A stretch of DNA of 32,000 nt from Xylanibacter ruminicola 23 (GTDB lineage: Bacteria; Bacteroidota; Bacteroidia; Bacteroidales; Bacteroidaceae), in assembly GCF_000025925.1 (NCBI RefSeq), contig NC_014033.1, forward strand, positions 1,830,001 to 1,862,000, written 5' to 3'. The notes under the pieces were generated by a model, which was given only the letters and a program-made list of their open reading frames with translations, made no database searches and had not been told where the DNA came from. Below are positions 1-32,000 of the stretch, one piece after another (positions within the stretch are counted from its first letter, which is position 1; each line of letters opens with the position of its first letter). Made by a program: the position numbers and the translations under genes.

Positions 1-743
1 AGAAGGTAATCATTCGTTGCTCTTAAAGCTACTTTATAATAATCATTATAATGAGCCAATGTACTCTCTACAGACACTGTTTGACCTTCTCTCCCTATAT
101 AATACTGATAAAGAGTGGCATCTATGTAGCAAAAAGATTTCGCTGTAGTTAAGGGATAATAACAATACTCAATATCTGTATAACTGATACCCTCTTGATG
201 TTTTAGTCCAACATCGTGTAATAGGGATGTCTTAAATGTGATGGAATGCATTACAAGAAGACGCTCATTTGGAGTATTAATGAAACGAAAACTATCAAAA
301 TCCAATTGCCCTTTAGGCATATTAACCTCTGCGTAATCTTGAATAGTACCATTTACGTCAATTGCACGGTAATTGGTTAAAACAAAATCAAAGGTATCTT
401 GACCAGAAATTAAAGCTTTTACTACTGTTTGCAATGCTTCTTGATCGAACCAGTCATCGGCATCTAGTATCCTGAAAAACATACCCGTTGCTTCTGCTAG
501 TCCCTTATTTATACAAGAGCCATAATTCCCGTTTTTCTTGTCAATTGCCCTAAACACACTAGGAAACTTTTCCTGATAAGATTGAGCTATTTCAAGTGAT
601 CTATCTTTACTCCCATCATTTATTACAAGGATTTCGATTTGCTCAAATAGATATCTATCTTCTATTACCAACGAATCAAGACAACGCTGGAGATACTTTT
701 CCATGTTGTAAGTTGGAATAACTATTGAAAGTATTTTACTCAT
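1..743 (-). CDS. Family 2 glycosyltransferase (GT-A fold); C-terminal part runs off the window
   Basis: Own translation from ATG at 743-741: MSKILSIVIPTYNMEKYLQRCLDSL...ILVINDGSKDRS...FRILDADDWF. It has the GT2 N-terminal IVIPTYN, DGS-D and DADD motifs. The frame stays open to position 1, and it is absent from the ORF track because there is no stop in the window. Confidence 0.8.
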   Translation of the reverse strand, partial: MSKILSIVIPTYNMEKYLQRCLDSLVIEDRYLFEQIEILVINDGSKDRSLEIAQSYQEKFPSVFRAIDKKNGNYGSCINKGLAEATGMFFRILDADDWFDQEALQTVVKALISGQDTFDFVLTNYRAIDVNGTIQDYAEVNMPKGQLDFDSFRFINTPNERLLVMHSITFKTSLLHDVGLKHQEGISYTDIEYCYYPLTTAKSFCYIDATLYQYYIGREGQTVSVESTLAHYNDYYKVALRATNDYL

Positions 744-791
744 ATCTTTTGGAGTTTTATAAATAATCTAAAAAATAAAATGTATAACCCT

Positions 792-1640
792 TCAAATGGA
801 AAGAATTTTGGATGCAATCCCAAAATCTTTCAAAAAATCAATAAAAGACTCAGCCTTCTCTTTACTTGAAGTAAAATCGCGGTTCGCTAATGATAATTTT
901 CCATATTTTTTTGCACCCAAATTGTGGCATACAAGAATCTCAATTATGTTTATTTCCATAACACTAAGCCAATCCTTAACTTCATTTATATAGTCCATAA
1001 CACTATCAACAAATACGAACCTAAAGAATATGCTCTTGCCGCCAATCATCATTAGATGTTTCTTTATCTCATTTTGATAGTTGCTATCACTTAAATACAT
1101 CTCAGGTTGAATTTTTAGGTCTACTATATATGTATCAATAAAAGGATTTACTAATAATAAAGATTGATCTGGTGCAATTAATGATGTTTCTAATGCTATA
1201 TGCAATCCTTTCTCTTTTAAAAGCTCGAGGACACTAACCAAATTTTCAGACTGGAATAACGGTTCTCCTCCAGAGAAGGTTATACCGCCATTAGATTCGA
1301 TGTATAAAGATTGGTCTCTTAGCAAAATATGAAACAGTTCATCTGGAAGATAATCCCTTGATGTCTCCTCTGCAACTCCAAAAGGACAAGCTGTAATTGA
1401 GTTGCTCCCTTTATTTCTCTGACAGAGTTTACACAATTCAGAATGAACCCCTTTAGACAAAAGGCATTTACTATTATCAATAAACAATTCTTTTTCAAAA
1501 GAAATTGTTTCAGGATTACAACACCACGGGCAACGTAAATAACATCCCTTAAGAAAGACCGTTGTTCTCACTCCAGGACCGTCATATACACATCCCCTTT
1601 GGATATTGGTGACTCTAAGTTGCTTCATATACTTCAGCAC
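792..1640 (-). CDS. Glycyl radical enzyme activating enzyme (radical SAM)
   Basis: 282-aa ORF. GCVYDGPGVRTTVFLKGCYLRCPWC carries the CxxxCxxC cluster motif in the usual GRE-activase N-terminal context. FSGGEPL is the SAM-binding motif. There is an extra Cys set, C-x10-C-x2-C-x11-CP, consistent with an auxiliary Fe-S insert. The start overlaps the stop of the upstream GRE gene by 12-26 nt. Confidence 0.85.
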   Translation of the reverse strand: MLKYMKQLRVTNIQRGCVYDGPGVRTTVFLKGCYLRCPWCCNPETISFEKELFIDNSKCLLSKGVHSELCKLCQRNKGSNSITACPFGVAEETSRDYLPDELFHILLRDQSLYIESNGGITFSGGEPLFQSENLVSVLELLKEKGLHIALETSLIAPDQSLLLVNPFIDTYIVDLKIQPEMYLSDSNYQNEIKKHLMMIGGKSIFFRFVFVDSVMDYINEVKDWLSVMEINIIEILVCHNLGAKKYGKLSLANRDFTSSKEKAESFIDFLKDFGIASKILSI

Positions 1641-3609
1641 GTCGTATTAGATTATCTTTAAACGACTCTGGCAAATCATTAAAATAAGCACTAAAGCCCC
1701 AAACCCTTACAATAAGATTAGGATATTTTTCAGGATGAGCTTTGGCATCAACCAATGTAGCTTTATCCATAACATTAAGCTGTAATTCAAAAATACCGTT
1801 TGAACATGCATTTTTTAATATCCTCGTAAGCTTTTCTGACTCTTTTATATAAGAAGAAGGTATTATAAAATCTACCACATTGCCATTTATGCAATTATCA
1901 TTATAATGCAGCATTGACGAGAATTCTAATACCTCGGATATGTCTATTTTTGAAGTAAGAGGAGATATGTGAACAGCAAAGGGTTCTCCATTTAATCTCC
2001 CATCTAATGAAGCAAGAACATCTTTTGAACTTGAAATATAATTAGGAGAACTAAAACCGACTTTGACAGGTTGACCGTTGCTCGTCAATTTACTAATCAC
2101 ATCTCCTGTAAATGATATAAGATTATTTGTTAGTTCAACAACTTCTTCATCTGTTGATCCAAATTTCTTCCCTGAATTAATTACTAATGAATGGAGATCT
2201 TCCATTCCCTCAAAATTAGTCTCAATTGCCCTTTTGCAATCTGAGAGCTTAAACAATTGTTCATCATATACAAATTGTTTGATACTCAATAATGCGTTCA
2301 CGGTATTGGGGAGACTTACCACTTGTGCGCCATGGAAAGAGTATTTTGCACCACCATCTGTGAAGTCCAGTTCTTTATCAATACAATCATCAAAAAACAA
2401 TGTAAAAAGAGGAGAGCAATCAAAATCAATATCTTTTACGACACTTTCTAATTCTTTTGCATAAGCTGCTTTATACGAAATTAATAGACTATTAAAGTTT
2501 GTAAAGTCTTCTCCAGACAATATAATATCATTAAGAGGTTTTATGGCAATAGCGCTCTTAAAAGGATTATTCTGGTCAAATGACTTACCTATAATAAGCG
2601 GCTCCCAACAGGCAGATGTACCAACATTCCAGACATCACTCCTATCGTAACCAAACCTAGCCATCTTATCCATTACGAGCATTTCGTTCATAATAAGAGG
2701 TGAGCCTGTTCCTGTTAATATACACTTAACAGCCTTATTCCATATTTGCATTGATGTATCCTTATTAACCCGTAGAATTAATTTGGGGTCAGGAATCTTT
2801 AACTCTGCCATAATTTCTAAGAATAACGAAGTTAAAGGTGTATCCACATTTAATCCTTGCTCGTTAACACCTCCGAGTAATATATACTGCCCTGTATCAC
2901 CAACAAATGACATGCTTTTCGCATGTGTATCTTTCCCTAAAACGAGGATAAATTCTCTTATCATCCTTTTTGCCTCGCTCTCGGTTATTATTCCATTTAG
3001 TATATCATTTTGATAATACTCGCATAAAATACTATCGAGACGACCCAATCCTATATGATAGTGATCCATTTGCCAAAATAAAGCATTATAAAACAACAAC
3101 TTTTGCAATGCTTCATCTAATGAGGTCGGTTTGCCATATAGCATTTTTGGAAAATAATCTTTAAGGATGATTTCTCTCCTTCCATCACTCTTTGCTAATG
3201 ATATAGATACTCTATTAGCAAGCTTTTCTATCTCGCTCAACACCTTAAGTTCTCTGTCTTTGAAAGCAATATTTGAGCATTTTTGAATGCGGCTTCTTAA
3301 TTCATTTAAATCTGATTGAAGTACGCGGTCATAGTCTACTGTAATACTACAAATAACAGGGCGCTCATGCATTCTCAATATTAACGAATCCAGTGGATAA
3401 ATATACTCAGTGCCTGTATGAATCTTGATTTTTGAATAAATAAGAGACAATTGTCTGACATAATCATCCAAATAGTTCAAGCTTTTATTATCAAGAACCA
3501 ACTTTCCGTTTACAACAGCTCCAAACCTTGAAACAGAAGGATTTTTTTGATTTAGCTTGCCATACCCTCCGATCAACTTCATGAGCCATGAAAATGCACG
3601 ATTACCCAT
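1615..3609 (-). CDS. Glycyl radical enzyme, PFL2/dehydratase-like family, short form (664 aa)
   Basis: C-terminal IVRVWGFSAYFNDL matches the glycyl radical loop (RVxG[YF]). NVGTSACWEP matches the Cys loop with C-x-E spacing, as in eliminase/dehydratase-type GREs. The blocks GRLDSILCEYY, LILRVNKDT, GTGSPLIMNE, DGRLNGEPFA and ELQLNVMD...HPEKYPNLIVRV follow the family layout as I recall it. Confidence 0.85.
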   Translation of the reverse strand: MGNRAFSWLMKLIGGYGKLNQKNPSVSRFGAVVNGKLVLDNKSLNYLDDYVRQLSLIYSKIKIHTGTEYIYPLDSLILRMHERPVICSITVDYDRVLQSDLNELRSRIQKCSNIAFKDRELKVLSEIEKLANRVSISLAKSDGRREIILKDYFPKMLYGKPTSLDEALQKLLFYNALFWQMDHYHIGLGRLDSILCEYYQNDILNGIITESEAKRMIREFILVLGKDTHAKSMSFVGDTGQYILLGGVNEQGLNVDTPLTSLFLEIMAELKIPDPKLILRVNKDTSMQIWNKAVKCILTGTGSPLIMNEMLVMDKMARFGYDRSDVWNVGTSACWEPLIIGKSFDQNNPFKSAIAIKPLNDIILSGEDFTNFNSLLISYKAAYAKELESVVKDIDFDCSPLFTLFFDDCIDKELDFTDGGAKYSFHGAQVVSLPNTVNALLSIKQFVYDEQLFKLSDCKRAIETNFEGMEDLHSLVINSGKKFGSTDEEVVELTNNLISFTGDVISKLTSNGQPVKVGFSSPNYISSSKDVLASLDGRLNGEPFAVHISPLTSKIDISEVLEFSSMLHYNDNCINGNVVDFIIPSSYIKESEKLTRILKNACSNGIFELQLNVMDKATLVDAKAHPEKYPNLIVRVWGFSAYFNDLPESFKDNLIRRAEVYEAT

Positions 3610-3610
3610 A

Positions 3611-5059
3611 TTATTTTGTTTTCATTCTAAATTTATCTGATACTGTTGAACAAATCCAAATGAATGAACCGTTTTTCAGTATATACTCCATAACACAAAA
3701 TGTTAATACTCCTAATAAAACATAACTAATAACAAGAACCCATCCTTGTAGAAACTGCTTTAATAATATCATTAGAGGAATGAGGATTAAGGCTCCAATT
3801 AGTGCTTTAAGAATATCCTTCCAATTACTAATTCTTATAGGTGTATTTTTATAAACGAATAGCGTTGTAGCTACCAAGATAATTGTTTCTGCTGCGACTG
3901 ACGCAATAGAGGCGCCAACACTACCATAGAATGGAATTAATAGGCAGTTTAAAAGGAAATTAGATATCGCTCCAATTATCACTGAATAAAGAAAAAACTT
4001 ATCAAACCCCATACCTATAAGGATTTGAACTCCTGTAAGATTATTTAAACCTATCGCAATTATCAATAAACTTAATATCATTAATGGTAGAATCGATCCC
4101 CAGAACAACTCTCCAAAAAACAAAGGGACAAAAGAAGGGGAAACACATATAAGACCTATCGCGGCAGGGAAAGAAAGAAGAGAGACTACAGAGAACGACT
4201 TATCCATTAAAGAGTTAATCCCTGAATAATCTTTGTTTTGCATATAATATGACACCCTAGGAACAGCAACTATTGACAAACTGGTTACTGCCGTAAGTAT
4301 CACTTTTGACATATTCATGGCATTTGTGTAAAAACCGACTTCTTCATATCCTTTTATAAATCCCAACATTAAAGTATCTAACACACCATATATCGATATG
4401 GCTATAGAAGAGGCGAACAAAGTAAGTAAAGGCCGCATATGGGGTTTAAGACCTTTAGTCGTTAAGCGTGGTCTTATCCCAGAGCGTCTCATTTTAATAT
4501 AGTTCCAAATGTCGGTAAGGACAGCCGCAAGTACACTAATTAAAACATATATTATAAGATCCTCCTTGTTACGTACAAAAACAAAAAGGCTAATAACACT
4601 TGCTGTACGAATAACTAATGTACGAAATGTAATATATCCAAACTCTTCAAGACCTTGATAATACCAATTAATTTTAAATGGTGCGAGGTACACAAGAAAA
4701 CCGGCGAGTAAGAAAATAAGAAAGTTCTCCGTAAGCTGGTTCACAAATAGAAGTGAAGCAATATAAGCGATAGTGACTCCAATTGTAGTAAAGGCCGCTA
4801 TAGACATTATCTGCGAAACCAGCGTTGAAATTCCTTCTTTATCATCTCTTAGTTTAGAGACCTCGCGTACACCATAAGTGGGTATACCAAGCAATGCAAC
4901 CAATGCAAAATACCCTGCATACGTATTGGCAAAATTGTATATACCTATACCATCTGGTTCCAAAACGCGTGAGACATATGGTGCCGTGATTAAAGGAAAA
5001 ATCACGGATGAGATATTCAAAAGGACATTATATAAAAAATTCCTTTTAATTGATTTCAT
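3611..5059 (-). CDS. wzx: Wzx-type oligosaccharide flippase (MOP superfamily polysaccharide biosynthesis protein)
   Basis: 482 aa, highly hydrophobic with about 12-14 predicted TM stretches. The N-terminus (NFLYNVLLNISSVIFPLITAPYVSRVLEPDGIGIYNFA) is typical of Wzx/RfbX. It lies in a CPS operon. Confidence 0.8.
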   Translation of the reverse strand: MKSIKRNFLYNVLLNISSVIFPLITAPYVSRVLEPDGIGIYNFANTYAGYFALVALLGIPTYGVREVSKLRDDKEGISTLVSQIMSIAAFTTIGVTIAYIASLLFVNQLTENFLIFLLAGFLVYLAPFKINWYYQGLEEFGYITFRTLVIRTASVISLFVFVRNKEDLIIYVLISVLAAVLTDIWNYIKMRRSGIRPRLTTKGLKPHMRPLLTLFASSIAISIYGVLDTLMLGFIKGYEEVGFYTNAMNMSKVILTAVTSLSIVAVPRVSYYMQNKDYSGINSLMDKSFSVVSLLSFPAAIGLICVSPSFVPLFFGELFWGSILPLMILSLLIIAIGLNNLTGVQILIGMGFDKFFLYSVIIGAISNFLLNCLLIPFYGSVGASIASVAAETIILVATTLFVYKNTPIRISNWKDILKALIGALILIPLMILLKQFLQGWVLVISYVLLGVLTFCVMEYILKNGSFIWICSTVSDKFRMKTK

Positions 5060-5119
5060 AGATTATACCAAGAAAACAGGGATTAATTACACAAAACTAA
5101 TTATTATAGAAAATCCCTA

Positions 5120-6406
5120 TTAAATATTAGAAACCATATCCATAGCTGCCCCCATTGCAACATCCATATTATAGTACTCCCAATCAGCAAAACGACCAGT
5201 GAAGTAGAAGCCATTAGGCGATAAAGCATCCTTCAGCGACTTGATCATACCACGGGTATTTGCGTCCTGAATCGGATAGGTATATTTGTTATACTGATGA
5301 TCCAAATATTTTGGATTCAGGGGTATTCTGGAGAGGTTATCTAGGATGTCCTCCTTGCTTATTTCATCTGTAAACTCGATAGTTGCCGTAATGCGATCCT
5401 TAGCCACAGATAGGTAATTATTTGTCTCAGAGAAATTACCAGTACAAATAATACGATGACTCTCATGACGACGAGAAGGCTGATAAATCCAGGAATAAGG
5501 ATTTTTGTCAATTTCGCAGAACACAGCTGTCGTGCCATGATACTCCAAATTAGCAACAGGTTTCTTGAAGGCTTCAATATCCAGGCCCCCAATCATATTG
5601 ACCATGTCTTTGATATTGCCGCAGAACACGACTTTATCAAACTCTTCTCCACATACAATCCATTTCCCGTTTACAAGTTTTATTGATTGGATGTCAGAGT
5701 CGTAGCGAATATCAAGACCTTCAGCCAACTTATCTGCAATATATTGTGAACCATCTTTCTTTTCATACCAGAAAGTGGCATGTACAAAGGCTTTTTCTTC
5801 TACCTTATTGGCATTGTTATCTCGCATTTCCTGAGTGGTTGGCATTGGAAGTTTTCCCTCCATCCACGACATCGGAACTGTTGTCAAATCACGACGCCAC
5901 ACTTTCTCATTGTAGGGCTGGAAATAGAGGTTATAGAGAGTCTTACCGAAGCGCCAACGGAGGAAATCACCAAAGCTATCGTAATCCGTAAATGTGGCGT
6001 TCAAACCCTTCACCTTATCTATTTCCTCCAAGTCTTCATAGAAGGCTGTCTGTGTTGCCTCATCAAATAGGTACATATGATTCTCTATGGGGTAAGGGAT
6101 ATTGTCATGTTCCAGAGACGTGCCGTTTTTATCCATAAAGACACAAGAATTACGGTCAGCTTTACTGAACTCTTCTTCACGGGTAAACTTTGACCAAAAC
6201 CAATCAAGAACATCTTGTCGTTTGGAGTTAAACACATGTCCTCCACAAGTGTGGAAGAGACTACCATTCACTCTACGGCACTTAATTAGGCCTCCAGGCT
6301 GGCTTTCTTTCTCAAAGACAGTAATGTCATACTTATCTCTAAGAAAATGAGCAGTGCTCATTCCAGAAATGCCAGCTCCAATTATCGCAATTCTATTATT
6401 ATTCAT
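5120..6406 (-). CDS. FAD/NAD(P)-binding oxidoreductase; possibly a UDP-galactopyranose-mutase-like or amine-oxidase-fold enzyme
   Basis: 428 aa. N-terminal IAIIGAGISGMSTAHFL...VFEKESQPGG is a Rossmann GxGxxG dinucleotide-binding motif followed by the GG motif. HTCGGHVFNS resembles the mutase/oxidase fold. It has a 4-nt overlap with the upstream gene. Confidence 0.6.
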   Translation of the reverse strand: MNNNRIAIIGAGISGMSTAHFLRDKYDITVFEKESQPGGLIKCRRVNGSLFHTCGGHVFNSKRQDVLDWFWSKFTREEEFSKADRNSCVFMDKNGTSLEHDNIPYPIENHMYLFDEATQTAFYEDLEEIDKVKGLNATFTDYDSFGDFLRWRFGKTLYNLYFQPYNEKVWRRDLTTVPMSWMEGKLPMPTTQEMRDNNANKVEEKAFVHATFWYEKKDGSQYIADKLAEGLDIRYDSDIQSIKLVNGKWIVCGEEFDKVVFCGNIKDMVNMIGGLDIEAFKKPVANLEYHGTTAVFCEIDKNPYSWIYQPSRRHESHRIICTGNFSETNNYLSVAKDRITATIEFTDEISKEDILDNLSRIPLNPKYLDHQYNKYTYPIQDANTRGMIKSLKDALSPNGFYFTGRFADWEYYNMDVAMGAAMDMVSNI

Positions 6407-7383
6407 AACTTGTCAATTATATTCTTTAAACTATTTGCTCTAACTGACGTATAATGCATAGAAAGATAATCCGAATATTTTTTCATGTCCACATCGGAAT
6501 CTAGGGCTTTTTGAACAGCCATCTCAAATTGTTCATAAGTTTCTATATTTTCCGAGAAACTCTTTAAATCATAGTATTCCGTATCAGAATTCATGGAATA
6601 TCTTGCAATAATATGGCAACCTGTAGCTACTAGTTCCAAGAAACGTGGAGTTACTTGGTGATAACCTTTAGTCCTACTCTCATCACCATCAATGCCCGGT
6701 GTGGAATAAAGCCCCATTTTACCCTTTCGCATTATTTCTATGTATTTCTCTCTTGTATCAATATTGCCTAGTATTTCCCCTCTAGAAGTAGCATATATCC
6801 AAGTTTTATCACTCATTGATTTCCGGTAAACAAAGTAAAAATCAGGGTGCTTTTCGTAATACATCTTTACAAAAGTCTCAAGCTTTGGATTCTGTCTTCC
6901 AACCATTACCAGGTCATATTTCTTTTCAATTTTTGAATCTGATGTTATCGAATACTTATCAGAAATACTCAATGGATGATGGACAATATTCAGCGGACAT
7001 CCTTTGCTCTTTAGATAATCGTATGCTTCTTTACTTGAAATTAATACTATTGGGCAATGGTAATAATTATTATAAAAAGACAATAATTCTTTATCTGTGC
7101 GCAAATAGAAATCTATAATACATGGGATATAATTTTTCTTGTTATTAATGTTATTTACATAGGGGGTCATTTCTAGTGCAAAAACTTTTTTGCGAATGGA
7201 AATACTCGTAAGAAAAGCATTAAATGATTTGAAACGTTTATCTTCCAAATACTCCTGATACTTTTTCTTCGGTATAAAATCTACCTCTAGAACATCTTTA
7301 TAAATATCCTCCCACTCATAAACAATATCGTAAGATGGGTACTTTTCAAATTCTCTTTTAGTATATACACCCTCTATCAACAT
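6403..7383 (-). CDS. Hypothetical protein, possibly a GT-B/CgeB-like glycosyltransferase
   Basis: 326-aa ORF in the CPS operon, translationally coupled to the next gene (ATGA overlap). The C-terminal half (LVMVGRQNPK...STPGIDGDES...TPRFLELVATGCHII) loosely resembles the donor-binding half of GT-B enzymes. I recognised no firm family motif. Confidence 0.45.
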   Translation of the reverse strand: MLIEGVYTKREFEKYPSYDIVYEWEDIYKDVLEVDFIPKKKYQEYLEDKRFKSFNAFLTSISIRKKVFALEMTPYVNNINNKKNYIPCIIDFYLRTDKELLSFYNNYYHCPIVLISSKEAYDYLKSKGCPLNIVHHPLSISDKYSITSDSKIEKKYDLVMVGRQNPKLETFVKMYYEKHPDFYFVYRKSMSDKTWIYATSRGEILGNIDTREKYIEIMRKGKMGLYSTPGIDGDESRTKGYHQVTPRFLELVATGCHIIARYSMNSDTEYYDLKSFSENIETYEQFEMAVQKALDSDVDMKKYSDYLSMHYTSVRANSLKNIIDKL

Positions 7384-7589
7384 AACATAATAATATATTT
7401 ACTTCACTATAGGTAAATATGTAAAAATGACGTATACGCTCAAAAGGGTACCTTTGAGGCACCGAATCGGGCTTTCTTGCGTCCCGATGGTAGCAAGCGA
7501 CAAGGTCGAGCGTACGCTAAATTTTGATTAAAATTTTAGATTTCTTTATCTTTTGATGCCAATCGTCTGTGGCAGAAGACTAGCATAGC

Positions 7590-7880
7590 TCACTTCTTAC
7601 TTCTCGAGCCAAAACGATGTTGGTTATTCAGATTGTTACGAGAATCATAATCTGATAATTTTTGTTCCAGATTGCCTATGGTAGAAAGAGCTATGGGCTC
7701 TCAATGATATCGCCTTGTTCTTCCCCGAGTTTACGATAGAAGTTCAGCTGCTCTAACAATTCGTCTCTGTTCATAGTGCCAATTCTCTGTGGAGTTGTTA
7801 TACATATAGAATAATACGTCTCCGGTTCCGATGTAGTCGTACATTCCTGAACGCAAGATTTTTTCTGTTATTGCTGCCAT
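7590..7880 (-). pseudogene. Possible decayed small gene split over three frames
   Basis: Own translation gives three pieces in consecutive frames: 7880-7731 MAAITEKILRSGMYDYIGTGDVLFYMYNNSTENWHYEQRRIVRAAELLS*, 7774-7691 MNRDELLEQLNFYRKLGEEQGDIIESP*, and then EPIALSTIGNLEQKLSDYDSRNNLNNQHRFGSRSKK* ending at 7590. The pattern is consistent with a frameshifted remnant. I recognised no family. Confidence 0.25.
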
Positions 7881-8008
7881 TGTACTTAATATTTAATTCG
7901 GCAGCCGCTCCAGCTGTGCTGGCTTCGCTCGTCGAAGAAAGGTAATCACTTTATTCAGCCCCTGCAATACGTCTTTTTTTCACGCTTACAAATATTCTTA
8001 AATATTAT

Positions 8009-8467
8009 TTATTTCTCCAAACCCAGCACCAATGTATAGTACTCCAATATCCTGCTGATTACAAAATCTGCTTCATGTTTTGTAGGGAATGTACCTGAGG
8101 CATGACAATACGTATTACGTTTATTGGTCACTTCATCTTTAATTCTTGTAGCGACATCGCCAGAGAGTTGCTTAAATCCTGCAGCATTTCTTTGCAAGTC
8201 CCTGACATACTCTGTAATAGAATGACTTGTGTCTGTTCTTGCCCCAAACTTATCTAGGAAAATACGTAGCCCAGTGTCAAATGCCCTCGTGGAATGTAAC
8301 ACCCTATTCAGTTCTGCTCTACGGGCATCTTTAACCACTAACGTAGAGTCTTCTTCCATATTCCACTCATTCTTTACGATGTCAGCCATCTGTACCAAAG
8401 CGGTATTACCTACAACAAAAGAATCAAGTTGAAATTTCAGTGTTTCTATTTTTTTAGCGAGCGACAT
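8009..8467 (-). CDS. Predicted HEPN-domain protein (candidate RNase effector), 152 aa
   Basis: I take the start at MSLAKK (ATG 8467-8465), because the longer ORF-track start lies inside the upstream gene. The sequence looks all-alpha. TNKRNTYCHASG contains R-N-x-x-x-H, the Rx4-6H HEPN signature with the typical polar residue after R. The gene overlaps the upstream gene by 14 nt. Confidence 0.55.
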   Translation of the reverse strand: MSLAKKIETLKFQLDSFVVGNTALVQMADIVKNEWNMEEDSTLVVKDARRAELNRVLHSTRAFDTGLRIFLDKFGARTDTSHSITEYVRDLQRNAAGFKQLSGDVATRIKDEVTNKRNTYCHASGTFPTKHEADFVISRILEYYTLVLGLEK

Positions 8468-9317
8468 GATTACGAATATTTTGATATTTATCAAATACTT
8501 GCCAAAGCTGCTGCTGAGTTGATATAGAGATTGGTGCCATGCCAACAAACGACAACATCCGATTGTAACTATTAGGAACCATATCGGCATCGAACATTGT
8601 CCAATCAGTATTAAGCACACTCAGCTCATCAAACATTGCTGTTGGATACAATCTTCCATCGTCAAGATGAAACATTGACATAAATGCCAAAGTCATCAGA
8701 CTATCAAGTGAAGATTTAAAACTAATGCTTGATTTCCTTTCAGCCACTCCAACAAATCCACCTTGTGTTTGCCAATAGTTATTATTTGAACGACGATTCT
8801 GGGTACTCCAGCTAACGGTTTCAACTTTCCTTACTATGTTTCTATTATCAAAAGCAGCAACCTTCCCTATCTCTGAATAAGACTTAACAGATAGTTCAAG
8901 CCTATTTCTGTAATTGACATACTGCATCGACTGGATCTTACTAAAATCCTTCATGCGTTTCACTACAGGCGATTCTACAGAAATATATCTAACTACATCA
9001 TTTGCGGTATCAGAGATATGACAGAATGAGTTTTCTAATATTTTCGAATCAACTTTTGCAGGTACTTCTTTTATAAGTACAAGTATTGGAATAAGTTTAT
9101 ATCCATAGCTCAGCTGAGACAAAAATAATCTACGCAGAAGGTAATCGATATTCTCCCCCTCTTTATAAGACTGCACATAAACAGCAAACAGCTTGCTGCC
9201 ATTTGCAGCTATCAAATCAGGATTATCCAATGTAAATGGATTCTCTGGTGATATCAGGCATCGCTCGCAATTATTTGCGACAGTTTCAATAAAATAATGT
9301 TTGTCCGCTATCCTCAT
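8454..9317 (-). CDS. Hypothetical protein (287 aa), partner of the HEPN-like gene
   Basis: ORF track. It starts 12 nt after the epimerase stop and overlaps the downstream HEPN-like gene. I recognised no family motif. There is only a weak PD...QSYK pattern in the N-terminal third. Confidence 0.6.
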   Translation of the reverse strand: MRIADKHYFIETVANNCERCLISPENPFTLDNPDLIAANGSKLFAVYVQSYKEGENIDYLLRRLFLSQLSYGYKLIPILVLIKEVPAKVDSKILENSFCHISDTANDVVRYISVESPVVKRMKDFSKIQSMQYVNYRNRLELSVKSYSEIGKVAAFDNRNIVRKVETVSWSTQNRRSNNNYWQTQGGFVGVAERKSSISFKSSLDSLMTLAFMSMFHLDDGRLYPTAMFDELSVLNTDWTMFDADMVPNSYNRMLSFVGMAPISISTQQQLWQVFDKYQNIRNHVAR

Positions 9318-9329
9318 AGATATACATCG

Positions 9330-10391
9330 TTATTTATAATAGCTTTTATACCATTCCGAAAAATCACGAAGCCCTTCTCTTAATGAAATCTTTGGTGTAA
9401 ATCCAAAATCACGTTCCAAGGCTGTTGCATCAGCAAACGTTGCAGGCACATCGCCTGGCTGCATGGGTACCAATTGTTTGTGAGCTTCGAAATCGAAATC
9501 CTTTGGCAGTACGCCAGCACGAACCAATTCTTCTTGAAGGATATTCACGAAATCGAGTAATTTTTCGGGCTGCCCACCTCCAATGTTATACACAGCATAG
9601 GGTGGTACAGGTAAGCCATCCTCGCCTTTCTTACGTTCTGGAGCACCCTGCATTACACGTACAATACCCTCAACAATATCATCGACATATGTAAAATCGC
9701 GACGACAGTTGCCATAGTTAAATATCTGGATGGTTTCGCCTTTAATCAGTTTGTTGGTAAAACCAAAGTAAGCCATATCTGGACGACCTGCAGGGCCATA
9801 CACTGTAAAGAAACGTAGACCAGTAGTGGGGATATCGTAGAGTTTGCTGTAGCAATGTGCCATCAACTCGTTTGATTTCTTTGTGGCTGCATAAAGCGAT
9901 ACAGGATTGTCTACACGATCGTCGGTAGAGAATGGTACTTTCTTATTGCCACCATACACACTGGAACTTGAAGCATAAACTAGATGCTCAACTGGGTGAT
10001 TCCTACAGGCTTCGATGATATTGTAGAAACCGATTATATTTGACTGGATGTAAGCATCGGGATTGGTGATACTATAGCGGACACCGGCCTGTGCTGCAAG
10101 GTTTACCACTACATCGAAATTATACTGAGCAAACAGTTTCTCTATCAAGTCCTTATCAGCCAAATCTCCCCGTACAAAGTGCCATTGAACATGGAACATT
10201 GAACATTGAACATTTAGTTTCTTGAGGCGATACTCCTTTAGGCGAACATCGTAATAATCGTTCATATTATCGATGCCTACGATAGTTGCGCCCTTTACAT
10301 CCTTAAATAAACGATGTACCAGATAAGATCCAATGAATCCTGCAGCACCAGTTACAAGGATACACTTGTTATCTAAGTTAATCTTTTCCAT
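9330..10391 (-). CDS. NAD-dependent nucleotide-sugar epimerase, UDP-glucuronate 4-epimerase-like (SDR family)
   Basis: 353 aa. It has LVTGAAGFIGSYL (the GxxGxxG motif), NLAAQAGVRYS, the catalytic YAATKKSNE (YxxxK), and FFTVYGPAGRPDMA, typical of the CapI/WbnF/Uge group. Confidence 0.85.
   Translation of the reverse strand: MEKINLDNKCILVTGAAGFIGSYLVHRLFKDVKGATIVGIDNMNDYYDVRLKEYRLKKLNVQCSMFHVQWHFVRGDLADKDLIEKLFAQYNFDVVVNLAAQAGVRYSITNPDAYIQSNIIGFYNIIEACRNHPVEHLVYASSSSVYGGNKKVPFSTDDRVDNPVSLYAATKKSNELMAHCYSKLYDIPTTGLRFFTVYGPAGRPDMAYFGFTNKLIKGETIQIFNYGNCRRDFTYVDDIVEGIVRVMQGAPERKKGEDGLPVPPYAVYNIGGGQPEKLLDFVNILQEELVRAGVLPKDFDFEAHKQLVPMQPGDVPATFADATALERDFGFTPKISLREGLRDFSEWYKSYYK
10183..10215. repeat. 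Heptanucleotide tandem repeat (CATTGAA x ~4.7) inside the epimerase CDS
   Basis: CATTGAA CATGGAA CATTGAA CATTGAA CATTT. It encodes NVQCSMFHVQW on the minus strand. Confidence 0.8.
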
Positions 10392-11115
10392 ATTTCTCTA
10401 CAGCAGCATAATATGTATCAAGACTACCGATATCAAATCTCCCTGCACTCATGGGCCAGGCATGCATAGTGGTGTGTTCTACCATATAATGTGCCAGATT
10501 GCCAGGGGCATCTTTGCCACAGCCATTTTCTACAGAGTGGCGTACCAAGGCGAGATCTTCCTTTAGATAGATATAGAAAGGAGGTACAGCCCAATGACTT
10601 TTGGGGGCTTGTGGTTTCTCCTCCATACCAAGTACGCGGTTGTTCTCGTCGAGCTCTACAACACCTGTGCGCTGAAGTTTCTCTATGCTTGGCTGCTCAT
10701 GACACATGATGCAAGAGGTTTTCTTGGCTTTAGCGAAATCAACGAACACCTGGAAAGAGAAGAATAGCAGGTTATCGGCTGCTACCACCAGCAAATCGTC
10801 GTTGATATGCAGCTTATCCATCGCAAAAAGCAAGTCGCATACGGCACCAAGGCGGGTTTCGTTTGTATCCGTGCCATCATCAACAATCGTGATGGGCTTG
10901 GTATAATGCTGAGCTTTTGCCCAATCTTCGAAGATACCGGCAAACTTATGATTGGTAATGATGATATGCTCGGTGATGTCATCGATTGCATCGATGTCGT
11001 CAAGCATACGGCCTAAGATGGTGTTATTACCAATCTTTAGCAACGGTTTCGGAAAGTTCTTGGTTAACTCACCCAAACGAGTGGCGTAACCAGCAGCTAT
11101 TACAATATTAATCAT
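10378..11115 (-). CDS. Sugar-1-phosphate nucleotidyltransferase
   Basis: 245 aa. The N-terminal IVIAAGYATRLGELTKNFPKPLLKI is the G-x-G-T-R-L nucleotidyltransferase signature. Both ends overlap neighbouring genes. Confidence 0.8.
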   Translation of the reverse strand: MINIVIAAGYATRLGELTKNFPKPLLKIGNNTILGRMLDDIDAIDDITEHIIITNHKFAGIFEDWAKAQHYTKPITIVDDGTDTNETRLGAVCDLLFAMDKLHINDDLLVVAADNLLFFSFQVFVDFAKAKKTSCIMCHEQPSIEKLQRTGVVELDENNRVLGMEEKPQAPKSHWAVPPFYIYLKEDLALVRHSVENGCGKDAPGNLAHYMVEHTTMHAWPMSAGRFDIGSLDTYYAAVEKYGKD

Positions 11116-12257
11116 TATTCTACAAATCTTGCTCCATCATCTGGCTTTACCCAAAACACCTGGAATGTTTTTTCGTACTCAGGGAACTGAGCCAGATATT
11201 TTTCGGTTAATACCTTTTCTATTTCAACCTTATGAGCTGGGTTAACCAAAGCTATGCAAGCACCCTTGAAACCGGCACCAGAAAAACGACCACCATATAT
11301 GCCTGGCAGGGCACGCATAATCTCGTAGATGGCTATCAACTCAGGACTACCGCACTCGTAGTTATGGATACTGCTCTCACAAGAGTCGAAGCTCAGTTTT
11401 CCAAAGAGTTTCAAATTACCCGTTTCCCATGCTGTTACACCCTGACGCACACGGCGATATTCGCTATAGAAATGTTCGGCTCGACGGGCAAAACGCTGGG
11501 GCATGGCAATACGTGTTTTCTCGAAGGTAGCCTTTGAAATATCGCGTAAGAACGTCTTATCGAAAGTTTTCAGTGGCTGATCGGTATAAGCCAACATATT
11601 CCAAGCAGCAGTCTTACACTCGAAAACACGAAGGTTATAATCGCTATTAACGAGACTTCGGGTTAATCCAGAGAAGAAAATACCAATCTCGAAATCTGGC
11701 ATATCAGGATGACGTTTGATGATACGCCAATCGTTGCTATCGCAATCTAGGAAGAGCAAACCATCTTTCTTACCTAAGGCAATGCAAGCCTGATCGAGCA
11801 AACCGTTATTTAAACCGATATACTCACGCTCAGCCTCGGATGCTATCTTTACTATCTCGAAGGGTTGAAGTGTAATGTCGTTAGCCTTGGCAAATGCCAT
11901 CACATAGGCAATCAATACAGCAGCACTGGATGACAAGCCACCCACAGGCAGTGAACCTTGAATAACACCAGTGATGCCATGTTTCAATGCGAAACGTTTG
12001 CAAAGCGCATACTTAGCACCACGGGCATAGTCGCCCCAATGTCGCTCGCGCACCTGAGAAGGTGCATCAATCTCGAAATCAACCAACCCCTCGAAGGTTT
12101 TTGACTCCAGATGTACATGACCATCCTCGTTCACATCAAACCAAAGGTCTACACCTTTATCGATGGCAAAGCCAGTTACCAGTCCATGTTGATGATCAAC
12201 ATGTGCCCCCAACGGGCAAACTCTATATGGTGAAAATATATGGTATTGCATAAACAT
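11115..12257 (-). CDS. GHMP-family sugar kinase (galactokinase-like anomeric sugar-1-kinase)
   Basis: 380 aa. LPVGGLSSSAAVLIAY is GHMP motif II, PLGAHVDHQHG resembles the galactokinase signature GEHxDY, and GGRFSGAGFKGACIAL is motif III. Confidence 0.8.
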   Translation of the reverse strand: MFMQYHIFSPYRVCPLGAHVDHQHGLVTGFAIDKGVDLWFDVNEDGHVHLESKTFEGLVDFEIDAPSQVRERHWGDYARGAKYALCKRFALKHGITGVIQGSLPVGGLSSSAAVLIAYVMAFAKANDITLQPFEIVKIASEAEREYIGLNNGLLDQACIALGKKDGLLFLDCDSNDWRIIKRHPDMPDFEIGIFFSGLTRSLVNSDYNLRVFECKTAAWNMLAYTDQPLKTFDKTFLRDISKATFEKTRIAMPQRFARRAEHFYSEYRRVRQGVTAWETGNLKLFGKLSFDSCESSIHNYECGSPELIAIYEIMRALPGIYGGRFSGAGFKGACIALVNPAHKVEIEKVLTEKYLAQFPEYEKTFQVFWVKPDDGARFVE

Positions 12258-12283
12258 TCCTATCCGTTAAAAGATATAAAATG

Positions 12284-12299
12284 TGTCCCCACGGGGACA
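12284..12299 (-). terminator. Hairpin TGTCCC-CACG-GGGACA followed by a U-rich tract, 27 nt upstream of the kinase start
   Basis: 6-bp GC-rich stem with a tetraloop. On the minus strand it is followed by CATTTTATATCTTTT. It is a terminator-like element inside the operon. Confidence 0.35.
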
Positions 12300-12484
12300 G
12301 ATATTTTGTAGTTTCATTACTTATTCGCACCTTTGCAAGGTTGATATAAGCAATAACGATTAATCATAAAATTAACATCTAAAAATTATGACAAAATTAA
12401 ATTTCATCAAGACAAATTTACATCATGTCACCGAACCATCCTCGATTGCGGGCTTTCTGAAGCAATATCCTCATCCCTTCTTAA

Positions 12485-12545
12485 CCCCCTCTCTATATAG
12501 TCCCCACCCTCTCTCTAAAGAGAGGTGGGGCTATAGAAAGAGGGG
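12485..12545. repeat. 61-bp imperfect palindrome (nested hairpin)
   Basis: CCCCCTCTCTATATAG-TCCCCACCCTCTCTC-TAAA-GAGAGGTGGGG-CTATAGAAAGAGGGG. The inner and outer arms are complementary with a few mismatches. Confidence 0.7.
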
Positions 12546-12584
12546 TGTAAGGGATAGAGATATTTTCCTTATTGGTTTTCATCG

Positions 12585-12650
12585 AAAATCAAGTTGATTT
12601 TTACTCAAAATCAAGTTACTTTTGATCCAAAATCAAGTTAGTTTTTACTG
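12585..12650. repeat. Three tandem 22-bp direct repeats AAAATCAAGTTNNTTTTNNNNN
   Basis: The units are AAAATCAAGTTGATTTTTACTC, AAAATCAAGTTACTTTTGATCC and AAAATCAAGTTAGTTTTTACTG, head to tail with no spacers. An inverted CAACTTG follows at 12655-12661. Confidence 0.85.
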
Positions 12651-12713
12651 ACCATCAACTTGGTTATCTGACACTAACCGGTCATAAATGGTCAATTTAC
12701 TATCCGGTTATCG

Positions 12714-12721
12714 TACTTTTG
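12714..12721 (+). promoter_or_regulatory. Plus-strand -7 box TACTTTTG, antisense to the CPS operon
   Basis: Exact TAnnTTTG match. It is followed by a 35-codon ORF (12751-12858, MTYKQTTLFGAFNEPFFHRNREASPKIGVPLNRGT) and by the 12814-12881 hairpin. Confidence 0.35.
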
Positions 12722-12813
12722 CAACGAAATAATTATCAAAATTCAGCGATATGACGTACAAACAGACAACACTTTTTGGAGCTTTCAACGAACCGTTTTT
12801 TCATCGTAATCGA

Positions 12814-12881
12814 GAGGCCTCCCCCAAGATTGGAGTACCCCTTAACAGGGGTACGTAAATCTTTAGGGGGAAAAGGGCCTC
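12814..12881. other. 68-nt three-tier hairpin (candidate structured RNA or terminator)
   Basis: GAGGCC/GGCCTC is the outer stem, TCCCCC/GGGGGA the middle stem, and GTACCCCT-TAAC-AGGGGTAC the terminal 8-bp stem. All pairs are Watson-Crick, so the strand cannot be assigned. Confidence 0.5.
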
Positions 12882-12888
12882 GAAGTGC

Positions 12889-12960
12889 GGTGAATTAACT
12901 CAAAAGGGGCAATGAATTAATTCATTAGGGGTTTTGAATTAATTGACGGTTTTTTAGGGG
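12889..12960. repeat. Three direct repeats of TGAATTAAYT...AGGGG immediately after the upxY stop
   Basis: The units are GTGAATTAACTCAAAAGGGG, CAATGAATTAATTCATTAGGGG and TTTTGAATTAATTGACGGTTTTTTAGGGG. The middle unit contains the perfect 14-bp palindrome ATGAATTAATTCAT (12912-12925). Confidence 0.75.
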
Positions 12961-13653
12961 TTATATTTTCTGGAGGAACGGGGTTGGAATGTAGGCGGTG
13001 GCGCAGAGGCAATTGAGGGCGGTAAGAGCAACGAGCACTCGTTGCTGACCGCGGGCTCGGATAACACGCCCACGAACACCTTTGAACTGACCACAGATAA
13101 CCTCGACCTCATCGTCGGTCTTGTAATGGAAGTCGCCACCTTGGAGCATCAGTAGATTCTCGTCGTTAGTGCAGGTGGCACGGATAAAGTTGAGCATCTC
13201 GTGCTCAGGGATAGTAAGCGGCGGGTTGCGCCAGTTCTCACCCTCGACAAAATGATTGTAGTAGAAGCTGAGGAACTCTGACAGCTGCGGTGCAGGCGAA
13301 GGCTCATCGGGATCGTTATTACGAACGAACATCATGGCCTGCCTGGGTATGAGATAGGCGAACACGATATTGGCAATGAGGCATTGCAACACCTTTTTAG
13401 GGCGCCCCTTCACCTCGATATAGGTATAGCGTTTGGGAACGTAGGCATAAACACCACTCTGGATGAGCAGCTGCTCGGCTAATATCTCACGACCATAGGA
13501 GGCACGAAGTACATACCAACGCTTATCAGGGTCAGGAGCGTATTCTACCGACACCCCTTTTTGTGCATTTACAGCTTCGGGGATGGCCATGGGGGTAAGT
13601 CCACAGCGGGTTATTGGTGATGTAGCCTTGTTAGCATTAGTCAATGCATCCAT
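12961..13653 (-). CDS. upxY: UpxY-family transcription antiterminator (NusG/KOW-like), first gene of the CPS locus
   Basis: 230 aa. KRWYVLRASYGREILAEQLL is an NGN-like start, and the C-terminal EVEVICGQFKGVRGRVIRARGQQRV is a KOW motif. Its position at the head of the polysaccharide operon fits UpxY. Confidence 0.85.
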   Translation of the reverse strand: MDALTNANKATSPITRCGLTPMAIPEAVNAQKGVSVEYAPDPDKRWYVLRASYGREILAEQLLIQSGVYAYVPKRYTYIEVKGRPKKVLQCLIANIVFAYLIPRQAMMFVRNNDPDEPSPAPQLSEFLSFYYNHFVEGENWRNPPLTIPEHEMLNFIRATCTNDENLLMLQGGDFHYKTDDEVEVICGQFKGVRGRVIRARGQQRVLVALTALNCLCATAYIPTPFLQKI

Positions 13654-14029
13654 ATCGGCCTACTGTTTTTAGGCGCGCCAAAGTCTTGGCGGCAAGGCAT
13701 AAAAAAAGCGTGGAATCGTCGCTGCCTATTCCACGAACTGAGGCTCTGGTATGCCCATTGCAGTTGAACAGACAACGTCAGAGCCCACGCCGATATGAAT
13801 ACAGTTCACCCTACCCCACATACGGAGATAGGGGACGCGTATAAACACATCCCGAGGACATCTACCGTTGCTATGTTCAAGACTGCAAATGTGAATTTAC
13901 CAGATTCCAGTTCGTCTTAAACGTAGCGCTTGTAAACGCCTTTAATATGTACGAAAACTCGCTACCCACCCTTCCACTTCTTGGCACGATTGCCTTGAAT
14001 CCGGCGTGGACATGACGAGAATTCGGGCA

Positions 14030-14037
14030 CAAAAATA
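14030..14037 (-). promoter_or_regulatory. Candidate CPS-operon promoter -7 box (TATTTTTG on minus strand)
   Basis: Plus-strand CAAAAATA is the reverse complement of the Bacteroidetes TAnnTTTG consensus. A TTTG lies 20 nt upstream on the minus strand. This placement would give a leader of roughly 370 nt before upxY. Confidence 0.4.
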
Positions 14038-14169
14038 CACCTTTTATTTGAAATAACCAAAGAAAAAGCCAATAAAGAATAAAAAAATCCTCCTGCCTTG
14101 ATTAAAAGCAGAAAATAACAATTTGTTCATCTTCTTTTCAAAAAACTTGCATGTTTCAACTATTTGTTT

Positions 14170-14177
14170 TATATTTG
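14170..14177 (+). promoter_or_regulatory. Promoter -7 box TATATTTG for the 14206-15191 operon
   Basis: Exact TAnnTTTG match 29 nt upstream of ATG 14206, with a TTGC 19 nt further upstream. Confidence 0.5.
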
Positions 14178-14205
14178 CAGCGTCTTAACAATATTAGAGT
14201 TATAT

Positions 14206-14691
14206 ATGGAAGATAATAATATCAAAATGGCTTCAGAGCCTGCAGTAGCATATCCCATAACATCTTATACGGATGTGATGGAGTATATTCACTCTATCCA
14301 TATATCACGTGAAGACAAGGAGAAAGTGGCTCAGCGTCTTACAGTTGAGGTAACTCAACCAGCTTTGGCTGAGGCTTATGATCGCATAGATCACCTAAGT
14401 ACGCTTGGAATAGATTGGGATGGCCACGGAGCTCTTCCTATATCATTTCGAGTACTTAAAAATATCAAGAGCGTTCTGATGATTTCACAGAATTCTGATT
14501 GGGAACACTGGATGATTGCTCCTGATACTAACGCTACGATTGATTTGGAGTCGGAAAAAACTGGAGCTGTAATCAGTCTTGGAGCTTATGAGTATTCTTA
14601 TTTTGCAAAGGTTAATGGTGAAAGATTAGGTGAGAGTCATATTGATTTTAAACCAGAGGCTTTCCTTGAATTAATGCGTAAACTCGGATGA
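14206..14691 (+). CDS. Hypothetical protein (161 aa), first gene of an uncharacterised two-gene operon; candidate antitoxin or immunity component
   Basis: I take the ATG at 14206 (MEDNNIK...), downstream of the -7 box; the ORF-track start at 14164 lies upstream of the likely TSS. It contains LGIDWDGHGALPIS. The stop overlaps the next start (ATGA). Confidence 0.6.
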   Translation: MEDNNIKMASEPAVAYPITSYTDVMEYIHSIHISREDKEKVAQRLTVEVTQPALAEAYDRIDHLSTLGIDWDGHGALPISFRVLKNIKSVLMISQNSDWEHWMIAPDTNATIDLESEKTGAVISLGAYEYSYFAKVNGERLGESHIDFKPEAFLELMRKLG

Positions 14692-15191
14692 ACACATCAG
14701 ATACACCAACAGAAATACATCAGGTTCCCTCCGAGGAAAATGTCGCTCGTATTCTTTCCAAGGAGTGGTTCGTTAAGGATAAACTTTTATCAGTTGCTTT
14801 TGCTTTGGATGCAGGTGAGACTTATCTCTCTGTAAATCGTCCTGCTATTGATACATATGATAGTGATGTTTCTGCATTTGTGAAGAAACATAGTAGTTAT
14901 GCTTTCGATAGCGATAGTTACAAACGTGCATTGTTAAATGTTGGTGACGTTCGTAGTATAAAAGTAGAGGTTGGGGCAACTCAAATGATGACAGATGTTG
15001 AGGTGGAACCTCGAGATGCTCATACAAAGTCGCATGCGGGTATTTTCACCAGGTTCCAAAACGTGAACATCAAGAAAGGTCAGATATTGAAAGCTGGTCC
15101 AACAGCCGAGGAAATCTCTGCAGATACGGTACTTTTAGAAGTCCGCAAAGAATTACTAGCCCTTTCAACTGTTGAGGATTGCAAGTTTTAA
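14688..15191 (+). CDS. Hypothetical protein (167 aa), second gene of the operon; candidate toxin or effector
   Basis: ORF track. It has a 4-nt ATGA overlap with the upstream gene. I recognised no family. Conserved-looking blocks are ETYLSVNRP and EPRDAHTKSHAGIFTRF. Confidence 0.6.
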   Translation: MNTSDTPTEIHQVPSEENVARILSKEWFVKDKLLSVAFALDAGETYLSVNRPAIDTYDSDVSAFVKKHSSYAFDSDSYKRALLNVGDVRSIKVEVGATQMMTDVEVEPRDAHTKSHAGIFTRFQNVNIKKGQILKAGPTAEEISADTVLLEVRKELLALSTVEDCKF

Positions 15192-15241
15192 GTAGGCAAA
15201 TAAGCAAGTACAATATCCCCTATACAACAATCGACTTGCAA

Positions 15242-15383
15242 AAATAAACATTTAATGTTTAAATTTACTTTTCGATTGCAGAAACACTAATACCATGCTA
15301 AAACACTCAGGGAGCGCCCCGCGGCAAGGGGCAGACAGCCCCGACGAGCGAGGGCGGGTGGAGCGAGCTTTATGCGAGCGGGG
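15242..15383. repeat. Left copy (A) of the direct repeat flanking the AbiE cassette
   Basis: 15242-15265 AAATAAACATTTAATGTTTAAATT is identical to 17348-17371. 15346-15383 GAGCGAGGGCGGGTGGAGCGAGCTTTATGCGAGCGGGG is identical to 17506-17543. The flanking GC-rich hairpin regions are similar. Confidence 0.85.
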
Positions 15384-15405
15384 GGCTAAATGGCTATAGT
15401 ACTAG

Positions 15406-15747
15406 TTAACCCAATAATTTTATTCCGTCTTCAGTTACGTTTTCGCGGAAAGGACTAATTATACTGCTTTCCCAATCGCGTTTGGTATATAAGATCGTAT
15501 TAATGCACTGATTATAGTCCCAACCCAATTCGCATAATGGATAAGAATAATCATCAATATCCTGAGAGGTTATGTGATCTTTATCAAGCAGGATAAGCAC
15601 ATCCCAATCAGAATCTTCACGAGCATCACCACGTGCTCTTGAGCCAAAGAGAATAACTGTAGCACCCTTTGGCACAATCTGACTAACCTTGTCTCTTATA
15701 GCATTCAAGATTTGATTATTAATCACGCTTACCCTCCATCTTATCAA
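15406..15747 (-). CDS. Minimal nucleotidyltransferase (MNT / Pol-beta superfamily) domain protein
   Basis: 113 aa. ILFGSRARGDAREDSDWDVLILLD matches the GS-x9-12-D-x-D NTase motif. An alternative GTG start at 15726 overlaps the AbiEii stop (GTGATTAA). There is no HEPN partner gene downstream. Confidence 0.8.
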   Translation of the reverse strand: MIRWRVSVINNQILNAIRDKVSQIVPKGATVILFGSRARGDAREDSDWDVLILLDKDHITSQDIDDYSYPLCELGWDYNQCINTILYTKRDWESSIISPFRENVTEDGIKLLG

Positions 15748-16522
15748 TAAAAATCTTATAAACTATCGGATAGGCTTCTGAGGGTGAGAATTTTATCTCA
15801 GGGCGGAGAAGTAGCGTTGTGTCCTCCAAGAACTCCGGGTCTTGCATTTTCTCCTCCATATTATTCACAAACTGCTTGTACGACGGTGCCTTATCTACCA
15901 CAAATTCCATATACTTCTTATAGCATAGCATAACCTTATCCACGTCCACATCATGCTTGGTCAATGCACAATAAAGGTCAAACAGGTCGCGTCCCTTCTT
16001 TCGTTGATAAAGCGCACGCAGTTTGGTTCCAAGTAATTCCTCGAAGTGATAGGTTGTCAATTCTGTCTTACCTGTAAACCACGAGTTTTTCATACTAAAA
16101 GGAACTTTAGTCAACCCCAGCACGTTAAAATGCTCAAAGCAGTTGATTTCAACCTTCAGTCGAATCTGTATCACAGGAGCTATCTCCGATTCAACCCTAA
16201 ACAACATTGTATTGTTGTATCGTTTCTGCTTGGTCACTCTATCGGGTAGCCAACTGAGCACTTCTCCTAACCTATACATAATAGGTTTGATAGGACCAGG
16301 ATTAATCTGCACAAGGTCGATATCCTCACTATAGCGAGGCTGCGGTGATAAGTAAAGCTTATGCAGGGCTGTGCCACCACGAAATGCTAATTGTGAAGCG
16401 AGAAATTCATCGCTAAAGATACTTATCAACGCACGGCAGATAATGAGATCTTGCTCCACCATATAAGGCTCTGTCCAAGGAGCCATTTCCTTCCATTCTT
16501 GGATAAAGTATTCTGGTATCAT
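15719..16522 (-). CDS. abiEii: AbiEii/AbiGii-family nucleotidyltransferase toxin (DUF1814)
   Basis: 267 aa. FRGGTALHKLYL...YSEDIDL is the NTase core of AbiEii. It has a 4-nt overlap with the upstream AbiEi gene. Confidence 0.8.
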   Translation of the reverse strand: MIPEYFIQEWKEMAPWTEPYMVEQDLIICRALISIFSDEFLASQLAFRGGTALHKLYLSPQPRYSEDIDLVQINPGPIKPIMYRLGEVLSWLPDRVTKQKRYNNTMLFRVESEIAPVIQIRLKVEINCFEHFNVLGLTKVPFSMKNSWFTGKTELTTYHFEELLGTKLRALYQRKKGRDLFDLYCALTKHDVDVDKVMLCYKKYMEFVVDKAPSYKQFVNNMEEKMQDPEFLEDTTLLLRPEIKFSPSEAYPIVYKIFIDKMEGKRD

Positions 16523-17331
16523 ATTTCATCAGTTTCTATTTCTTGATTAACGATCACCTTCCATCGACTATCAATTACCATATCGTCTGTTTGAGTCTTC
16601 GACTGCTTCAGACGGATTTTCCGAAACAGTTTACTCTGCTTTTGTGCAAGCATCAGCAGACGATCGGCAAGTTCATGCTCTTCAATCAAATCAAGCAAAT
16701 ATCCCAGACGCTGAATAACGGGTGCATTAAAGAAAGTGAGAAGATCTGTGAAGGATTCGTCGAAATGCATGTTTTCTGATAGTTCTATCAGCACCTCTGT
16801 AACGCGATTAATACCACCAACCTTGTTCTCATTAAGCACCAAATCAAGGGCCGTTAACTCAGGCGACGAAACATTTATGAACCCCATTTGAGTCTTCACC
16901 TGCTTCACATACATCATAGGGAGAGGGTTGCGAAGTGTAAAATCAAGTCTTACTCCATTCTTTATTCCAGAGTGTATAGGTGCTCCGTTCACTGTAACCT
17001 GGAACGCCATTGCCCGCTGATGCCCCGCGCCGTTCAGCGCAGCAGCCGACAGCAGAGATACGTAATAATCCCTACCTAAAGACTTCATCAGATGGTCGAT
17101 ATAAAGCGATGGTGGCACATTTCCCTTCAACCGATACTCCGTAGGCACCACCACATAGAAATTCTGCCAAGGAGAAACAATCACACCCTTCTTACCTAAC
17201 CTCGACAAAGCCGTATTCAGACTATCATCCGCCTGCGATAGCCCTTGTGCTAACACATCTTCCTTCGTAAAGATGTACCTGCCTCGAATCATTTGCTGGT
17301 CAACCCAGCTCTGTAAACTACCCGTTCGCAT
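16519..17331 (-). CDS. abiEi: AbiEi-family antitoxin/transcriptional regulator (type IV TA)
   Basis: 270 aa. It has a winged-helix-like N-terminus (FTKEDVLAQGLSQADDSLNTALSRLGKKGVIVSPWQNFYVVVP) and a SLLSAAALNGAGHQ block, as in COG5340-type AbiEi. It lies directly upstream of AbiEii. Confidence 0.75.
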   Translation of the reverse strand: MRTGSLQSWVDQQMIRGRYIFTKEDVLAQGLSQADDSLNTALSRLGKKGVIVSPWQNFYVVVPTEYRLKGNVPPSLYIDHLMKSLGRDYYVSLLSAAALNGAGHQRAMAFQVTVNGAPIHSGIKNGVRLDFTLRNPLPMMYVKQVKTQMGFINVSSPELTALDLVLNENKVGGINRVTEVLIELSENMHFDESFTDLLTFFNAPVIQRLGYLLDLIEEHELADRLLMLAQKQSKLFRKIRLKQSKTQTDDMVIDSRWKVIVNQEIETDEI

Positions 17332-17351
17332 AACAATCTACTAACAGAAAT

Positions 17352-17366
17352 AAACATTTAATGTTT
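17352..17366. promoter_or_regulatory. Palindrome AAACATT-T-AATGTTT between the abiE promoter and the abiEi start; candidate AbiEi operator
   Basis: Perfect 7-bp inverted repeat with a 1-nt spacer, lying between the -7 box (17385-17392) and ATG 17331. AbiEi proteins are known to autoregulate through inverted repeats in their promoters. Confidence 0.4.
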
Positions 17367-17384
17367 AAATTCGCTTTTCGGCTG

Positions 17385-17392
17385 CAAATATA
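17385..17392 (-). promoter_or_regulatory. Promoter -7 box TATATTTG (minus strand) for the abiEi operon
   Basis: Plus-strand CAAATATA is the reverse complement of TAnnTTTG, 54 nt upstream of the abiEi ATG. Confidence 0.5.
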
Positions 17393-17543
17393 AACAATAT
17401 AATTAAAACTACCAAGTCTTTAAGGGAAAAAGTTACTATTAGATGTAAAAATACCCAAAAGGACCGTGGGGTATGCCGCGCGGCTGGGGGCACGCTGCCC
17501 CCAAAGAGCGAGGGCGGGTGGAGCGAGCTTTATGCGAGCGGGG

Positions 17544-18335
17544 TTATAATGCCGATGCGACTTTGTTGGTGAGTTCGATGAACTGGGGGATGGAGAGCTG
17601 CTCGGGGCGGCGGGTCATTATCTCATCGTCGAAGAAACCTGCGGGGGCGGGATGATTGGCATCGAAAATCTGACGGAGAGAAACACGGAGCATCTTACGG
17701 CGCTGGTTGAAGGTGGCTTTTACTACACGACGGAACAACTGTTCGTCGCAACCCAGATCGGTCACCTCGTTACGCGTCATGCGGATAACGGCACTCTGTA
17801 CCTTGGGAGGCGGATTGAACACGCCTGGCTCGACGGTGAAGAGATACTCCACATTATACCAAGCCTGAATAAGTACCGACAGAATACCATACTGCTTATT
17901 GCCTGGCTGTGAGGCCATGCGAACTGCCACCTCGTGCTGAATCATACCTGTGCAACAGGGAATCAAATCCTTATTGTCGAGCATTTTGAAGAAAATCTGC
18001 GACGAGATATCGTAAGGATAATTGCCTGTAAGCACAAACTGCTGACCATCAAACACCTCACGAAGATCCATTCGCAAAAAATCGCCACCAATGATGTTAT
18101 CATTGAGACGTGGGAAATTCTCCTGTAGATAAGCCACACTCTCGCGATCGATCTCGACCACCTTGAAGGGACGGGGCTTCTCTACGAGATATTGAGTCAT
18201 CACACCCATGCCAGGACCAACCTCCAGTACAGGAATGTTGGGACAGGCATCTACGGTATCGGCAATACGCTTGGCGATATTCAGGTCGGTCAGAAAGTGC
18301 TGACCGAGATTTTTCTTGGGTCGAACTTGTTTCAT
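17544..18335 (-). CDS. rsmA: 16S rRNA (adenine1518/1519-N6)-dimethyltransferase
   Basis: I take the start at MKQVRPKKNLGQHFL (ATG 18335-18333). LEVGPGMGVMT is the SAM motif, and the NYPY motif is present. The -7 box CAAAGGTA (18341-18348) lies inside the longer ORF-track extension, which argues against that extension. Confidence 0.9.
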   Translation of the reverse strand: MKQVRPKKNLGQHFLTDLNIAKRIADTVDACPNIPVLEVGPGMGVMTQYLVEKPRPFKVVEIDRESVAYLQENFPRLNDNIIGGDFLRMDLREVFDGQQFVLTGNYPYDISSQIFFKMLDNKDLIPCCTGMIQHEVAVRMASQPGNKQYGILSVLIQAWYNVEYLFTVEPGVFNPPPKVQSAVIRMTRNEVTDLGCDEQLFRRVVKATFNQRRKMLRVSLRQIFDANHPAPAGFFDDEIMTRRPEQLSIPQFIELTNKVASAL

Positions 18336-18355
18336 GGGGGCAAAGGTACGAATAA
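18333..18355. repeat. Left arm of a 23-bp perfect inverted repeat (right arm at 18758-18780)
   Basis: CATGGGGGCAAAGGTACGAATAA is the exact reverse complement of TTATTCGTACCTTTGCCCCCATG. Each arm contains a -7 box, a 5-nt spacer and the ATG of a divergent gene (rsmA and the 18778 membrane protein). Confidence 0.85.
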
Positions 18356-18380
18356 GTGAGCGAAAATCCAAATATAGAGC

Positions 18381-18410
18381 AAAAAAAATCGCAGATTCGA
18401 AAATCTGCGA
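18381..18410 (-). terminator. Rho-independent terminator after the small ORF
   Basis: 9-bp stem TCGCAGATT / AATCTGCGA with a 4-nt loop, followed on the minus strand by a run of 8 T. Confidence 0.6.
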
Positions 18411-18435
18411 CTCCATTTTTCAATTTTTCGTTCAA

Positions 18436-18540
18436 TTACTTATTGTTGTCTACATTAACAGCAACGGTTACTACCAGTGATACAGCTAATGCGAAGGCAG
18501 CCATGGTCATTAATAAAAAACTTGTCTCTAAAGTTACCAT
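18436..18540 (-). CDS. Small hydrophobic peptide (34 aa), [34 protein letters not shown]
   Basis: Own translation. A purine-rich AGAGAAAGGAA lies 4 nt upstream of the ATG. It has its own -7 box (18593-18600) and its own terminator (18381-18410). It has a single predicted TM helix. It is below the ORF-track length cut-off. Confidence 0.5.
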
Positions 18541-18592
18541 AATTAATTCCTTTCTCTAATCTTTTATTTATTTGTTATCCTTAAAACCACTG

Positions 18593-18600
18593 CAAAGGTA
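18593..18600 (-). promoter_or_regulatory. Promoter -7 box TACCTTTG (minus strand) for the small ORF
   Basis: Plus-strand CAAAGGTA, 52 nt upstream of ATG 18540. Confidence 0.45.
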
Positions 18601-18777
18601 CGACTGTTATCGCGCACAGCCAAGAAAATAGTAGAAAAAAGGCAAAAAAGTGAGCTTTCTTTGACACGTATCAATTATTATTATTACTTTGGCTTCGCCG
18701 AAGGTACTTTCACTCGGAAATAAAAATAAATAGGGATTTATTTTGTATTTCACTCGTTTATTCGTACCTTTGCCCCC

Positions 18778-19779
18778 ATGGAATTAAAAAACATCATCAG
18801 TAGCGTTGCTAAAGTGGTGCTGCCTTTTATACTTGGCGGTGCCATTTTGTGGTGGATGTATCGTGGTGAGGACTTCTCGACTATCAGTCGTGTGCTGACC
18901 GAAGAAATGAACTGGACTTGGATGCTGCTATCATTCCCCTTTGGAATCTTAGCACAGATGTTTCGCAGTTGGCGATGGAAACAGACATTGGAACCGATGG
19001 GCGAGCACCCTCGTTCGTCGGTGTGTCATCATGCGGTGTTTATATCGTATGCGGCCAGTTTGATTATTCCACGTATCGGCGAGTTTTCGCGATGCGCCAT
19101 ACTTAAGCGCTACGACGGCATATCATTCTCGAAAGCCTTAGGCACAGTAGTTACAGAGCGTGCAGTAGATACGCTGATAGTAATGATATACTCGGGTATC
19201 ATCCTGCTGGTAGAGATGAGTGTGTTTGGCACCTTCTTCCGCAAAACAGGTACATCGCTCGACAGGATATTAGGAGGTTTCTCGGTAACGGGATGGGTGG
19301 TAACAGCCATCTGTGCTGTGGCTGTACTGATACTGCTGCATCTGCTGCTGAAAAACTTCTCTATATATAATAAGGTAAAGATGACGTTAGGCGGCATCTG
19401 GGAGGGTGTGCTCTCGCTGAAGGGGGTACGCAACCTGCCACTCTATCTGTTTTTCTCGATAGGCATCTGGGTGATGTACTTTCTGCATTACTACCTCACC
19501 TTCTTCTGCTTCGACTTTACCGAGAACTTAGGTATCGGCTGTGCATTGGTATCGTTTGTGGTAGCCAACTTTGCCGTTATCGTGCCTACGCCAAATGGTG
19601 CTGGTCCGTGGCATTTTGCCATCAAAACCATGCTGATTCTCTATGGTGTGGCTGACGAGCAGGCCCTGTGGTTTGTACTGATAGTTCATACCGTACAGAC
19701 GATGTTGGTGATTGCATTAGGAATCTATGCCTGGGCTGCCTTGATGTTTACGAAACGTTTTAACCCAATTAAAAAATAA
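18778..19779 (+). CDS. Flippase-like integral membrane protein (lysylphosphatidylglycerol-synthase TM-region / UPF0104-like)
   Basis: 333 aa with about 8 TM segments. The FRSWRWK and PRIGEFSRC blocks are typical of this family. The -7 box TACCTTTG at 18765-18772 lies only 5 nt before the ATG. Confidence 0.65.
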   Translation: MELKNIISSVAKVVLPFILGGAILWWMYRGEDFSTISRVLTEEMNWTWMLLSFPFGILAQMFRSWRWKQTLEPMGEHPRSSVCHHAVFISYAASLIIPRIGEFSRCAILKRYDGISFSKALGTVVTERAVDTLIVMIYSGIILLVEMSVFGTFFRKTGTSLDRILGGFSVTGWVVTAICAVAVLILLHLLLKNFSIYNKVKMTLGGIWEGVLSLKGVRNLPLYLFFSIGIWVMYFLHYYLTFFCFDFTENLGIGCALVSFVVANFAVIVPTPNGAGPWHFAIKTMLILYGVADEQALWFVLIVHTVQTMLVIALGIYAWAALMFTKRFNPIKK

Positions 19780-19782
19780 ACT

Positions 19783-21240
19783 ATGAGTGAGATTAAAAAT
19801 CTGAACCCAGTGTGCATCTGGAAGAATTTCTATGCACTGACACAGGTTCCACGTCCTTCAGGACATTTGGAGAAAGTACAACAGTTTCTGCTTGACTTTG
19901 CCAAGCAGGTAGGTGTAGAGGCCTTTAAGGACCCTGCAGATAACATTGTGATGCGCAAACCCGCTTCGCCTGGTATGGAGAAGAAGAAGGGCGTGATTCT
20001 GCAGGCACACATGGATATGGTACCACAGAAGACACCTGAGAGCACTCATAACTTTGAGACCGACCCTATTGAGCCATGGATTGATGGCGAGTGGGTAAAG
20101 GCCAAGAGTACTACCTTAGGTGCCGACAACGGCTTAGGCGTAGCTGCCATCATGGCTGTGATGGAGGATAAGACCTTGAAGCACGGACCTATCGAGGCAC
20201 TGATTACTGCCGATGAGGAGACTGGTATGTTTGGTGCCAACGCCCTGCCTGCAGGCGAGCTGAATGGCGACATCCTGCTGAACCTGGACTCTGAGTGCTG
20301 GGGTAAGTTTGTGATTGGTAGCGCTGGTGGTATTGATGTAACTGCTACTCTGGATTATAAAGAGGTAGAGACCGAAGCCGACGACGCTGCTGTGAAGGTA
20401 ACCGTAAAGGGACTGCGTGGCGGACACTCTGGACTGGAGATTCACGAGGGTCGCGGTAATGCCAACAAGCTGCTGGTTCGTGTGGTTCGCGAGGCTATCG
20501 AGGAGTGCGAGGCCCGTTTGGCCTGCTGGCAGGGTGGCAACATGCGTAACGCTATCCCATTCAAGGCCGAGGCTGTGCTCACATTGCCAAAGGAGAATGT
20601 AGCTGCCCTGAAGGAACTGGCTGCCGACTGGCAGGACGACTTCCAGGACGAGTACAAAGGCATTGAGAGTGGCATCGAGGTACTATGCGAGGATGTAGAG
20701 ACACCAAAGATGGAGGTGCCTGTAGAGATTCAGGACAACCTGATTAATGCCATCTACGGCTGTCATGATGGTGTGATCCGTATGATTCCCAGCTATCCTA
20801 ACGTTGTAGAGACATCAAGCAACCTGGCCATCATCAACATTGGCGAGGGTAAGGCTTCGCTGAAGATTCTGGCTCGTTCAAGTCGTGAGGATATGAAGGA
20901 CTATATTGTAAAGACTTTGGAGAGCTGCTTTAACATGGCAGGCATGAAGGTTGAGACTGCTGGCAGCTACGGCGGCTGGGATCCCAACCCCGATAGCGAG
21001 ATTCTGAACCTGCTCTGCAAGGAATACAAGGCTCTGTTTGGCCAGGATGGTATTATCCAGGTTGACCATGCCGGTTTGGAGTGCTCTATCATCTTAGGCA
21101 AGTATCCACACCTGGATGTAGTAAGCTTCGGTCCCACCATGAAGTCGCCTCACACCACTACCGAGCGTGCCCTGATAGCTACTGTAGATCCATTCTGGAC
21201 ACTGCTGAAGCACACACTCGAGGTTATTCCTGAGAAGTAG
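19783..21240 (+). CDS. pepD: Aminoacyl-histidine dipeptidase (Xaa-His dipeptidase, M20 family)
   Basis: 485 aa. It has QVPRPSGHLEKV, LQAHMDMVPQK, TTLGADNGLGVA, ADEETGMFGA and GLRGGHSGLEIH blocks, as in PepD. Confidence 0.9.
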   Translation: MSEIKNLNPVCIWKNFYALTQVPRPSGHLEKVQQFLLDFAKQVGVEAFKDPADNIVMRKPASPGMEKKKGVILQAHMDMVPQKTPESTHNFETDPIEPWIDGEWVKAKSTTLGADNGLGVAAIMAVMEDKTLKHGPIEALITADEETGMFGANALPAGELNGDILLNLDSECWGKFVIGSAGGIDVTATLDYKEVETEADDAAVKVTVKGLRGGHSGLEIHEGRGNANKLLVRVVREAIEECEARLACWQGGNMRNAIPFKAEAVLTLPKENVAALKELAADWQDDFQDEYKGIESGIEVLCEDVETPKMEVPVEIQDNLINAIYGCHDGVIRMIPSYPNVVETSSNLAIINIGEGKASLKILARSSREDMKDYIVKTLESCFNMAGMKVETAGSYGGWDPNPDSEILNLLCKEYKALFGQDGIIQVDHAGLECSIILGKYPHLDVVSFGPTMKSPHTTTERALIATVDPFWTLLKHTLEVIPEK

Positions 21241-21246
21241 TTTTTT

Positions 21247-21324
21247 GGCACGGATTACACGAATTAACACGGATTATTATTATACACAATCGAAAACTTT
21301 CGTGTAATTCGCGTAATTCGTGCC
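21247..21324. repeat. Long imperfect inverted repeat built from CACGRATTA units (REP-like); probable pepD terminator
   Basis: The arm GGCACGGATTACACGAATTAACACG pairs with CGTGTAATTCGCGTAATTCGTGCC (one wobble, one mismatch, one bulge). The loop is about 28 nt, and a T-rich tract follows. Confidence 0.6.
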
Positions 21325-21354
21325 TTAAAAATTTGTTTTTTCAATTTTTCTTTT

Positions 21355-21362
21355 TACCTTTG
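21355..21362 (+). promoter_or_regulatory. Promoter -7 box TACCTTTG for corA
   Basis: Exact consensus match 152 nt upstream of the corA ATG, implying a long leader. Confidence 0.45.
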
Positions 21363-21514
21363 CACACGATAAATCAATTTAATAACAAACATTATGGACG
21401 ATTACCCGGCGAATAGTTACAACTGTTAGGCTGGAGGGTGGCAGGCAAGACCGCTAATCCTCTTGCCGCTAAAGTATTGATTGTTAATTACCACTTGTCA
21501 AACGGATTAGCAAA

Positions 21515-22441
21515 ATGAAGACATTCTGGAATACCCAAGGCGGACTGACCCAGATAAAGGACTGGCAGCCCAATTGCTGGATACAGGTGACATGCCCCAC
21601 CGAAGACGACCAGCGCGAACTCGAAGAGAAGTTTAATATCCCCGACTACTTTATGTCGGACATCAGCGATACCGATGAGCGTGCACGTTATGAGTACGAT
21701 GACGGATGGATGCTGATTATTCTGCGTATTCCTTACGTAAAAGAGATACGATCGCGTACGCCATACACCACAGTGCCCTTGGGTATCATTCATAAACGTG
21801 ATGTGACTATTACCGTTTGTTTTTACGAAACAAACGTGATGATTGATTTTGTGAGTTTCCAGCAGAAGCGTGGCGAGGGCTTTACCGACCACGTAGATAT
21901 GATTTTCCGTTTGTTCCTTTCGAGTGCCGTTTGGTACCTGAAGCGACTGAAGCAGATTTCGATGCTGGTAGATAAGGCAAAGCGCAACCTGGATAAGGAG
22001 GTGAACAACGAGAGCCTGATTGGCTTGAGCCGACTGCAAGACTCGCTCACCTACTTCCAGACATCTATCCGTGGTAACGAGACCCTGCTGTCGAAACTGA
22101 AGTTCAAACTGCAGATTGACGAGCTGGATGCCGACCTGATTGAGGACGTAACCATTGAGATGACACAGGCTCGCGAAACAACCATGATTTACTCGAACAT
22201 TCTCGAGTCGACTATGGACACTTATCAAAGTATTATCAATAACAACATGAACACCGTGATGCGTACACTTACTACGGTAACCATCCTGATGATGATACCT
22301 ACGCTGGTGACGTCGATGTTCGGTATGAACCTAATCAACGGCATGGAATCCAAACCATGGGGATTCATCTTGGCAGTCATCATTTCTGTCGCCATTTCGG
22401 CTATTGCATGGGGTATTTTCCGTCATAAACGACTGGTTTAG
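21515..22441 (+). CDS. corA: CorA-family magnesium/cobalt transporter
   Basis: 308 aa. It has two C-terminal TM helices with the MFGMN (GMN) signature between them. Confidence 0.9.
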   Translation: MKTFWNTQGGLTQIKDWQPNCWIQVTCPTEDDQRELEEKFNIPDYFMSDISDTDERARYEYDDGWMLIILRIPYVKEIRSRTPYTTVPLGIIHKRDVTITVCFYETNVMIDFVSFQQKRGEGFTDHVDMIFRLFLSSAVWYLKRLKQISMLVDKAKRNLDKEVNNESLIGLSRLQDSLTYFQTSIRGNETLLSKLKFKLQIDELDADLIEDVTIEMTQARETTMIYSNILESTMDTYQSIINNNMNTVMRTLTTVTILMMIPTLVTSMFGMNLINGMESKPWGFILAVIISVAISAIAWGIFRHKRLV

Positions 22442-22555
22442 GCCTTAAAAACGCAAAAAAACGCCAAAAAATTAGGTTAATTAAATAATAATGTTTAATT
22501 TTGACCCCAAATGTTGATGATGCTAAGCATCATTTAGTAATAATTTAAAAGTTAA

Positions 22556-24394
22556 ATGATGGACTCTCAAGAGAATACCCTCGAACTGGGTAAAAACGAA
22601 GAAGTAGTTAACGAAGAGGTTACCTCTCAAGTAGAAACAACTGAAAACTCGGAGCCAGCAGCTGAGCAGGCCGAGGAGCAGACTCGTGTGGTTTATGAGA
22701 CCAAAGCCGATGTACTGCACCGTTTGCAGGACATTGCACATGGCGAGGAAGTTCCACAGAAGGACGAAGTAGAGTATCTGAAGTCGTCGTTCTACAAACT
22801 GCACGTAGCTGAGCGCGAGGCTAAGCTCAAGGCTTATCTCGATGCAGGCGGCGATCCAGAGCAGTACCAGTACACGCCCGACGAGCAGGAAGAGGCTTTC
22901 AAAGCCGAGATGGGCATCATCAAGGAAAAGCGCGCCAAGGTTTTCAAGGAGCAGGAGGCTGAAAAGCAAGAGAACCTGACCAAGAAACTGGCTATCATCG
23001 ACCGCATTAAGGCCATGGTAACTACCCCCGACGAGGCCAACAAGAACTACAAGGAGTTCAAGGCCCTGCAGGAGCAGTGGCGCGAAATTAAGAATGTGCC
23101 AGCTGATAAGGCCAACGAATTGTGGCGCAACTATCAGCTGTACGTAGAGCAGTTCTACGATATGCTGCGCCTGAACAGCGAAGCACGCGAGTACGACTTT
23201 AAGAAGAACCTGGAGCTGAAGACCGCTCTTTGCGAGGCTGCTGAAAAGTTGGCCGACGAGGAGGATGTGATCAGCGCCTTCCACCAGTTGCAGAAGCTGC
23301 ACCAGGAGTATCGCGAAATTGGTCCTGTAGCCAAGGAGCAACGCGAGGAAATCTGGAACCGTTTCAAGGCTGCATCAAGCGTTATCAACAAGCGCCACCA
23401 GCAGCACTTTGAGGGTGTTCGCGCCAAGGAGGAAGACAACCTGGCCCGTAAGACCGTACTCTGCGAGAAGGTAGAGGCTATTGCTGCCGAGGAGAACAAG
23501 GGCAGTGGCGATTGGGAGAAGCACACCAAGCAGATTATCGATATTCAGACTGAGTGGAAGACCATTGGTTTTGCACCTCAGAAGATGAACGTGAAGATAT
23601 TTGAGCGTTTCCGTGCCGCTTGCGACGATTTCTTTGGTCGTAAGGCTGCTTACTTCAAGGGTTTGAAAGAAACCTTCAAGGAGAATGCCGAGAAGAAGCG
23701 CGCCCTGATTGAGAAGGCCAAGGAGCTGCAATCGTCGACCGAATGGAAATCTACCAGCGACAAGTTCATCGCTCTGCAGAAAGAGTGGAAGACCATTGGT
23801 ATGGTACCAAAGAAGTTGGGCGACCAGCTGTGGGAGGAGTTCCTGGCAGCTTGCAACACCTTCTTCGAGGCCCGCAATGCCGCTGGTGCTGGTGCACGTG
23901 GCGAGGAGCGCGAGAACCTGGAGAAGAAGCTGGGCATCATTGAGCAGCTGAAGGCACTGGCTACTGAGACAGGTGAAGAGGTGGCCGAGAAGGTACAGAA
24001 GCTGGTTGATGAGTACAACGCTGTAGGTCACGTACCTTATAAAGAGAAGGATAAGCTCTACAAGGAGTACCACGCTGTGCTGGACAAGCTGTATAAGGAT
24101 TTGAACATCAGCGTAGCCAAGCGCAAGCTGAACAACTTTAAGCAGAACCTGAAGAACGTAGCTGAGCGCGGTGAGAATGCCCTCGACAACGAGCGCACAC
24201 GCCTGTTCCGCCAGTACGAGAACCTGAAGTCGGAGATTCAGACCTACGAGAACAACCTCGGATTCCTGAATGCCAGTTCGAAGAAAGGTAACAGCCTGAT
24301 TGACGAGATGAACCGCAAGGTGCAGAAGTTGAAGGACGATATGAACCTGATTCGCGAGAAGATCAAGGCTATTGATGCAGAAAACAAACAATAA
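22556..24394 (+). CDS. DUF349 repeat protein
   Basis: 612 aa, highly charged. It has repeated modules of about 75 aa of the form W+xIGxxP...LWxxFxxAcdxFF, typical of DUF349. Confidence 0.8.
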   Translation: MMDSQENTLELGKNEEVVNEEVTSQVETTENSEPAAEQAEEQTRVVYETKADVLHRLQDIAHGEEVPQKDEVEYLKSSFYKLHVAEREAKLKAYLDAGGDPEQYQYTPDEQEEAFKAEMGIIKEKRAKVFKEQEAEKQENLTKKLAIIDRIKAMVTTPDEANKNYKEFKALQEQWREIKNVPADKANELWRNYQLYVEQFYDMLRLNSEAREYDFKKNLELKTALCEAAEKLADEEDVISAFHQLQKLHQEYREIGPVAKEQREEIWNRFKAASSVINKRHQQHFEGVRAKEEDNLARKTVLCEKVEAIAAEENKGSGDWEKHTKQIIDIQTEWKTIGFAPQKMNVKIFERFRAACDDFFGRKAAYFKGLKETFKENAEKKRALIEKAKELQSSTEWKSTSDKFIALQKEWKTIGMVPKKLGDQLWEEFLAACNTFFEARNAAGAGARGEERENLEKKLGIIEQLKALATETGEEVAEKVQKLVDEYNAVGHVPYKEKDKLYKEYHAVLDKLYKDLNISVAKRKLNNFKQNLKNVAERGENALDNERTRLFRQYENLKSEIQTYENNLGFLNASSKKGNSLIDEMNRKVQKLKDDMNLIREKIKAIDAENKQ

Positions 24395-24400
24395 TTGCGG

Positions 24401-24877
24401 ATGATAACAGAACAAGATAAGAAATTTATGAGGGAAGCCATCCGCCTCGCCAACGAAAGCGTTGAGCGAGGCGGTGGTCCCTTTGGGGCTGTCATAGTAA
24501 AGGACGGCGAAATCATTGCTGGTAGCAGCAACAGTGTAACCATTGATAACGACCCTACAGCTCATGCTGAGGTTAATACCATCAGAAAGGCATGTTTTAA
24601 GCTGCGCACGTTCGATCTCTCGGGATGTACTATCTACACCTCGTGCGAACCCTGCCCTATGTGCTTAGGCGCCATCTATTGGGCTCGTATCGGCAAGATA
24701 TTCTACGGCAACACCCGTAAGGATGCCCGCGATATCCAGTTTGCCGATGATTTTATCTACGAGGAGCTGGAACGTCCTATGGACAAGCGTACGGTGCCCA
24801 TTGTGCCACTACTGCGCGACGAGGCGCTACACACCTTCCGATTGTGGACAGAGAAAACAGATAAAACAGAGTATTAA
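24401..24877 (+). CDS. guaD: Guanine deaminase (CDA-fold nucleoside deaminase)
   Basis: GGPFGAVIVKDGEII...NDPTAHAEVNTIRKAC...YTSCEPCPMCLGAIYWAR closely parallels Bacillus GuaD as I recall it. The HAE and PCxxC zinc motifs are present. I prefer the ATG at 24401 to the TTG at 24395. Confidence 0.8.
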   Translation: MITEQDKKFMREAIRLANESVERGGGPFGAVIVKDGEIIAGSSNSVTIDNDPTAHAEVNTIRKACFKLRTFDLSGCTIYTSCEPCPMCLGAIYWARIGKIFYGNTRKDARDIQFADDFIYEELERPMDKRTVPIVPLLRDEALHTFRLWTEKTDKTEY

Positions 24878-24881
24878 TAAC

Positions 24882-24915
24882 AAAAAAGAGACCTGCGTTG
24901 CAGATCTCTTTTTTT
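24882..24915. terminator. Bidirectional hairpin terminator between guaD and tRNA-Tyr
   Basis: The stem AGAGACCTGC / GCAGATCTCT has one mismatch and a 3-nt loop. It is flanked by an A-run upstream and a T-run downstream. Confidence 0.6.
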
Positions 24916-24916
24916 G

Positions 24917-24999
24917 TGGGTGCTGATGGATTCGAACCACCGAAGTCGAAAGACAGCAGATTTACAGTCTGCCCCATTTGGCCACTCTGGAAAACACCC
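24917..24999 (-). tRNA. tRNA-Tyr (anticodon GTA), long variable arm, no encoded CCA
   Basis: The reverse complement is GGGTGTTTTCCAGAGTGGCCAAATGGGGCAGACTGTAAATCTGCTGTCTTTCGACTTCGGTGGTTCGAATCCATCAGCACCCA. The acceptor stem pairs 7/7, the T-loop is GGTTCGAATCC, and the anticodon loop is CTGTAAA. It aligns well with E. coli tRNA-Tyr. Confidence 0.93.
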
Positions 25000-25017
25000 A
25001 TCGCTCAAATGCGGGTG

Positions 25018-25025
25018 CAAAGGTA
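25018..25025 (-). promoter_or_regulatory. Promoter -7 box TACCTTTG (minus strand) for tRNA-Tyr
   Basis: Plus-strand CAAAGGTA, 18 nt upstream of the tRNA 5' end. Confidence 0.5.
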
Positions 25026-25089
25026 CTAAGATTTTTTGAGCTGTGCAAATTTTCGGGCAAGAAATTTTAGAAATAATGCATATTCAGCT

Positions 25090-25132
25090 AAAAAAACAAG
25101 AATGGAGAGCTTGCATGGGCAAACTCTCCATT
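25090..25132 (-). terminator. Rho-independent terminator after secG
   Basis: 9-bp stem AATGGAGAG / CTCTCCATT with a 14-nt loop, followed closely on the minus strand by a T7 run. Confidence 0.6.
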
Positions 25133-25158
25133 GTTTTTGTTAGGCCAAAAGAAGCTGA

Positions 25159-25539
25159 TTACTTCTTCTCAGCAGGTGTTTCAGCGGCGGGAGCCTGAGT
25201 AGCAGGAGCTGCAGGAGCAGCTGCATCCTTCTGCTGACTGGCACCGAAACCAGGCAGGTTGTTAGGATTGGTAGCAGGAGCCTGATAGTTCTCCATAACA
25301 GAGGTGTCGCCACCAGCCTGAGGAGCTACATAAGCGCAGCAAACGCTAACGAGTACCATAAAACCAGCGAGGAACCAAGTGGCCTTCTCGATAAAGTCGG
25401 TAGTTTTACGAACACCGCCAATCTGGTTATAACCTGAGAACTGAGAAGCCAGACCGCCTCCCTTTGACTCCTGGATGAGCACAATGCCAATCATAAGCAG
25501 TGCTGCAACCACAATGAGAATTACAAATAATGTGTACAT
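25159..25539 (-). CDS. secG: Preprotein translocase subunit SecG with an Ala/Pro-rich C-terminal tail
   Basis: 126 aa. MYTLFVILIVVAALLMIGIVLIQESKGGGL is the canonical SecG N-terminus, and a second TM helix follows. Confidence 0.85.
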   Translation of the reverse strand: MYTLFVILIVVAALLMIGIVLIQESKGGGLASQFSGYNQIGGVRKTTDFIEKATWFLAGFMVLVSVCCAYVAPQAGGDTSVMENYQAPATNPNNLPGFGASQQKDAAAPAAPATQAPAAETPAEKK

Positions 25540-25543
25540 TTTT

Positions 25544-26320
25544 TTATTTATTTTTTTTGTTACTATTTACTATTAATTTCTCTAAGAAACGTATCTGATC
25601 TGCAAAGTAAGCATTTTTTTTCGGAATTTGCAAACTTAATCGCTGAATTATTTCCAAAGCTTTCGAATATCTACCCTGTTTGATGTAAATTCGTGCCAAA
25701 GTTTCGGTAAAGTACTCACTTTCAACCCCATTTTCGTCCTCAGAGGGCTCTGGTTGGGGCTCAGGACGGTACTCAGGTACCTCGCGCAGCTGGAACCCAC
25801 CTTTGTCATCATTTATGAACGAATCAATCAGGTCCTGACCAAACATTTTTGGCATCTCACCAGGCATCTCCTGACCACCATCGGGCTCGATATCCATCAG
25901 GTAGGCCACGTAATCTACAGCAGCATCGGCAGGCGTAGGCTTGCGCTTGGGCTTCAGTGTCTCGGTCTTGGCCTCCTCGGGGATACTATCCAGGAAGTTA
26001 TCAATCAGCGAGATGGTACGATCTTCGGTTGGTTCAGCTGGCTGCTGAACAGGTATTGCTGCAGGTGCAGGCTTAGCCACAGGATGATACTCGTAATGGC
26101 GCCCCTCGATCATCTGGAACAGCACGCGGCGATCGGTGATATAGGCTGATGCGCGACGCAATTCTTCGTCGAATGTAGGATCATGCAACAGATACAGATT
26201 CTGCAGCATCAACAATCGGGCTGTCTGAAAATAGGGATACAGAGCCAGCAGCGAACGCAACTCGTAGAGCGTTTCGCGGTCCATCTGTTCAGGATGCTTA
26301 ATGAGTTCTGTAATCTCCAT
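25544..26320 (-). CDS. Conserved hypothetical protein with a C-terminal TPR-like helix pair
   Basis: 258 aa. It has an acidic, Pro-rich middle and a C-terminal ARIYIKQGRYSKALEIIQRL TPR-like motif. It sits between lptE and secG. Confidence 0.6.
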   Translation of the reverse strand: MEITELIKHPEQMDRETLYELRSLLALYPYFQTARLLMLQNLYLLHDPTFDEELRRASAYITDRRVLFQMIEGRHYEYHPVAKPAPAAIPVQQPAEPTEDRTISLIDNFLDSIPEEAKTETLKPKRKPTPADAAVDYVAYLMDIEPDGGQEMPGEMPKMFGQDLIDSFINDDKGGFQLREVPEYRPEPQPEPSEDENGVESEYFTETLARIYIKQGRYSKALEIIQRLSLQIPKKNAYFADQIRFLEKLIVNSNKKNK

Positions 26321-26343
26321 TACGCTATTATCTTAACTTAAAA

Positions 26344-26862
26344 TTACCAGTTGGCTACGGTACGGTTGAAGATCTGATCGCAGAGATCCTTCACCATCTG
26401 TGTTACCAGTTCCTCCTGCACAGCATTCAGACTCTGTGTAGTCTCGTAGCTCTGCGTGGCAGTAAACTGCTGCTCAAAATCTTCGTTGTGGTTCTTATTA
26501 TTCGTAAATCGTACGTTCACAGTCATGGAGAGCTCGGTCATAGCCGAATATCCCTCGGCACTCACGCTCTTGTTACGCTGCTCGTAGCGTATAATCTCAC
26601 CCTCAATCTTCAGGTCGCCATTACGCTTAACCTGCTCCAGTCGGGTATGGTTGGCAAACTGATCCTTCAGCTGATTGTTGAACATCGGGCCCATAGGTCC
26701 CCACACATAGCTACTGCGAATGGGGAACTCGGCAATGGTGATGGTCTTGGTCTGCGAATAGTCGATGCTGGCACCGTTGAACTTATAGCTCACGGAGCAG
26801 CTTGTTACAACTGCAATGGCAGCAACAAACACGATTGTTTTTATCTTATTGATCCAAGCCAT
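26344..26862 (-). CDS. lptE: LptE-like LPS-assembly lipoprotein
   Basis: 172 aa. It has a signal peptide with lipobox VVTSC. The call rests on its size and on its position after the sigma-54 activator, as in other Bacteroidetes, so the family assignment comes from context rather than a strong motif. Confidence 0.55.
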   Translation of the reverse strand: MAWINKIKTIVFVAAIAVVTSCSVSYKFNGASIDYSQTKTITIAEFPIRSSYVWGPMGPMFNNQLKDQFANHTRLEQVKRNGDLKIEGEIIRYEQRNKSVSAEGYSAMTELSMTVNVRFTNNKNHNEDFEQQFTATQSYETTQSLNAVQEELVTQMVKDLCDQIFNRTVANW

Positions 26863-28096
26863 ACTGTTTCAATCTGCGATAAAGGGTTCTATCACTAATA
26901 CCCAGTTCCTGGGCGGCTTTCTTACGATTGCCATGGTTGCGCTCCAAGGCCTTCTCCAGCATCTGCTTACCCATGTCGTTCAGGTTCAAGCTCTCGAGTT
27001 CCTTCTCGGGCTCGATGTACTCCTCGGCAACTGCGTCTTCGACAGTTGACAGTGGAGAGTGGATAGTTGAGAGTTGAGAGTTGAGAGTTGACAGTGGAGA
27101 AGGCACTGTAGGCAGGGGATCGACGGTGGTAGGCTTCGTGCTCTGCACATCGTCGAGCTGCTTTTTCAGCGCACTCATCTCGCGGCGCATATCGTTCACG
27201 TTACCACGAAGCTCGAACAGAATCTTATACAGAATCTCGCGTTCGTTCTCAAAGCTATGATCGCCACTGCCATCGCGATGGATGGTGGCCAGCTGTGTGG
27301 TTTCATGATCCTGAGGGATGAACTGACTGAGCACCTGAGCGGTGATGGTACGTTCGGGCGAAAGCACACTGATTTGTTCAGTGATATTCTTCAACTGGCG
27401 AACGTTGCCCGGCCACTTGTAGTGCAGCAGTATCTGCTTAGCACCCTCGTCGAGCACCACGCGGTCCATCTTATATTTCTCGGCCATCTGCAAGGCAAAC
27501 AATCGGAACAACAGGATGATATCCTCGCCACGCTCACGCAGAGGAGGCATCTGGATGGGTATCGAGTTGAGGCGATAGTAGAGGTCTTCGCGGAAGCGAC
27601 CCTCGCTGATGGCCTGACGGATATTCACATTGGTAGCGGCTACAATACGTACGTCGGTTTTACGAATCTCGGTGCCACCCACCGGGATATACTCACCAGT
27701 TTCGAGCACACGCAGCAATCGCGCCTGGGTGGCCAAAGGCAGTTCGCCCACCTCGTCCAGGAAGAGCGTACCCTTGTTAGCTACACCAAAGTAACCTGGC
27801 GAATCGTTGATGGCACCAGTGTACGAACCCTTTACATGTCCAAAGAGTTCTGAGTCGATGGTACCCTCGGGGATAGAGCCACAGTTGATGGCAAAATACT
27901 TTTCGCGTCGGCGTGGTGAGTTGTCGTGAATCACCCTTGGAATGATTTCCTTACCCACTCCACTCTCGCCTACAATCAACACACTAAGGTCGGTTGGCGC
28001 AACCTGCAAGGCTACGTCGAGCACGTGGTTCAATGCGTCGCAATTGCCAACGATATTGTACCGCTGTTTGATGTTTTGAAGTTCTGATGTCTTCAT
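26846..28096 (-). CDS. Sigma-54-dependent transcriptional activator (AAA+ and Fis-type HTH, no receiver domain)
   Basis: 416 aa. It has the Walker A GESGVGKE, an ELFGHVKGSYTGA (GAFTGA-like) loop, Walker B LFLDEVGEL, and RVIAATN/REDLYYRLN blocks. The C-terminal NRKKAAQELGISDRTLYRRLKQY is the HTH. Confidence 0.85.
   Translation of the reverse strand: MKTSELQNIKQRYNIVGNCDALNHVLDVALQVAPTDLSVLIVGESGVGKEIIPRVIHDNSPRRREKYFAINCGSIPEGTIDSELFGHVKGSYTGAINDSPGYFGVANKGTLFLDEVGELPLATQARLLRVLETGEYIPVGGTEIRKTDVRIVAATNVNIRQAISEGRFREDLYYRLNSIPIQMPPLRERGEDIILLFRLFALQMAEKYKMDRVVLDEGAKQILLHYKWPGNVRQLKNITEQISVLSPERTITAQVLSQFIPQDHETTQLATIHRDGSGDHSFENEREILYKILFELRGNVNDMRREMSALKKQLDDVQSTKPTTVDPLPTVPSPLSTLNSQLSTIHSPLSTVEDAVAEEYIEPEKELESLNLNDMGKQMLEKALERNHGNRKKAAQELGISDRTLYRRLKQYGLDQ
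27044..27099. repeat. Eight tandem heptamers (AGTKGAN) inside the sigma-54 activator CDS
   Basis: AGTTGAC AGTGGAG AGTGGAT AGTTGAG AGTTGAG AGTTGAG AGTTGAC AGTGGAG. It encodes SPLSTLNSQLSTIHSPLSTV in the linker between the AAA+ and HTH domains. Confidence 0.85.
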
Positions 28097-28104
28097 TGAG
28101 CTGA

Positions 28105-28112
28105 CAAAATTA
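28105..28112 (-). promoter_or_regulatory. Promoter -7 box TAATTTTG (minus strand) for the sigma-54 activator operon
   Basis: Plus-strand CAAAATTA, only 8 nt upstream of ATG 28096, so the leader is very short or absent. Confidence 0.4.
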
Positions 28113-28160
28113 CATATTTTTTCTGAAACATCTGCAATTTTGGCAGAATTTTAACGCTTA

Positions 28161-29165
28161 TTACTTTTCTTTCTTGTCCAACTTGATTAAAAGCAGACCA
28201 ATAGCCGTCCATATCAACTCACGCAAGCGCACCAGCAGGGCTACAAAAATACCAGCATTAGCTGTCATACTCAAGCCCTCGGTACTCATCAGGAATCCAC
28301 CCTCGCGACCACCCAGTTGCAGGGGCATAAAGAACAGCATATTGGCAAACAACGTGGTGAATGCGTAGATGAGGATGCACTGTGGAATGGTTACCCCAGG
28401 CATGATTACCAGCAGGATAAAATAGATTTCGAACGTAGAGGCCACACGGCACAGCAGTTCGAGCACCACAGCCAGTTTAAATGTACGGGGGTTCTGATTG
28501 TGCAGGGCAGCTATCTGCTCATCTACCTCGGCCAGTTTTTCGCGGTTGCGCTCGATAAAGGGGGCAGCCCACTTCTTTACCATAGGGAAATGACTCAGGA
28601 TGGTCATACCCGTCATGGCAATACCACGCTTGTAGCCACGCAAGAAGAACCAGATGGCCACCAGTGCCACTGCAGCAATGATGGGCAGCAGGATATAGGT
28701 CAGCGGCGTCATCTTCTGCGTGATAATATAAAGAGGTACGCTAAGCAGCCAGAACCAGAAGTGACTGTAGATGTGCGTCATCACATACAGTATGACTGAC
28801 GATGATGCACGCTGGGTGCCCACCTTGGGCGACAGCGACATGATGCGATAGGGCTCACCACCCATCAGTCCACCAGGGGTAGCATAATTCAAGGCAAAGG
28901 CCGAGATGGTGATCTTATAGAGCCACCAGAAGCCCACCTTGCATTTGCGACACACGCCCATCTCGTTGCCGATGGTATTGATAATGAGATACCACGAGGC
29001 GGTGTTCATCATATACAGGAAAGCCCAAAGTACCAGCACACCTACGAACCAATAGCCCGCATGCTGGATGCCCTCCCAAGCCTGACGGAAGTCGAGCTGC
29101 GAGGCCATGATAATCAGTACCAATAATCCGAACAGGAAAAATCCGTTCTGATATTTTTTATTCAT
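28161..29165 (-). CDS. Flippase-like integral membrane protein (UPF0104 / lysyl-PG-synthase TM-region family), paralogue of 18778-19779
   Basis: 334 aa with about 8 TM segments. Its architecture and length match the 18778 gene. Confidence 0.6.
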   Translation of the reverse strand: MNKKYQNGFFLFGLLVLIIMASQLDFRQAWEGIQHAGYWFVGVLVLWAFLYMMNTASWYLIINTIGNEMGVCRKCKVGFWWLYKITISAFALNYATPGGLMGGEPYRIMSLSPKVGTQRASSSVILYVMTHIYSHFWFWLLSVPLYIITQKMTPLTYILLPIIAAVALVAIWFFLRGYKRGIAMTGMTILSHFPMVKKWAAPFIERNREKLAEVDEQIAALHNQNPRTFKLAVVLELLCRVASTFEIYFILLVIMPGVTIPQCILIYAFTTLFANMLFFMPLQLGGREGGFLMSTEGLSMTANAGIFVALLVRLRELIWTAIGLLLIKLDKKEK

Positions 29166-29186
29166 TTTGTCTAGTTTCTCGTGATT

Positions 29187-30236
29187 TTATTTAAAGATAT
29201 CCTTGGCACGAGGCATCTGGAAACGTGCCTTGTCGCCATCCTCACGCTTCTCGTGATACAGTTTGGGCAGTGGATTAGCCAATGGCTCATCGTACTCGGC
29301 ACGATGGCGGAACATATCTACAGCCGTATAGATGGCATGGCGCAACGAGGTAGCATCGGCAATTCCCTTACCGGCTATCTCGAACTCAGGACCATGAACG
29401 GCAGTAGTGCAGATGGCAGTCATACCAGCCTTCAGCTTTACGCCATACTCGGTAGCCAGCGCATTAAATGGCAGTGTGCCCTGATCGTCGTACATAGCCA
29501 GCACACCATCAAACTGCTCGTACTGGTTGTTGGCAAAGAATTCCTCGGCAGCATAAGGACCAAAGGCCATCATGTTCTGCTTCTCCAGCTCGGCAATGGC
29601 AGGGGCGATAATCTGCTCCTCCTCGGCACCTGGCTGTGGATTCAGTGCCAGCACAGCGATACGGGGATTGTTTACGCGGAAGTCGCGCTTCAGGCTCTTG
29701 AAGAAGATGGTACCTTTCTCAACGATTTTCTCAACGCTGATGCTCTGAGCCACCTCCTTGATAGGCAGATGGTTGGTAAGCAGACCGATACGTACACGCT
29801 CACTGAGCATGATGGTAAGCGGCTTTTCGTCGCGATTGGGGTTGGCATTTGGCACCACGGGGCCCAGCACCAGTACATCAAACAGGTGCTTCTGCATATC
29901 CTCTTTAACACGCTGCATCACAGCCTTGGCTGCCTTATCCGACTCATCGGTGGGCTGTCCGAAATCTACCTTCACCTCCTCGTCGAAGGCGGCCAACAGG
30001 TTCACACGCCCGTCCTTGGCCTCGGCAGCGTCGTTAATAATGCTATACTGGGTTTCTATCTCCATAGCCTTACGATGAAAGGCTGCGGCTTTAGGCGAAC
30101 CATAGATGATAGGTGTACACATATCCAGCATCATGGGGTCTTCGAAAGCACGAAGTATCACCTCATAACCAATGCCGTTGGTGTCGCCATGCGTGATGGC
30201 CACGCGAATTTTCTTATCCATAGATATATTTGACAA
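29187..30236 (-). CDS. pdxA: 4-hydroxythreonine-4-phosphate dehydrogenase
   Basis: 349 aa. It has ITHGDTNGIGYEVIL, the IAVLALNPQPG (LNPH-type) block and AICTTAVHGPEFEIAGKGIA, typical of PdxA. Confidence 0.85.
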   Translation of the reverse strand: MSNISMDKKIRVAITHGDTNGIGYEVILRAFEDPMMLDMCTPIIYGSPKAAAFHRKAMEIETQYSIINDAAEAKDGRVNLLAAFDEEVKVDFGQPTDESDKAAKAVMQRVKEDMQKHLFDVLVLGPVVPNANPNRDEKPLTIMLSERVRIGLLTNHLPIKEVAQSISVEKIVEKGTIFFKSLKRDFRVNNPRIAVLALNPQPGAEEEQIIAPAIAELEKQNMMAFGPYAAEEFFANNQYEQFDGVLAMYDDQGTLPFNALATEYGVKLKAGMTAICTTAVHGPEFEIAGKGIADATSLRHAIYTAVDMFRHRAEYDEPLANPLPKLYHEKREDGDKARFQMPRAKDIFK

Positions 30237-30238
30237 TT

Positions 30239-31312
30239 TTACGATTTACTATTTGACAATTTCTTGGCCGTACTCAGCAGACCACAGGCTGCAAAGATAT
30301 CCTGTCCACGACTGGCGCGGATAGTGGTAAACACACCATGGGCGGTGAGATAGTCACGCAAGGCTTCCATGCGCTTCTCGTCGGCACCAGGCAAATCCAC
30401 ACCAGGAATCTCGTGGAATCGAATCAAATTTACACGGCAGTCCAATCCACGCACCAGCTTCACAATCTCGCGGGCATGCATGGTGGTGTCGTTCAGTCCG
30501 GCAAAGCAGATGTACTCGAACGAACAACGGCGCTGGTGCGAGAAGTCGTACTGCTTCAGCAGGTCAATCACCTCGGTAATCGACATCTGCTTCTCGGCAG
30601 GCATCAACATCTGGCGCTGTTCGGGCAGTGGCGAGTGCATCGATATAGCCACGTGGCACTCACTCTCGTCGAGGAATCGCTTCAGCTTGTTCTTCACACC
30701 CACACTCGATACAGTGATGCGGCGCGGACTCCAGGCATAACCCCAATCGGCAGTCAGCACCTGGGTGGCCTGCAGGATAGCGTCGAGGTTATCCATGGGC
30801 TCACCCTGACCCATAAACACGATATTGGTCAGTGTGTCGCGCTCTGGCAACGCATATATCTGGTTCAGGATATCAGCAGCAGTCAAACTGCCCTCAAACC
30901 CCTGTTTACCAGTCTGACAGAACAAGCAATTCATTTTACAACCCACCTGACACGATACACACAGCGTGGCGCGATCGCCGATTCCCGAGCCTTGCTCGCC
31001 TACCCGTCGCCTTTCTGGTATATACACCGTTTCAACAAACTTACCACTACGGGTTGGGAACAGATATTTGATGGTTCCATCCACCGAACGCTGACAGTCG
31101 ATGGGCGCCATGCTGCCCACCTCGTACTGTTCGGCCAGTTTTTCACGGTTTGCCTTCGACAGGTTGGTCATATCGGCAATGCTACCAACATGTTGCTGGT
31201 AGAGCCACTTGGCAATCTGTGCAGCCGTAAACTTGGGCATTCCCAATTCGGTTACCACTTGCTGCAATTCGCCAGGCTGCATGCCTAATAATACCTTCTT
31301 TTCGTCGTACAT
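30239..31312 (-). CDS. rlmN: 23S rRNA/tRNA (adenine-C2)-methyltransferase, radical SAM
   Basis: 357 aa. CVSCQVGCKMNCLFCQTG contains CxxxCxxC. NIVFMGQGEP and the C-terminal DIFAACGLL (catalytic Cys) are as in RlmN. Confidence 0.9.
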   Translation of the reverse strand: MYDEKKVLLGMQPGELQQVVTELGMPKFTAAQIAKWLYQQHVGSIADMTNLSKANREKLAEQYEVGSMAPIDCQRSVDGTIKYLFPTRSGKFVETVYIPERRRVGEQGSGIGDRATLCVSCQVGCKMNCLFCQTGKQGFEGSLTAADILNQIYALPERDTLTNIVFMGQGEPMDNLDAILQATQVLTADWGYAWSPRRITVSSVGVKNKLKRFLDESECHVAISMHSPLPEQRQMLMPAEKQMSITEVIDLLKQYDFSHQRRCSFEYICFAGLNDTTMHAREIVKLVRGLDCRVNLIRFHEIPGVDLPGADEKRMEALRDYLTAHGVFTTIRASRGQDIFAACGLLSTAKKLSNSKS

Positions 31313-31328
31313 CTTTACTTTTTGGGTG

Positions 31329-31336
31329 CAAAGGTA
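31329..31336 (-). promoter_or_regulatory. Promoter -7 box TACCTTTG (minus strand) for rlmN-pdxA
   Basis: Plus-strand CAAAGGTA, 16 nt upstream of ATG 31312. Confidence 0.45.
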
Positions 31337-31414
31337 GAAAAATTTCCCTAATTTATTTGGTTTTCTCGGAAAATATTACGAATTTTGCGCTTTATAAATC
31401 ACTAATTACACGTA

Positions 31415-32000
31415 ATGAGAGAAAAAATTGACTGTTTTTTGCCTTGCAACGACCTTGAGACAGCGCGCGATGTGATAGCGCAAATCAAGGGTAGCAAGAC
31501 TATTCAACATATCTGTTTGCTGGTAAACCAACCCCTTGAGGCCACAGACGAGGCCCTGAGCGATTGCGAGCAAATAGTAGTTAACGACCTGACAAGCAGC
31601 ACAACCCTACAGGCTATTTCAGAACATGCCAAAGCTGATTACGCCCTGTTGCAGATTCGTCCACGACAGATACAGATGGCCAAAGGCACACTCGACCGCA
31701 TGCTGCGTATCGCATCCGATTCGGATGCTGCCATGATCTACGCCGACCACAACGACCTGATTGATGGCAAGCTGCAGCCCCATCCTGTTATCGATTATCA
31801 GATAGGTAGTATCCGCGACGATTTCGATCTGGGCTCGCTCATCCTGGTTAAAACCAGTCTGCTGCACTGCTTTACCATGCAATGCAACGAGCACCCCTAT
31901 CAGTATGCTGCTGTTTATGCCCTGCGCTTGTTCCTGAGTCGTAAAGGCCGTATCTTCCACATTAACGAGAAGCTTTATACCGAGCAGGAGACCGATACAC
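31415..32000 (+). CDS. Hypothetical protein, N-terminal 195 aa (runs off the window); possibly GT-A-like
   Basis: Own translation from ATG 31415: MREKIDCFLPCNDLETARDVIAQIKGSK...MIYADHNDLIDGKLQPHPVIDYQIGSIRDDFDLGSLILVK... The frame stays open to position 32000, and the 113-aa ORF on the opposite strand is its shadow. The family assignment is uncertain. Confidence 0.6.
   Translation, partial: MREKIDCFLPCNDLETARDVIAQIKGSKTIQHICLLVNQPLEATDEALSDCEQIVVNDLTSSTTLQAISEHAKADYALLQIRPRQIQMAKGTLDRMLRIASDSDAAMIYADHNDLIDGKLQPHPVIDYQIGSIRDDFDLGSLILVKTSLLHCFTMQCNEHPYQYAAVYALRLFLSRKGRIFHINEKLYTEQETDT

Follow-up and report, generated by a model that had tools for sequence, protein, structure and literature searches.

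The 664-residue glycyl radical enzyme (GRE) and adjacent radical-SAM activase encoded in the window (the whole 32,000-nucleotide stretch of Xylanibacter ruminicola 23 DNA that we analysed) very probably act in surface-polysaccharide biosynthesis, as a dedicated glycan-biosynthetic GRE rather than a catabolic one. The pair would be best explained as a radical C-O eliminase that works in the cytoplasm under strict anoxia and modifies a capsule sugar, with a galactofuranose (Galf) intermediate as the likeliest candidate; we hold this fuller reading, in which we infer both the substrate and the chemistry, with moderate confidence. In a June 2026 review, all the GRE functions listed apart from ribonucleotide reductase are catabolic or degradative, and no glycan-biosynthetic GRE is named there (PMC13450708). 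Our search of the literature for a GRE tied to capsule, nucleotide-sugar, galactofuranose or glycosyltransferase biology likewise found no paper, in agreement with the original prediction, which knew of no GRE assigned to glycan or capsule biosynthesis.

The pair had been recognised from its motifs, and profile searches identify the 664-residue protein as a GRE (Pfam PFL-like, E = 1e-57; Gly_radical, E = 1.4e-13), with the PFL-like match spanning only profile positions 247-635 of 647. Its public annotation is "pyruvate formate lyase family protein". The features of the two genes are as follows.

1615..3609, minus strand: GRE, 664 aa, of the short RVWGF/ACWE clade (open reading frame and Pfam domains)
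2599..2622, minus strand: Cys loop GTSACWEP, GRE residues 330-337 (by alignment to glycerol dehydratase, GDH)
1681..1713, minus strand: glycyl radical loop IVRVWGFSAYF, GRE residues 633-643 (by alignment to the RVAGY of GDH, PD and PflD)
792..1640, minus strand: radical-SAM activase of the GRE, with 282 aa (GTG start at 1640) or 278 aa (ATG start at 1628)
1521..1544, minus strand: activase CX3CX2C motif CYLRCPWC, residues 33-40, ligands of the SAM-binding [4Fe-4S] cluster
1386..1466, minus strand: activase auxiliary Cys set C59-x10-C70-x2-C73-x11-C85 (sequence motif)

Within the GRE, G638 is the predicted radical site, C334 the predicted thiyl radical and E336 the predicted general base of a CXE motif. 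C334 and E336 align with C433 and E435 of glycerol dehydratase 1R8W, and C334 also aligns with the equivalent Cys of PD, PflD and HpyG. The C-x-E spacing, previously read as typical of dehydratase- or eliminase-type GREs, held up well: C334-W-E336 and the Cys loop are invariant across the family alignment, and CXE is a hallmark of GRE 1,2-eliminases and isomerases (PMC13450708). Residues R635, V636, W637, G638, F639 and S640 are invariant among 28 family members. GDH, PD, PflD and HpyG read RVAGY at the position of W637 and F639, and these two residues break the PROSITE pattern PS00850, which we take to have C, S or A before the Gly and Y after it. The Trp and Phe had been singled out as oddities of this protein. 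They are indeed present, but they are a hallmark of a whole large clade rather than a peculiarity of one member: RVWG[FW] was found in all short-clade representatives where the Gly-loop pattern could be located, and most of the longer representatives (~790-800 aa), which come last in the homologue list, again have RV[AS]G[YW]. This short-GRE clade (~670 aa, with RVWG[F/W] and ACWE) is large, with over 100 clusters representing it at 50% identity.

The remark that the protein is 100-200 aa shorter than most relatives was close to what we found, as it falls ~100-180 aa below solved GREs of 765-850 aa. It gave a confident AF2 model (pLDDT 90, pTM 0.90) that matched CutC, PD and HplG in Foldseek (TM 0.83, normalised to the query; probability 1.00), and the protein is modelled with the full GRE fold, a ten-stranded beta/alpha barrel.

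The activase assignment is likewise backed by Fer4_12 (E = 4e-12), Radical_SAM (E = 1.3e-7) and TIGR02494, "glycyl-radical enzyme activating protein", which scored 173.4 bits vs. a cut-off of 174.35. The CX3CX2C motif, GGEP and auxiliary Cys cluster ascribed to it are all there: among 37 family activases, the CX3CX2C at the CYLRCPWC site is 100% conserved, and this motif, the SGGEP at residues 123-127 and the four auxiliary Cys together range from 89 to 100%. Four auxiliary Cys suffice for one extra cluster; many PFL2-type activases carry eight. Judging from the intact motifs and fold, we regard the pair as a probably active GRE with its dedicated activase.

A Wzx flippase gene and a GT2 gene flank the pair in a polysaccharide operon on the minus strand, whose other genes include the following.

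1..743, minus strand: 5' part of a GT2 glycosyltransferase gene that begins 48 nt beyond the activase (complete product in the genome, 335 aa)
3611..5059, minus strand: Wzx-type oligosaccharide flippase, ending 1 nt before the GRE (Pfam Polysacc_synt, 8.6e-32)
5120..6406, minus strand: divergent UGM-like flavoprotein, 428 aa (NAD_binding_8, 4e-14; TIGR00031, 1e-16)
6403..7383, minus strand: 326-aa protein whose start overlaps the flavoprotein gene (open reading frame)
9330..12257, minus strand: sugar-activation genes, namely a GHMP sugar kinase, a nucleotidyltransferase and an SDR epimerase/dehydratase (Pfam)
12961..13653, minus strand: UpxY-like antiterminator of the NusG family, heading the locus (Pfam NusG, 1.7e-5)

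This arrangement largely reproduces the one originally described. The tight packing between Wzx and GT2 is real, although the Wzx-GRE spacer is 1 nt rather than 2 (the Wzx stop ends at 3611 and the GRE ATG is at 3609), and the NusG-domain gene places the pair downstream of upxY as stated. In line with the proposed translational coupling, the GRE stop codon (1617-1615) lies inside the activase gene; the shared stretch measures 14 nt if the activase begins with the ATG at 1628 and 26 nt if it begins with the GTG at 1640. From position 743 the GT2 gene continues past the window end; members of its subgroup occur in 14 loci, frequently 2-5 genes beyond the GRE. The UGM-like flavoprotein holds the slot that canonical GLF, a UDP-galactopyranose mutase, occupies in the closest relatives. 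Its best PDB matches are UDP-galactopyranose mutases (4dsg at 1.5e-9), and it is 24% identical to a canonical GLF; the canonical GLF of the window's own locus lies 9 genes from the pair. The 326-aa protein and the operon's other unassigned ORFs had no match in Pfam, NCBIfam, PDB or PADLOC, and the set of kinase, nucleotidyltransferase and SDR genes is not kept beside the GRE in other loci.

To characterised GREs the protein is related only distantly. Its best PDB sequence match is 8id1 (E = 7e-51), a CXE eliminase like the GRE in motif but one of amino-acid catabolism, with 792 aa and 23% identity. The top five matches include propanediol and glycerol dehydratases and the sugar-phosphate-acting PflD, and identity to characterised GREs in Foldseek alignments is at most 23%. 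No NCBIfam equivalog came near its cut-off among the classes compared (PFL, HypD, CutC, HpfG/HpsG, HPAD, IAD and PflD-type), with the best at 172 bits vs. 1109, and the subfamily model TIGR01774 scored 198 bits vs. a cut-off of 678. Neither a lack of significant GRE-domain matches nor tight clustering with a characterised catabolic GRE, computational findings that had been named as speaking against a capsule role, was observed. PFL proper was rejected because the Cys loop S-A-C-W-E has a single Cys instead of a Cys-Cys pair and TIGR01255 reached 50 bits vs. 994. Aminoacyl radical enzymes, which store the radical on Ala, Ser or Thr instead of Gly (PMC13450708), were ruled out by the invariant Gly638. 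The nearest other GRE clade is 25-27% identical and has the Gly loop RVSGF; no Wzx, GT2 or GLF neighbours were seen beside its members, six distant GREs found by exact peptide words.

Evidence for a role in glycan biosynthesis comes from where relatives of the GRE are encoded. In a survey of 43 dereplicated loci with GREs at 45-67% identity, every one was a polysaccharide locus, with Wzx, Wzy, GT2, GT4, acyltransferases or LicD, so that the neighbourhoods of orthologues agree with the capsule role originally suggested. The activase is directly 3' of the GRE in 40 of these loci, and Wzx is immediately upstream in about half. Fusions bring the GRE still closer to this machinery: GT2-GRE fusions form at least 41 sequence clusters at the 90% identity level (46-100% identity, on many contigs), and Wzx-GRE fusions form six (52-100% identity). 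More divergent GRE subfamilies also lie within wall or capsule loci, and the glycan context is kept across four subfamilies. These relatives, in the sugar-polymer loci and fusions of many gut anaerobes, point to a use of GREs that we did not find described.

The same survey bears on whether a catabolic or fermentative cassette landed in a capsule locus by chance, or whether the gene is a decayed, non-catalytic relic. The public annotation would fit such a cassette, as would the nearest solved relatives, all of which are catabolic. However, chance would have to account for a glycan context in 43 dereplicated loci and four subfamilies, for conserved GT2 and Wzx fusions, and for tight same-strand packing with overlapping junctions, while a relic would hardly retain invariant catalytic Gly, Cys and Glu residues and activase Cys ligands. 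We consider this explanation extremely improbable, and chance insertion of a catabolic cassette is effectively refuted by the survey of locus context.

If the enzyme is glycan-biosynthetic, its reaction is probably that of a C-O eliminase or isomerase, judging from the CXE motif. Other chemistries can be imagined for such an enzyme, including cleavage of the Galf side-chain C-C bond to give an arabinofuranose-type pentose, ribonucleotide reductase-like reductive deoxygenation with formate, or radical isomerisation or epimerisation. GREs are known for C-C cleavage, decarboxylation and reduction, and a CXE isomerase class is only recent (PMC13450708). Moreover, no co-located reductase for a keto or aldehyde product was consistent across the loci (SDR genes were present in just 9 of 43), which fits a reaction without a follow-up step, and the altered Gly loop and pocket residues leave room. 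Still, the single Cys of the loop (A333-C334) and the low TIGR01255 score are unlike PFL, no ribonucleotide reductase family matched the GRE, and the CXE enzymes characterised so far are all eliminases or isomerases (PMC13450708). On this evidence, we judge the other chemistries to be improbable.

Eliminase chemistry would have a close parallel in GDH and PD (1R8W and 5I2A), B12-independent C-O 1,2-eliminases that have a fold in common with the GRE (Foldseek TM 0.76-0.83) and resemble it in their C-terminal glycyl loop, CXE Cys loop and dedicated adjacent activase. They differ in being only ~21% identical and 120-180 aa longer, and in reading RVAGY where the GRE has RVWGF; any substrate of the GRE would also be far larger. 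Known diol dehydratases are found in catabolic or microcompartment operons, whereas the short GREs are instead found in capsule or wall polysaccharide loci. In a tentative HMMER alignment (21% identity), the GDH substrate-contact residues H281, S282, Y339 and D447 are not conserved, with Y184, H185, G240 and a gap or N347 in their places, indicating that the pocket of the GRE differs from those of known diol dehydratases; GDH His164 falls in the N-terminal part left unaligned. PflD and YbiW (8ID0, 8YJO and 8ID7), the second and third best sequence matches, are CXE isomerases acting on sugar derivatives, through ring opening of 1,5-anhydrohexitol-6-phosphate. By contrast with the short GREs, they are catabolic ("anhydroglycolysis"), 22-23% identical, carry the RVAGY loop and lack a glycan-locus context.

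A candidate substrate is suggested by GLF. Among the GRE-bearing loci counted, 27 of 43 contain true GLF (PF03275, ~1e-75); where both flanks extend for 4 kb or more, the figure is 17 of 22. In 23 of those 27 loci GLF lies 0-1 genes from the pair vs. 7.9 expected (P ~1e-9, an optimistic value given that dereplicated loci are not phylogenetically independent). GLF is the commonest accessory gene after the activase and GT2, occurring as often as Wzx (27 vs. 25 loci). The linkage holds in varied orders (GLF-Wzx-GRE, GRE-activase-GLF and GRE-activase-DUF4422-GLF) and recurs in four subfamilies, in both Bacteroidota-type and Gram-positive-type loci. In addition, 10 loci have DUF4422/GT111 genes beside the pair, and DUF4422/GT111 is a Galf-transferase (PMC12269835). 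Two of the three GT2-GRE fusion loci carry either a GlfT2_N glycosyltransferase with GLF or DUF4422 with GLF, the one Wzx-GRE fusion locus examined has GLF, and a Lachnospiraceae-type locus has DUF4422. We therefore propose, tentatively, a galactofuranose species as the most likely single substrate.

It is also conceivable, though in our view rather unlikely, that the GRE builds glycans from something else: another nucleotide sugar, a polyol phosphate (CDP-ribitol/CDP-glycerol type), a pyruvylated sugar or a lipid-linked repeat unit generally, with the GLF association arising from the way the loci are laid out or from common descent. The most conserved core across loci is Wzx-GRE-activase-GT2 rather than GLF, and GLF is absent from the well-flanked loci L042, L063, L065 and L105. 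IspD, SDR and LicD genes immediately precede the GRE in 5-6 loci, and a Fer4-FrhB-pyruvyltransferase gene lies 3' of the activase in all three GT2-GRE fusion loci examined. Conserved motifs followed GLF presence by no clean rule; only the GLF-less L063/L065/L052 group stands out, its altered motifs suggesting more than one specificity in the clade. Furthermore, a Wzx-GLF fusion occurs in a locus without a GRE, indicating that Galf can be used without the GRE, and such proximity of GLF to Wzx means that part of the GLF adjacency may reflect ordinary operon layout. Against this stand the frequency of GLF itself and the survival of its linkage through different gene orders and across subfamilies of both locus types.

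Under the Galf reading, the pair would work as follows. In anoxia, the activase would use SAM and a [4Fe-4S] cluster to install a radical on G638, which would move to C334 and allow this residue to take a hydrogen from a hydroxyl-bearing carbon of the sugar intermediate. E336 would then deprotonate the hydroxyl, and the neighbouring C-O bond would be eliminated, as in GRE 1,2-eliminases, leaving a deoxy-carbonyl sugar. The reaction would have to be cytoplasmic and act on either a nucleotide sugar or a unit linked to undecaprenyl-PP; the neighbouring GT2 would then use the product, and Wzx would flip the unit. The substrate could be UDP-Galf from the UGM reaction or a Galf residue that has just been transferred, and the exocyclic C5-C6 vicinal diol of Galf may be likened to propanediol and glycerol.

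Parts of this scheme have precedents elsewhere. To our knowledge, no well-known GRE other than class III ribonucleotide reductase (NrdD/NrdG) serves in biosynthesis. NrdD uses radical chemistry to take a hydroxyl off a nucleotide-linked furanose and needs an external reductant, making it a conceptual precedent, but it belongs to a separate InterPro family; NCBIfam detected no NrdD or other ribonucleotide reductase similarity in the GRE, and the activase gave only weak NrdG-family scores. AprD4-type radical-SAM diol dehydratases (apramycin 3'-deoxygenation) carry out biosynthetic radical 1,2-diol dehydration of a sugar to a deoxy-keto sugar. Unlike the GRE, they take their working radical directly from SAM, have an unrelated fold and serve antibiotic rather than capsule pathways.

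In its most specific form, our proposal is that RVWGF/ACWE GREs are the first glycan-biosynthetic GREs and dehydrate the Galf side-chain diol by an oxygen-sensitive radical reaction, on UDP-Galf or lipid-linked Galf, to an undescribed deoxy-keto or deoxy-aldehyde hexofuranose that many gut and rumen anaerobes would build into capsules and wall polysaccharides; in this detail it is speculative, and we offer it with some doubt. If true, a GRE clade devoted to surface-glycan assembly would be a new functional class within the GRE superfamily, and capsules would contain sugars made by no known pathway. The GT2-GRE and Wzx-GRE fusions are ready systems for substrate discovery, and the invariant Trp beside the radical Gly is a new variable for studies of radical storage and installation. 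Oxygen cleaves activated GREs at the radical site, so the capsule chemistry of abundant gut and rumen Bacteroidota and Bacillota would be tied to strict anoxia, and surface-glycan structure would depend on it directly. This would matter for antigenic variation, for phage receptors and for recognition by the host immune system. In some lineages the enzyme is fused to the transferase or the flippase.

Consistent with the original prediction, we found a glycyl radical enzyme (GRE) and its radical-SAM activase within a capsular polysaccharide operon, an assignment borne out by open reading frames (ORFs), Pfam and NCBIfam matches, motifs, and tight gene junctions.

1615-3609, minus strand: GRE, 664 aa (Pfam PFL-like, 1e-57; Gly_radical, 1.4e-13)
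GRE residues 330-337: Cys loop, GTSACWEP
GRE residues 633-643: Gly loop, IVRVWGFSAYF
792-1640, minus strand: GRE activase (TIGR02494, Fer4_12, and Radical_SAM matches)
Starting 48 nt 3' of the activase: GT2 glycosyltransferase
Head of the locus: UpxY-like gene, NusG-type

The profile searches proposed with that prediction thus recovered both GRE domains, with the PFL-like match confined to profile positions 247-635 of 647, as well as the Fer4_12 and Radical_SAM domains of the activase. The activase scored 173.4 bits against TIGR02494 (cut-off 174.35) and carries CYLRCPWC, SGGEP, and four more conserved Cys. The predicted tight packing held, with a 14-nt overlap between the activase ATG and the GRE stop, while two details needed correction: the genes lie on the minus strand, and the spacer between the stop of the flippase gene (Wzx) and the GRE ATG is 1 nt rather than 2 nt. 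The GRE is identical to ADE81588.1/WP_013063575.1, publicly annotated as a "pyruvate formate lyase family protein," and an identical copy occurs in GCA_019973335.1. Its Cys loop holds only one Cys, and we therefore rejected a pyruvate formate-lyase identity.

As anticipated, the GRE is unusually short, at 100-180 aa below solved GREs. Still, an AlphaFold2 model built from an alignment of 28 family sequences was confident (pLDDT 90, pTM 0.90) and superposed on choline TMA-lyase, propanediol dehydratase, and HplG with a query-normalised TM of 0.83 (Foldseek), which argues that the complete GRE fold is present in the predicted structure despite the reduced length. Sequence similarity was low to every solved or curated GRE. 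The top PDB sequence matches were HpyG (8id1, 7e-51), then PflD (8id0, 8yjo), propanediol dehydratase, and glycerol dehydratase (GDH); Foldseek identity to solved structures was 15-23%. All NCBIfam equivalogs fell far under cut-off (e.g., 172 bits vs. 1109), and the subfamily model TIGR01774 scored 198 against a cut-off of 678. In alignments to characterised GREs, C334 and E336 occupy the Cys and Glu positions of the CXE motif, a mark of GRE 1,2-eliminases and a new isomerase class (Drennan and Andorfer groups, review of June 2026; PMC13450708). GDH residues H281, S282, Y339, and D447 correspond to Y184, H185, G240, and a gap/N347 in a tentative HMMER mapping, suggesting a pocket different from those of known diol dehydratases. 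Two of these positions fall in invariant motifs of the 28-sequence alignment: G240 in GDTGQY, and the gap opposite D447 in FDQNN.

The Gly loop departs from the PROSITE glycine-radical pattern at two positions. The W and F singled out by the original prediction are present (W637 and F639, invariant across the 28 sequences), but they are not peculiar to one protein. Of 1.84 billion representative proteins searched, 646 matched at under 1e-30. Among the best 150, RVWG[F/W] occurred in all ~620-750-aa proteins with a detectable Gly-loop pattern, most of which also had an ACWE-type Cys loop; this combination persisted in short GREs to 28% identity. Among the lowest-ranked of the 150, most proteins of ~790-800 aa again had RV[A/S]G[Y/W]. 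The "odd" loop, shared throughout the short GREs, thus reads as a clade signature at the sequence level. The clade includes a sister sub-clade (proteins P0244-P0286; ~685-700 aa, 28-31% identity) with the loops RVWGWSGYF (Gly) and AACWEF (Cys).

To survey orthologue neighbourhoods, we gathered 88 family loci, called ORFs, clustered neighbour proteins, and dereplicated at 90% GRE identity to 43 loci. The activase lies directly 3' of the GRE, mostly overlapping, in 40 of these; the other three were cut off or yielded no activase by search. Every locus with readable flanks was a polysaccharide locus, with neighbours including Wzx, Wzy, GT2, GT4, acyl-/acetyltransferases, and LicD/IspD or pyruvyltransferase. 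In the GRE clade closest to this one (25-27% identity, RVSGF loop), none of six loci had such neighbours. Pyruvyltransferase genes occur in 10/43 window-type loci, accompanied in five by a second gene family (~380 aa), which is unannotated.

The GRE is also physically linked to glycosyl transfer and flipping through gene fusions, which hence place it at the cytoplasmic membrane face. At the 90% identity level, GT2-GRE fusions (982-1001 aa) fall into at least 41 clusters (range 46-100% identity), many found on several contigs, and a separate fusion of 1011 aa occurs within the window's own GRE family; Wzx-GRE fusions of 1113-1132 aa form six clusters (52-100% identity). Because fusions are kept over such divergence, we ruled out frameshift artefacts as their source.

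Each of the three GT2-GRE fusion loci examined (L095 13857-16493, L097 13731-16280, and L099 13828-16065) has, next after the activase, a gene for a three-part fusion of 745-878 aa that combines Fe-S domains of the ferredoxin type with an FrhB/FdhB-like flavoprotein domain and a polysaccharide pyruvyltransferase; this protein could make lactyl ethers, serve as a reductase, or supply the activase with electrons. Flippases akin to the Wzx part of Wzx-GRE (proteins P0411-P0433; locus L106 8001-10577) are fused to UDP-galactopyranose mutase (GLF) as well (protein P0412, 858 aa, at least 22 contigs), and others to Acyl_transf_3, SDR epimerase, GT4, or hexapeptide transferase. Fusion of tailoring enzymes to flippases looks like a general habit in such, apparently Clostridia-type, loci.

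After activase and GT2, the commonest accessory gene was true GLF (PF03275, ~1e-75), present in 27/43 loci overall and in 17 of the 22 flanked by 4 kb or more on both sides. GLF sat 0-1 genes from the GRE-activase pair in 23 of the 27, against 7.9 expected from random placement inside the same loci (P ~1e-9, which is optimistic because loci are not independent). The linkage was kept in three gene orders: GLF-Wzx-GRE-activase, GRE-activase-GLF, and GRE-activase-DUF4422-GLF, where DUF4422 has the fold of GT111 UDP-galactofuranose (Galf) transferases (PMC12269835). The pattern extends to more distant subfamilies. Two of three GT2-GRE fusion loci are flanked by a GlfT2_N glycosyltransferase and GLF, or by DUF4422 and GLF; GLF also lies 5' of a Wzx-GRE fusion, and DUF4422 5' of a 626-aa Lachnospiraceae member. 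At the window locus, the canonical GLF is found past position 1, nine genes downstream, and the slot it occupies in the closest related loci, adjoining Wzx, holds another gene.

5120-6406, minus strand: divergent flavoprotein, 428 aa

In the PDB it matches UDP-galactopyranose mutases of the eukaryote type best (4dsg, 1.5e-9), and it has no PF03275 match. The locus thus has a second, divergent mutase-like enzyme beside the canonical GLF, which may act on a different sugar nucleotide.

GLF was not found at the well-flanked loci L042, L063, L065, and L105. The GREs of L063, L065, and L052 have GKSSCQNN for GKSFDQNN, KGTKYMYQG for GGAxYxYHG, and KFGLSS for KVGFSS, so more than one substrate specificity may exist within the clade. 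The L065 group (15 contigs), again with no GLF nearby, is the GRE type commonest in human gut metagenome recoveries. Moreover, a Wzx-GLF fusion locus lacks the GRE, indicating that the GRE is an optional extra and that part of the GLF-Wzx proximity is independent of it.

Other features of the window were as follows.

6403-7383 and 8009-9317, minus strand: three capsule-operon ORFs (326 aa, 287 aa, and ~150-200 aa)
12584-12668: imperfect 41-nt repeat pair, rich in AAAATCAAGTT, within the 700 nt that separate the UpxY-like gene from the first gene for sugar activation
14164-15191, plus strand: two small unannotated ORFs adjoining the AbiEii/AbiEi pair, one with a weak PADLOC PDC-M32A match
15719-17331, minus strand: AbiEii toxin and AbiEi antitoxin (Pfam 1e-33 and 2e-22), just past the capsule locus
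24916-24999, minus strand: tRNA-Tyr (GTA), the sole RNA gene by ARAGORN and Rfam

The three capsule-operon ORFs had no Pfam or PADLOC match, the 326-aa ORF also none in NCBIfam or PDB, and their homologues were not found beside the GRE in other loci. The repeat pair may serve in regulation or antitermination.

We infer the following mechanism and Galf substrate. Under anoxia, the activase would place a radical on G638, C334 would take hydrogen from a carbinol carbon, and E336 would remove the hydroxyl proton as the adjacent C-O bond is eliminated, as described for GRE diol dehydratases (PMC13450708). Among common glycan building blocks, the C5-C6 side chain of Galf offers a freely rotating vicinal diol, like propanediol or glycerol, and its dehydration would give a 6-deoxy-5-keto or 5-deoxy-6-aldehydo hexofuranose. 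A labile product of this kind would fit the fusion of GRE to a transferase. The mutase equilibrium lies strongly toward the pyranose, and an irreversible step on UDP-Galf would draw flux. With no conserved reductase found at the family loci surveyed, the pathway may use the carbonyl sugar directly, or the chemistry may differ.

The June 2026 review recognizes as GRE classes ribonucleotide reductases, formate lyases, decarboxylases, X-succinate synthases, C-O/C-N/C-S eliminases, isomerases, and aminoacyl radical enzymes, and "polysaccharide," "capsule," and "UDP" are absent from its text (PMC13450708). Targeted searches of the open-access literature likewise found no glycan-biosynthetic GRE. 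A role in glycan biosynthesis would therefore give this known kind of enzyme a new function.

Follow-up and report, generated by a model that had tools for sequence, protein, structure and literature searches.

Organization and boundaries of the cassette

The DNA analyzed here (the window) is a stretch of 32,000 nucleotides from Xylanibacter ruminicola 23, in which two overlapping genes, designated protA and protB, occupy a position in a capsule operon that has the nucleotide-sugar genes on one side and the variable part of the operon on the other (Table 1). An open reading frame (ORF) check reproduced the coordinates, the ORF sizes, the overlap between the two genes, and the spacer behind the epimerase stop codon as given in the initial annotation; the strand of both genes was a detail missing from it. 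The 14-nt overlap suggests translational coupling of protA and protB, and the junction is equally or similarly tight in all related loci, where the genes either overlap (by 14, 8, or 4 nt) or are 2–32 nt apart. The ATG of protB is confirmed by its N-terminus MSLAKKIETL, which is kept in the homologs.

Table 1. Coordinates of the cassette, its parts, and its surroundings in the window
Feature	Coordinates	Strand	Description
NusG/UpxY-like gene	12961-13653	minus	Pfam assignment; upstream capsule operon
GHMP kinase	11115-12257	minus	Pfam assignment; upstream capsule operon
Nucleotidyltransferase	10378-11115	minus	Pfam assignment; upstream capsule operon
Epimerase	9330-10391	minus	Pfam Epimerase, E = 2e-57; directly upstream of protA
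Spacer between epimerase stop and protA ATG	9318..9329	minus	12 nt; upstream edge of the cassette
protA	8454..9317	minus	287-aa ORF, upstream partner in the pair
protA N-terminal domain (about residues 1–115)	8973..9317	minus	Shared by all members of the wider family
protA/protB overlap	8454..8467	minus	14 nt shared by the protA 3' end and the protB 5' end
protB	8009..8467	minus	152-aa ORF; minimal HEPN-superfamily protein, predicted metal-independent RNase effector
R117-N118-T-Y-C-H122 codons	8102..8119	minus	RNxxxH (Rx4-6H) predicted catalytic motif, invariant in homologs
Non-coding stretch between inverted repeats	7408..7994	.	No ORF; directly downstream of the cassette

The closest relative of the cassette is locus L030, which shares 82.9% nucleotide identity with the window from the protA ATG (position 9317) to 13 nt beyond the protB stop codon. 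The homology starts exactly at this ATG, and outside the cassette the flanks of the window and of L030 are unrelated. Judged from this comparison, the cassette is a discrete portable 1.3-kb unit that appears to have moved between unrelated flanks. Mobilization by conserved flanking sites (att-like sites, attC-like sites, or terminal repeats) was considered and rejected because the flanks on both sides have no shared sequence across lineages. No RNA family was found within the cassette or next to it by an Rfam search of positions 7000-14400.

A decayed region had been proposed to follow the cassette. The 625 bp downstream of it (7384-8008) indeed contain no ORF, but tblastn detected in them no remnant of FRG, a Wzz-like gene, or a dTDP-sugar isomerase, the genes that the closest relative has at this position. 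A 28-nt imperfect inverted repeat (7408-7435 and 7967-7994) was found in this gap, the outer ends of which read GTAA, the nucleotides with which IS66 inverted repeats begin. In addition, short matches (31–42 nt) of the downstream stretch fall near an IS66 fragment in L029/L030. Possibly, the stretch enclosed by the repeats is what is left of a non-autonomous element of the IS66 type.

protB is predicted to be a minimal HEPN protein

The heptapeptide KRNTYCH, in which the RNxxxH signature had been recognized, comprises residues 116–122 of protB. The bare Rx4-6H motif is weak evidence because the window ORFs of at least 100 aa (12,617 residues in total) contain it 44 times; RNxxxH occurs once in the same residues, in protB itself. 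It is the conservation among homologs that places the protB motif above chance. R117, N118, and H122 are the sole invariant columns in the alignment of protB homologs (123/123), down to 21% identity; the arginine and histidine are thus conserved, as the initial annotation had required of a HEPN protein. Near-invariant positions in the same alignment are E34 (kept in 120 of the 123 homologs), R61, D64 (aspartate in 118 and glutamate in the remaining 5), and P128; a lysine or arginine is found at +4 from D64 in 71/123 homologs.

The AlphaFold2 (AF2) model of protB (pLDDT 94) is all-helical with six helices, in agreement with the all-alpha character proposed from the sequence alone. Its helices include residues 22–44, 48–73, 103–122, and 130–148, with an insert at residues 74–102. 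In the model, the motif (residues 117–122) forms the C-terminal end of the penultimate helix (103–122), ahead of the loop leading to the last helix. HEPN domains have been defined by (i) an Rx4-6H motif with a polar residue (N, D, or H) after the arginine and (ii) conservation of another acidic residue, located in the N-terminal half and typically part of Ex3[KR] in helix 2 (Anantharaman et al. 2013, PMC3710099). The modeled placement of the protB motif matches the description in that study.

With the protB sequence itself, no match in Pfam was obtained up to E = 1. The protB-family consensus matched the Pfam HEPN family PF05168 (HEPN superfamily, clan CL0291) with an E-value of 6.2e-4 and 20.4 bits, under the 22-bit cut-off, and also matched HEPN_Swt1 (E = 0.023), HEPN_Apea (E = 0.09), and HEPN_Cthe2314. 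Individual homologs gave 28 matches over six HEPN families, all under the Pfam gathering scores; HEPN_Apea was the family matched most often (17/123 homologs, best E = 3.7e-4), and the other matches were to Swt1, DUF4145, Cthe2314, RiboL-PSP, and HEPN. PDB sequence and profile searches with the HEPN-family profiles returned nothing meaningful. The best Foldseek matches of the model in the PDB are HepT toxins of HEPN-MNT systems (8xeh_D, probability 0.94); HepT/HEPN toxin chains account for 16 of the top 50 matches and Csm6 ranks second, all of these matches being weak (E ≥ 0.18, TM 0.43–0.50 on target). The consensus match to PF05168, the HEPN matches of single homologs, and the HepT fold matches support the HEPN-like nature of the 152-aa protein that the initial annotation had proposed. 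By its sequence family and its model, protB is a divergent minimal member of the HEPN superfamily.

An orphan minimal nucleotidyltransferase (MNT) gene 7 kb away (15406-15747) had been pointed out as a possible partner of the HEPN gene. Pfam confirmed this gene, the only MNT in the window, as NTP_transf_2, but the link to the HEPN gene did not hold: the MNT gene directly follows an AbiEii/AbiEi pair, overlapping AbiEii, and no MNT was found among the called or Pfam-scanned genes of the related loci. It was therefore rejected as the missing HEPN partner.

protA has a weakly nuclease-like N-terminal fold

The protA protein is 100% identical to the NCBI entry [quoted passage not shown]. Direct searches with both window proteins were empty in Pfam and NCBIfam and returned only noise in PHROGs, and neither protein matched a PADLOC-DB v2.0.0 family at E up to 1; protA thus has no family match in Pfam, NCBIfam, PADLOC, or PHROG. 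Queries with the protA-family consensus returned only noise from Pfam, and PDB sequence and profile searches with the protA alignments, including the wide alignment A6, gave nothing meaningful. A RE_SinI match on the C-terminal half (14.8 bits, E = 0.017) was not trusted. Both proteins are labeled "hypothetical" everywhere and are absent from Pfam, NCBIfam, and PADLOC.

The AF2 model of protA (pLDDT 85) consists of an N-terminal domain that weakly resembles restriction endonucleases and a C-terminal α/β domain. Foldseek searches of the PDB and BFVD matched it to Hjc, R.BspD6I, Bax1, VRR-NUC, RecU, and restriction-enzyme-like proteins, all weakly (E = 0.02–0.3, TM on target 0.33–0.47). The 287-aa protein had been described as having no recognizable motif, a description that this weak restriction-endonuclease-like fold revises. 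In the model, the secondary-structure elements follow the order α-β-β-β-α-β with the PD where strand 2 begins, and the N-terminal fold weakly resembles that of PD-(D/E)xK enzymes. The residues of the N-terminal domain that are invariant in alignment A6 are P27, P33-D34, A45, E53, L60, and R63. In the same alignment, strand 3 (residues 42–48) has no conserved acidic residue or lysine, that is to say, the canonical (D/E)xK is absent, which makes nuclease activity of protA doubtful. The invariant polar residues that come next after strand 3 are E53, which lies in a short helix, and R63, which lies in the helix behind it.

The pair is conserved and sporadically distributed

A protA homolog lies directly upstream of the protB homolog in every locus with upstream sequence, so that the co-occurrence of the two genes elsewhere, on which the initial annotation had laid weight, is general among these loci. 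The partners of distant high-GC members are also homologous to protA, as revealed by an hhalign comparison of alignments A2 and A5 over the N-terminal-domain columns (probability 95.5%, E = 1.4e-8). Members of the cassette family were named from Bacteroidota, Acidobacteriota, and Gemmatimonadota and from a Lachnospiraceae metagenome-assembled genome, that is, from four phyla. A pattern scan for the close family (A2) found only one locus in 185,579 species-representative genomes. Cassette relatives were not found in a scan of viral contigs, and a search of plasmid DNA gave no cassette match; thus, there is no evidence of phage or plasmid carriage.

In locus L024, the protA homolog is split by two different IS66 insertions, and the HEPN ORF is intact with the motif RNKYMH; the encoded protein is identical to that of an intact relative at 150/156 positions. 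The persistence of the HEPN gene beside a broken partner speaks against protA as an indispensable antitoxin.

Related cassettes repeatedly lie among defense genes

Known defense genes were found within about 8 kb of the cassette in at least 9 of about 14 non-redundant contexts with Pfam-annotated flanks; this is a raw count, and the association is partly confounded because several of the loci are related to each other. The neighbors in single loci are patatin and SMODS (CBASS), DUF4062, and Mrr; PDDEXK_4, Mrr_cat, NucS, and HNH; AbiEii, a methyltransferase, and ResIII; SLATT_4 and SMODS; or ArdC_N, ParB, and TIR_2. GmrSD_N, OLD-TOPRIM with UvrD (Gabija-like), and AbiH neighbor the cassette in L028; GmrSD_N, ThsB-TIR, a caspase, and NACHT do so in L031. 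In both of these loci, GmrSD_N and a gene for a 301-aa protein come directly after the pair, and in L031 there is an overlap of 4 nt. Abi_alpha and FRG are found in L029/L030, and AbiH stands beside the cassette among loci L022-27. One cassette lies within an integrase island (integrase/AAA_25), and HicAB is near the cassette in one locus. Some homologs reside amid ordinary metabolic genes, and some are inside capsule operons without a nearby defense gene (L005-7). The defense-island neighbors support the initial proposal of a defense or addiction module; since the cassette stands among anti-phage defense genes elsewhere, it is most likely an uncharacterized defense or toxin module.

The cassette in the capsule operon

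The upstream capsule genes (9330..13653) presumably drive transcription of the cassette. The GC content is 0.43–0.47 over positions 9400-12200, 0.35–0.40 over the cassette, and 0.28–0.36 over 6400-7400, so the placement of the cassette at a GC boundary is roughly correct. The cassette had been thought to have no promoter of its own, and nothing contradicts this: the Bacteroidetes -7 box TAnnTTTG is absent from the minus strand upstream of protA (9318-10900), and a candidate box occurs on the minus strand at 14037, upstream of the NusG/UpxY-like gene. The evidence is nevertheless weak. Sigma-70-like sites were at the level of shuffled sequences (18 found and 18.4 expected), and directly upstream of protA there is no promoter signal of this type. 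Since no promoter of its own was detected, the cassette would probably be expressed by read-through from the UpxY-type capsule operon promoter. A search for an inverted repeat of the invertible-promoter type upstream of the UpxY-like gene returned weak repeats only, so that phase variation of this operon finds no support.

In at least six Prevotella-like contexts (the window, L005-7, L022-27, L028, L029/30, and L031), the pair is located in or at the edge of a polysaccharide locus. The idea that its expression is tied to one particular capsule type did not survive this comparison, as several distinct capsule loci harbor the cassette and other copies lie away from capsule loci.

Discussion

We consider it fairly probable that the pair is a horizontally exchanged conflict cassette, that is, a candidate anti-phage defense of the abortive-infection type with a toxin-antitoxin-like organization. 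The R-N-x3-H motif of protB would, together with E34, R61, and D64, form a metal-independent RNase center as in HEPN dimers. Encoded on the same message, protA might be a sensor or regulator that restrains the RNase or that activates it on foreign nucleic acid; protA may itself also act as a further, non-canonical nuclease. Once activated, the system would cleave RNA and arrest the growth of the infected cell.

Toxins of toxin-antitoxin systems are known to include small HEPN proteins, and a classical addiction module, with protB as the toxin and protA as the antitoxin, would mainly stabilize its carrier DNA instead of acting against phages. The tight, overlapping, co-oriented operon with a small toxin-like gene in second place would suit such a module, as would the HepT chains among the top fold matches of protB, the occurrence of the pair on integrative or conjugative-looking DNA (the integrase/AAA_25 island and the ArdC_N and ParB locus), and HicAB near the pair in one locus; recombination-prone capsule loci could also let such a module persist. 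We nonetheless regard this explanation as unlikely, because (i) the HEPN gene of L024 is intact even though its protA homolog is split by IS66, unless the insertions also silence the toxin; (ii) protA is large, with a nuclease-like fold that is neither that of a DNA-binding antitoxin nor that of an MNT; and (iii) repeated siting among bona fide defense systems is more typical of defense genes. A toxin-antitoxin function and a role in defense are compatible with each other.

The comparison with HepT/MntA, a type VII toxin-antitoxin system (DUF86/PF01934, PF05168; PDB 8xeh, 8yuf, 8xdj, 7ae8, 4nqf, 1wwp, and 1wty), delimits how far the likeness goes. HepT and protB are both small (about 130–150 aa), all-helical, stand-alone proteins with an R-N-x3-H motif about 30 residues from the C-terminus that is followed by one last helix, and in both cases the HEPN gene is the second of an overlapping two-gene operon. 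By contrast, the partner of HepT is a minimal nucleotidyltransferase, whereas protA has 287 aa and a fold weakly like that of restriction endonucleases; the MNT antitoxin encoded next to HepT, which AMPylates the HEPN toxin, has no counterpart in protA, which has no NTP_transf_2 or Polbeta match and a different fold. Relative to HepT, protB also carries one additional helix at its N-terminus, its core helices 2 and 3 are separated by an insert of about 30 residues, and the similarity of its family to PF05168 is sub-threshold (20.4 bits versus 22).

Two-gene systems of a HEPN toxin with a non-MNT protein partner, like the cassette, are also exemplified by RnlA-RnlB and LsoA-LsoB, which are linked to phage defense. 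In the RnlA system, the first gene encodes a large multidomain toxin and the second a small antitoxin; the sizes and the gene order are thus reversed in the cassette. Neither RnlA nor RnlB was among the sequence or fold matches of protB in PDB searches.

HEPN RNase-type motifs such as that of protB are also present in the defense-island proteins ApeA, AbiD/F, AbiJ, AbiV, Swt1-like proteins, and DUF4145. ApeA (Pfam HEPN_Apea, PF18739) is reportedly a single-gene defense system from the work of Gao et al. in 2020. The PADLOC models for HEPN systems of the ApeA and Abi types matched neither protB nor protA. In ApeA and the HEPN proteins of the Abi group, one larger polypeptide combines the HEPN part with N-terminal domains of its own; the NTD1 of ApeA is about 300 aa and mostly β (PMC3710099). 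Here, by contrast, the 150-aa HEPN protein and an α/β module of roughly 290 aa are encoded by separate genes.

Combinations of restriction-endonuclease-fold and HEPN modules in one conflict system, of which CoCoNuT type IV systems are said to be an example, resemble the protA/protB pair and lend themselves to a second alternative, in which protA is the effector, a non-canonical PD-(D/E)xK nuclease of the type IV or modification-dependent style, and the HEPN protein is an accessory, RNA-directed or purely regulatory subunit. Such restriction-like DNA targeting appears improbable to us. The best folds of protA in two libraries are Holliday-junction resolvases, VRR-NUC, and restriction endonucleases; all members of the protA family keep P33-D34, E53, and R63; and GmrSD_N with the 301-aa gene directly follows the pair in two Prevotella-like loci. 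HEPN domains fused to, or in operons with, restriction endonuclease domains are documented, including DUF4145-REase fusions and the EC042_2821 family (PMC3710099). By contrast, strand 3 of protA has neither a (D/E)xK nor a conserved lysine, no sequence similarity to nuclease families was detected, including in searches with the family consensus, it is the HEPN protein and not protA that carries the strictly invariant motif of catalytic appearance, and a methyltransferase is not consistently linked to the pair. In the known combinations, the two modules are fused or belong to multi-gene McrBC-type systems that include ATPases, whereas the cassette consists of two small genes without an NTPase, and its restriction-endonuclease-like domain differs from theirs in the absence of a canonical (D/E)xK. 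No sequence relationship between the cassette proteins and the DUF4145-REase, EC042_2821, or CoCoNuT families was detected with Pfam or consensus queries.

A housekeeping or regulatory role in capsule synthesis, such as processing of the long capsule-operon transcript, would make the location a reflection of function and would agree with the recurrence of the pair in at least six Prevotella-like polysaccharide contexts, with its co-orientation with the operon, and with the failure to detect a promoter of its own, but it is very improbable given that the family is sporadic (one match in 185,579 species-representative genomes for the close-family patterns), that the 1.3-kb unit moves between unrelated flanks, that the capsule loci with the cassette differ in gene content, that other phyla carry the pair in defense islands or mobile elements without polysaccharide genes, and that most capsule loci do not have the cassette.

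The preferred reading of the pair as a conflict cassette would, if confirmed, add to the bacterial immune and toxin modules a compact 1.3-kb HEPN system of two genes whose partner family is new. Because the family is small and spans several phyla, it offers a tractable entry to the non-MNT control of a minimal HEPN RNase; if the proposed mechanism is true, a non-canonical nuclease-fold sensor would control such an RNase in an unnamed two-gene system.

The Prevotella-like cassettes, which repeatedly lie in or at the edge of capsule operons with GmrSD, Gabija-like, TIR, and AbiH genes, suggest that capsule loci double as hot spots for defense genes. We tentatively extend this suggestion, with limited confidence, to the proposal that the capsule loci of rumen Prevotella are insertion hot spots for small defense islets, of which the cassette would be an unnamed two-gene representative, and that one promoter co-regulates the surface coat and intracellular abortive infection, as would follow from transcription of the cassette within the capsule operon. 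Capsule expression and intracellular immunity may thus be co-regulated, an idea that fits single-cell data on Bacteroides fragilis, in which certain capsule types and defense systems act together (PMC13139388). If this is true, receptor masking, the first line of phage resistance, would be physically coupled to an RNA-targeting second line.

Organization of the cassette in the capsule operon

The 287-residue protA and the 152-residue protB are encoded by ORFs overlapping by 14 nt, and 12 nt separate the stop of the NAD-dependent epimerase gene from the protA start, as the initial annotation had described. An NCBI "hypothetical protein" from Xylanibacter (Prevotella) ruminicola has the same sequence as protA (100% identity). 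A Bacteroidales-type capsule operon surrounds the pair on the same strand, and a 625-bp ORF-free stretch lies directly downstream of the pair. The cassette had been placed at a GC boundary, which held approximately (0.43–0.47 in the upstream module, 0.35–0.40 in the cassette, and 0.28–0.36 downstream). The claim that it has no promoter of its own also held approximately: sigma-70-like sites occur at shuffle level, and the Bacteroidetes -7 box TAnnTTTG is absent from 9318–10900 of the minus strand and is found at 14037, upstream of the UpxY-like gene.

Features of the window and of loci carrying homologs of the pair
Sequence	Position	Strand	Feature
Window	792–3609	minus	Glycyl-radical enzyme and activase, downstream of the ORF-free stretch
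Window		minus	326-aa unknown, FAD oxidoreductase, and Polysacc_synt flippase, downstream of the ORF-free stretch
Window	7408–7435 / 7967–7994		Inverted repeat bracketing the ORF-free stretch
Window	8467..8009	minus	protB
Window	9317..8454	minus	protA
Window	9330–10391	minus	NAD-dependent epimerase
Window		minus	GHMP kinase and nucleotidyltransferase, between the UpxY-like gene and the epimerase
Window	12470–12560	minus	Hairpin
Window	12961–13653	minus	NusG/UpxY-like gene
Window	14164–15191	plus	ORFs of 175 and 167 aa
Window	15406–15747	minus	Minimal nucleotidyltransferase (MNT)
Window	15719–16522	minus	AbiEii
Window	16519–17331	minus	AbiEi
L008	9475–12240		422-aa protein, SLATT_4, and SMODS
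L011	2354–4332		DUF4062 protein and unannotated gene
L013	2992–4926		DUF4062 protein and unannotated gene
L024	2294–9525		protA homolog in three pieces
L028	8518–10675		GmrSD_N (DUF262) and 301-aa genes
L031	8465–10679		GmrSD_N (DUF262) and 301-aa genes

A 28-nt imperfect inverted repeat with GTAA at its outer ends flanks the ORF-free stretch, previously described as decayed. This stretch has 31–42-nt matches to DNA near an IS66 fragment in two related loci (L029 and L030) and is possibly a non-autonomous element derived from IS66; around it, no duplication of a target site was seen. A long, very stable hairpin (-66.5 kcal/mol over 151 nt, z = -6.4) holding a near-perfect palindrome lies in the 700-bp ORF-poor stretch from the UpxY-like gene to the first biosynthesis gene. 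Rfam returned only spurious miRNA-precursor matches for the hairpin, and no UpxZ-sized ORF was found in this stretch. The distal end of the operon encodes a glycyl-radical enzyme (PFL-like and Gly_radical, 664 aa) and its radical-SAM activase, an unusual cargo for a polysaccharide locus. In the interval separating the MNT gene from the capsule-operon promoter region, the 175-aa and 167-aa ORFs overlap by 4 nt; neither has a Pfam match, and they may form another small two-gene module.

ProtB as a putative HEPN protein

Because the Rx4-6H pattern occurs 44 times in the window ORFs, the bare motif is thin evidence from sequence that protB is a HEPN protein; the stricter RNxxxH form occurs once, in protB. 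Pfam, NCBIfam, and PADLOC did not recognize protB, and its matches in PHROGs did not rise above noise (best E 0.016). The collection of homologs changed this picture. A word-indexed search recovered 33 clusters of close relatives, and 152 proteins at E up to 1e-3, nearly all of ~150 aa, were recovered when 1.8 billion representatives were searched exhaustively with a profile; R-N-x-[YF]-x-H lies at the same place in essentially all complete ones. In an alignment of 123 sequences, reaching 21% identity, R117, N118, and H122 are the only invariant columns, which confirms the expected conservation of the arginine and histidine, and E34, R61, D64, L67, and P128 are near-invariant.

The AF2 model of protB is confident and all-helical (pLDDT 94, pTM 0.89), in agreement with the all-alpha appearance first noted, and has an insert between the two central helices. 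The motif is located at the C-terminal end of helix 103–122, just before the loop to the last helix. Anantharaman et al. (2013, PMC3710099) describe this motif position and topology for HEPN domains, along with a polar residue following the arginine. Foldseek comparison with the PDB placed HepT/HEPN toxins of HEPN-MNT systems at ranks 1, 3, 5, 6, 7, 9, 10, and beyond, and Csm6 at rank 2, with weak statistics (E 0.18 or more, TM 0.43–0.50). When family members were scanned individually, 17 of the 123 matched Pfam HEPN_Apea, and others matched HEPN_Swt1, DUF4145, HEPN_Cthe2314, RiboL-PSP-HEPN, and HEPN. The family consensus matched PF05168 (HEPN) at E 6.2e-4 and 20.4 bits, just below the 22-bit cut-off, over the motif region and at the matching end of the profile. 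This sub-cut-off match, the weak HepT fold matches, and the motif position agree with a HEPN-like assignment; protB is very probably a member, perhaps the founding one, of a HEPN-superfamily family that has not been described, and we infer that it has RNase activity.

Tentative fold of protA

No sequence relative of protA was found in the family libraries, family consensus queries included, or in the PDB. Its AF2 model (pLDDT 85) consists of two α/β halves joined by a long helix. Foldseek returned Hjc resolvases, R.BspD6I, Bax1, VC1899, and LmuA/Can2-type nucleases from the PDB, and VRR-NUC, "restriction endonuclease", RecU, and Hjc from BFVD; each match is weak (E 0.02–0.3), yet the two independent libraries point in the same direction. 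The N-terminal element order αβββαβ fits the PD-(D/E)xK core, and strand 2 begins with an invariant P33-D34. A (D/E)xK is missing from strand 3, and with it the canonical catalytic signature. P27, A45, E53, L60, R63, F98, W170, G221, and G259 are also invariant in the wide family. Because the Foldseek matches are weak and strand 3 lacks (D/E)xK, the predicted PD-(D/E)xK-like fold is tentative. ProtA could act as a nuclease of a non-canonical type, or it could bind nucleic acids and serve as a sensor or regulator.

The pair as an exchangeable unit

Wherever a related locus extends far enough upstream, the HEPN gene is directly preceded by a co-oriented protA homolog, bearing out the proposed co-occurrence; the junctions are overlaps of 14, 8, or 4 nt or gaps of 2–32 nt. 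The partners in distant high-GC loci are only 16–21% identical to protA, and they were still matched to it by hhalign (probability 95.5%, E 1.4e-8, N-terminal 125 columns) and by hmmsearch (E 1e-13 to 5e-6). Named members and record titles include Xylanibacter, a Blastocatellia MAG, Candidatus Palauibacter, and a Lachnospiraceae MAG. The closest relative, L030, shares 82.9% nucleotide identity with the window cassette exactly from the protA ATG (9317) to 13 nt beyond the protB stop (7996), and the flanks of the two are unrelated. Across lineages, the cassette flanks have no common motif. The cassette thus behaves as a discrete, exchangeable unit.

The one informative exception is the related locus L024, in which the protA homolog is split by two different IS66-family elements, each with accessory ORFs and a transposase of 640 or 676 aa. 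The HEPN ORF is intact, keeps RNKYMH, and is identical to an intact relative at 150 of 156 positions. Unless the HEPN gene is itself silenced by the insertions, this argues against an essential antitoxin role for protA.

Genomic neighborhoods

Prevotella-like contigs repeatedly carry the pair within polysaccharide loci or on their margins, often alongside further defense genes: (i) mid-operon, with sugar-modification genes on one side and a flippase on the other (L005–7); (ii) between an epimerase or glycosyltransferases and a 501-aa membrane-protein-sized gene and WecG, with AbiH adjoining once (L022–27); (iii) after PEP-mutase, LicD, and GT1 and before GmrSD_N, a Gabija-like OLD-TOPRIM ATPase with UvrD, and AbiH (L028); (iv) after an epimerase and before GmrSD_N, ThsB-TIR, caspase, TIR, and NACHT (L031); (v) between Abi_alpha or an IS66 fragment and FRG with capsule genes orthologous to those of the window (L029/30); and (vi) beside an AAA_21 pair, a Schlafen-type helicase, and GIY-YIG, with epimerases adjoining (L001). 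In the Lachnospiraceae MAG, the pair follows ACP-synthase genes and precedes SLATT_4 and SMODS. These positions show that the capsule-locus position is recurrent and not specific to one capsule type; of the proposed tie to a particular capsule, only the association with capsule loci stood.

Outside Bacteroidota, the pair lies within defense islands or mobile elements. The sets of neighbors are Patatin and SMODS (CBASS), DUF4062, Mrr, and an SNF2/PLD helicase; PDDEXK_4, Mrr_cat, NucS, DUF4062, and HNH; AbiEii, IS21, a D12 methyltransferase, and ResIII; ArdC_N, ParB, and TIR_2; and an integrase/AAA_25 island. One locus lies among metabolic genes, with HicAB 4 kb away. Inside and outside Bacteroidota, the neighbors, uncorrected for background, are classic guilt-by-association evidence for a candidate defense role, and several of the loci are mutually related.

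Other genes adjoin the pair in some loci. In L028 and L031, the GmrSD_N and 301-aa unannotated genes follow the HEPN gene, with a 4-nt overlap at the junction in L031, which hints at occasional four-gene operons. In the related high-GC loci L011 and L013, genes for a DUF4062 protein (~380 aa) and an unannotated protein of 254–271 aa immediately precede the pair; DUF4062 occurs in L031 as well, fused to the NACHT-TPR protein. The 422-aa protein directly after the pair in L008 has its own ERNLCAH (RNxxxH) motif and no Pfam match; it precedes SLATT_4 and SMODS genes and could be another effector of HEPN type, linked to a CBASS-like module.

Relation to known systems and proposed function

HepT of HEPN-MNT systems is most like protB in size, topology, and motif position; these systems are defined by their MNT partner, which the pair lacks. 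The window MNT (113 aa), previously regarded as an orphan and possible partner, overlaps AbiEii by 29 nt after a complete AbiEi/AbiEii type IV TA/Abi pair and is followed by no HEPN gene; it was rejected as a partner of protB and is unrelated to the cassette. Therefore, the 5' flank of the capsule locus also carries conflict genes. As a general type, associations between HEPN and REase modules have been described (PMC3710099). The pair itself matched no model in PADLOC, Pfam, or NCBIfam, and literature searches found no description of it.

The best-supported model is that the pair is probably an abortive-infection-type or TA-like conflict cassette. ProtB would be the RNase effector, acting through its R-N-x3-H site, and would presumably dimerize for this as other HEPN proteins do; protA would be a co-translated sensor or regulator, or a second nuclease; and expression in X. 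ruminicola would occur by read-through of the capsule operon. A pure addiction module is unlikely, given the natural knockout in L024, protA's size and predicted fold, and a distribution that is both sporadic and mobile. A restriction-like system with protA as its main effector is more doubtful still, since protA has no (D/E)xK, and a capsule-specific housekeeping role is highly improbable on the same grounds as the addiction module.

CoCoNuT systems are a further known HEPN-REase association, and AbiJ is a HEPN protein. A 2026 single-cell study of B. fragilis found that particular capsule types and defense systems (AbiJ, Gabija) act together against phage (PMC13139388), and the physical linkage of capsule and defense is therefore worth testing. 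The pair appears to be a HEPN-based two-gene conflict system with an undescribed partner family, and its recurrent association with capsule loci is of interest.

Follow-up and report, generated by a model that had tools for sequence, protein, structure and literature searches.

An unannotated, tightly coupled two-gene cassette of Bacteroidales as a candidate toxin-antidote module

We describe here a novel, unannotated pair of tightly coupled genes, a unit with a predicted promoter of its own, found in a 32,000-nucleotide stretch of the Xylanibacter ruminicola 23 genome (the window). We propose, with a probability of roughly 0.55, that its two genes, A and B, constitute a self-contained, horizontally mobile module of the type II toxin-antitoxin (TA) or abortive-infection kind, in which B would be the toxin and A its antidote, and which may possibly serve in defence. 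Directly observed are the gene anatomy, the promoter motif, the obligate pairing and co-evolution of the two genes, their mobility, their asymmetric decay and a remote homology of A to PDC-M32A, a component of a candidate defence system listed by PADLOC.

Gene A (14206..14691, plus strand) encodes a protein of 161 aa that starts with MEDNN and is the putative, antitoxin-like antidote; gene B (14688..15191, plus strand) encodes a putative enzymatic effector or toxin of 167 aa. An ATGA at 14688-14691 on the plus strand contains both the start codon of B and the stop codon of A, an overlap that is consistent with translational coupling. An alternative TTG at 14164 would give gene A a longer ORF, and we take 14206 as the real start because all homologues begin with MEDN. 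The cassette opens with a predicted promoter and a short leader at 14141..14205 of the same strand, where a Bacteroidetes-type -7 box, TATATTTG (14170-14177), lies 36 nt before the ATG of gene A and the TTG of a -33-like element (14147-14149) lies about 20 nt upstream of the box. Both ORFs with their overlap, and the promoter at 14170, had been reported in an earlier note on this DNA, and our coordinates agree with it. The small-first gene order on which that note also relied is literally correct but trivial, the two proteins being of almost the same length (161 and 167 aa). The peptides that it quoted, LGIDWDGHGALPIS in A and ETYLSVNRP together with EPRDAHTKSHAGIFTRF in B, are all present and fall on the best-conserved columns of their respective families.

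At 28 of 32 loci the promoter motif TAnnTTTG is found within 120 nt upstream of gene A, whereas 5.5% of random 120-nt windows contain it; it stands mostly 24-37 nt before the ATG, and it is there even where the pair sits within capsule operons. Taken together with dN/dS values of 0.05-0.13 in the A and B families, this recurrence places the features of the cassette far beyond chance. At all 33 loci measured the genes are coupled, with a junction of -13 to +8 nt (ATGA in 13, a 1-nt overlap in 7), and nucleotide homology between the window and other loci is limited to 14201-15185, i.e. to the cassette edges. No third conserved gene recurs with the pair when neighbour clusters are compared across contexts, and an Rfam search of the flanking intergenic DNA returned sub-threshold noise alone. 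Judged by this motif, the cassette is predicted to be an autonomous transcription unit with a promoter of its own.

Partnership of the two genes is strict in one direction. An intact gene A accompanies every one of the 31 intact B genes of a B-seeded scan; the A-seeded scan found B deleted, truncated or frameshifted at 19 of 68 loci with an intact A (28%), in 14 lineages and through at least 15 events. On a near-isogenic contig (L064), whose A is 99.1% identical to that of the window, B is lost by a clean 412-bp deletion. Assembly errors could account for some of the disruptions of B seen in metagenome assemblies, but not for whole or 5' deletions, and those losses escape the caveat. We considered toxin swapping at the B-less loci and rejected it, since B is simply deleted there and no recurrent replacement ORF is seen. 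Intact copies of B are under purifying selection, and orphan A remains under it after the loss of B, so that A could have a function of its own. The census fits a type II-like TA system, with a toxin that never occurs without the antitoxin and an antitoxin that is tolerated as an orphan.

Divergence of A and B proceeds together (mirror-tree r = 0.83, a value reached by 0 of 2000 Mantel permutations), and a single MAG may hold up to five divergent copies, in which A and B have diverged in parallel to 34-77% identity. Homologues of B that are 25-32% identical and lie in unrelated contexts retain an overlapping upstream partner with the A domain, and the pairing of B with A is obligate across deep divergence. 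The suggestion that the genes fit the pattern of TA modules is supported by this pairing and co-evolution, by the divergent paralogues within genomes and by a recurrent loss that affects B and never A alone. As is also expected of TA systems, the distribution is patchy, mobile and multi-copy, in variable regions. The family is confined to Bacteroidales, in rumen and gut genomes. Carriage by phages or plasmids was considered and dismissed: the pair did not turn up when both proteins were run by tblastn against collections of phages and plasmids, nor in scans of IMG/VR, and the single match in the plasmid and phage searches was an A-like gene from an S. copri replicon, highly divergent and standing alone without any B remnant.

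Protein A begins with a disordered stretch, followed by a helical region that is specific to the subfamily (aa 21-64), and has at its C-terminus a conserved alpha/beta domain with the WDGxGA motif (approximately aa 52-160); its confident AF2 model (pLDDT 89, pTM 0.80) has three N-terminal helices. The C-terminal domain is kept in the partners of distant B homologues with scores of 72-81 bits. Profile searches for HTH, RHH and other families detected no DNA-binding domain in A, which leaves classical autoregulation by A unsupported.

The core of protein B that is conserved superfamily-wide comprises R21, F38, E44-x-Y46-x-S48 and H116-A-G118, and such a small invariant polar constellation looks enzyme-like. 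The earlier note had considered a His/Lys/Ser block of B as possibly catalytic, and this is weakened: of the block, only S115-H116-A-G118 is kept across the wider family, and H112, K114, E107 and R109 are subfamily-specific. That neither protein could be assigned to a family still holds, as Pfam and NCBIfam are empty for both, B has no PDB match by sequence or profile searches, and Foldseek with the confident AF2 models found no relative of A in PDB and none of B (pLDDT 87.2, pTM 0.83) in PDB or BFVD, where the best E was 0.2-0.3 with TM below 0.25. No likeness of B to known toxin folds (RES/ART, RelE/ParE, HEPN, PIN, HicA, Fic, GNAT and others) came from Pfam, NCBIfam, PADLOC, PDB sequence and profile searches or Foldseek against PDB and BFVD. 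Several particular assignments were discarded or found no support. DUF2002 (YgaC-like, PDB 2g7j) matches aa 12-53 alone and weakly (E 0.02-0.12), is lost with a broader B profile and does not figure among the Foldseek matches. The HEPN-like R-x6-H in RDAHTKSH involves R109, a residue not kept across the wider family, and in the AF2 model the segment forms a loop and a strand and not a helix. A RES/ART-like site (R21...E44/S48...S115/H116 or E105-x-E107) is unsupported, with no Pfam match, no ART or RES in the Foldseek list, and E105 and E107 specific to the subfamily. An apparent fusion of B to a transporter (L017) is merely a missing stop codon that lets the frame read into a MATE gene.

In the window the pair faces a convergent block on the minus strand, made of AbiEi (17331..16519), AbiEii (16522..15719) and an MntA-like nucleotidyltransferase (15747..15406), the last of which is absent from the earlier note. 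That note had placed the pair in a strain-variable islet, convergent with the AbiE operon, and was right on both points: the near-isogenic contigs L062-L064 carry differing cargo of TA or defence type around A/B, with AbiE replaced by other cargo next to the pair in L063 and L062. The cargo of this hotspot in near-isogenic strains includes AbiE, the MntA-like nucleotidyltransferase, AAA_21 with DUF4276, DUF3791/DUF3990 and an unannotated pair of small genes resembling HicBA. We do not follow the note in its guilt by association with AbiE, nor do we regard A/B and AbiE as one unit: the AbiE block has a flanking direct repeat of its own, about 200 bp long, and it adjoins A/B in this genome alone, being absent beside the pair at every other locus. 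Neither A nor B matches the AbiE models (AbiEi PF09407/PF13338, AbiEii PF08843).

Nor do defence genes dominate the surroundings of the pair in our survey of neighbours. The commonest context is a capsule-biosynthesis locus, in which A/B is co-directional with the capsule genes; genes for defence make up a minority, scattered among the neighbours. Elsewhere, copies are found in a ClpA/kinase cluster, with GH31/Fic genes, with beta-lactamase and amylase genes, beside IS66 and in a TA/defence island. One lineage other than that of the window has genes for integrase, ParE, Panacea, ThsB-TIR and AAA_15 around the pair.

This context makes it necessary to weigh whether A/B is a non-toxic accessory of capsule and fimbriae operons, either a cross-locus regulator or modifier analogous to UpxZ or a two-subunit enzyme of capsule precursors. 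UpxZ (Pfam PF06603) acts in trans between the capsule operons of Bacteroides as an inhibitor of UpxY. Genes for UpxY-like proteins, epimerase/GHMP, Wzx flippase, Bac_transf and PAP2 recur beside A/B, two copies of the pair lie inside Mfa fimbrial operons, the number of copies per MAG resembles that of capsule loci, and B looks like an enzyme. At four loci (L025, L030, L032, L036) the pair comes right after UpxY and shares its strand, a place that is the slot of UpxZ in Bacteroides (PMC11685472), and no UpxZ is detectable in the window. Against this, the pair has no set place in capsule loci, where it may come behind UpxY, behind sugar-nucleotide genes or close to the 3' end; many copies occupy unrelated places, the cassette has its own promoter motif and homology stops at its edges, and the surrounding loci persist where B is lost. 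Pfam scans also show A and B to be unlike UpxZ, with no match for either at E<=1 nor for 39 relatives of B at E<=0.1. We find it unlikely that an accessory function of this sort explains the cassette.

According to the toxin-antidote reading, which we prefer, the promoter of the cassette would drive a bicistronic, translationally coupled A/B mRNA. B would be a cytoplasmic enzyme whose active site may be drawn from R21, E44, Y46, S48 and H116, and the WDGxGA domain of A would bind B and keep it inactive. If A were lost or inactivated, as could happen under stress, during phage infection or when the cassette disappears, B would be freed and growth arrested; in this way the variable regions hosting the cassette would be stabilised, and a phage infection possibly aborted. 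The binding of A to B, the toxicity of B, its substrate, the trigger and an anti-phage effect are what we infer. We count against this reading the capsule-dominated context, B resembling no known toxin fold, A showing no recognisable DNA-binding domain, the purifying selection that persists on orphan A, the absence of the pair from phage, plasmid and IMG/VR collections, and the acidic nature of both proteins (pI about 5), unlike many basic RNase toxins.

Two further readings were weighed. B may be an interbacterial toxin and A its immunity protein, orphan A then being acquired immunity against the B toxins of competitors. Frequent orphan A genes under purifying selection would suit this, as would the nature of A as a folded domain of about 100 aa and not a disordered tail, and the divergent, specific pairs with their patchy spread among genomes. 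B, at about 150-170 aa, shows no signal peptide, trafficking or secretion-associated domain, and secretion genes, T6SS included, are not recurrent among the neighbours. An antidote-first order with translational coupling, as in A/B, is typical of TA modules and not of effector-immunity pairs, and we consider this explanation very improbable. Alternatively, A/B could be a dedicated anti-phage system, a short version of PDC-M32 in which A is a sensor and not only an antidote, and B is active on infection alone, with no addiction. PDC-M32 is the PADLOC candidate two-gene cassette CAS_00128 (FAM_01821>>FAM_00608), one of "145 untested" candidates nominated for being embedded in BREX, DISARM or RM loci, and the supplementary tables give family identifiers alone for it, with no domain annotation (Payne et al., bioRxiv 10.1101/2024.01.29.577857). 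When the C-terminal domain of A is compared with four PDC-M32A HMMs, 9 of 10 family members match at about positions 250-330 of the 375 in the profile, with E from 1.3e-7 to 0.02, which points to a remote homology of A, restricted to this domain. The link of B to PDC-M32B is weak: 3 of 39 distant relatives of B match weakly in the N-terminal half (best E 0.004), and B of the window does not match the profile. The defence genes abundant in the islet of the window and at L049 also favour a sensor system; defence genes being a minority of neighbours overall and the N-terminal part of PDC-M32A missing from A disfavour it, and PDC-M32 gives no mechanism for A/B because it is itself untested. All in all, we regard a dedicated sensor system as improbable.

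In its boldest form the toxin-antidote reading would describe a Bacteroidales-wide superfamily with two folds that have no solved relative, in which B is a new growth-arrest enzyme with the active site R / E-x-Y-x-S / S-H-x-G, the WDGxGA neutralising domain of A is shared with the proteobacterial candidate PDC-M32, and the whole is an abortive-infection defence that prefers capsule and fimbrial loci and helps to retain them; we offer this extension tentatively, as a possibility on the doubtful side. Bacteroidales, a dominant order of gut and rumen, have immune and addiction systems of which little has been mapped. Should B prove to be a toxin, their TA and defence repertoire would gain both a new class of enzyme and a new type of antidote domain, and PDC-M32 of PADLOC would get its first functional handle. 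Capsule and fimbrial loci are determinants of phage adsorption, and the bias towards them raises the question of whether A/B stabilises, or is coupled to, the surface structures that undergo phase variation and determine how susceptible a cell is to phages. Near-isogenic natural variants with B deleted are ready-made controls.

It is useful, finally, to set A/B beside known systems. UpxZ is similar in size to the A/B proteins and comparable in position at the roughly four loci noted above, but it is one protein and not two, it has no sequence similarity to either, and the A/B cassette, with a predicted promoter of its own, also occurs far from capsule loci. AbiE (AbiEi/AbiEii, a type IV TA) and the MntA-like nucleotidyltransferase are neighbours here and cargo of the same hotspot, with no sequence relationship. 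PDC-M32 is likewise a two-gene cassette, but PDC-M32A has about 375 aa against the 161 of A, which is without the N-terminal ~240 residues, and PDC-M32 is reported from Sinorhizobium prophages (PMC12429752), whereas the A/B family is of Bacteroidales alone and absent from phage collections. From type II TA systems (RelBE, HigBA, ParDE, PanA-type) A/B differs in lacking homologues among the known families and folds of toxins and antitoxins, in having no detected DNA-binding domain in A, in its two acidic proteins and in a presumed neutralising part of A that is a folded domain. With these systems it shares two small, overlapping, co-directional genes with the putative antidote first, a predicted promoter of its own, a patchy multi-copy spread, hotspots beside other TA modules, and the loss of the putative toxin gene with retention of the putative antidote gene. 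PanA-type pairs have exchangeable antitoxin domains, and A, similarly, combines a conserved, presumed partner-binding domain with another half that is exchangeable.

Gene A (161 aa, 14206-14691, plus strand) and gene B (167 aa, 14688-15191, plus strand) share, by ORF reading, an ATGA start/stop overlap and are preceded by a Bacteroidetes-type -7 box (TATATTTG, 14170-14177) located 36 nt before the ATG of A, with a TTG about 20 nt further upstream; the overlapping two-ORF pair with its own promoter box, described in the earlier note, is thus present as reported. Homologues of A all start with MEDN, and therefore we take ATG 14206, not TTG 14164, as its true start. The peptides quoted in that note occur in A and B and fall on the most conserved columns of each family. 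The pair was also correctly described as convergent with the AbiE operon, since it is faced by a minus-strand block of AbiEi (16519-17331), AbiEii (15719-16522) and an MntA-like minimal nucleotidyltransferase (NTase, 15406-15747), the latter overlapping the 3' end of AbiEii and having no HepT/HEPN partner ORF downstream. On the side opposite the AbiE block a NusG/UpxY-like gene (12961-13653), divergent from A/B, heads a capsule operon with GHMP kinase, nucleotidyltransferase and epimerase genes. Downstream of the UpxY-like gene lies a 700-bp non-coding gap (12258-12960) in which a 22-nt unit is repeated three times in tandem (12576-12661) and a strong hairpin occurs (12475-12554). For the hairpin Rfam gave spurious miRNA-like matches only, and no UpxZ gene was found in this gap.

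As in the earlier note, neither protein could be assigned to a family: Pfam and NCBIfam gave no match for A or B, and PDB sequences, searched with single-sequence and profile queries, gave nothing meaningful. A word-indexed search of 5.8 billion proteins recovered 367 proteins related to B and 82 related to A; no Pfam domain was present in any of them, and the sole name among them was 'hypothetical protein'. When 1.84 billion representatives were searched exhaustively with a HMMER profile, no more than 165 relatives of B came up at E<=1e-3, and therefore the B family is narrow. Scanning one genome per species gave 33 loci, 32 of them genuine relatives from Prevotella, Prevotellaceae, Bacteroidaceae or Bacteroidales MAGs, mostly of rumen samples, with up to five copies of the pair per MAG; the 33rd, in a cyanobacterium, matches over 31 residues only and was regarded as chance. 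Intact copies have dN/dS of 0.05-0.13, which indicates purifying selection. Both proteins are real and conserved, yet lie outside any described family.

Comparison of the loci presents A and B as a discrete, obligately paired cassette with its own predicted promoter. Nucleotide similarity between the window and loci of other organisms starts at 14201-14205 and stops at about 15184, the flanks being unrelated. In 28 of 32 loci the 120 nt preceding A contain a TAnnTTTG box, in most cases 24-37 nt ahead of the ATG, against 5.5% of 120-nt windows drawn at random from the same loci; this enrichment also holds for copies inside capsule operons. Across all 33 measured loci the spacing from the stop of A to the start of B stays within -13 to +8 nt (ATGA in 13, a 1-nt overlap in 7). 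Three B homologues at only 25-32% identity reside in a fimbrial operon, between clpA and a kinase/PP2C/FHA cluster, and with GH31 and Fic genes, and each has an overlapping upstream partner that resembles A solely via the WDGxGA C-terminal domain (72-81 bits, aa 52-160) and differs from it in the N-terminal ~50 residues. How far A has diverged between two loci correlates strongly with how far B has (r = 0.83, a value reached by 0 of 2000 Mantel permutations; r = 0.72 inside the close subfamily), and in the five copies of one MAG the two proteins diverged in parallel, at 34-77% identity. No third gene recurring across contexts was found, and the cassette consists of two genes. As separate observations, synonymous divergence between a near-isogenic metagenome contig (L063, 3472-4457) and window 14206-15191 is 0.03 in A and 0.19 in B, suggesting that a recombination event had its breakpoint where A and B meet or close by, and at a further locus (L017, 9971-11881) the B frame lacks a stop codon and continues into the MATE/flippase gene that follows, probably through a lost stop or an assembly error.

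AlphaFold2, applied to the family alignments, gave confident models for A (pLDDT 89.0, pTM 0.80) and B (pLDDT 87.2, pTM 0.83). Foldseek found no similar structure in the PDB (best E 0.7 for A and 0.3 for B, TM <= 0.26) or, for B, in BFVD (best E 0.18); judging from the models, both proteins appear to be without a solved relative (PDB for both, BFVD for B), and we do not claim a new fold. A is modelled with a disordered N-terminus, three helices (aa 21-64) and an invariant W71-D72-G73-x-G-A loop, followed by a helix, a five-stranded sheet and a C-terminal helix. B is modelled as an alpha/beta protein, and its close subfamily has many invariant polar residues. The conserved core is smaller once 38 distant relatives (22-47% identity) are included, with F38, E44, S48, H116 and G118 invariant and R21, A37, L40, Y46, V49 and I119 at least 90% conserved, giving the three motifs V-A-R, E-x-Y-[IL]-S-V and S-H-A-G-I; this small, dispersed, invariant polar set looks like a putative active site. 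The His/Lys/Ser block earlier proposed as catalytic survives only in part, as H112 and K114 are subfamily-specific and the invariant H116 is kept in the wider family; E107 and R109 are subfamily-specific as well. Both proteins are acidic (median pI 5.3 and 5.6), and no signal peptide or hydrophobic segment was found in either.

The most telling result of our analysis is the asymmetric decay of the pair. When genomes were scanned with B motifs as seeds, every one of the 31 intact B genes was directly preceded by an intact A, and at three loci A was intact but B broken. A metagenome scan with A motifs as seeds gave 68 loci with an intact A on a contig long enough for B; B is intact in 49 of them, and in the other 19 (28%) it is missing, frameshifted, truncated or represented by its 3' end alone. 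These 19 loci represent 14 lineages by A identity, and B was lost independently at least 15 times if the near-isogenic contigs L062 and L064 are taken as separate events; in at least five lineages the 5' half of B, putatively the catalytic one, is deleted and only the 3' end is left. L062 and L064 both encode an A protein identical to that of the window: L064 aligns to window 14120-14691 at 99.1% and resumes at 15104, after a clean 412-bp deletion of B (14692-15103), with the same NTase-AbiE block beyond (98.7%), and in L062 B is completely gone. No alternative partner gene was found in place of the absent B in the B-less loci, and orphan A genes have dN/dS of 0.014-0.135 against their nearest B-positive relatives. 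Never finding B without A, while B is often lost and A kept, is the pattern to be expected if B were harmful without A.

The adjacency to AbiE, previously offered as evidence by association, proved incidental, AbiE being absent near every other A/B locus and having its own flanking repeat. This direct repeat of about 200 bp (15224-15400 and 17330-17545) encloses the NTase-AbiEii-AbiEi block, is 76% identical overall and 96% in a 45-nt GC-rich core (GAGCGAGGGCGGGTGGAGCGAGCTTTATGCGAGCGGGG), and could act in the hotspot as an att-like or recombination element; its core recurs in the rearranged variants L062 and L063. The description of the region as a variable islet holds for this species, where near-isogenic metagenome contigs differ in cargo around A/B. 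Shortly before the A promoter, L062 and L063 contain 1.95 kb of strain-specific DNA, inserted between 14107 and 14122 of the window (L062 1010-2808, L063 1549-3347). It encodes an ATPase of 355 aa (AAA_21/AAA_15) and a DUF4276 protein of 242 aa, together resembling an ATPase-type defence pair. After B, L063 has in place of AbiE two small genes (4693-5435), by eye HicB-like (165 aa) and HicA-like (82 aa), with no match in Pfam; after A, L062 has the MntA-like NTase inverted and detached from AbiE, plus a DUF3791-DUF3990-DUF3791 set (4339-5262). Another lineage (L049) neighbours integrase, ParE, SocA/Panacea, two ThsB-TIR and AAA_15 genes, and two others adjoin IS66.

Capsule genes are the commonest neighbours in the close subfamily. 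Recurrent blastp clusters include UpxY-like (9 loci), epimerase/GHMP (11), Bac_transf (5), Wzx flippase (5) and PAP2 proteins, and a Pfam census of 133 neighbours gave epimerase/dehydratase (6), GT2 (3), Polysacc_synt_2 (3) and KOW (3). A/B are co-directional with the capsule genes, directly after UpxY in four loci, and one identical A protein (P0138) is encoded in a 3' segment that stays constant while the glycosyltransferase cassettes upstream in that capsule locus vary by strain. Defence genes recognised by PADLOC are merely scattered among the neighbours. Two capsule loci have a weak RelE-like gene (PF06296, E 1e-4) directly upstream of A/B (L009 8932-9279, L039 8533-8877). A promoter-like element of ~35 nt, TTATTCG[TC]ACCTTTGC..., occurs in both orientations at window 12302-12336, 18340-18375 and 18739-18773, two copies forming a 45-nt inverted repeat around 18375-18738. 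S. copri DSM 18205 carries a lone, highly divergent A-like gene (WP_006847522.1) on replicon NZ_CP085934.1 (4938-5800). It lies behind a Panacea-domain pair and is not accompanied by any trace of B, and a GC-rich, repeat-rich non-coding stretch comes after it.

The best-supported reading, to which we give a probability of about 0.55, is that A/B is a module of toxin (B) and antidote (A) of the type II TA or abortive-infection kind. The cassette promoter would drive a coupled bicistron of A and B, B would be an enzyme with its centre at R21/E44/Y46/S48/H116, the WDGxGA domain of A would neutralise it, and removal of A would release it. The genetic and evolutionary steps of this reading are seen directly in the loci compared; the binding of A to B, the toxicity of B, its substrate, what triggers it and a possible effect on phage are inferred. 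A role as non-toxic accessory or regulator in capsule and fimbrial operons would fit the context bias and the UpxZ-like position of the pair, but its position is variable, it has its own promoter and copies outside capsule loci, and B is frequently lost, and we find such a role improbable. A system directed purely against phage, with A as the sensor of infection, is likewise unlikely. Orphan A genes under selection could be explained by an interbacterial toxin-immunity pair; however, no secretion feature accompanies the proteins, and we consider this very doubtful.

A of the window matches PDC-M32A (E 6e-5), one component of the two-gene PADLOC candidate defence system PDC-M32, and nine of ten further A-family proteins, the three distant partners included, match at least one of four PDC-M32A profiles, with a best E of 1.3e-7 and always at profile positions ~250-330 of 375. 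PDC-M32B is weakly matched by 3 of 39 distant B relatives (best E 0.004) and not by B of the window. That both halves point toward the same two-gene candidate would be an unlikely coincidence; from the profile matches, the link of A to PDC-M32A appears solid at the domain level and that of B to PDC-M32B only suggestive. PDC-M32 (cassette CAS_00128, FAM_01821>>FAM_00608) is among '145 untested phage defence candidates' nominated for lying within loci of BREX, DISARM or type I RM systems (bioRxiv 10.1101/2024.01.29.577857); the one other paper found to mention it reports matches in Sinorhizobium prophages (PMC12429752). PDC-M32 therefore gives no mechanism for A/B.

The clean natural deletions of B, the capsule-locus bias and two orphan folds make the pair a good experimental target. 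New TA families are regularly reported, and a small toxin-antidote or defence cassette is an already known kind of system; the A and B families themselves are undescribed, without a solved structural relative, and only remotely tied to the candidate PDC-M32.
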